64,000 nt of DNA from Paraspadella gotoi (lineage: Eukaryota > Animalia > Chaetognatha), in contig CM119269.1 of the NCBI GenBank assembly GCA_051294375.1, positions 1,504,537 through 1,568,536 on the forward strand. The letters run 5' to 3'. Positions 1 through 64,000 of this stretch are shown one piece after another; the first letter of the stretch is position 1, and each line of letters starts with the position of its first letter. Made by a program: the position numbers and the translations under genes. The notes below the pieces were generated by a model, which saw nothing but the letters and a program-made list of their open reading frames with translations, was not told where the DNA came from and ran no database searches.

Positions 1-166
1 TTTGAAATTTTCCGATTTTATAGGATAAGTAATTATATATAAATATAGCCTACTGCGAAAATTAAAGAACAGTAAAATTATTTTTTTACAAAGTTAATGT
101 TCACATGATGTATGTTGTTCATAATTGACTTTAGAATTTTGTATGTAACTGTTCAACTACGCCTTA
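1..166. mobile_element. Partial hAT-type MITE (terminal portion, cut by window start)
   Basis: Ends in TIR ACTACGCCTTA (156-166); internal sequence matches the complete copy at 16148-16756. Confidence 0.8.
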
Positions 167-570
167 GTGATTATAATTATTATCATTTAAATTTAATCTT
201 CAAAGCATGTATCAAATAATTCAAATATGTTTCTTAGAAATTCTCTGACGACGACGTCTGCCGAAGAACCAACGTACGTCGATCTGGAGTTTCCATCTGC
301 GGCAAAAATCGCGACATTTGCGTTCCTTGTCCGAAGCGATGGAACCGCCTTGCCGATTCGGCAGAAATGTGAGAGGAGACGACAGGGATGGAGATCCCAA
401 TGAAAGAGTTGAGAGAGAGAGAGAGAGAAGAGAAGAGAGAGGAAGAGAGAGAGAGAGAGAGAGAGAGAGATGTTAGAAAGGAGGAAAAACAGATAGTGAG
501 GAAGTGTGAATAAATTCGCTGTCGTCTTCGAGAAAATATAACCAAAAGCTTTACCTTCTTTTCTAATCCG

Positions 571-646
571 GCCGTGATAAGTATAGGCGGTTAGTACTTC
601 GCGTTGTGGCCGGCGCGACGCCAGGTTTCGACTCCTGGTCACGGCA
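571..646 (+). tRNA. tRNA-His (GUG)
   Basis: GCCGTGAT..GTATAG..GGTTAGTAC..GCGTTGTGGCCG..CCAGGTT(T)CGACTCCTGGTCACGGCA closely matches metazoan tRNA-His; GTG anticodon; followed by a T-run Pol III terminator (648-654). A few extra bases are probably sequence errors. Confidence 0.9.
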
Positions 647-904
647 ATTTTTTTCTCGATTTCTCCTCATTAAGGTCGCCTATGCCCAGAGTTTCCCGAC
701 CAAGACTGTCCCTCCCAACGAATTCGTTTTGGATCCCGTTTCAACGTGACATTATCTTGCAAGTCAGTCAGTCCCCGTAAGTTTCATACGTTTTTTTTTT
801 GCAGTTGACGATTTTTTTTTTGATTTGCTTGTTAAGGTTCTTATCGTGTTTGGTTAGATTTTACATATTTTGTATTTCCGTATTCTGACCCCCTCCTCAC
901 TCAG

Positions 905-1284
905 CCTGCCCCAACATCTGCCCATCACTGCAATCACCGCGTATGCGATTCACAGATCACACCCACGCCAACAAGTGCAAGTTCGAGGTGGCCGCGTTGC
1001 TTGGCGCAGAAGATGGGGCTCGACCTGAAGCTCGCAATTTCGGGCCTGCGAGAAGGCGGAATGGTGAAGTCGTCGCTATGAAGTACCACAACTTTTTTCT
1101 CCCCATCATTTTCCAATTCTCTCTTCCGCAGTGTGTCTCAGGTTTGCGCCTAAGGATCTCCGGCCCGTTTGCGACGATCAGGGCGTAACGCATCCTAACG
1201 AATGCCTCTTCCGAGTGGCGCAGTGCGAGTTGCACGTCAAGGGTGGCGTGATCAATCTCGCGCATCAGGGACCGTGCCGAGACA
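905..1284 (+). CDS. Two Kazal-type protease-inhibitor domain exons (about 905-1063 and 1132-1284) of the large modular gene
   Basis: Translations ACPNICPSLQSP..THANKCKFEVAA..GPC and CLR.PKDLRPVCDDQGVTHPNECLFRVAQC...LAHQGPC fit the Kazal C-x3-C-x7-C-x6-(Y/H)-x-N-x-C..C..G-x-C pattern; AG/GT boundaries; small frameshifts are likely errors. Confidence 0.85.
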
Positions 1285-1471
1285 GTGAGTCAAGTCGATA
1301 TATTTATACTTTTTCAGCTTTGTTCATATTATTTAATATTTATACGCGGAGAATTTGGTACGATCTTTATCTCGCAAATTGTTGTGCCTTGTCAAATCAC
1401 TCAATTTCGTGCCCCTTCTGTTTCCAGAAATTCCCTTCTGTTTTCCCTTCTGTTTTCCCTTCTGTTTCCAG

Positions 1472-1937
1472 AAACGAAACCGGAATACGTGGTCATCGTT
1501 CACACGGGAGGATTCAAATCCCAAAGTCTGAAGCAACAACCACCAGGTGCAGTTCACGGTCAAATTCTCTTGACTAAGGACGGTCGGGCATAGGATCGGA
1601 CTGCTTTTAAACTTTGATTCGCCTTAGTTAGTAGTCAACCCAATTCATTTACATTCAGGCGATCCAGCGTCGGCGGGGACGGCGGCCGGCGCCACTCTGA
1701 TCATCCGCGGCGTCGTGGGAGGGAACTCGGTTGAATGCGTCATCGTCGCGCCGCCACAAAGCTTCGATCAGCCCGACGGGATTAGGGCAAGCATATGATT
1801 AGGGCATATGATTAGGGCAAGCATATGATTGATTGAATCACTCTTTTACTGATTAACTGATTGATTCGGTTTATTTCAGTAACAATTTGACTGATTCAAT
1901 GATTATCAACTGATTAATTGATTTGTTGATTATTTTT

Positions 1938-2033
<96 letters not shown>

Positions 2034-3533
2034 TTTTCTTTTTCCTTCTTTTTTTTTTCTTTTCCAACGCCTCAAACAGATCTTCAAGCGACGATGCAAT
2101 CCCCTTGGAGACATTAAGAGTCTCGAGGTGATATTCCTCAACGCGGACGATTGGTACTTGGAAAACGTCGTCGTGATTTCGCCAGAAAGACTCGTCGAAT
2201 TTCAAGTCGAAAAATGGTTCGGGAACGGAGCAGGTAATACAAACAATCAATTTTTCTCTGACAAATTTTACAAAAAACTTTTTAAATTGTTTAGACTTAG
2301 AGTTATATTTGTGAGCGATAACGATTTTTCGGTCCTGATCGTCGATCCCGTTGGTTCAGTGCCGAACATCATCCTGCCCTCCGGAGGATCGAACGGGATC
2401 GCCGACTCCAAGGATTCCGAAGACTTCGCCGTCACCCTTCGAACCGGTGGCCCGCGCTCGGCGGCGCTCAAAGATCTCGATCCAGGTTCATATATTAACA
2501 TATATATACATTAATTAAGTAGATACAATGAAATCTTAATCTTAACGCATTTACAACGTCTACTCTTTGTATCATTGCAGATATTTTTAATTTGTTTATT
2601 CGATAATGTTTAAATAGTCAAACAAAATGAAGCTGGAACTGAGAAGTCCGTCAAGGTGACGCTCTTCATCGAAAGTCACGGTCAACGAATCCCTTGTGAG
2701 TTTGTCTTTGCAGCGGGATCTCTCAGCCAGTTGGACTCCCAAACGGTTAGTCAAATTTAGTACGAGAATTATTTAATTTCGGATAATAAGTGTTAATTTT
2801 TTAAAATTGTTTTACCTCATTCCTATTTGGGCTCGTCAAATTATATAATATACAATTCTTCCTATGGTGCTAATCATATAAAAATATTCATAAAAATCAG
2901 CCAAACCCAAATTTTATTATTTTTTTAAACATTCAAAATACCGACACTTTGCTTTCAAGAAACCAAACTTTATGACTAATTAAACAATTCATTTGCAGAC
3001 AATGAGCTATCGGTGCCCAGCTAAAGGCTTTGTTCATAACATCAAAATAGATTACAATGACTCCGATATGTGGTTTTTGGAAAAAATAATAGTTAAATCT
3101 CCCAACAAAACAAGGAAGACTATGCCTGTAAATAAATGGCTGGGATTTAAAAACGGTAAAATATTTAATATTATTTAAAGTCAGTTGTTTTCTTTACGGA
3201 ATTCTTAATTAAGGTTTGGTGGATATTTTTTTCCCCCTTTTCTTAGCTTTAACGGGATCATCTGCGAAGGAGACTTATAAAATCAGGATAAGATTAGGAT
3301 ATATCTATACATCTACTTCTCGTCTCAAGTCTGGAAGTACAAGTCAGTTTATAAATCGGTCCACTTTCAATCAACCTCATAATAGAAATATTTTCAATAA
3401 TTACCATTATTGTTTTTTTTTTTTTTTTTCAATATTCAGTTCTCTCTGTAACTCTTTACGGGAAATTAGGAAGCCTATGGACTTCTTGTTCCGGAACTAT
3501 TCAGAGCAGGCTATCTCACAATGACTCTCTCTG
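1472..3533 (+). CDS. PLAT/LH2 domains 1, 2 and first part of 3 (exons 1472-1546, 1659-1786, 2080-2233, 2360-2485, 2618-2745, 2999-3155, 3247-3342, 3440-3533)
   Basis: Spliced translation gives YVVIVHTGG..AGTAAGATLIIRG..C..|..RCNPLGDIKSLEV..DDWYLENVVV..FQVEKWFG and FAVTLRTGG..AGTEKSVKVTL..C..|RCPAKG..DMWFLEKIIV..PVNKWLG. This is the PLAT signature (Y.V.V.TG..AGT...G.I..I.....W.L..V.V....F....W). Confidence 0.85.
1938..2030. repeat. (TTTC)n microsatellite in intron
   Basis: Direct inspection; it explains the spurious KERK ORFs. Confidence 0.95.
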
Positions 3534-3544
3534 GTAAGAATTTT

Positions 3545-4185
3545 TCTTTAGCCGGATCTTGCTTACAGCAGATCTCGGCTCTTTAATTAACTCTGGTCGG
3601 TCTGTCGGCGCACCAATTATCTTGTCAGTAACACTTGTATCATCTCAGAACATCGAATTATAGAAAATTTAAAAAAAAATAAATAAAAAATGATGTCCCT
3701 CCGTCCGTTCGTCCGTATGTCCGTCTCCCCTTAGCTTTGAACGCCAATTCCTCGTGAATGGATGAGGCGATTGAGTTCAAAATTTGTATGTGTGTAGAAA
3801 AGTGAATGATTAAGCTGAAAATCAAGTTTTGATGGAATCGTCTAAGTGGAAATGAGTTAAAATTGAAAAAACCCCCAAAAAAATATATTTCTCCATTCGA
3901 TTAAGCTTTTTTTCTCTTTATATTAAATGTAAATTCAAGATGCATTATTAATTAATTATTGATAAATTAGTAATTAATTAGTTATTATTTTGTAATTAAT
4001 TAATTCATTAATTAATTTTGTGATCGAGATTGTTCTTTTGTGATTGAGAGGCGAGACGAAGTGTAAAACGATTTTGACGCGAATAAAAAAAATATTAATT
4101 AATTATTTTTATTAATTATTGTTATTCATTAATTAATTAATTATCTGATCGTGGGTAGATCCAGCATTGTTTGCTCAAACTTGTT
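3545..4185 (+). mobile_element. DINE-1/HINE-like non-autonomous Helentron element
   Basis: 5' subterminal GCCGGATCT(T)GC with adjacent inverted copy GCAGATCTCGGC, (GTCC)n tract, AAATTT(T)G core, 3' subTIR G(C/T)AGATCC(A/G)GC, GTTTG-CT-CAAAC hairpin and TTGTT end. Further copies at about 4808-5398, 15405-15971, 17183-18557 (gapped), 26955-27325, 27701-28184, 40105-40665 and 42990-43402. Confidence 0.75.
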
Positions 4186-4191
4186 CACGCC

Positions 4192-4249
<58 letters not shown>

Positions 4250-4414
4250 GGTGCAACCGTGGTTCCACTGAAGTAGAAGAGTGATTTAATTAAAGAAATC
4301 TAAATAAAATCAATAATAGTAATAACTTGTAAGTAATCCTCCGAGTGCCCAGGCAATTATTCAAAACCGAAAGTGGATAGTTGTGAATAATGTTCGACGC
4401 TATTTGCACCGTGA

Positions 4415-6765
4415 TCAGTTTGTGACGGCGGCGATGACCAGTGTGTCGGCGAAGCCTACAGTTGCCTTAGTCCACTTGGTTTGACTTCCATGTGCTTCAG
4501 TCGAGTAAACAAGAAGCGGATATTGAGCGTTGGTAATTTTAGGGAGGCATATCGAATTGCTCCTGTTGGTTTTTTTAGTAGTAGTTAAAATATCAAGCTA
4601 ATTCTGTAGTTGTTGCAAAGCGTTTTACCTGATGACAACCATGATCCATCCCTGTTCATTCGCACAAGGCCAGCTACTTTGGAACACATAGAACAGCCTT
4701 GTGGATGTTTCGAACCGAAATATATTCCCTAAGATTGTCAATGGTACAAATGAATTTTTTTTTTCATTAATTTTTTAATCCATTTTAAAAATTTGTATTT
4801 TATATAATTCACTTTGTCGGTCCGTCGGTCCGCCCCCCAATTTTGTCGGGCATTTACTTATATCATGTCAGAACATCGAATTATGATAAATTATGCAAAA
4901 AAAAATGATATCCGTCCGTCCGTCCGTCCGTCCGTCCGTCCGTCTGGCTGTCCCACCTTATCAAAAAAGACCAATTACTCGTGATTTGATAGATGGATTT
5001 GAATGAAATTTTGTGAATGAGTAGGAAAGTGTGTGATTGAGCAGGAAATAAAGTTTCGATGGAATCGTCCAAGTGGATATAAGTTAAAATGGAAAAAGCA
5101 AACAACCTATTTCACCATTTGATTATTTTTTTTAAATTTTTATATTAAATGTAAATTCAAGCTGCATTAATTACTTATTGATAAATAAGTAAATAATTAC
5201 TAATTTATTATTTGTAATTAATTAATTAATTAATTAATTAATTAATTTCAAGATTGTTTTGTGATTGAGAGGCGAGACAAAGTGGAAAACGATTTTGACA
5301 CGAATAAAAAAATTAATTAATTAATTAATTAATTATCTGATCAGCTGCCTACCTCTAATGATCGTTGGCAGATCCGGCATTGTTTGCTCAAACTTGTTTT
5401 AAAGACGGTCACATTTATTCAAATCTTTTACTAATTTTAACCCATAATTACTTTAATTAATCATAATTGGATGGATAAATTGAGATGAAATTTTGTGTGT
5501 TGGTATGAAAGTGTATGATTGGGTTGGATATAAAGTTTCGATGGAATTGCGTGGGTGGAAATAAATTTAAATGAAAAAACATAAGTCACATTTACTTGAA
5601 TATTTTTACTAATTTTAACCCATAATTACTCGAATTAATCAAAATTGGATGGAAAGATTGAGATGAAATTTTGTGTGGGGGTAGAAATGTGTGTGATTGA
5701 GTAGGACGTAAAGTTTCGATGGAATCGAGGAGTGGAAATAAGTTTACATGGAAAAAAACAAAGTCAAGTTAATTTGAATTGAAAAAATGATGCAAGTTGA
5801 AAATATTATGCGACTTAAAAAAATGGAGCAAATTTAAAAAAATGATGTGAGTTAAAAAAATGATGCCATTTTAAAAAATTATGCCAGTTTAAAAAATTAT
5901 GCCAATTGAAAAAAATGATGCAAGTTACAAAAATGATGTGAGTTAAAAAAATGATGCAAGTTGAAAAGCTGATGCGAGTTGAAAAACTGATGCAAGTTTA
6001 AAAAATGATGCGAGTTAAAAAATGTTGCGAGTTTAAAAAATGATTCGAGTTTAAAAAATTATGAGTTTAGTATAAAATGTTTAGTAGAGCGTAGTGAAAG
6101 TTACGTACGGAAATTCTAAATGTCAATTATGAAAAATATACCATCAGTGAACATTAATTTGTAAAAAAAATAAATTTTTATGTTTTTTAATTTCGCAGTA
6201 GGCTATATTTATATATAAAATTGAAAAATTCAAAATAGGCTTTTCTTAATTTTGATTGCAGATTTGAATTCTCGTCAAAAGTTGATATAAGAAAATATAA
6301 ACCATTTTTAAAAATTATTTCATTAAGTGGGTTAAAAATTAAAAAAACTATATTCAATCAACTTTTTATGACGAATCCAAATCTGCAAAAAAATCTTAGA
6401 AAAAACTGTTTTGAAATTTTAACATTTATTGGATTAGTACTAGTATAAATATGGCTTACTGCATAAATTGTAAAATTTATTATAAATTTTTTATACATAA
6501 ATGTTCATTAGTATAATGTTGTTCGTTCCTCACGTTTAGAATTTTATTTAAAGTTAAATTTAAAGAAATTTTACTACGCCTTAGTGTTTAGTATCCGAAC
6601 AGGGTTTGACCCGTTTTTGAGGCTTAATCTGTTCTACCGTCTTCCAATTTTGGGCCACAATTGTTTTATTGTGGCCATCTTTTGTGAACCAATTGTATGG
6701 TTTTGTATTGTTCATCAAAAGGGATACAACAACAGCGACGCCATCTTGTAGAATGTCAGCTGCAC
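4415..6765 (-). CDS. 3' exons (about 6765-6638, 4728-4629, 4562-4415) of the nested antisense type II membrane protein gene, copy A
   Basis: VQLTFYKDGVAVV..NTKPYNWFTK..|GNIFRFETSTRLFYVFQSSWPCANEQGWIMVVIR|SNSICLPKITNAQYPLLVYSTEAHGSQTKWTKATVGFADTLVIAAVTN*; canonical AG/GT sites with consistent phases. Confidence 0.75.
5783..6068. repeat. ~20-bp tandem repeat (AAAAAATGATGCAAGTT); related array at 35390-35587
   Basis: Direct inspection. Confidence 0.85.
6085..6583. mobile_element. hAT-type MITE copy
   Basis: Termini TAGAGCGTAGT...ACTACGCCTTA; flanks ATGTTTAG / GTGTTTAG (7/8 match TSD). Confidence 0.8.
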
Positions 6766-7728
6766 CTACAAATTAAAAAACAAGGATGGTTATTCCAAGG
6801 TGTTACACTGCATTACTTATCCTTTTACTTTCTTGTATTACTGTGTATATACAACACCCCTCNNNNNNNNNNNNNNNNNNNNNNNNNNNNNNNNNNNNNN
6901 NNNNNNNNNNNNNNNNNNNNNNNNNNNNNNNNNNNNNNNNNNNNNNNNNNNNNNNNNNNNNNTTTTATAAGTCTCCTTCGCATGGATGATCCCCGTTTAA
7001 AAGCTAAGAAAAAAAAACAATATCCACCAAACCTTAATTAAAGAATTCTGTAAAGAAAACAACTGGACTTTTAAAAATTCGAAAAATGATTTTAACCCGT
7101 TTTAAAGTCCAAGCCATTTATTTAGCAGGGCATAGTCCTTCTTGTTTGCTTTTGGAGATTTAACTATTATTTTTTCCAAAACTACATATCGGAGTCATAT
7201 GTATATCTATTTTTATGTTATGAGACGAAAGCCCTTTAGCTGGGCACGCGATAGTCATGTCTGGCGAAATGAATGTTTAATTAGTCATTAAAGTTTGGTT
7301 TCTTTAATGTTTAAAATAAATAATAAAAATTTGGGTTTTGGCTGATTTTTATGAATTATTTTTATATGATTGGGCACCATAATAAGGTTGTATATTATCT
7401 AATTTGACGAGGCCCAATATGGTTGAGGTAAAACAATTTTTTAAAAAATTAACACTTATTTTATCCGAAATTAAATAAGTTCTTCGTACTAAAATTGACT
7501 AACCGTTTGGGAGTCCAACTGGCTTAGAGAATGTTACCCTGCTGCAAAGACAAATCTCACAAGGGGATTCGTTGAGCCGTGACTTTCGATAAAGCAGCGT
7601 CACTTTCAACGGGACTTCTCAGGTTCGCCAGCTTTCATTTTGGTTTGACTGGAAATAAAGAACCAATGACTATTTTAAACATTTATCGATTAATACAAAT
7701 TAAAAATATCTGCAATGATACCAAAGAG

Positions 7729-8162
7729 TAAGGGCGTTAGTGAAAGTTACATACGAAAATTCTAAAAGTCAATTTATGAACAACATACCATCAGTGAACA
7801 TTTAATTTGTAAAAAAAAATTAATTTATGTTTTTTTTAATTTTCGCAGGTAGGGCTATATATTCTTTTTTTATTTTGACCCAGCTTAATGAAGGAATTTT
7901 CAAAAAGAGTTATATTTCTTTTTATCAACTTTTTACTGACAACATCCAAAACTGTTAAAAAAAATCTTAGAAAAAATGTTTGAAATTTTTAACATTTATT
8001 CGGTTTTGAGTAACTGTATATAATATGGCCTAGCTGCGTAAATTGTAAAATTTATTATAAAATTTTTTTATTCATAAATGTTCATTACGTATAATATTCT
8101 GTTCGTTTCCTCATTTTATAATTTTAATTAATTGTTAAATTAGAATTTTTACTACGCCTTTA
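7729..8162. mobile_element. hAT-type MITE copy absent from the other haplotype
   Basis: TAAG(G)GCGT(T)AGT...ACTACGCCTT(T)A flanked by (A/C)CAAAGAG duplication; empty site tactctttgt at 2561-2570. Confidence 0.8.
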
Positions 8163-10260
8163 ACAAAGAGTAGAACGTTGTAAACTGCGTTAATGATTAA
8201 AGATTTCATTGTCTCTACTTAATAATGTATATATATCATAAATATAGTAGGATTAATATAATGAACCTGGAATCGAGATCTTGTTGAGCGCCGGCCGAGC
8301 GCATGGTGCCACCGGTTCCGAAGGGTGACGGCGAAGTCTTCGGAATCCTTAGGTCGGCGACCCGTTCGCGATCGCTTCCGGACGGGCATGGATGATGTTC
8401 CGCTCACTGAACCAACGGAGATGCGACGATGCAGTGACCGAAAAAATCGTTATCGCTCATCAAAGATTGATTTTTTTTTTTTAAAACTCTAAACAATTTA
8501 AAAAGTCTTTTTTGTAAAATTTGTCAAAGAAAAATTGATTGTTTGTATTACGCGTGCTCGCGTTTCCGAACATTTTTTTCGACTTTGAAATTCGACGAGT
8601 CTTTCGGCGAAATCACGAACGACGTTTTTCCCACCCAGTAGCAATCGTCCGAGTGAGGAATTATCACGCTCGAGACTCTTAATGTCTCCAAGGGGATTGC
8701 ATGCGTAGTTGAAGATGCTGTTTGAGGCGTTGGGAAAAGAAAAGAAAAGAAAGAAGAAAAAAGAAAAAAAGAAAGAAAAGAAAGAAAGAAAGAGAAGAAA
8801 GAAAAAGCCACGAAGAAAGAAAGAAAGAAAGAAAAAAGAAATAAAGAAAGAAAAATAAATTCAACGATCAATTAAATCAGGTTGATATCATGTGAATTCA
8901 GTCAAATTGTTATTCTGAAATGAAACGCGAATCAATGCAGTTAATGCAGTAAAAAGAGTTATTCAATCAATCATAGCTTGCGCCCTGAATCATATTCCCT
9001 AATCATGAGTGCCTTGCCCTAATCCGCGTCGGGCTGATCGAAGCTTTGCTGGCGGCGCGACGATGACCGGCATTCACGAGTTCCCTCCACAGACGCCGCG
9101 CAGCGATATCAGAGTGGCGGGCCGGACGCCGTCCCCGCCGACGATGGCATCCGCCTGAATGTAACATGAACTTGGGTTGAGCTACCTAAACTGAATGTAA
9201 ATGAATTGGGTTTGACTTACTAAACTGAATGTAAATGAATTGCGGTTGACTACTAACTAAGGCGAAATCAAAGTTAAAAGCAGTCCATCCTCTGCCCGAC
9301 CGTCCTTAGTCAAGGAGAATCTTAGACCGGTGAGACGTGAACTGGTGGTTGGTTGCTTGTCAGATTCTGGGATTTGATTCCTTCCCGTGTGAACGCATGA
9401 CAACGTATTGCCGGTTTCGGTTTCTGACAATAACAGAAGGGAAAACAGAAGGGAATCTTCTGGAAACAGAAGGGCACGAAATTGAGTGATTTAACTAAGC
9501 AGCACAATTTGAGAGATAAAGTATCGTACCAAACATTCTCCCGCGTATAAATATTATAAATAATATTGAACAAAGCTGAAAAAGTATAAATATATCCACT
9601 AGAACTCACTTGTCTTGGCACGGTCCCTGATTGCGCGACGAAATTGATCACGTGCCATCCGCTTGCTTGGCATCTGCGCACTGCGCCACTCGGAAGAGGA
9701 TTCCGTTAAGGATTGGCATGTTAGCGACGCCTGATCGTCGCAAAACGGGCGCCGGAGATCCTTAGTGCATAACCTTTGAGACACACTGTGGAAGAGAGAA
9801 TTTGAAAATGAATGGGGAGCAAAAAAGTTCGTACTTATAACGACTACTCACATTTCCGCTTCTCGCACGCGCCCGAAATGTGCGAGGCTTCAGTGTCGAG
9901 GCCCCATCTTCGCGCCAGCAACGGCCACCTCGAACCTTGCACTTGTTGGCCGTGGGTGTGATCCGTGAGAATCGCCATACGGGTGATTGCAGTGTTGGGC
10001 AGATGCTGGGGCAGGCTGGGTGTTGGAGGGGGTCAGAATACAGAAATACGAAAATATGTAAATCTAACCAACAGGATAAGAACCTTAACAAGCAAATAAA
10101 AAAAATCGTCACTGCAAAAAACGTATGAAACTTACGGGGACTGACTGACTTGCAAGATAATCGTCAGTGAAACGGGATCCAAAACGAATTCGTTGGAGGG
10201 AAAGTCTTGGTCGGAAACTTGCGGCAAGGCGCACCTTAAATGAGAGAAATCGAAAAAAGT

Positions 10261-10334
10261 TGCCGTGACCAGAGAGTCGAACCTGGGTCGTCGCGGCCAC
10301 AACGCGACAGTACTAACCGCTATACTATCACGGC
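10261..10334 (-). tRNA. tRNA-His (GUG), second-haplotype copy
   Basis: RC = GCCGTGATAGTATAGCGGTTAGTACTGTCGCGTTGTGGCCGCGACGACCCAGGTTCGACTCTCTGGTCACGGCA. Confidence 0.88.
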
Positions 10335-11014
10335 CGGATGAAAAGAAGGTAAAGCTTTGTGGTTAGTATTTTATCGAAGAACGACAGCGAAATTTATTCA
10401 CAACTTCCTCACTATCTGTTTTTCCTCCTTTCCTAAATCTCTCTCTCTCTATCTCTCTCTCTCCTCTCCTCTCTCTCTCTCTGTCTCTCATCTCTCTCTC
10501 TCCTCCTCTCTTCTCTTCTCTCACACCTCTTCCATTGGGCATCCATCCCTGTCGTTCTAGTCCACAATTCTGCCGAATCGGCAAAGGCGGTTCCCATCGC
10601 TTCGGGACAAGGAACACAATGTCGCGATTCTTTGCCGCAGATGGAAACTCCAGATCGACGTACGTGGTTCCATCGGGCAGACGTCGTCGTCGTCAGAGAG
10701 ATTTCTAAGAACATATTTGAATTATTTGATACATGCTTTGAAGATTTAAATTTAAATGAATAATTATTTAATCACGTTACGTTGACGCATTTTTCCGTGC
10801 TCCGAGACGCATTTTATGGACTTTGGCATCCGCATTCTCTAAAAAACGTATTTTAAAAATTAACAAAAACAACTAAATAAAATACGAGAACAGCCGAACG
10901 ACAGAATGACATTTTATGCTTCAGGTTTTTTTCAAGACGATCCCCTTGTTTTTTTGTTTTTTTTTTTTGGTTCACCCAAACAAAACAAAAAACAAAAACA
11001 AAACAAAAGACTCA

Positions 11015-11239
11015 CGAAGCGACCGTCGCCTCTGGTAACACTTTTTGTGCAGATCGAGCGACGCGTGTACGCACGCAGCCTGCGAGGCCCGCTCCGCCAA
11101 CCCCGCCGTCTCAAAGGGGCAGGCTTCTTCGAGAACCGGAGTTCGAAACACTCGAGACAGCGGCCCTCGACGGGGTCGTAGTAATGGCCTGAGCCCGGGA
11201 CGGGGAAGCGCTCGGGGAACGGTAGCAGGAAGCGGGGAA
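11015..11239 (-). CDS. Kunitz/BPTI-like exon of the large modular gene (frameshifted by errors)
   Basis: After acceptor ttcccag: FPASCYRSPS..PGSGHYYDPVEGRCLECF..ACPFETA..; YYD...G.C and F.T are Kunitz-like motifs. Confidence 0.55.
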
Positions 11240-11293
11240 CTGGGAAGATACGAGAAAGGGAGCTTAGTAAGTCATTTGATCGTCATCGTCATC

Positions 11294-11330
<37 letters not shown>

Positions 11331-11824
11331 ATCATCATCATCAAAGCCAAAAAAATCATAATCGAATATATGTACTCTTTGGGCGGGAATGTGGGATCCT
11401 CTGGAACGCAAGTTCGATCGACCTCTTGGGTACGCATTCTTGGTTAGGATGTCCACAAGCATTTTTATTGAAGGTCACTTCTGACAAGCATCGTCGCATC
11501 CCTTGGGTGGGGGGAAGGTGAGAGAACCGGATTTTATTTATGAAAATTACTCTCAAACTTTTGACCCTTTAATATCAAAATCTGGGCGAAAAATTATATA
11601 TCTTTCAACGCAACGAAAAGAACATAAAATTGTTTTCTCTGAACACATCTATCAGAGGCAAGCACTTGATAATCCATTTCTGCTTTGCTATAGTTGTACT
11701 AATCTTGATATGCACTTGCGTTTAAAATAAAACTTCAAATAAAACATAGTATAGTAGAAGAGAAAGAGGTCAACCAGTCACCAGGCCTTTTTCCGGCTCC
11801 TGAAAAACTTTACTTCGAACTTAG

Positions 11825-12345
11825 GCACGTTCCCTGGTGAGCCTCGCAGCCTGCTCCCAACAGCCCGTCTTCAGTTGCGCGTCCTTCTCTTGACGTAAGA
11901 GCGACATCTTGGGTCCTCGACGCGGCAGACTGATCGGAGCGCGGGGGGCGGCAGGTGAGACAAGCGTACACTCTTCAACACCGCAGCAGTCCGTCTCCTT
12001 CGCCGGGTAGGTGTACCCTTGTGGAGAAGGGTGAAAAGGTTATCTGAGAAACACGATCTCTCTCTCTCTCTTTCTTTCTCTTTCTATCTACTCTCTCTGT
12101 CTCTCTCTCACAAAAATTTAAACTTACCGTAACCACTATGCGTTCCCGTCTTCAGCTCGCAGATAAACGGATCCGGAGGCGGGCAGCCATCGCAACACTT
12201 GTAGCCTGCAGGCACTCGCAGTGGAGCGCGCTCTCGTAATCGGGCCTCCATAGGTTTTCGACGAGGCACTGGGCGGTGTGGTCGGAGGGGTGGGGCCGTC
12301 CACAGACGACGGAACAGTCTCGGGAGAGCGGGAGTGAGAAGTGCA
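11825..12345 (-). CDS. Cys-rich WAP/four-disulfide-core-like exons (about 12345-12128 and 12042-11825)
   Basis: Frame-joined translation ..DCSVVCG..QCL..CECPAGYKCCDGCPPPDPFICE.. ending at a gtaag donor, and QGYTYPAKETDCCGVEEC; CP.G.KCC..GC is the WAP motif. Sequence is noisy. Confidence 0.5.
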
Positions 12346-12969
12346 ACCTTGTCGAAATCTCGGTTTATGCGAAAGAGGCGCTTCCTTTAGTTTTTTAAAG
12401 AGAGGAAGGAGAAAAAGAAATCACAAACTTTTGCTTACAACAACTTTGTTACTTTTTAAATGGCACGACAAATGAACTAACCGGAAAATCACCAAAGTAA
12501 GCGCGTTTGTCAACGAAATCTCCCATCGTTCTCGTTGGCTGGAAAAATGAGCATGGACCCGATAAATAGCCAATTATATCCATTAATGAAACGAATCGAA
12601 TCTAATTATGATTTTTTATCCAAGTTTGTTTTTTTTTTAAACGCTTTCTATTTACCTGACCGGAAGCTGAGAGACAAACAAGTAAACACACACCATACGC
12701 GACAACGTGGCGAAGTATTTTTCCTTTCCGAGGTTTCTCATCCTAGGGCGGGGTTTTATCTTTTTGCACAAATAGTGAATTAATCGGCAATTGTAATGTT
12801 TCGCATGATAGATATTATTTTTTTTCTATTTTGTCATTCTTGGTTCCTAATCTTGAGCGCATTGAAAAAAAAAAAAGGTCGCCGAACCGACGTCCGTCGC
12901 CTTCGCCGATAGTTTACATTACGCGACGACGCCCTGAAACTGCACCCGCGACTCAAGAATCACTTTTTT

Positions 12970-13012
<43 letters not shown>

Positions 13013-13026
13013 GAGAGGAGAGAGAG

Positions 13027-13058
<32 letters not shown>

Positions 13059-13237
13059 AGAGAGAGATTATATATATATATATATTGATCTTACATTGTA
13101 TGTTCATTATTATTACGATATACGAAGTTTCCTCTTAAAGTTGCAGTTATCTTTTAACTTTACAACATCATATTCATGAAATACGAGATTCGGTTGGGAT
13201 AAAAGTATAGCACAGGAGTAAAGATCCAATCAGAAAA

Positions 13238-14790
13238 CCTCGTGGCCTGGTGTGCCTCTTGTTACGATAATGTTGGAAATGTTTGAAACGCTATCGTTAA
13301 CCTCTTTGAAGAGTAGACTCAAGGACAATAAGACGCTGCAGTAACCTTCGGGTTTCTGTTTATTTGTTGATAGTAATCGAGTCGCGAAACCGGTCACCCG
13401 CAGGAACGGGGGCGAAGGTCGGATCGAGAAGACGACGGCTTTTTGGTTGGGAGGAGGACCCCTCGTGGTGGCGATTATCTCAAATAAAATGACGAAAGAG
13501 ACGGGACGCGAAAAGCGCAGTGGTACATCGCCACGCTTCCGGTTTCGTAACAAATTTGACGTGATTTCTAATGACTCAGAAATGTGAGGATAACAACATT
13601 AAAATATGTATTTTAAACGAAAAAATGGTTTATTTAATTAGAAAAATAAACCCTATTTCTTTGTGTTATCATCTAAAACTTTTAAGTTTCCCTTTAATAT
13701 GAACCCTCAATGGGTTTTTATCTAAACAAAAACTTAACGATGGAAGAAAGTGGAAGAACAAAGAAAAAATAAAAGAACAGAATAATAGAAAATAAGGAAT
13801 AGAAAGAAAGTGTAGAACGGCAGAGAACAAGAAGAAAGAAAAGTAACAGAATGATAGAAAAGTAAGGAACAGAAAGAAAAAGAATAGAAAAAAGAATAGA
13901 AAGAAAGAAAGATCAGTAACCTTTTCCTGACGTGATCATCGCTACTTCTCTTCGTAAATTCTTGTAGTCAGAAACTATCGGAGGCACGACTACCGTACTT
14001 TTCGCCGACAGATTGAACCTGATAAAAATAATACTGCAGTGCTCACAACTTATATGTGAGGAGAATAGTCTTTCATTCCTACAGTACACTTAAATATTTT
14101 AATTGTATTTTGACTTTCTTTCGCTATTTAAAATAGTATAGAGGTAAACGAAAATCGTTGGAATAGCAATCTTTATTTTTATTATTGTACAATGTACATG
14201 TTTCGACTCTTAGTGGTACGAGTCTCATCAGCAACTCTGTAATATTTTAACTTGAAAATCAACGGGATATAGAAATGAAACTATATCATAATTAAATTGA
14301 ATATTGAACTATAACAATATCATTTAAAGTATTTCATTTATCTTTAACAAACACTTTTTGAAAAAAAAATTCGAAAAAAAGTACTAGAAATTCTAGTAGA
14401 ATATTAGAAAAAGTGAAAAAAATTCAAGAAGCTTAATATAATTAAAAAAAAGAGGGCCAGTCTTTACTTTTTTTCTACGTTATTCATAAAATTACGTCAA
14501 GATTAAAACAATAATAACGCTAATATTAAAAGCTTTTTAATGAAACTGTTTCTGCTTATCATAACGCATGATCAACACGTACCTCAAAAAGAAAAAAAAA
14601 AATTAATTTATGGTATATTGGAGCATGTATGGAAACGAAAGGGTTTTCCGGCACAATCTTCGGAGGTTCTTGACGATAGAAAAGAATGTCTACTCGTGCT
14701 GTCGTTGTGGTTCGGCAACCAAAGGAGCGTTCGAAATGCCACCAGTCCAGTTGCGGTGTTCTCCCGCTTCGCCCCAGTAAGCCAGTAAAG
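13238..14790 (-). CDS. Possible divergent von Willebrand factor A domain exons
   Basis: Fragments GCRTTTTARVDILF..KIVPENPF (about 14720-14640), FNLSAKSTVVVPPIVSDYKNLRREVAMITSGK (14018-13921, AG/GT flanked) and TGSVAMYHCAF..KAVVF (about 13545-13430) fall in vWA motif order. The DxSxS motif is not visible. Confidence 0.3.
14192..14234 (-). ncRNA. Minimal type I hammerhead ribozyme motif (Penelope-like)
   Basis: RC = TTG CTGATGA GACTC gtaccactaa GAGTC GAAAC AT GTA CAT: intact core, 5-bp stem II, palindromic ACATGT stem III; stem I is short. Confidence 0.7.
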
Positions 14791-15145
14791 CCTCTGAATT
14801 GTTTAGAGCCCCTTGATCATTGTGGTTTGATGATACCACTGGCGAGGAAGGTAAATTCATTGAGATACGGCATTAAAATCTCAATTTGTTTTCTACAAGT
14901 ACTCGTAAATTTAAATTCAGATTTACATTTTTACCATGCACAAGATTGTGTATAAAACAAACACCTGAATAATTGCAGTGATCAAATGCGGATTTAGGCC
15001 ATGCTAGCCTGGATGGTCCTTCCCGTGTGTATGTCTCAAAGCTTTTGTGCAAGTAGCCTGTCTATGCGCGCCACAAGGGAGGTGGGATGCCACGCGTCAA
15101 AGGCAGCCTGTGTGATTGTTAGGTTGTTCCACATTTCTTAAACTC

Positions 15146-15980
15146 ATCAGGATAAGATTAGGATATATCTATACATCTACTTCTCATCTCAAGTCTGGAA
15201 GTACAAGTCAGTTAATAAATCGATCCACTTTCAATCAACCTTAAAATGAAAATATTTTCAAAAATTACCATTATTGTTTTTTTTTCCCAATATTCAGTTC
15301 TCTCTGTAACTCTTTACGGGAAATTAGGCAGCTTATGGACTTCTTGTTCCGGAAGTATTCAGAGCAGGCTATCTCACAATGACTCTCTACTGGTAAGAAT
15401 TTTTCTTTAGCCGGATCTGCTTACAGCAGATCTCGGCTCTTTAATTAACTCTGTCGGTCTGTCGGTAAGTCACTTGTATCATCTCAGAACATCGAATTAT
15501 AGAAAATTTACAAAAAAATGATGTCCCTTCGTCTGTTCGTCCGTATGTCCGTCCCCCCTTAGCTTTGAACGCCAATTACTCATGAATGGATGAGGCGATT
15601 GTGTAATTGTGTAAATCAAGTTTCTATAGAATCATCCAAGTGGAAATGAGTTAAAATGGAAAAAAAAAAATCACTATTCGATTAAGCTTTTTTTCTCTTT
15701 ATATTAAATGTAAATTCAAAATGCATTATTAATTAATTATTGATAAATTAGTAATTAATTATTATTTTGTAATTAATTAATTCATTAATTAATTTTGTGA
15801 TCGAGATTGTTCTTTTGTGATTGAGAGGCGAGACGAAGTGGAAAACGATTAAAAAAAATATTAATTAATTATTTTTATTAATTATTGTTATTCATTAATT
15901 AATTAATTATCTGATCAGCTGCTTACCGCTAATGATCGTGGGCAGATCCGGCATTGTTTGCTCAAACTTGTTCATGCCTA

Positions 15981-16013
<33 letters not shown>

Positions 16014-17750
16014 AGTGGTGTAACCGTGATTCCACTGAAGTAGACGAGTGATTTAATTAAATAAATCTAAATAAAATCATTAATAGTAATAACTTGTATG
16101 TAATCCTCCGAGTGCCCAGGTAATTATTCAAAACCGAAAGTGGATAGTAAGGCGTAGTAAAATTTCTAAATTTAACTTTAATTAAAATTCTAAAAGTGAG
16201 GAACGAACAACATTATACTAATAAACGTTTATGTACTAAAAAAATTTTTAAGAAATTTTACAATTTACGCAGTAGGCCATATTTATACTAGTATTAAACC
16301 AATAATTGTTAAAATTTGAAAACAGTTTTTTCTAAGATTTTTTTGCAGATTTGGATTCGTCATAAAAAGTTTATAAAAAGAAATATAACTCTTTTTGAAA
16401 AATTTCTTCATTAAGAGGTCAAAAATTAGAAAAAGCTATATTTTAAGCTGAAAATTAACTTTTTATATATTTAATATAGTTTTTTTTATTTTTAACCCAC
16501 TTAATGAAATAATTTTTAAAAATGATTCATATTTTCTTTTATCAACTTTTGACGAGGAATTCAAATCTGCAATCAAAATTAAGAAAAGCCTATTTTGAAA
16601 TTTTTCGATTTTATAAGGATAGTATTATATAAATATAGCCTACTGCGAAAATTAAAAAACATAAAATTAATTTTCTTTACAAATTAATGTTCACTGATGG
16701 TATGTTGTTCATAATTGACTTTTAGAATCTTCGTATGTAACTTTCACTACGCCTTAGTGGATAGTTCTGAATAATGTTCAATGCTATTTGCACCGTGATC
16801 AGTTTGTGACGGCGGCGATGACCATGGTGTCGGCGAAGCCTGCATTTGCCTTAAACCACGTGGTTTGACTTCCATATGCTTCAGTCGAGTAAACCAAAAG
16901 CGGATATTGAGCGTTAGTAATTTTAGGAAGGCATGTCGGATCGCTCCTGTTGGTTTTTAGTAGTAGTTAAAATATCAAGCTAATTTTGTAGTTGTTGTAA
17001 AGCGTTATACCTGATGACAACCATGATCCATCCCTGTTCATCCTTACAATGAAAGTTACTTCGGTACACATAGAACAGCCTTGTGGATGTTTCGAACTGA
17101 AATATTTTCCCTAAGATTGTCAATGGTACAAATGAAATTTTTTAATATTTTTTTAACCTATTTTATAAATTTATATTTTTTTTTAGCCGGATCTGCTTAC
17201 GGCAAATTCCGGCTCTATAATTCACTTTGTCAGTCCGTCGGNNNNNNNNNNNNNNNNNNNNNNNNNNNNNNNNNNNNNNNNNNNNNNNNNNNNNNNNNNN
17301 NNNNNNNNNNNNNNNNNNNNNNNNNNNNNNNNNNNNNNNNNNNNNNNNNNNNNNNNNNNNNNNNNNNNNNNNNNNNNNNNNNNNNNNNNNNNNNNNNNNN
17401 NNNNNNNNNNNNNNNNNNNNNNNNNNNNNNNNNNNNNNNNNNNNNNNNNNNNNNNNNNNNNNNNNNNNNNNNNNGTGGAAATGAGTTAAAATGGAAAAAA
17501 CAATCTATTTCACTGTTTGATTATGTTTTTTTTTATAATAAATGTAAATTTAAGCTGCATTAATTAATTATTAATAAATAAGTAATTAATTAATTATTTA
17601 TTTTTTGTAATTAATTAATTAATTAATTTCAAGATTGTTTTGTGATTGAGAGGCGAGACAAAGTGGAAAACTATTTTGACACGAATAAATTTTTTTTTAT
17701 TAATTAATTAATTAATTAATTATCTGATCAGCTGCTTACCGCTAATGATC
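15146..17750 (+). repeat. Direct duplicate (second haplotype) of about 3282-5365, including host exons 15146-15205 and 15298-15392
   Basis: Collinear near-identity apart from the MITE at 16148-16756. Confidence 0.85.
16148..16756. mobile_element. Complete 609-bp hAT-type MITE
   Basis: TIR TAAGGCGTAGT...ACTACGCCTTA, perfect 8-bp TSD GTGGATAG (16140-16147 and 16757-16764), empty site at 4373-4380. No coding capacity. Confidence 0.9.
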
Positions 17751-20700
17751 GTACAAGCGCCGGTAAAAAAACGGTGTCATTTGCAAACCAGTGGTTATTT
17801 TACTGATTTTAAAATTTAGTTGAGTAGAAAATACTAAAACTNNNNNNNNNNNNNNNNNNNNNNNNNNNNNNNNNNNNNNNNNNNNNNNNNNNNNNNNNNN
17901 NNNNNNNNNNNNNNNNNNNNNNNNNNNNNNNNNNNNNNNNNNNNNNNNNNNNNNNNNNNNNNNNNNNNNNNNNNNNNNNNNNNNNNNNNNNNNNNNNNNN
18001 NNNNNNNNNNNNNNNNNNNNNNNNNNNNNNNNNNNNNNNNNNNNNNNNNNNNNNNNNNNNNNNNNNNNNNNNNNNNNNNNNNNNNNNNNNNNNNNNNNNN
18101 NNNNNNNNNNNNNNNNNNNNNNNNNNNNNNNNNNNNNNNNNNNNNNNNNNNNNNNNNNNNNNNNNNNNNNNNNNNNNNNNNNNNNNNNNNNAATAAAATC
18201 CACTTTGGTTTCGCCTAGAAATCCCTGTCTGTTTACTTAATTGTAAGTATCATGAAAGAGCCTGAAAAAATAGGCAATCACAATTTGCTAAAAATCTTAA
18301 ATTTACCCTCCAGTTATTGATTTTTGGANNNNNNNNNNNNNNNNNNNNNNNNNNNNNNNNNNNNNNNNNNNNNNNNNNNNNNNNNNNNNNNNNNNNNNNN
18401 NNNNNNNNNNNNNNNNNNNNNNNNNNNNNNNNNNNNNNNNNNNNNNNNNNNNNNNNNNNNNNNNNNNNNNNNNNNNNNNNNNNNNNNNNNNNNNNNNNNN
18501 ATCTGATTAGCTGATTACCGCTTAATTATCGTTGGCAGATGTTTGCTTAAACTTGTTTTTTTGAAAACTTTATTTATCATCATTTTCTGGACAACTCGGG
18601 ATGATAAACAAGTATTTTGATTAAATTTATGTGCATAATTATTAGTTTAGTATCCGAACAGGGTTTGACCCGTTTTTGAGTCCTAATCTGTTCTTACCGT
18701 TTTCCAATTTTGGGCCTACAATTGTTTTATTGTGGCCATTTTTTGTGAACCAATTGTATGGTTTTGTATTTTTTCCGTCAAAAATGGATTCAACAACAGG
18801 GACGTCATCTTTGTAGAATGTCAGACGCACCTACGAAGTAAAAAAACAAGGAATGGTTATTCCAAGGTTTTGCGCTGCATTAGTACTTTTTCTTTAACTT
18901 TCTTGTATTTCTGTGTATATACAACACGCTCTGCATTGAAATCACATCTTTTATTTCTTATACAGGGAGGTCCAGGTCTTTTGGGATTAAATGAAAAAAT
19001 TTGTTTGGATGCGTAAATAAACGAATTATGATTTGAAAATTAGTACACATGTAAAGAATTATAATAACAACACAATATATTTAAAACAATCATCTTTGGG
19101 TTCAGAGAAGGCGGCATATGCTTTTGCGACTGCGCCCATTAGAAATTCCGCTATTCCTACAATTATTACTGCTGTCAAAAAGTCAAGAATTGTTGAGGGG
19201 AAGCGTAGGATATTCTGCTTCTGAGTCCTACATTTTTATTAATCAGCGGAATTACAGGAAAAAAAAGCGCAGTCAAAAGTCAAAAGTTACCATCCATCAT
19301 TTTGATTTTTGCCCAAATTTCCAAAAATTTTGTAAAGAACCAGCGCGAAAAAATATAATATGCTTTACAAAAAGCATTATTACAGGAGTTGCCACAACAT
19401 TTTTCAGACAATTTTGATATTGATTGAAATAAAAATTAGCCTACTTTCCAACTATAATCTTTTTTTTCTTCTATTGTTAACCGTTTTTATACTGTAAGCA
19501 CTTGAAGTTAGTTTCAAAAGAGCTGGAGATCCCTATAGTTTATAAGATTTTTTTAAAAACAAAAGGCGGCGCTCGTCGTCGCTTATATTTAAGGTCTTTT
19601 CTGTTTTAACAAATGAGCAACAAACTATAAGGATTATAACTTGCCTATAGGCGTTATCCACGTAAGTGGGACAGACTGATAAACATACCGACCGACAGAC
19701 CAACGGACCGACAGACCGACCAAAAAGTGAGTACATCAAGTAAAGTGACCACAACCAAAAAATTCCTACCTTTTTATCGTTGTTTTGAAATTGCAAATCC
19801 CATACAGATTCTGTGAGGTTGAGCTGAGTGAGAATATCGATTCCTGAGCCGGCACGAACTATTAATAGAATCACGTCACCTTGGAAAATAAATAATAAAA
19901 TTGATTAATTGTAAAGCGTATATGGAACAGTGTCTATTAATGAAAGATAAACAACACTTTGATTGTTGTCAGAAAAAGAGAGAGGAAAAAAAACAAGACC
20001 GGTCAATTCAATGTGTTGCGCCGAGGTGACTTTCTTAGCCTATGTATTTATAACTTCTTATAACTTCCTTCTTTTAATCTTTATAGTTTTTGGATTTTCT
20101 AAAGGTGGCGCTACCAATCATTTAGATTTTAGGTTTTTCCTGTCTTAACAAATGAGCACCTAACTTGTCGTTATGAAGCATTTTTTAACATATGTTGTGA
20201 CCAAGACCGATGGAAAGAACCGAACGACTGACCAACAGATAGAACCATACCGAAAAGTGAATTATGAGTTTGTTTCTGGCAAGTACTCGCGGCGCACTTC
20301 AAACCTTCGTTATTGAATCAAGATCGGATTGGGGACGACGAAGGACGAACGACGACGACGAAATGAGAACGAATTGGGACGACGAATGTTTATTTCATAA
20401 ATTTCATAATTTTTTTTAATTTGTCTTAAATTTTAATTAATTTAAATTTTAATTCTAAATTTTTGAGAGGAATCCCATATGTGAGAGAGTATCCCAGTGC
20501 GGGAGAAATACATTGGAGGTCTCCCGTGTGGGAGGAATTCCTGTGTGAGAAGAAGATCCCGTGGGGAGGAATTCGTTGTGGGAGAATTCGCCCAGTGGAA
20601 GGAAGACCACCGGCAACAATTTGTTTGAATGGATAGAAAGTCCGCTTGGTGGCGAAGTCATTATTAGGCAGTGGATGGAATGCTAACCTGCCCATCTGGA

Positions 20701-23700
20701 CAGTGTCCAAGATTCAAACTTTTCCATGGCTTATTTATAAAAGGTGTTTAAAGTTATTTATTATAGATTTTATTTTCTTGTCCCTCACTTCCCCTTACCT
20801 TGATGCATGTTTATAATTTCCTGATCAAAGGATTTTTGATTTTTGATTGAGTGAACCATGTCTGACAACTCGAAATCGCTGTCAATGTCTCATTATAATG
20901 AGATGAGATGAGTTCGGAAATCTTTGTTCATCTCGTTGGTTTCTTGTCGATCTTCTCCAAATTTTTGGAGAATCCCGCATTCATAATATCGTCAAGTTTT
21001 CAGGAGATAGAAGTCTCCTTTCCGCTGCCTAAATGTTCCCAATTCTTGAATGGAAGAATTCAATTCATTGGTCGAGAGCCCCAAGTTTGATGTCAAGGTG
21101 AATGAGATTTCCGTATATTCGTCTGTCTCTTTTTATTTGATTGATAGTTTTGAAATCCTTGGTCTCTCTCGATGAAGTATTACTGAGCTGCTTTTCTTCA
21201 GACAACAATGGGGCGTCGATGTCATTGGTTTTTTTGTCAAGGATTGTTGCAGCATGAGACGGTGAATCCAATTAGAAATTTTCTGGCGATATGTCAGACT
21301 TGATGCCCAAAAACCCAGTATTTATATTCGCCGGTCTGGTTGAGGATGGCCATATCCAATTTTTCAATGGCATCATCTATATCTTTTGTTTCTTCTTCTA
21401 TTGTTTTATTCAAATCTACTAGATTGTCAGCCAGAATCCTTGCCTCGGAATCTACTTTGTCCTGCACAGTTGAAATGTTAGACTGTATATTCTTTGTTTC
21501 CTGTAAAAACTTTTCTTCAGCGCCTGAAATAACTTCAGAAATGTTTCTAGTTTTCACTTCTATACTAGTATCCAAGGTGTCTAGTTTTGTCCAAACCTGA
21601 TTGTTGTATAGAGACGTTTTATTGTCCAGCTTCGATAAAGCGAGGTCTATTTTTAAGGTCTCCTTGCTAAAATTTGTTTGAAGGCTGCCCAAACTTTTTT
21701 CAATTTCATTTGTTTCATTAATCAGCTTGCTTTCTAGAGTCCTCAAACCTCTGCCTATATCATCCGATCTATTAATGACTTCCTGATGAACTATATTAAG
21801 TTTTCCATCTATTTTTGTTGACCTTTCATCAATTGTATCATTGATGTTGTAAAGAGAATCGTCAACTTCTTTGAACTCTTCATCAAGTTTTGTGGTCAGA
21901 TTTGATATCGCCGTGTTGAACTCGTTTGTTTCCATCTTGACCACCTCGTCCAAGTTGACCAAGNNNNNNNNNNAAAACTTTTCTTCAGCGCCTGAAATAA
22001 CTTCAGAAATGTTTCTAGTTTTCACTTCTATACTAGTATCCAAGGTGTCTAGTTTTGTCCAAACCTNNNNNNNNNNNNNNNNNNNNNNNNNGTTTTGCGC
22101 TGCATTAGTACTTTTTCTTTAACTTTCTTGTATTTCTGTGAATATACAACACGCTCTGCATTGAAATCACATCTTTTATTTCTTATACAGGGAGGTCCAG
22201 GTCTTTTGGGATTAAATGAAAAAATTTGTTTGGATGCGTAAATAAACGAATTATGATTTGAAAATTAGTACACATGTAAAGAATTATAATAACAACACAA
22301 TATATTTAAAACAATCATCTTTGGGTTCAGAGAAGGCGGCATATGCTTTTGCGACTGCGCCCATTAGAAATTCCGCTATTCCTACAATTATTACTGCTGT
22401 CAAAAAGTCAAGAATTGTTGAGGGGAAGCGTAGGATATTCTGCTTCTGAGTCCTACATTTTATTAATCAGCGGAATTACAGGAAAAAAAAAGCGCAGTCA
22501 AAAGTCAAAAGTTACCATCCATCATTTTTGATTTTTGCCCAAATTTCCAAAAATTTTGTAAAGAACCAGCGCGAAAAAAATATAATATGCTTTACAAAAA
22601 GCATTATTACAGGAGTTGCCACAACATTTTTCAGACAATTTTGATATTGATTGAAATAAAAATTAGCCTACTTCCAACTATAATCTTTTTTTTTCTTCTA
22701 TTGTTAACCGTTTTTATACTGTAAGCACTTGAAGTTAGTTTCAAAAGAGCTGGAGATCCCTATAGTTTATAAGATTTTTTTTAAAAACAAAAGGCGGCGC
22801 TCGTCGTCGCTTATATTTAAGGTCTTTTCTGTTTTAACAAATGAGCAACAAACTATAAGGATTATAACTTGCCTATAGGCGTTACCAGTCAGTGAGGACA
22901 GACTGATAAACAATACGCACCAACAAGACCAACCGACCGACGTAGACACGACCCAAGTGACTATGAGGCTTCTTGAGTACAGTGCAATAACAAGTTTGAC
23001 ACAACCAAAAAAATTCCTACCTTTTTTATCGTTGTTTTGAAATTGCTTATCCCATAAGATTCTGTGAGGTTGAGCTGAGTGAGAATATCGATTCTGAGCC
23101 GCACGAACTATAATAGAACACGTCACCTTGAAAAAAAAATTAAAATTAATTAATTGTAAAGCGTATATGGAACAGTGTCTATTAATGAAAGATAAGACAA
23201 CATTTGATTGTTGTAGAAAAAGAGAGAAGGAAAAAAACAAGACCGTCAATTCAATGTGTTGCTTCCTAAAGAGATACTAATCTCTTAGCCATGTATTTAT
23301 AAACATGTCATTTGGAATTCCTTTTTTAATCTTTATAGTTTTTGGATTTTCTAAAGGTGGCGCTACAATCATTTAGATTTTAGGTTTTCCTGTCTTAACA
23401 AATGAACAACCAACTATAGGCCAGATATTAGCATTTTTTAACATAAGTGGGACAGGCCGACAGACAAATCAACACCGACAACTACCAAAAAGTGACTTAT
23501 AGAGTTGTCTGCAAGTACTCCTGGCGCTTAAAAGGTTGAATCAAGATCTGATGTGTGGATGACGATGATGTTATTTCAAAAATTTCTTAATTCTTTAAAA
23601 AAATTTTAATCTACTTCTTAAATTTAAATTAAATTTAAAATTAAACTCTCATTCTTCATAAATGAGGAAATCATAGAACTACTATTCTGTCAACCACTGA

Positions 23701-26594
23701 TTTTTTTATTAAATTTTTGTTTCTCTCTTCATTTTTCCAAAACCGATTGTTGGTTCTTGAGCGCGATTCCTCCCACACAGAAATTCCTCCCACACGACAA
23801 GATTCTACTCTCCCACGGGTCATTTCACACTCCCCACAAATTTCCTCCCACATACGGAGATTCCTCCCACACGGGATTCTTCCTTGGAATTCTCCCACAC
23901 TGGATTCTTCCCTCATGGGATTTCCCCCACATGAGATTCCTCCCGCAGGATTCCTCCCGCATGGGATTCATCCCACACAGAATTCCTTCTGCATAGAATT
24001 CCTCCCGCACGGGATTTCTCTTACATGGGATTCCTCCCGCATGGGATTTCTCCCGCACGAGATTCCTGCCCAGATTCAAACTTTTGCCATGGCTTATTTA
24101 TAAAAGGTGTTTAAAGTAATTTATTATAGATATTATTTTCTTGTCCCTCACTTCCCCCTTACCTTGATGCATGTTTATAATTTCCTGATCAAAGGAATTT
24201 TTGAAGATTTGATTGAGTGAAACATTGCCTGACAACTCGGAAATCGCTTTCAATGTCTCATTATGACGAGATGAGATGAGGGTCGAGACTTCGGAAATCT
24301 TTGTGTCAATCTCGTTGGTTTCGTTGTCGATCTTCTCCAGATTTTTTGAGAATCCCGCATTCATAATATCAGTCAAGTTTTTCAGGAGATGAGAGTCATC
24401 CTTTCCGCTGCCTAAATGGTTCCCCAATTCATTGATGGAAGAATTCAATTCATTGGTCGAGAGTCCCAAGTGTGATGTCAAGTTGATGAGATTTCCGTTT
24501 ATTTCGTCTGTCTCATTTTTTATTTGATCTGATAGTTTTGAGAATCCTTGGTCTCTCTCGATTGAAGTATTACTGAGCTGCTTGTTCATCAGAGCCAATG
24601 CGGCGTCGATGTCATTGGTTTCATTTGTCAAAGATTGTTGCAGCATCGAGACTGCTGAATCCAATTGAGAAATTTTCTGCGATATGTCAGACTTGATGCC
24701 CAAAAACCCAGTATTTATATCGCCGGTCTGATTGAGGATGGCCATATCCAATTTTTCAATGGCATCATCTATATCTTTTGTTTCTTCTTCTATTTGTTTT
24801 ATTCAAATCTACTAGATTGTCAGCCAGAATCCTTGCCTCGGAATCTACTTTGTCCTGCACAGTTGAAATGTTAGACTGTATATTCTTTGTTTCCTGTAAA
24901 AACTTTTCTTCAGCGCCTGAAATAACTTCAGAAATGTTTCTAGTTTTCACTTCTATACTAGTATCCAAGGTGTCTAGTTTTGTCCAAACCTGATTGTTGT
25001 ATAAAGACGTTTTATTTGTCCAGCTTTGATAAAGCGAGGTCTATTTTTAAGGTCTCCTTGCTAAAGTTCGTTTGAAGGCTTCCCAAACTTTTGTCAATTT
25101 CATTTGTTTCATTAATCAGCTTGCTTTCTAGAGTGCTCAAACCTCTGCCTATATTGTCCGATCTATTAATCACTTCCTGATGAACTATATTAAGTTTTCC
25201 ATCTATTTTTGTTGACCTTTCATAAATTGTATCATTGATGTTGTTAAGAGAATCGTCAACTTCTTTGAACTCTTCATCGAGTTTTGTGGTCAGATTTGAT
25301 ATTGCCGTGTCGAAATCGTTTGTTTCCATCTTGACCACCTTGTCCAAGTTGACCAAGTCCTTGTCAATCTCAATGGTTTCATTGTCAACTTTTTTGCTCA
25401 GTTTCCGTAATGATTCATCAATGGCATCTGTTTTGTGCAATAGCTTTTGTTGGGTCATTGCTATGGCCAGGTCCAAGTCATTCATATTTTTGATCAAGGT
25501 CTCATTGATCTTCCGGGAGGATTCGTCCAACTCCTTGGTCTCGTGAACAACAAGCGTCTTCAAACTCATCATCTCTTTTTGGATTTCCTCGGTTTCATTG
25601 TAGACCAACTTATGGAGATTCCCCAGGTTTGTGTCGATTTGATTTGTCTCCATCGTAACTTTCTGGTACAATTTGTCGACATTGGTGTCAATTTCATTCG
25701 TATGATTCATCCATTCTTGACTCAATTGTTGCTTTTCCTCCGTAATTTGTTCTTTGACTTTTGTCAAGTCGGCCAGCAGATGGTTCAAGACGTTCACTAC
25801 GTCGACCTTTATTTCATCTTTCATATCTTTCACTTTGACTGAAATTGAATCCAGATTTGTGCCTTTAAAGTCTCCATCCGCGTCCCCATGGAGCTTGCCC
25901 AATCGCTGAATTTAATAGAAAATGATTATTATTACATATAATATAAATACGATCTATATTACAGTGATGTCAAAATAATAAAATTTTATAAAATTAAAAT
26001 TTAGTTTATATATAATGAAAATAAAAACCAATAAAAATACTTATGGTAAATTTAATTTTTAATTTTATACATTAGTGAGCATCAGTGAGCTATATTTATA
26101 AATAGTAATAAGTTTATAATAGGCTAAATTTTAAAATGCAAAATTTTAAGATTGGATTTGGATTCAATTCAGAAAGTTAATATTAGAAAGTATAATTCTT
26201 TTTTAAAAATTCTTTCATTAAATTGGTCAAAAATGTAAAAAACTATATTTAAAAAGCCGATTTTCAATTTCCAGCTTAAAAATATAGTTTTTTGTAAATT
26301 TAACCTACTTAATCACTTAATTTTAAAAAAAGATTTATTATTTTTTATAAACTTTAAAAAAAAACATTTTAAAATTTTGACATGATACAAGGGTAGCATT
26401 ATGTTCAAAATAAGTTGACTGGGCTACTATATTTGTAAAAAAAAAACAAACTATTCACTAATATAATAGTTTTAAAGATATAACTGCTAACTTTCACTTC
26501 ACCTTAATATATATAAATATCCTCTTCATTAAATTTAAATAACTTTTATACCAGGAGAACTAAAAGTTTTTTCGACAGCTTTGAGTTTTTCTTG

Positions 26595-26632
<38 letters not shown>

Positions 26633-26829
26633 AAATACACAGAACCAATCGTTACCCTTACCTTGTCGAGTTCATCGACCCTGACTGAGAGGAAGATGAG
26701 TAAGAGGACGACGACGACGACGCCGACGACGCTGACGAGGACAAACAGCACCTTTCCAACCGCACTGGCGTTTGAGCCTTCGCCTTGTTTTTCGCTCTCT
26801 GTCGCATATGTGTCCTCAGAAGACGGCAT
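16799..26829 (-). CDS. Nested antisense gene: type II transmembrane protein with long coiled-coil stalk and C-terminal globular domain (exons 26829-26662, 25905-24163, uncertain small exons about 19160-19075 and 18980-18899, 18829-18698, 17110-17011, 16946-16799)
   Basis: MPSSEDTYATESEKQGEGSNASAVGK-VLFVLVSVVGVVVVVLLLIFL (TM). Then a ~1.74-kb heptad-rich exon with repeated ETxEID motifs and many N-x-S/T sites. Then VRLTFYKDDVPVVESIFDGKNTKPYNWF..RLFYV..C..EQGWIMVV..CLP..YPLLVYS..W..AGFADTMVIAAV*. The coiled-coil exon is partly duplicated at about 20800-22046. Confidence 0.75.
19560..20290 (-). mobile_element. Second Helentron/DINE-like repeat family (GG(C/T)GGCGCT motif plus (GACC/GACA)n); also about 22790-23520, 48290-48440, 55190-55335
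   Basis: Recurrent motif order aaGG(C/T)GGCGCT..ttagattt.agg..aacaaatg..taagt.ggacagac(cgac)n. Confidence 0.5.
22092..25356 (+). repeat. Direct duplicate (other haplotype) of about 18866-21963
   Basis: Collinear; identical 63-aa ORF at 19033 and 22258; the duplicate starts at an N-gap. Confidence 0.85.
23760..24070. repeat. ~20-bp GGGATTCCTCCCGCAT tandem array; related array in opposite orientation at about 20465-20620
   Basis: Direct inspection. Confidence 0.75.
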
Positions 26830-28214
26830 TGTAGGATCGATCAATTAACGAGCTTACCTATTGGGTAGACCGAAGTGATACTTGTATAATAAAATTTGAA
26901 AGAAAAATCTTAAAAAAATAGCCCTTAAGGTAATATATTTTGTAAAAAAAATTTCTAGTCGGATCTGCTTGTCAGCAGATCCCGACTCTATAATTAACTT
27001 AGTCGGTCCGTCGGTACGGCCCCTCAATCTTGTCAGGCATTCACTTATATCAGGTCAGAACATCTAATTATGATAAATTATGCAAAAAAAAAACGATGAC
27101 TGTCTGTACGTCTGTCTGTCTGTCTTTCCGTCTGTCTGTCTTGCTGTCTGTCTGTCCGTCCCACCTTAGCAAAAAACGCCAATTACTCGTGATTGGATGG
27201 ATGGATTGGAATGAAATTTTGTGTGTGGGTAGGGAAGAGTGTGATTGAGCTGGATATAAAGTTTCGATTGAATCGTGCGAGTGGAAATGAGTTTTAATGA
27301 AAAAAAACAAAAAAATATAATTCATTAATATACAAGTTTTAACGCTTTTCGTTTTTTTTTTTAATTAAAAAAAAGAAAAACCACTGCGCCCCACCGTTAG
27401 GCCAGGATAATTAAGAAAATCAAAGATAAAGATTTTTAGATTGGGGTTTCGTTAGAAAATACATATGTAAAAACAAATTAAACAAAATACGTAGTTGCGC
27501 GCTTACCTTAAAGTTTGGCCGATGAAATTTTTAAGAATCAGTGCAGCCAACCTCCCTGTTGTGGAATGAAAGTCTCCCTTAGTTTAACCTCTCAATTTTG
27601 CTTCTACTCGTTCTTCCACTGCATTAGAAAACCTGTCTGAAACAAATGGAAAAAGGCAAGGTAATTAGATTTTAACAGTCGACAAAGTCGGGATGATTTT
27701 TAACCGGATCTGATTACAGCAGATTTCGGCTCTATGATTCACTTTATCGATCCGTGGGTCCACCCCCACAATCATGTCGGAAATCACTTAAATCATTTCA
27801 GAACATCGAATTATGCAAATTATGCAAAAAAAATTTATGTCCGTCCATCCGTCCTTCCATCCGTCCGTCCCCCCTTAGCTTTGAACACCATTTACTCATG
27901 ATTGTATGGGGCGATTGATTTGAAATTTTGTACAATGAGGGTAGGAGAGTGTGGGATTAAGCTGGAAATTAAGTTTCAATGAAATCGTCCAAGTGGTAAT
28001 GAGATTAAATGGAAAAAACAAAAAACTTGTTTCACTAATTGATAATGCTTCTTTTTCTTTTTATAATAAATGTATTAATTAATCAAATAATTATTCAGTT
28101 AATTAATCAATTAGTTTATTAATCAATTAGTCAATAAATTAATCAATGATAAATTAATTAATCATTCAATTAATCAAACTTGTTTTTAAATGGCTGTATT
28201 TATTTTTTTTATAG

Positions 28215-29059
28215 GAATTGTCCAAGAGATGTTCATCCATGGGAAAATTATACAGTTTAAGAATTAAGGTTGAACAAAGAATCATTCTTTATGTGAAGAA
28301 CATTGAAATAACCTCTCCCAACAGAAACGTCATAAACCTAAATATAAAACAGTATTTAGGTGGTTCCATTTCAGAAAGTAAGCCGCTAACATTTTTTAAA
28401 ATTATTTTTTCATTTCAAAAAATAATTTAAAAAATTTTTTTTCTCTTTTCAGGAATTCTCAATTTTAACCAAAATTCAGCAAAGTATGCATTGATCCTGA
28501 CTTTATCGAGTAAGTGTATAAATTTTAAAAGTGACTACATCAAATAAGCATTTGTGAGCATTACGTTTGCTCTATTACATGTATTTCAAATTGGTACTGG
28601 ACAGTTTTGAATTCAGACCTTTAAAAAGTAAATTTAACATTAATTTTAATAGTTTAGTTTTTACATTTTTATCGTTTTCCAGAAAAAAAATTAAACATTA
28701 AAAATTCAGGTTTGAATCAACAAGTTACGCTGCTGTCACAATTCACTATCATCATAAAAGGAAACAATAAAATTTGCACATTTTATTTCAATAAAGGACG
28801 ATACTACTTTTACAAAAATTATCTAGTAAGTACCACCTTGGTTAACATTATACTTATATGATGTATTTGAAATGATATTAAATTCTTATACAGATTATCT
28901 TACAAACTTGTCCAACAATTGGTAAAATTGAAAAAATAAACATTTCCTATAATGGTTCTTTACAATGGTATATCAGAGATGTGCGTATTAATGTTCCTGG
29001 ACTGAATATGATAAAATTCCTTGTCAAAAAACTTTTTTCGCAAGGAGTTACGTTTCAAG
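28215..29059 (+). CDS. End of PLAT 3 and PLAT 4 (exons 28215-28377, 28453-28509, 28710-28825, 28894-29059)
   Basis: ELSKRCSSMGKLYSLRIKV..LYVKNIEI..IKQYLG and ..IKGNNKICTF..|IILQTCPTIGKIEKINISY..WYIRDVRINVP; phases join in frame. Confidence 0.8.
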
Positions 29060-29924
29060 GTAACTGATATTTATCCTGAAAAACCTTTTAGACTTAATTT
29101 TAAAAAAATTAATATAATTCAAAATAATTTTATTGAAAAAGTTTTTAGAGACATTATTAAAAAATATAAGAACTTTAAAAAAAGTTTTTTAATGCATGCA
29201 TATTTAAATTTTACATTGAAGTTATAAAATATATTAAAAAATACTTGAGATTGTGATTTAACATGGTCATTTTTACTTTTTGAAACATTCGAGGGCAATT
29301 AAGTTAGACAAGTTGATCAAGCGTTTTAATTATCAATCCAATTTTTTTTTATTTTTATTTTATGATTTTTAAAATTATATTTATAAACAGTTACAACCAA
29401 GTAGTAATAAATAATTAAAAGAAGATGAACCAAATGGATCACAACTAACTCAATTACTAAGAAAGATATTCTGGACCAAATCAATTAACAAAAAGGTCAA
29501 AATATTTGTGTTATTTAAATAATTCTTTCTGCTAGTTTAAAAATCAACCTACAGATGGACACAAGATTTCTTTTATTAAAAGTCTACAAGCTACTCAAAG
29601 TAACCCTGACATGTAATTGCAATCTTCCCAATCAATTCTAAATCTCACAAGTTGTCTAAAAGAAACGCAACTGCTCTCAAACCCATCATCAAAGAAACTT
29701 AAAAGGTAAAAAACAAGTATTTTAAATTCTCTTTAACAATTTTGAAATCATAGATGTTTCTTTTAGTGTACATATCTTCTTTTTTTTGACTGTGGCTTTC
29801 CCAGAAAGCGTTTCAAATTTATATAATATTTTGCTTATTTAGGCTTTTAAATCATTAGATTTATAAGAAATATTATTCTTTCGTTATTTGTGCATGTAGT
29901 GATATTTTCCTTCTATTTTTTTAG

Positions 29925-30370
29925 GTTCAGAAACTAAAGAGCCTTTACAAGAAAATCAAAATGGCCCACAAAGTGAATAAAAACAAGGTCAAAATCCTTC
30001 TATGCAGAACAATCACCAAACAACTCAACAAGGGCAAAATTCTTCACCCAAGAGTATTTAAAAAACTAATCAAAGGAGCAAAACTACAAAGTGGATTAAG
30101 TCATAATATGAATCAAACACAAAACAGATCACAAAAAGAATCAGCATTAAACTCAAGGCATAAAAAAAAGCGAAATACTGCTATCTAATACAAGTAAAAA
30201 AAAATTTTACCAAGCAAAGTCAAAATTCTCAAAGTGGCCCAAATTTTTACTGTAACACTCATGGCCTGAACCCACATGATTTTGCTACTCAAAATCAAAC
30301 AAGGCCAACAGGTGCCCCAAATGCTCAGGGATCTTAGAACCAACTCAAGGTCAAGTTAGCACAGGGGGTT
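29925..30370 (+). pseudogene. Degenerate (pseudo-)exon copy of the Q/S/G-rich exon; a more decayed copy lies at about 29391-29705
   Basis: Same acceptor and start (SETKEPLQ..) as the intact copies but an in-frame TAA at 29978-29980. Confidence 0.65.
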
Positions 30371-30659
30371 AAAATTCCCAAACTGCTGATTGTTTAGCTC
30401 AAAATTCAACTATTTGATTTATTGTTTTTTTTTTTAAATTTAAAGATTTTTCTTATATTGTATTCTTTGATTTTTACAGTGAAGTTATTCTTTTTCAATG
30501 TTTGCCAGTGGCTCAACCAGAAAATGTTTTAAATTATAGGACAATTTGTATTCTATAGTACTTATATCATTACATATTTTATATTCTTTTATACTATTTT
30601 GTATTTCGGGTTTTTACTATATTATAGTTATATATTAAATTATATAATATATATTTGAG

Positions 30660-30820
30660 GAAGACGATGCTGCGAGCAGTTCACCATCCGTTGCACACAA
30701 GGTCCTGAACTTCGGTTCAATGCCCCATCCCGTTTATACTTGTATAAATCTGTATTGCGCAAACCCGAGTCGTCTGGTTGGGAGGAGCTTCTGCTACCTC
30801 CGGCGCCATAGGTGCTGCTA
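30660..30820 (-). mobile_element. tRNA-derived SINE-like fragment
   Basis: RC contains TGGCGCCGGAGG..CTCCCAACC..CGGGTT, resembling the head of the family at 42248. Confidence 0.4.
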
Positions 30821-31074
30821 ACAAATACTCTGGTATGAAATACTATTATTAATTTTATATATATTTTTATTTATTTTAATTTATTATTTTTAGTTTTACA
30901 TAATTTACAAAATTTTGTCATTCCTCATTTACTTTTTATACACGTAAAATAATTCAAATATACATAATTTTTTTTTAATTTATTATAATTTTACATAACT
31001 CGTTATTGCAATATAAAATGACCTAATTCTAAGTTATTACTACATGAAGTAATATTTTCTTTTTATTTTTTTAG

Positions 31075-31545
31075 GCTCACAAACTAAGGAAGTTCCTTTA
31101 CAAGGAAGTCAAAGTGGCTCACAAAGTGGATTAAAACTAGGTCAAAACCCTTCTATGCAGAATAGTAACCAAACATCTCAACAAGGACAAAATTCTTCAC
31201 CACAGAGTATCAAACCAACAAACCAAGGGAGCAAAACTAATGGATTAAGTCAGAATCAGAATCCGGCACAAAATGGACCACAAAACAATCAGCAATTAAC
31301 TCAAGGTAGTACACAAAGCGGAACACAACTATCTCACCAAAGTCAAAATAAATCCCCACAAAGCAATCAGCAAAGTCAAAGTTCTCAAGGTGGCCCGAAT
31401 TCTCATACTAATACTCCTGGTCAGATCCTACAAAATACCGCTGCCCAAAGTCAAAGTGAGCCAACAGGCGGGCAAAATGCTCAGGGAGCTCAGAACCTAC
31501 AAAACATACCAACTCAAGGTCAAAGTGGCCAAGTTGGTTCAGCGG
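31075..31545 (+). CDS. Intact Q/S/G/N-rich exon (phase 1-1) of the large gene; sister copies 32279-32642 (truncated) and 33953-34183 (runs into gap)
   Basis: ttag acceptor, open frame SQTKEVPLQGSQSGSQSG...GQSGQVGSA, donor g|gtaaaa. Confidence 0.65.
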
Positions 31546-33261
31546 GTAAAAAATTCCAAGCAGATAATTATCTATTTCAAAATAAAACTATGTGATATTT
31601 TTTTGGTGCCTTTATAATTTATAGACATTTCTATAAGTATATTATTTCATTTTTATTAAGTTTTACTGTGGATTGCCCTGAAAGTGTTTCAAATTTATAG
31701 GATAATTTGCTTTCTATGGTATTTAAATCATTTTGTATTTTATATGATTTTATTCTAACTGGTAACTTGTTTTTGTGCCACATTAGAGTTTATATTTTTG
31801 TATAACCATTTTACAAATATATAATATTTGTTTAAATTTTTATAAAGAGGCTCAAATTTTCTCATTATCTTTTTTACTCATTACAAAGGCAAAACATAAC
31901 AGACTAGTACAAAATTTATACATAAAAACTTGAATATTTTGGCTAAAGCCTAAAGTTATATTTTTCCAAAAAGCTAAATCTTTACAGTTTTTTGAATGAC
32001 AATTTTTTTTATAGTAGCAGCTGTAATTTATTATTTATCATACTATTTTAAATATAAATTTTTAGAAATATTTAATTAAAAAAATATTGAGACAGGATCA
32101 ATTATTATTATTACTATTATTATTATAAATATCGAGACAGGATCAATTATTATTACTATTATTATTATTATTATTATTATTATCAATTATTATTTTAATA
32201 ATATAAAATAACTGTAGTATAAAAAAATATCCTAACTCATTATTACTTATAGTAATATTTTTACTTTTATTATTTTAGGTTCTCAAACTAAAGAACCTTT
32301 ACAAGGAAGTCAAATTGGCTCACAAAGTGGATCAAAACAAGGTCAAAATCCTTCTACACAGAATGGTCACCAAACATCTCAACAAGGGCAAAATTCTTCA
32401 CCACAGAGTAATCAACCAACAAACCAAGGGAGCAAAACTAGTGGATCAAGTCAGAATCAGAATCCAGCTCAAAATGGACCACAAAATAATCAGCAATCAA
32501 CTCAAGGCAGTACACAAAGCGGAACACAACTATCTAACCCAAGTCAAAATAAATCACCACAAAGCAATCAGCAAAGTCAAAACTCTCAAGGTGGCCCGAA
32601 TTCTCAATCTAACACTCCTGGTCAGAACCTACAAAATACCGCTTTGTTGCTTACCCAGAAATTATTTTGAATTTATATTATAATTTGCTTATTTTGGTAG
32701 TTATATTATTACATATTTTATATTATTTTTCTATTGTATTTAGTTTTTGAGTCATGTTATAGTTGACAAGTATCTACATAATATTTAATGAATATATCTT
32801 TTTATTTTATCATATTGAATTTTAATTTGTTTAACATAATTTCAAAATTATGGCACTCCTCATATTTTTATACAAGTAAATCTATTTAATATTAATGTTT
32901 AAGGAATAACAGTTTTTAAATTCGTTATTAAAACTCCAAAAAAAACTCCTTAAAAACAAAATAACGAAAAGAAAGGAAATTATTACAATGTCTACCAATA
33001 TTAATGTTATATAAATTATTTTAATATTTTAGTTAAAAAAATAATTGAGACTGAAAAAAATATGATAGCTGATTATGCGATGTTTGAATTCCTCTTTAAG
33101 ATGCCTTTGAAATTTAGAAAAAATAAAGTCTTTTTGTTTTAACAATAGCAAATATTTTTTTTATTAAAATTGTTTAATTTAAATTTTATTTTTTTTATAC
33201 ATTGCAAAAAATATAAATTATTCTTTAGTGGTAGTAACCTTTCTTTTTCGTTGTTATATGT

Positions 33262-33449
33262 ATTTGGGCAAAATGATTTTTGTTTCACAACGAATTTTAT
33301 TTAATCATATAAACGTACATGTTTCGGCTTTGGATGCAAGCCTTCTTCAAATCATTGACGCTGAAGAAGGCTTGCATCCAAAGCCAAAACATGTACGTTT
33401 ATATGATTAAATAAAATTCGTTGTGAAACAAAAATCATTTTGCCCAAAT
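33262..33449. mobile_element. Inverted-repeat Penelope-like pLTR remnant carrying hammerhead motifs
   Basis: 88-bp arms with one mismatch and a 12-nt spacer. Arm = (C)TGAAGA AGGCTT gcatcca AAGCC (G/A)AAAC AT GTA CGTT. Direct repeat AAATTATTCTTTA at 33215-33227 and 33446-33458. Confidence 0.7.
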
Positions 33450-35897
33450 TATTCTTTAAAACTGTCTGCATTGTAATCTCAAATGAACATAATTTCATTT
33501 CCTTTCACTATTCCTCAATCTCTCTAGTCAAAGACTTCGGTTATCTTCAACACACGCTCTCTCTCTCTACCCTTTAGTAAAGTAGCTTTTAGAGACGAAA
33601 ATGGTGCTTAAAGCCGCTATCAATATGTTTAATTCAATTTTTTTCTGCCTCCCTCTCTCGCCCTCTTTTTTACTGAGGATCAGATTTTTTACTTTGTCAT
33701 TTGTGCTGATGAGGTCTTGTACAAAAAGCCGAAAAATGTCAAAATTTTTTTTATTAAAAAATTGTATTGCCATTACTGAAGCGAAAAGACCTTGGTTTTC
33801 CTAAATGATGGCTATTGATATTTTAGTTGTAGTTATAATTGCAATATTAAAAAAAATAATTTCTATATCACTCCTACAGTACTACATGTAGTTTTTTCTT
33901 TTTCTTTTCCTTTAAAATTTTAGGTTCACGAACTTTTCTTTTATAATTTTAGGTTCACAAACTTTACAAGGAAGTCAAAGTGGCTCACAAAGTGGATCAA
34001 AACAAGGTCAAAATCCCTCTACGCAAAATGGCCACCAAACATCTCATCAAGGGCAAAATTCTTCACCGCAGAGTATTAAACATACACACCAAGGAAGTAA
34101 AACTAGTGGATCAAGTCAGAATCAGAATGCACAAAATAATCCACAAAATGGACCACAAAATAATCAGCAATCAACTCAAGGCANNNNNNNNNNNNNNNNN
34201 NNNNNNNNNNNNNNNNNNNNNNNNNNNNNNNNNNNNNNNNNNNNNNNNNNNNNNNNNNNNNNNNNNNNNNNNNNNNNNNNNNNNNNNNNNNNNNNNNNNN
34301 NNNNNNNNNNNNNNNNNNNNNNNNNNNNNNNNNNNNNNNNNNNNNNNNNNNNNNNNNNNNNNNNNNNNNNNNNNNNNNNNNNNNNNNNNNNNNNNNNNNN
34401 NNNNNNNNNNNNNNNNNNNNNNNNNNNNNNNNNNNNNNNNATGTTTGAATGAGGCTTGCTCAATTCCCAAGAATGTTTAAAATTTAAATGTTTTCAATTT
34501 ATGTATTTCAAATTCATATTTATATGCTTAATATGGTATTAACATTTTTATGATTTTATACTTATTTGTATCTCATTTTTTCACAATATTATGGTTATTA
34601 TTTATGTATAACTTTTTCAAATTTTTACAAAGTATTTTATCTACTGTTATTTGAATAAATATCGTACATTGCTTTAGCGAAATACTCTTAAATTTTGATC
34701 TATCTTTAAAAAAAATTTATCAATTTTTTTTCACGGTCGTCTCAACTCTCTTACTAGGAGCTTTTCATTCATTTCTTACTAACAGCATTTTGGTTCAGAT
34801 TCTTATTGATTTCTATAGATTTGATATTTTTCACTTGCATAGCTTTACACAAAATAGCTTATTTGCATGTTTTCAGCCTATTTTTCCAGAGGGAACCATA
34901 AACTAGATAAAGTTTTTTAGGACAAAAGAGCACTTCTCCAGAAATCTTGTTCTTTTTTATAAAATAAAACATTGAATTTTTTTTTCTTAATATTTTAAGC
35001 TTTATCTACTGGAGGGCTCCACAAACAAAAGATTATTCAGTAAGACAAGATAGCACTTTTGATTAATTGGATTAATTTGATTTGAACCTACGAGATGTTC
35101 CCTTGCACATGCTTTTACACAAAATAACAATTTTTTAAAAATTTCTATCATTCCAAATAGCATTTTCTGCTTAATTTTCTATCATTGCAAATAATTTGAA
35201 AATATTTAATAATTAATGTTATATTTTTGACAGAAAATCAACATACTTAAAAATTGTGTTCCATATCTTTTTCTATCTCAAGCAAAAAGAAAAGAAAAGA
35301 TTATTTTTCTGTTTTTCTTTCTTTTTTGCAGCTTTATTTTTCTCTTTTTTTTTTTCTTTTTTCTTTTATTTTTTCCTACCCATCTCTCTTGAAAAAATAA
35401 TGCAAGTTAAAAAAATCATGCAAGTAGAAAAAATAATGCAAATAGAAATAATGATGCAAGATGAAAAAAATTATACAAGATGAAAAAATAATGCAATTTG
35501 AAAAAAAGATGCCAGTTTAAAAAATGATGCAACTCGAAAAAATGATGCAAGTTTAAAAAATGAGTTGGGAAAATGATGCAAGTTGAATAAATTATTTGTA
35601 GTAATAGTTCAGTTTTATCCCTTTCATGTATTGGCGCAGCCACTGGTTATCATTATTATTTGCTTTAGTTAACTATAATTTAAAAAATAATTTCATTCCT
35701 TATTTATTTTTTAATTTTATACAAGTAAAATATTCAAATTATGTATAAATTTTTTTATTAAAAAAAATTTTTGAAACTGGATGAAATAAATAAAAGCTAT
35801 TAAAATTTTGCATAGGTTATCAATGAAATATTAAAAGAATAAATACTCACTCATCAATACATATATATATATTAATCATTTTCCTTTTATTATTTAG

Positions 35898-37761
35898 GTT
35901 CACAAACTAAAGAACCTTTACAAGGTAGTCAAAGTGGCTCACAAAGTGGATCAAAACAAGGTCAAAATCCTTCTACACACAATGGTCACCAAACATCTCA
36001 TCAAGGCAAAAATTCTTCACCACAAAGTAATCAACCAACAAAGCAAGGCAGCAATACAAGTGGATCAAGTCAGAATCCGAATCCAGCACAAAATAATCCA
36101 CAAAATGGATCACAAAATAATCAGCAATCAACTCAAGGCAGTACTCAAAGTGGAACACAGTTATCTAAACCAAGCCAAAATAAATCCCCACAAAACAATC
36201 AGCAAAGTTCTCAATCTAGCACTCCTGGTCAGAACCTACAAAATACAGCAACCCAAAGTCAAAGTGGGCCAACAGGCGGTCAAAATGCTCCGGGTCAAGG
36301 TCAAAGTGGACGAGTTGGCTCAGAGGGTAAAAATTCCCAAGCGGCTAATAGTCCAGTTCAAAATCCAGCAAACAGTCCTCCGGTCGGTGGGCCAATCTCT
36401 CAAGGACCACAGGCTCCTAATCACCCTCCTATTATTCTTCCTGGATTAGGTCAAAGTGGCCAAGGTGGTCAAACTTTGCAAAACCCATTAAGTACAACTC
36501 CAGGTCAAAATGGCCAAGGTGACCAAGCTGGCTCAGGAATGCAAAGTGGGCAAAGTGGCTCANNNNNNNNNNNNNNNNNNNNNNNNNGCTCAGGAGGACA
36601 ACTTTCTCATGGAGGTCAGAACCACAAACACAAATCCAGGTCAAAGTGGTCAAGATGGCCAACCTGGCTCAGGAATGCAAAGTGGGCTAAGTGCTCAGGA
36701 GGACAACCTTCTCAGGGAGGTCAGAACCCACAAACTACAATTCCTGGTCAAGGTGGACAAGCTGGCCAAGCTGGCTCAGGAATGCAAAGTGGGCAAGGTG
36801 GCTTAGGGGACAACCTGCTCAGGGAGGTCAGAACCCAGCAAGCTTACAACTCCAGGTCAAAGTGGACAAGCTGGCCAGCTGGCTCAGGAATGCAAAGTGG
36901 GCAAAGTGGCTCAGGGGCAAACCTGCTCAGGGAGGTCGGAACCCACAAACTACAACTCCAGGTCAAAGTGGACAAGCTGGCCAAGCTGGCTCAGGAATGC
37001 AAAGTGTGTTCAGGAGGACAACCTTCTCAGGGAGGTCAGAACCCACAAGCTACAACTCCAGGTCAAATTGGACAAGCTGGCCAAGCTGGCTCAGGAATGC
37101 AAAGTGGGCAAAGTGGCTCAGGGGGACAACCTGCTCAGGGAGGTCAGAACCCACAAACTATAACTCCAGGTCAAAGTGGCCAAGCTGGCTCAGGAATGCA
37201 AAGTGGGCAAAGTGGCTCAGGAGGACACCTGCTCAGGGAGGTCAGAACTCACAAACTACAACTCCAGGTCAAAGTGGACAAGCTGGCCAAGCTGGCTCAG
37301 GAATGCAAAGTGGTTCAGGAGGACAACCTTCTCAGGGAGGTCCGAACCACAAACTACAAACTCCAGGTCAAGAGTGGACAAGCTGGCCAAGCTGGCAATG
37401 CAGGAATGCAGAAGTGGACAAGCTGGCCAAGCTGGCTCAGGATTGCAACGTGGTCAAAGTGGCTCAGGGGGACAACCTGCTCAGGGAGGTCAGAACCCAC
37501 AAACTACAACTCCAGGTCAAAGTGGACAAGCTGGCCAAGCTGGCTCAGGAATGCAAAGTGGTCAAAGTGGTTCAGGGGGACAATCTGCTCAGGGAGGTCA
37601 AAACCCACAAACTACAACTCCAGGTCAAAGTGGACATGGACAAGCTGGCCAAGCTGGCTCAGGAATGCAAAGTGGGCAAGTGGCTCAGGGGCTCAAATAG
37701 CCCTCTTATGGGTGGCTCTTCTATAATTCCTCCGACCAAGCTAATTGTTTACAGCAACCAG
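35898..37761 (+). CDS. Long Q/G-rich exon with about 11 copies of a 33-36-aa repeat GQSGQAGQAGSGMQSGQSGSGGQPAQGGQNPQTTTP
   Basis: 99-108-bp tandem repeat at about 36490-37690; acceptor ttag at 35897, donor cag|gtagc at 37761. Frameshifts differ between the two copies, so they are probably errors. Confidence 0.8.
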
Positions 37762-37826
37762 GTAGCATCTTACAGTTACATGATTAGAAATATTAATATA
37801 TAATTAAATTATCACCTATTGTTTAG

Positions 37827-50239
<12,413 letters not shown>

Positions 50240-50319
50240 GTGAGGTTAATTTAAAAAAATTTCATCATAATGAGAAGTACAAGACAATAATCTCNNNNNN
50301 NNNNNNNNNNNNNNNNNNN

Positions 50320-53300
50320 GTGATGAAAGTGATCAACTTGAAACTTTCTAAGAATTGGTAAGATTAAGTTTCAATGCTATTTTTTATACAAATGTAATAA
50401 TGCAACAATAAAATTAATAATAATTTATCAATTGTTTAGTTTAGTTTTAGTTGTTTAGTTTACCTTCTTTTAAGTCAGAGGCCAATTATGGGCTGGAAAA
50501 ACTCTGTTATTATAAAATTGATATATAGAAAAAATGGTATTAAATAAGAAAATTTGTACATAAGAATAATCATCACTTATCATGTAATTAGATGTTAGAT
50601 GGTTCCCATGGGCTGATCGTTGGAAGATGAGGTATCGTTTGTTTCAAAATTGTTAGAAACTAGATAGAAATAACTGTTTGTTGTAGTAAGTCGCCTCACT
50701 TTGCCGTTTGATGAAACTAAATTTACTAAATTGAAAGGAATAAAAATTGTTTAATTTTTTTTTTTTTTTTTAATTAGCTGAGGCCAAAAACGCCGGAACT
50801 TCCAGCTGGGGCTGCAGTTAAATTGACGGGCCGAAACGAATGCCAAGAAGTCTATTGCTTATTTAAATTTCGTAATGGGACTTTAACAGGACCGGACAAT
50901 TCAGCGGTAATCATTTTAATACATGCAGTCGTCATGGCATATAAGAGTAGTGAAGAGACAGTAATATAATGTTATGTGTTAGTACAGAACAGTTCAATAT
51001 AATCAAGTCCCTGAGTTCGGATCAGGCTGTAACTCCAGTTAAGCGGGTTAAGCGCCCCGTCCCTTTTAACTGCTAGGGACTCACCGGGCTAGAACCCCGG
51101 ACCTTTTGGTTAGGAGGCGAGTGACTTGCCTCCTGCACCAATGGCCGCTGATGAATACGTCTATTTAGTCCTCATATAGATTTTAATTTTTACAATAGAC
51201 GGTGAGGCGACTTTGCAAGAATATGAAAGAAATTGACGCGTTGAGATTATATACGAGATTATGACCCTCTGGTACGTAAAAAACGTTCACATCAAAATCC
51301 CTGAAACAATTTAACAACCGTGCCCATCGAAGGAAATGGCTTCAAAAGCAAAAAAGAAACAACGTAGTATAAATTTTCTACTTTATTTCATTCCATCGTA
51401 TCTACAAAGGGAGTTTACGCTTAATTTTGCAGAGATAAAAACTAAAAAGACACATTTACCAAGAATCCATCGGTAAAATTAACTCTCATTACCTGTCAAC
51501 GATTGGGAAGCTCAGCAACGACAAAAAGCAACAGCAAAAACAGTCCAGTCTAGTATTTTAATTAAAAGTAAGATCCTCTCTCCATGATTAAAAAAAAAAA
51601 AACGTATCTGCTATTTTTAAGATAACACCCGCTGGTCCTTCGGACGGGAAGGTACATTGCACTTTGCGTGTAAAAACTGGAGGAAGAGAATACGCGGAGT
51701 CGAACGCAGCGCCATCGTCGTTCTCCACGGGAACGGAATAACCGACCACTTCATGCGAATTTGTATTTCCGAAATATAGTCTGGGGAAAAATAACGAAAC
51801 CGCGGTGCGTATTATTAGTTATATTATTATTATTAATTAATTAGTCCGGATAGACCCGATTTTCATACTGAGGACGTTTTTCGTCTAACCTCTACCGATA
51901 GACGTGAATAAAGAAGGAAAATATTTAAAATAAGGTTGAAAGCAGGAGGAAATAAAAAAACAAAAAAACAAAGAAGAAAAATAAAGTTTTTGTTATTACT
52001 GAAACACTAAAAAAAAAAAGAGCTGAAGTGTCGCCATCTGATGTCTTTCTCTCCAATTACTTTCAAGGAAACGCAAAAAGATGCTACTCGATCGGAAAGT
52101 TGAGCAGCATCGACGTCAAATTAAAGGACTACGACTTTGGTACCTCGAATACGTCTCATAGAGTGCGAGGGAGAAGGGAAGAAGAAAACTCCCGTCGAGG
52201 AATGGTTCGGCATCAAGAAGTTTGCCTACGCGGTGGGAGCTCAAGATTGGCGGCGACCAATCAGCGGGACTCATGGGCATGAACCAAGGTACGGAAGGGC
52301 CCAAGGGTAGACGGCTTACGTTACACGTTACTGGGATGTGATTGATTGATTCAATTTTTATTAAATTTTTACTTCTTTCTTTATTTTTTTCTTTTGCTTT
52401 CATTTACCTATTTTATCAAATATTTGATTGATTGATTTATTGATAGATTGATTGATTATTGATTGATTCAGATTCATTCATTCATTCATTCATTCATTCA
52501 TTCATTCATTCATTCATTCATTCATTCTTCCTTTCTCTTTCGCAACGCGACGCTGATGCTTTCGTCTTCAGGCGGAGATGGCGATGGCGAACACAGGGGG
52601 AGCGCCGAAATAACTCTTTACGGACAGTTGCACAACGAAACCACCTCGTGCGTCATGAAAGTCAAAGCTGGTTCGCTCACCCAACTCAACACCGCGAAGG
52701 TAAGTGATTTGATTCGATTTTTTTATTTAAGTCACTTAATCTATCTAAACATCTATCTTTCAGGTCTTCGTCGCAAAATGCGACAGATTGGGCGAAATTG
52801 ACCTGCGTAGAAATCGTTTCATTAACAAGGATATCATGTATTTGGAAACAGTCGGATTTCGGGCAAAGGGAGAGAAGATGTTCCGTGTTCCCGTCAACGC
52901 TTGGATGGAATGGAAGATAACTCAACAAGTGTGTATATTTTTTTTTTAATTAATTTTTATTAATCGAAAATCTATATTTGGCATTGCTGGCGAATCCTAA
53001 ATTCTCATCCCGTATAGCTAGGGACAAATCAGCGCGTCCCATTGGCTTGGACAGCTCAGTACTCGTTCACCAACCGTGAGTTCCGGGTTCTATCACCTCA
53101 TGGTCACGCTGGGTTAAGTGTGATGGTGTCGGCATGAACACGCCAGTGACATGGGTTGGTCACTGCAGGTTCAAAGCCCTGAGCGACAGCTGTCGGTAGA
53201 TGCCTCACACCCCAGGCATCACACATGTCCTCCGTTGCCATAGTATGTTTCAAATATGGTACCTTTGATTTATTTTATTTCAACGATTATATTTTCGCTC

Positions 53301-56300
53301 CTTCTTTGATATTTTAAAAAAACTTTTTGTCAATAGCTTAAATGTTTTTTTATTCTTTTAGAAATTGTAATTGCTATGATGTTTTTGTCCAATTTCAGCC
53401 AATTGATGTTTTTGTCAATTTCAGCCAATTGATGTTTTGTCCAATTCAGCCAATTGATGTTTTTGTCCAATTTCAGCCAATTGATGGTTTTGTCCAATTT
53501 CAGCCAATTGATGTTTTTGTCCAATTTCAGCCAATTGGAAAGTAACGGGAGGATGGAAACATCGCATTGCCATTTGTCGAATGAAAAATTACAATGTGGA
53601 ATTGCGAACTGGCGGATTCGAATCCATTGCGCTAAAAGGCAATCAAGGTTAGCATTAGTTTTGTTTCTTGCATGAATCTTAAAACACAAAATAAAATTCA
53701 AATTTGAAAACTTTATGCTTTTTTTTTTAAATATTTATCAATCGTCTACAATTGTCCACATTATAATCGTAAATATAGCTTTTTAAAAAGATTTTAAACT
53801 ACAGTATTTAAATTTGTTGCACTAATCACACGATAATCAAACCCTCTATTGATTATGCTCCAGCTGCGATGGGACTCGCGAACACCAGCGCAGGAGCGAT
53901 GATAAAGTTACATGGAAACTACAGAGGCGAAAAAAAGACTTGTCGATTTTTCGCGCAACCAGAAGCTTTAAAAACCACGATTCAGTCACGGTAAAAAAAA
54001 AGAAATGTGTCAATCAAATCAAATAATATCAAGAAGGATATAAATACTACCGATATCTATAATTATAAAAGAATTCGGTTTACGTCTCCCAGGTCCTTCC
54101 CGTCCCCTGTCCAACCCTGGATGGATCGAGTGCGTGACGTCGATTTCGCACCAAGACGATATTGGACGATAGAGTCGGAATCGGAAGACAGATGTAACGG
54201 ATACCGGATGAAAATAACGGAGATAGAAAGATACGAGAATCTCGAGAGCTTTTCGCGAATCAAATAAGATAGGGCGATTGATTGTTGCGTGTTAGTGATA
54301 GAACCGTTCAATATAAGAATTAGACATTCCGAGCTATCGATAGGCTGATACATCTTACAGCGTAAGCGCCCCGTCTCTTCTACTAGCGCGACCAAGGCGA
54401 GCTTAAGAGGTGGGCGCCCAATGGCGCTGATAGCGGTTGGTGGATTTCAGTCACCCGATATCTAACTTATGCTGTCGTGTGAGCGAGTGAACAATAATAA
54501 GTTTAATATTTTTTTTTGGGGGGGGTAATTTCACAGCGAATGAGAAATTAGTGAAAGGGATGAACGAACCTACAATATAATTTATATGGAAGAAATGAAC
54601 AGTACATCGTACAATAATACCGGGAGGCCCGCATCTACATAGCGCTAGAATGGCATTAGCGTAGCGATCATACGAATAGCTTAAAATTACATAACGCCAG
54701 ATCAATATAGACTTTAACATTATATTAATACTAAGATTGCCGCGACAACTTGAAGCGAACACCCAGGCGGGGCGACCTTCAGGTTTTGGAAGTAAGGACG
54801 GTCAGCAACGAACTGCAACATTCACATCGACAAGAAGACATTCAAAGATCTGGACTCAGTCGCCGTACGTGATTCATGATTTAGTTGTTTAGTTATATAA
54901 TCTAGACTTTAAGCGGCGATCTTATATTAAAATAGGTGGTAAGGAAAATTCACTAAACACTGTGAGTTCTTCCTGAAATGAATGTTCTGCTGAGCACACA
55001 GCTGCGTGAAATAAAAACAAGATCGGTTCGTCCAATGTGTTGCGCCGTAGCGACTTTATTTTCACAAGTATTTCCCTTTGATAAATGATATGACATGAAA
55101 GACATGACTAAAAAACTTTCTAGCCCGGTATTTATGACATGCACTGCATCGAAATTTCTTCTTTTATTCCTTATGTTTTAGAATCCTGAAGCGGCGCTTG
55201 CAGTCCCTTAGATTTGAGGTTTTTTTTTCAGTCTCAACAAATGTACAACTAATAAGCGAATTATGAGCATTTTTAACGTAAGTTGGACAGACCGACGGAC
55301 AGACATACCGACCGACCGACAGACCGACCGAAAAAAGATAAGATTGGACGTAACGCCATAAAAAAAACTAATCTCCAAATTTTATGCATTTATTTAACAG
55401 AAGTTGATGTTTTGTTGTCCCGACATCGGCCACTTCCAATGCGCCATCATCAGATTCAAGATCAAGAATCTTTGGTTCTTCAGAAATTCGAGATCAAAGT
55501 TCCCAACAAAGATTGGGTTCACATAGACGTCAATCATTGGATGGGGAAGAGAGACACTAGTCACGGTGAAGAATAGATGGATGAGATAGGATGTGATAGA
55601 GATAAGATAGAGATGAGATAGAGATGAGATAGAGATGAGATAGATTTACTATTTGATTTGTTTTTGTTTTTGTCGTTTTGAGTGCTGGTTTGATAAAACT
55701 GTGGGCGCCCCGATGTATTCGTCTGTCCTCAGATTGAAGTTAATCTGCTTATCAGTGATTCTTTGCCATCGAGTTGTCACAATATTCACAATATAAATTT
55801 TTTCAGAGGGTGGGTGAGATTCAAGGAATGGACGGAAGTGGAAAAGTTCTGCATCCCTCGCGACGCCTCTTGCGCCGTCAAGCAAAAATATTCCATCAAC
55901 GTCAAAAGTGGAGGATTCGACACGAAAGCCTTGACCACATTCGACGGGTTAGTTCGTATTTTTTTTTATGTTAATCAATTAATGGATGGTCTTTTCATAC
56001 AATTGAAACGTTCTTTTGAAATATTATACCACTTCACTGTGAGAGAGTCTTGATTGAAAGCTTGCAGGGACCTGCTATGTCATATCTTGTAAGAGTGATG
56101 GAGGCCTTAAACCACCAAAGCCTGTTCAAAGTCAGGGGCAAGATAGCTTATTTAATTAAATGAATGGATAATTTTATATTTGGTGGTACCAATTTCATAG
56201 ATGAATAAATATTTCAGTCTTGGAAAGAATTCTGAGTAAATGGTTGTTTTTTTTTTTTTTTTTGTAACGAGGGGAGTTATTTTTTTCATAAAGTGAACCT

Positions 56301-57200
56301 TTGACAACAGATTCTTGACTCTGGTTACTCAATCTGAATAATGATCAATTTATTAATAATAACCAGATATCATACTGATGATGATAAAAGTCTCTCTCGT
56401 CTCTCATCCTTCCAGCCGACAGAGCTAGAGCCGCAAGCGTTGGCCAAATCAACATGACCATCGGCTACTATTGCGACGCGAGTCCAAACCAACTTGCACC
56501 ATCATCACCAAATTGGCGATTTTTCAGAAACCGATGATCTCGCGGTGACTAAATTACATTAAATTACATTAAATTACATTAAATTAAGCATTATTTTTTA
56601 GAACCTCGATTCCCTTTTGTTTCATTCTCGATCCTAAATTTTTTTCATCAGGAGGTCAATGGCGATTGTCCCAAAATGGGCGCGTTGGAATTTTGCGACG
56701 TGAAGTTCAACGACCGCGACATCTGTACTGGGAGTATCTGGAAATGTGAACCTCACCATCCTACCGTTCACTCTGAGGTGCAGATTTGGATGGGACTCGA
56801 CGAGGATCGAATGCACGGGTGTAACCAAAGACATGGAAATATAACCTTTTATAGTTATCAGTATAATTATGTACATTGTTCGAGTCTTTGGGAAATAAAT
56901 AATTCACATTTATTTTCAAGATGCATGGACACTCATGAAAGGATGGAACAGTACGCATTTGATTATTTAAAGCGTAAGTCATGTTTCAACGTAATTTTGT
57001 CATTATATATTAATATCATATATATATATATTACATTAAAATAAATATTAAAAACCGCTTAAAAAACTCAGGTTGGTTCTGCGGGGCGCATTTAAAAAAG
57101 GGAGTTGTCGCCCGCAAACTGCAACTTGGAGCAAGTAGAGCTTCAGGTGAGGTTAATTTTAAAAAATTTCATCATAATGAGAAGTACAAGACAATAATCT
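50320..57200 (+). repeat. Direct, error-rich duplicate of about 43090-50294
   Basis: Collinear exons and introns; begins at an N-gap; many indels, worst at 54100-54800. Confidence 0.88.
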
Positions 57201-57452
57201 CTGTTTATTTGTTAATCTATATAATTCTATGAAATTAGTACTATCAAAGTATCAAATATAGTAGTTTATTTCATATATTATAAGCTATCTTGCCCCTGAC
57301 TTTGGACAGAGAGTCTTGTCCTAACGCTGATTAAAAATCCCTCATATTCCGAACCAAAATTTTTTTTAACCAACTCGATTGATTCATAACCTGAGATTCG
57401 GGACCAAAGATAAAAAGCCTCCATTTTCCACGTTTCTTATTTTCACCCCCAG

Positions 57453-57877
57453 ATCGGCGAGGGCAGCGCCGACCACGTCCAAGCTGTGATTCCGATGCGT
57501 GGTATTTGGGACGAAGACCCCGACGCCTTCTCCTCTCAACTCACCGTCGCCGCCAACTTCTACAACGTCAAAGAGAAGGAGCAGCTGAGGATAATCTGTC
57601 GGGGCTACCCGCCGCCGACGAAGACTTGTGAGTCCGTCGTAAGGGGGCGTGACGATGGGGTCGACCACTAACCGAAGCTTCATTGTTTCCCAGGCCTGAC
57701 CGAAGACTGAAACGTCGCGGGACGAGGCTTGAAATCTTCTCCGACGATTTTTTTAATTCTTTTTGATTTTCGCTCGATGCGACCTTCATTTTTTTTTTTT
57801 GGGATTTCCTTCTTCGTCCGAATTTCGCTTTTGCAGATGTCACTGCGAAGAAGAGGACTGAAAAAGGATCCGACTAA
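57453..57877 (+). CDS. Probable terminal exons of the large modular gene (57453-57627 plus short exon(s) at about 57694 and 57837)
   Basis: ccccag|IGEGSADHVQAVIPMRGIWDEDPDAFSSQLTVAANFYNVKEKEQLRIICRGYPPPTKT|gtgag follows the phase-0 exon ending ..EQVELQ; stop position uncertain. Confidence 0.55.
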
Positions 57878-58853
57878 TCAAATGGAGATACTATTTATAA
57901 AATTAATCGCTCATCACCTCAGCGACTTTGGTTAGTTTGTGATAGAATTACGTGATTGCCTTGGATGTTCCCTTAATTTAGTTATTAATATTTTACAAAT
58001 TCTTGTAACAAACCGAACCATCGTTCAAGTGATAAGTATAATTTTAAATTGTACGTGTACATCGCAATTAGATATAATTTTTATTTAAACGCGGTTTTTT
58101 TCAATTTATTGCAAGATTAGCTATGAATATTCAAAAGACAGCAAAAGAGTTAAATGTGTTGAGTAGTTTGGCTTTTGACAAATTTAAATTAAAAATTATA
58201 AAAAGTTAATTCATGATATGCAAAAATCTACTAACGTTTAAAAAGGCCACACGGCATCACTATTGTATTTTAGATTTCCTGAGGATTAAGACGACAAGCA
58301 GAGGATGAATTGATTTGGATGGAAACTTTTGGATCGCTCCTACCCGGCTTTTTAAAACGATCCTGACCCTTAAGGGAAAAGTCGGATAATGCAAACATTG
58401 ACAGTTTTTTTTTCTCATTCTCCCTTGGAGAGCGGATCTCTCCTGGCTGTTTTTGGTTTTTCCTTTTTTTCCTCAGTGTACCAGGCGAATAAGCGCCATT
58501 TTGCGACCGATGGCCGAGCCATGTGGCAGATCCACGTTCCTTCGTCGGCAGGACTCAGAAGTTACAAGGTGCATTCTCTGCGCCCTTCTCCTGTCTTCTC
58601 TCTCTCTCTCTATCTGGTCATGGCATGGACTTCCATTCTCTCTCTCTTTCTCTCTTCTCTCTCTCTCACTTTCACTACTTTTCTTTCTTTGATTCTGCCA
58701 GAAAGCCAAAATGAGACCTTTGAAAATGCCAGTTAAAGATGAAGGAATGAATGCTCTTTTTCCTCTTTGCTGATTTCGTTTCCACAGACTTTCAAGGTTC
58801 AGTTCGAAGTCTCAACGTCTAGTTGAGTCGCGACTTGGTGGGTGATCGACTGG

Positions 58854-58940
<87 letters not shown>

Positions 58941-59818
58941 CGTCATCGTACAAGATTCGCGAATGTTTGGAATTTCCCAACGTTTTTCCCATCCTAATTC
59001 TGTCGCGGAAATTCTTTTCCCTTCGTCCAAATCGGGAGGCTAAAAAAAAGGAGACATTTTTGCGTCTCATTATTAGTTTAAATCGTTCAAATCTAAATTC
59101 CGCGTTCCATGCTAATTTTGCATTTTGCGCGCTCGTTTTCCTTTACGGTCATCTCGAGAGACATGTTTTTTAAAGATGACAATATCAATTTTTTTTTAAT
59201 AAAACAGGACAATTTTTTGACTACTCCGTATAAATCATTTATTAATTTTTTTTAAATTTTCGGGGTAACCGTTTTGAAATACGAGTGCAATTAAGCCCTC
59301 ATTTCTACTTTTAAACAATGGTAACCTTCCCAACTTTGTCTTTAAGATAAAAATTCCAATTCGCGACAGAAAATAGCATCAACTCGAAAGTGGATTTCGA
59401 GGAGCCTCGCCCTCAGAATTCTCTCAGTCTCAAATCAAACAACTTGGAGAATAAAAAAAAGAGAAATTTTCTGTTTTATCTATTCCTCGCCAATTAAAGA
59501 ATAAAGATCCTTTTTTTTTCTCATCTTTGAAAGTAAAAGAATAACGCGATTGTCAATTCCGTAGGTTAATTGTCTTCGAACTGAAATAAATTCCGCCACT
59601 GCGAATTTTTCCACAAGGAAATAAGGCTCGGCGTTTCCGTTCACGATGCGAAATTGAGCATCCGCCTTTCTTCGTCTTATGTCCGAAGACACTCGCCTCT
59701 CAAGGATAATTAGCTAAAAAAAAAAATCAGAAGAAAAAAAAAGAAAAAAACAACAAAATGGAAAAAAATTCGCGCCGCTAATAGATAAACGCGAAAAACT
59801 GAAAGCAGACATTAAAAA

Positions 59819-59908
<90 letters not shown>

Positions 59909-59913
59909 AAGAA

Positions 59914-62900
59914 ATGTTTTCGATGAAGGCGTCGAAAGATTCGTCGCCTCTTAGGAAGGGGCTGCGGGATTCCGTTTCACACTCTCGGGTCGACAGGTGG
60001 ACGGACGAAGACGACGACGACGATGACGGCGACGAAAGACGCACCGACGACGACGACATTGCAAACTACGGCGAGCAGCGGACAAGTGCAAGAAGATTGA
60101 CCGCGAAGCAACTTTCGTCACCGGCCGCACCTTGGAGGAACAAAGGCAACGACGACCACGAAAACGACGACGGCAAAGACAGAAACGACATCAGGGAGGC
60201 GAGGAAATCTGCAGAATCGAAACGGATTTCCGTCCAAAATGAAGAGACCGGAAAGGAATTAAGCGACGTCGAAAAAACTGCGTCAGTCGACGTACTCGGC
60301 AGCGACAGTGAGAAGAACAGCAGCGAGAAGAAGAACGGCTGTATCTTTGTGAAGAGCAACTGTTGCGGTGGGCGGAACAGCAGTGACGAGAAGAACAGCT
60401 CTGACTCTAATCAGGGCAACATAAATTTCTACGAAGAGCTCGCTCTAACGGCGGACGTGCAAGCAAAGGACATCGACGAAAATTACGAAGTCTCTGACCA
60501 TCACAAGAACCACGAACCAATTGCCATCTGTGATAAAACTGTCGAAAGCGAGAAAAACGATGCCAGTTTGACGGACGACGATCCCGACGCCATTAACGAC
60601 AGAGTCAGCGTCATCGTCGCCACCGACGTCACGATTCAATACGACATCTGCCACGTTGTTGACGAGGATTCTGACGAGGCTACGCTACCCGTGGAAATCG
60701 TACCGAACCCTAATTGCAGCCCCCGCGACGCTGAGAGGGAGTGCGACGCTGAGAGAGATTTCGACGCGAAGAGTGAAACCGACGCTGAGAGAGAATGCTA
60801 CGTTGAGAGAGATTGCTACGTTGAGAGAGATTGCGACGCTGAGAGAGATTGCGACGCGAAGAGTAAAACCGACGCTGAGAGAAAATGCGTAGCTGAGAGA
60901 GATTGCGTCTCTGAGAGTGAATCCAACGCTGAGAGCGAATGCTACGCTGAGAGAGATTGCGACGCTGAGAGAGATTGCGACGCTGGCCCCAGTGGAACTT
61001 TTATCGAGGGGAATCTCAGTTGGAACAACGAGGACAAAGATCACGAAAAGGATTCTTCTTTGTTTTTAACTAAAAAACCCGACGAGTCTTGCCAAAACAA
61101 CAACTACCGCAATAACAACAACGTAGACGACGACGACCGATTTCTCAACAACAACACTCACAACCAAAAGCGGGAATCGCCCAATCCAGACAGCGACGAC
61201 AAAAAACCGGAAGGAATCGTCGTTGAATCAACCAACAGCGACGAAAGCAACTCAACCGCAACCGATCCTTTTCCGCTGATCCCTAATAACAGAAACTCCA
61301 ACTGGTTAACTTTAAACGACGACGATAACAACAACTTTTTAAATACTTCGAACGAATTCGTTTTCGACGTCCAGGACGACGATGATGATGCTTCGTCCAC
61401 GATCGAGAGCGTCTTCGCGTCGCCTCTGACCCAACATTACGAATTCCATCTCAGAGCCGAGGAATTCGTCGAGAACGAGGACCAAGAGAAAGGCGAAAGT
61501 CTCTCCAAGAGGTTTGTGTTTAATTACTTGTTAAAAATAATAAATAATATGCAATTTAATAATATAGAAATTAGAAAATAAACGATCAATTTAATATAAA
61601 ATTTGGCGCATTAAATTTTCATTTGGAACAGTCATTCCTCTTTACAACAATCGGTTGACATGAACAAATGAAATGCAAATCTTTTTTTTCTCGTCCTATG
61701 ATTGACGAACGCAATCTCGAGCGCATGTTGCATTCCGATTAGATCCTCTTCCTCTTCCTCTTCGTCGTCGTCGCGCCGAACCTCGTCTCTGTCGTCGTGG
61801 TCATCGTCTTCTTCGTCTTCCTTGGCCAATTTGTTCGCCAGAGCGCGCCTCGGCGTCGGCGGCGGTAAAGAGAAGCGAAAGAAAAAAGAGCAACGGGAGA
61901 AAAGAGATCAGGAAGTGAGGATTGAAACGGAGAACCGTCAAGGTAAATTATGAGACTGAATGCGCGATAAAAAAGTATTTTATGGCAACAGCAGGGTTGC
62001 CTGTGATTCCCATTGGGATGGGGCATCTCACTGTTGGCTTTGGGGGCTTCCGACTCTCTGTGACGCCAGCTGTCACTGGCGCGGTTACCCTAGGACGGTC
62101 TCGCTTTGCCAACGTAGAGGTGATAGGGGGAAGTCAGAGGGAAGTCGTTGGGACTGTGGATGGAACACAACGCTTGAGATGGCGCGTTTCCCCTCCGAGA
62201 CAATGGTATTGGCTTAACGATGGGGGACGTGAGGCGGTGTTTTAATTTTAATTAAAAAAAAAGGTCAATTAATCTTTAATTACAAAACCAAACTCGAAAA
62301 AATGAATAATTTTAAAATGAATGAAAAAAGTTGTATAATTAATATTTCCTGTTATTCCGCTGCTACCGTTACCTCCCCCATCTTCTTCTCCACCTCTTCC
62401 TTACCCCCCTCTCCCTCCAGACCCCTCAATCCCTTTCTCCCTCTTTCGTGTCTTCTCCTCCCCCCTCTCTCCCTCCATCGCCGAACGCAACGTGATTGAG
62501 CCGGCGCCGCGGGCGTCGACAACCTCGACGCCGGGAAGTCGCGGCCGACGGGCCTGGGCGCCGCCGTCGCCTTACGCTCAGGTTTTTTGAGAATCAAATT
62601 GGTATAGATTTCATTTTGAGAATGATATGCGGAGAACATTTCAGCATGGGAGTGGTCTTTTCATAGTTCATACAATTGAAACATTCTTTGAAATATTATA
62701 CCACTTCATTGATAGGGAAGCCAGGAACTCTGGGAGTGTGAGAGAGTCTTGATTGAAAGCTTGCAGGGACCTGCTATGTCATTATCTTGTAAGAGTGATG
62801 GAGGCCTTAAACCACCACAGCCTGTCCAAAGTCAGGCGCAAGCTATCTTATTAATTAAATGAATGGATAATTTTTATATCGGTTGTACCAATTTCATATG

Positions 62901-63962
62901 TAAAATGTCCTTTTAGGTAGACAGAACTTGGTTTTCGAAAGACGGACGCAGCGTCAGTGGCCGAAATATTTCCGATCAGGTGAGTTAGAGATAACCTCAT
63001 GTCCGAAGTAACGACATGCCGACATTATTAACATATGATGAACATTAATAATTTATCATTTTCTTGTTCGTCCCAGTGGCGCGAGTCGAGTTCCTTTGCT
63101 ATCGAAGTCGTTGAGGAAGCCTTTCGCTGGTTGTCGCACTTGGACCAACAGTCGGCCGACCCGTTTCGCGGTAAACTGTATCTATGTACATTTATGTCTA
63201 AAGATAAGAAGGCTTCCGACTCTTTTCAGTTCAATGTTAATGAAGGAAAGGCTAAACAGTAGACATAAGACGGATACGATGTCATTGGATAATTTTAACT
63301 TTTAGCAACTGGAAGAAGTTTGGACGAAGAGGATCTAAAGATGGCTTCAAAACAAAACGTCTTTTACACGGGAAAAGGTAATATTAATTGAAAACGGATT
63401 CAAATTTATAGACGAATTATGTGATTTATTACTTTATTTGCTTCATCGAATACGATTTCAGCCAATGGGCGACCTCCGCCATCGTACTCCAATTATTCAG
63501 CCAATGGGCGACCTCCGCCATCGTCCGCTCTCACGTATTTCAGCCAATGGGCGACCTCCGCCATTGCCTCTCCACGTATTCAGCCTCCAAAATTCAACCG
63601 GCGAACGCGGTGCCGCCGAGATCGAAGGCGCAGGAAGAGACGCAGCATTCACGAAAGCAACCGCAACAGCAACCGCAACAAGCAACCGCTAACAGAGCGC
63701 AAGACAAGTCACAATTCATGTGCAATCCGACACAGCATCAAACGCATATAATTCAACATCAATCGCCCCAACATCCAACAAAAGTGGATAAAAGTCCTGC
63801 CGCGGGACGTTCGATGACGATGTCCAATCGGGGACAAACCTCTTCGACGGGGACGTCAAATACTGCGTCCAAATCGGCTCCGATTTCGTCGCCAGAGGCG
63901 TCGCTTTCAGCGCCAGCGGCGCCGCCTTTGCCGTCCTCCTGGCGAAATGGCGCTGTTTGGAG
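59914..63962 (+). CDS. Acidic low-complexity protein of unknown function, multi-exon, continues beyond window (exons about 59914-61511, 61744-61942, 62917-62979, 63078-63171, 63306-63377, 63584-63962)
   Basis: 555-codon D/E/N/S-rich ORF with exon-like GC content directly after a (GA)n tract; downstream AG/GT-bounded open segments. No domain recognised. Confidence 0.65.
60724..60985 (+). repeat. 18-bp coding repeat encoding (D/E)CDAER hexapeptides
   Basis: GCTGAGAGAGATTGCGAC units within the 59914 ORF. Confidence 0.9.
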
Positions 63963-64000
63963 GTAAAGGTTTTATACTGATGAGACAGTAATTATTGTTA

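Follow-up and report, generated by a model that had tools for sequence, protein, structure and literature searches.

The locus described here is best read as part of a so far undescribed multigene family, in which stalked recognition receptors carry a tip that diversifies. Within the 64,000-nt stretch of Paraspadella gotoi DNA that was analysed (the window), a gene on the minus strand, nested in what is likely another gene, is present in two versions, A and B. These are likely alleles of an expressed type II receptor whose tip has likely been diversified by selection for changing foreign or non-self ligands, a reading that, taken as a whole, we hold to be slightly better than even. Such a receptor family was not found described in the literature, judged by titles and the starts of abstracts. 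To our knowledge, specific recognition receptors are known from only a minority of invertebrate lineages, and the known ones (snail PTC/GRC, Hydractinia Alr and ascidian Themis) are mutually unrelated. With a constant stalk and a tip that is small and variable, and with DNA and RNA runs publicly available, the family would offer an easy test bed for balancing selection and for the ligand; should the excess of tip changes prove neutral, what remains is a divergent membrane-protein family of the ordinary sort, seen in an assembly with poor phasing.

The nested gene has six exons and encodes a product of ~799 aa, and this model is supported by RNA contigs with exon-exon joints in public runs; the RNA status of runs X5, X7 and X8 was itself judged from such joints. 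The product is predicted to be a type II membrane protein consisting of a short tail, one hydrophobic helix, a ~580-aa stalk and a ~162-aa tip, in line with the original prediction of a type II protein on a long stalk, and the exon order is RNA-supported. Exon 1 (26662..26829; this and all following exons are on the minus strand) contains the ATG, an acidic N-terminal tail of 26 aa that includes a single Tyr, and a 21-aa hydrophobic segment (mean hydropathy 3.51 from residue 27), the predicted signal-anchor. It is joined to exon 2 in runs X5 and X8 (contig loose ends at 25907). A hemITAM motif includes a hydrophobic residue at +3; the single Tyr of the tail is without one, and therefore no signalling motif is claimed for the tail. 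Exon 2 of haplotype A (24163..25905) encodes the ~580-aa stalk of 18-residue helical repeats. Its frameshifts at 25015 and 24793 are one-base assembly errors; an X5 contig over this exon has no other letters and two one-base gaps. Of exon 2 in haplotype B, the 3′ part is present (20803..21963), stopping at an N gap and noisy below ~21330, and its five differences at 25279-25341 agree with a bubble in run X6. The tip domain begins in exon 3, which lies at 23021..23126 in haplotype A (a noisy copy, with a spliced loose end in X5) and at 19770..19879 in haplotype B. Exon 4 is found at 18698..18830 in haplotype B, with its frame open into exon 5, and at 6638..6765 in haplotype A, again as a noisy copy, whose 3′ end corresponds to the loose end of the X5 contig at 4729; both haplotype B exons were placed from sequence. 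Exons 3 and 4 add up to 243 nt, which fits the gap in a single 787-nt X5 contig covering exon 2 plus exons 5-6. Exon 5 (100 nt; version A, 4629..4728; version B, 17011..17110, with a B-type contig in X7) encodes the variable loop around the first Cys. Exon 6 (148 nt; A, 4415..4562; B, 16799..16946, represented in X1 by a B-type contig of depth 19) encodes the second Cys and ends with the stop codon. Intron 5 measures 66 nt in A (4563..4628) and 64 nt in B (16947-17010) and is skipped in the X5 and X7 contigs. Both versions of exons 5 and 6 have AG/GT ends and no indels, and their coordinates and translations are exactly those originally given.

Both versions are real. Run X7 contains spliced contigs of A and of B (depth 2.0-2.4), and both are present as genomic contigs in run X1. 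Many blocks of the assembly are noisy (3-9 gap openings per 100 bases), as would suit the idea that the differences between A and B are sequencing or assembly errors, a possibility that had been named as one to be checked in raw reads. However, the rate of gap openings in the tip block is 0.3 per 100 bases, and both versions recur letter for letter in independent public runs of different studies, spliced RNA included. The differences are therefore not errors, and this explanation, now refuted, is left with next to no probability.

A and B are quite probably uncollapsed alleles of one gene. The whole window is built of block pairs ~3% apart, and the duplicated block takes in host-gene exons, with its breaks at N gaps and at an inverted, noisy copy. 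Furthermore, in X6 the region 25249-25371 is covered by two contigs of depth 6.3 (A) and 7.4 (carrying B's five changes), next to a merged contig of depth 14.8. An improbable alternative is that the B tip came from another family member, either as a partial extra copy or by gene conversion from a paralogue into one allele. That a multigene family exists would make this feasible. In X1, A contigs have depths of 25-31 and B contigs of 13.5-19, and the contigs do not display the stalk letters that B has at 25066 and 25093; the imbalance (A ~28, B ~16) and the missing letters are unlike a plain heterozygote and look like two A copies plus an extra B tip. Moreover, X6 has the B stalk with no B-type tip contig, and the X5 contigs are of the A version only; short bubbles, though, are dropped from contigs of this kind, and such holes prove nothing. 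Against a paralogous source, the duplicated blocks, host exons included, rebuild into two collinear haplotypes, the bubble in X6 is 1:1, intron 5 and the 3′ UTR are only 5-7% apart between A and B, and a pasted patch should have brought synonymous changes, of which exon 5 has none.

The differences between A and B are unevenly distributed along the protein. The stalk has a helical period of 3.60/3.58 with autocorrelation at lag 18, contains no Pro and no Cys, and carries 19 N-glycosylation sequons in 505 aa as against ~8 expected; a structure model of its first 296 aa consists of two long helices. Between A and B it is under constraint (dN/dS 0.25). The tip versions, on the other hand, differ by nine nonsynonymous and no synonymous codons in exon 5 and by nine and four, respectively, in exon 6, exactly as first counted, so that 18 of 81 amino acids are changed, seven of them with altered charge. 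Exon 4 has six nonsynonymous differences and one synonymous difference in 38 ungapped codons (six codons were dropped for gaps). Nonsynonymous and synonymous changes number 22:4 in the tip (exons 5-6) and 8:8 in the stalk (p = 0.02), and the proportion of changed nonsynonymous sites is 22/184 versus 8/269 (p = 2e-4). Coding divergence in exons 5-6 reaches 26/248 (10.5%) compared with 386/12,817 (3.0%) in nine other duplicated blocks, and only one of 46 background windows of equal size reaches 26 differences. This supports the earlier view that variation gathers in the distal domain near the conserved Cys: the tip has only two Cys (positions 102 and 119, 17 apart), and of the 24 positions no more than six residues from either, 10 are changed versus 8 of 57 elsewhere (p = 0.009), a distance chosen post hoc, clustering being significant at one of four window sizes (p 0.012, 0.053, 0.19, 0.48).

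What the original prediction missed is that the gene is one of several related ones, a multigene family in which divergence between members falls in the same loop. There are at least three further gene copies, with stalk pieces ~91% identical and an intron 5 stretch 84-87% identical, and X1 contains three further intron-5 variants at depth 25-28. Across intron 5 and the last part of exon 5 the paralogue contigs are 84-87% identical, and they become unalignable at the loop. Intron 5 is better conserved than the adjoining exon loop. Four 30-nt paralogue loop ends differ from A at 14, 17, 18 and 22 of 30 bases, yet hand translation gives an open frame in each, and the Cys is in register in the three ends that reach across it. 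In exon 6 of one paralogue, 80 other letters replace 74. The stalk contigs of paralogues show 15/164, 22/252 and 11/120 differing positions, a conservation that is biased upward because only contigs with at least 90% identity were admitted. The divergence of family members in the same loop strengthens the reading of diversifying selection.

The claim that A and B differ almost only at amino-acid-changing sites is correct in its counts, but not as a departure from chance: 22 of the 26 base changes in exons 5-6 are nonsynonymous where 77% would be expected (184 of 240 sites), and the excess of dN/dS (1.72) over 1 is not significant with two sequences (p = 0.23-0.25). Exon 5 alone, at 11:0, comes closer (p = 0.065-0.079 against neutrality), and dN/dS for exon 6 alone is 0.90. 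Nor do the tip's nonsynonymous changes (22/184) exceed the gene-wide synonymous ones (12/126; p = 0.32). The A/B pair alone is thus compatible with relaxed constraint, that is, with a weakly constrained tip in an old haplotype stretch drifting near-neutrally, with no selection for diversity needed. Some neutral stretches do match the tip divergence, namely a small host intron nearby (9/86) and the end of intron 4 (7/69). Intron 5 has three substitutions in 64 aligned bases. We nevertheless regard drift as unlikely. Neither A nor B nor any of the four paralogue loop pieces has a stop or frameshift; both Cys, the GW motif and the exon ends are retained while adjoining codons are replaced wholesale; a 19-residue run in exon 6 has three synonymous and no amino-acid changes; and among the paralogues the intron is better conserved than the loop. 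Selection for change probably acts on part of the tip; the tip/stalk contrast and the paralogue loops lend support to the diversifying selection first proposed, and dN/dS taken alone does not establish it.

The searches for relatives of the tip used single exons of 32-48 aa, and because of these single-exon queries their blank results are weak. Exon 6 and exon 4 had no matches in a set of 5.8 billion sequences (longer proteins only), nor had the stalk as query, and a two-sequence profile of exon 6 had none among 1.84 billion representatives. Single tip exons came nowhere near the cut-off in Pfam, NCBIfam and PHROGs (four exons in Pfam/NCBIfam), three gave one chance match to PDB sequences (E 1.6), and two gave no usable match in the ESM Atlas. 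Pattern matches in metagenome and genome contigs were confirmed in 0 of 155 and 0 of 32 cases, respectively. Exon 6 modelled alone reached a pLDDT of 45. The tip may resemble a fibrinogen-like domain that has no name but is common among marine invertebrates. A comparison of the whole tip with three frames from bacterial Fibrinogen_C loci, of which only the 221-aa frame is fibrinogen-like, scored no better than shuffles and is uninformative.

Plus-strand exons with PLAT and Kazal matches flank the nested gene on both sides, and the nested gene likely sits antisense inside an intron of a PLAT gene. Likely host exons upstream of it (1149..3533, plus strand) match Kazal_1 (E 8e-8) and PLAT (E 3e-4 to 0.025, below Pfam's cut-off), and more weak PLAT matches occur near 44000 and 47150; the likely host has several PLAT, Kazal and Gly/Gln repeats. 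This putative layout has a parallel in Ciona, where variable v-Themis is nested antisense in an intron of s-Themis, an LH2/PLAT gene (PMC9265791). By analogy, the nested gene and its host could act together, one as ligand and the other as its linked receptor, in self-sterility or gamete recognition, which we consider very unlikely. Host exon pieces beside the nested gene in the same block are not hypervariable, with four substitutions and one one-base indel in ~160 nt, as few as first noted, and none of the 69 open stretches scanned within the window matches REJ, GPS or a membrane/PKD channel; the host's 5′ end may lie outside. These stretches and exons give no sign of a PKD1-like host with a hypervariable region. 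Ciona s-Themis combines a hypervariable region with REJ, GPS and either 5 or 11 membrane helices, and v-Themis is a fibrinogen-like protein of the vitelline coat (PMC9265791), whereas for the nested product a membrane anchor is predicted. The alleles here are also only modestly divergent (78% identity in exons 5-6).

For the preferred reading of a selected tip on a membrane receptor, the stalk would keep the ~162-residue tip at a distance from the cell, and several chains could join their stalks into a parallel coiled coil of up to ~80 nm (at 0.15 nm per residue). The two Cys may form a disulfide pinning the variable loops into one ligand-binding patch, and alleles and paralogues together might constitute a repertoire that balancing selection, driven by parasites or microbes, maintains. 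Given selection on the tip, immune or microbe recognition would be the more probable function, and self/non-self or gamete recognition a possible but lesser one. More tentatively, the type II family, in which ~80-nm stalks would carry an unnamed binding domain and in which alleles and paralogues, perhaps shuffled between shared stalks, would vary in the same Cys-pinned loops, may be an undescribed repertoire forming this lineage's own immune or self/non-self system.

The predicted topology recalls FIBCD1 and stalked type II lectin receptors, with a short tail, one membrane helix, a coiled-coil ectodomain and a C-terminal recognition domain. FIBCD1 has a Cys401-Cys414 disulfide at its ligand site (PMC3908420), and here too variable residues flank a Cys pair. 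A FIBCD1-type ligand-site disulfide with a spacing of 13 and a cis-peptide was rejected, Cys 102 and 119 being spaced 17; unlike FIBCD1, moreover, no single tip exon matched Fibrinogen_C or anything else, the tip is ~162 aa, the stalk is far longer, and the family is multigenic and variable. Alr proteins of Hydractinia are type I. Alr1 and Alr2 are highly polymorphic transmembrane proteins varying in the distal domain (PMC8282982), as is the protein described here, and they belong to the immunoglobulin superfamily (PMC9546547). An Alr-type ectodomain is not indicated here: the predicted layout is type II, a single domain follows the helical stalk, and single-exon scans gave no Ig match. Biomphalaria PTC2 and GRC offer an analogy as membrane proteins that cross the bilayer once and whose alleles are very divergent, which has been attributed to long-term balancing selection by parasites (PMC7494358). 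Their synonymous divergence exceeds the nonsynonymous over whole megabase haplotypes, unlike the excess here, which is confined to the tip on a conserved stalk with flanks 3% apart. Like the PTC, GRC and Alr proteins, the nested gene product is single-pass (as predicted) and multi-copy and has excess allelic divergence in its ectodomain.

Assembled contigs of X5, one of three public sequencing runs (X5, X7 and X8) taken as RNA from their exon-exon joints, helped to define the six-exon minus-strand gene, whose two versions are named A and B. A 1423-nt X5 contig joined exon 1 to exon 2 and identified two frameshifts in exon 2 as one-base assembly errors. A 787-nt contig carried the end of exon 2 (letters 1-105) and exons 5 and 6 (letters 346-754, with the 66-nt intron skipped), its unplaced middle matching the size of exons 3 and 4 (110 + 133 nt). 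The reading frame has 800 codons including the stop. Exon 1 encodes a 26-aa tail followed by 21 residues with a mean hydropathy of 3.5, exon 2 a stalk, and exons 3-6 a 162-aa tip with two cysteines, at 102 and 119. The stalk has no Pro or Cys, shows a hydrophobic period of 3.60 and self-similarity peaking at lag 18, and contains 19 sequons in 505 aa where about 8 would be expected, an excess that fits an extracellular position. Modelled as a single chain, the first 296 aa of the stalk formed two long helices (pLDDT 76, pTM 0.24), and we infer an oligomeric coiled coil near 80 nm long. At 24759-24794, a block common to a paralogue branch, depth fell from 106 in the X5 5′-stalk contig to 21.6 in the next A-type contig, which could be due to transcripts combining A's 5′ stalk with another 3′ half, or to coverage bias.

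The exon pairs of the original prediction (exon 5, 4728-4629 and 17110-17011; exon 6, 4562-4415 and 16946-16799) were recovered with AG/GT ends and no indels, and its codon counts were reproduced: exon 5 has nine nonsynonymous and no synonymous codon differences, exon 6 nine and four. In total, 18 of 81 residues differ. When contigs of four of the nine runs listed were compared with 4255-4810, X1 contained A without any difference as well as B with B's letters, and X7, from another study, yielded spliced contigs of both types, so that the differences are not errors. The spliced X5 contig over exons 5-6 was of A type only.

The observation thus stands and its interpretation finds partial support; the proposed excess of amino acid changes was overstated for two sequences: 77% of sites are nonsynonymous anyway, and the dN/dS of exons 5 and 6 (22/184 nonsynonymous, 4/56 synonymous sites; 1.72) does not differ significantly from neutrality (p = 0.23-0.25). 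Exon 5 alone gave 11:0 (p = 0.065-0.079) and exon 6 alone a dN/dS of 0.90. Tip pN was indistinguishable from pooled synonymous divergence (12/126; p = 0.32), and one host intron differed at 9 of 86 bases. This is the pattern that relaxed constraint on the tip would give, an explanation we consider rather unlikely in view of the paralogue loops described below. The stalk, by comparison, had a dN/dS of 0.25 (8:8; clean 113 codons), and tip and stalk differed in pN (p = 2e-4) and N:S (p = 0.02; 28:5, p = 0.014, with noisy exon 4 included at 6:1, six gapped codons dropped). The 26 differences in 248 coding bases of exons 5 and 6 reach a level seen in one of 46 background windows. Changes were concentrated within six residues of either Cys (10/24 versus 8/57 elsewhere; p = 0.009, post hoc), and a window test for clustering was significant for one of four sizes.

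The draft assembly of the window is AT-rich, of animal type and interrupted by 11 N gaps; it is made up for the most part of direct or inverted block pairs. Nine of these pairs show 386 differences over 12,817 aligned bases (3.0%), and many contain 3-9 gap openings per 100 bases, which noisy long-read fill would produce. Two collinear haplotypes could be rebuilt from the sequence, A as 1-6860 plus 22092 onward, and B as 6963-15145 inverted plus 15146-21963; the segment 6963-15145 appears to have been placed in the wrong orientation, its reverse complement running on into 15146 and restoring host haplotype B. As this arrangement predicts, X5 connects the A tip with the stalk at 24161-25907. X6 has two contigs over exactly 25249-25371, at depths 6.3 (A) and 7.4 (with B's five differences), a merged contig at 14.8 and A's exon 6 at 6.0, which indicates one diploid locus. 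In X1, however, depth was 25-31 for A and 13.5-19 for B, and two B-specific stalk letters were absent from the contigs displayed, both of which count against plain alleles. An animal pool with dropped short bubbles would explain this pattern, as would an extra B tip; that B's tip is a paralogue or a converted patch nevertheless seems quite improbable beside the X6 depths, and A and B are probably alleles.

The gene also has expressed relatives. X1 contains three further intron-5 variants (depth 25-28), and spliced paralogues occur in X7 and X8. X6 contigs share 84-87% identity over intron 5 and the exon 5 end (11 differences in 69; 9 plus 3 gaps in 72), beyond which the variable loop no longer aligns. 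At the loop, four loose ends of 30 nt (X1, X6 and X7), translated by hand on the assumption that they hold no gaps, are all open and differ from A at 14, 17, 18 and 22 bases (4/9 to 8/10 residues); all three that span the Cys position keep it in register. That the loops have diverged beyond the adjoining intron, with frame and cysteine kept, is the strongest evidence in this analysis for selection favouring change, although conversion homogenising the intron could mimic it. Several contigs omit the middle of exon 6, one having 80 different letters in place of 74. Paralogue stalk contigs, among the matches listed, differ from A at 15/164, 22/252 and 11/120 positions, in a comparison that admitted contigs of at least 90% identity only, with 104 further pieces beyond those listed. 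At a loose end at 4424 (X6, X7), an expressed paralogue reads past A's stop position into a Pro/Thr-rich extension (hand translation, 30 nt).

In the most likely reading, the product serves as a recognition receptor on the cell surface. Stalks of several chains would bundle and raise the tips over the surface coat, where a putative disulfide may pin a pair of loops that binds a quickly changing ligand; change in the ligand would drive alleles and paralogues apart at the loops while the stalk stays conserved. The data establish how the gene is built, that it is expressed and how its divergence is distributed; topology, oligomer, disulfide, binding and selective agent are inferred. FIBCD1-type stalked receptors (PMC3908420) resemble the product in layout but not in Cys spacing, and snail PTC/GRC (PMC7494358) and Hydractinia Alr resemble it in polymorphism. 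Kazal and weak PLAT matches on the plus strand flank the gene on both sides, so it probably lies nested within a large PLAT/Kazal host, an arrangement that recalls s/v-Themis (PMC9265791). A Themis-like pair of nested gene and host is very doubtful, the host being without PKD1 features in the stretches scanned. With single short exons as queries, the tip had no match in sequence or domain libraries; with the different Cys spacing and the host's lack of PKD1 features, this leaves membership in any of these groups unsupported, and such stalked, tip-variable membrane proteins apparently form an undescribed family.

One giant plus-strand gene likely occupies 1149-3533 and 43900-57700, combining a Kazal domain with several divergent PLAT/LH2-like repeats. 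The combination is unusual, and the titles of the papers retrieved by a term search do not describe it. At 29900-39790, exons rich in Gly, Gln, Ser and Asn recur along with a 99-108-nt tandem array, likely forming a long spacer in the host gene; within it, 36032-37530 is repeated in inverted orientation at 38128-39600 (96%), which is probably an artefact of assembly. Cys-rich minus-strand exons without a Pfam match lie at about 11000-12400. A 609-bp non-coding element (16148-16756) interrupts the 3′ UTR in haplotype B only. Its terminal inverted repeats are 11 bp long, and its target duplication of 8 bp suggests a hAT-type MITE; relatives end at 166 and 6583. A dispersed repeat of ~220 bp, SINE-like in size, occurs in several copies and in both orientations (42241-42876, 43751-43952, 47321-47532, 50951-51155). 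The start of another plus-strand gene lies in 59915-64000; its first exon is long, acidic and of low complexity, and it contains an 18-nt tandem array at 60725-60985.
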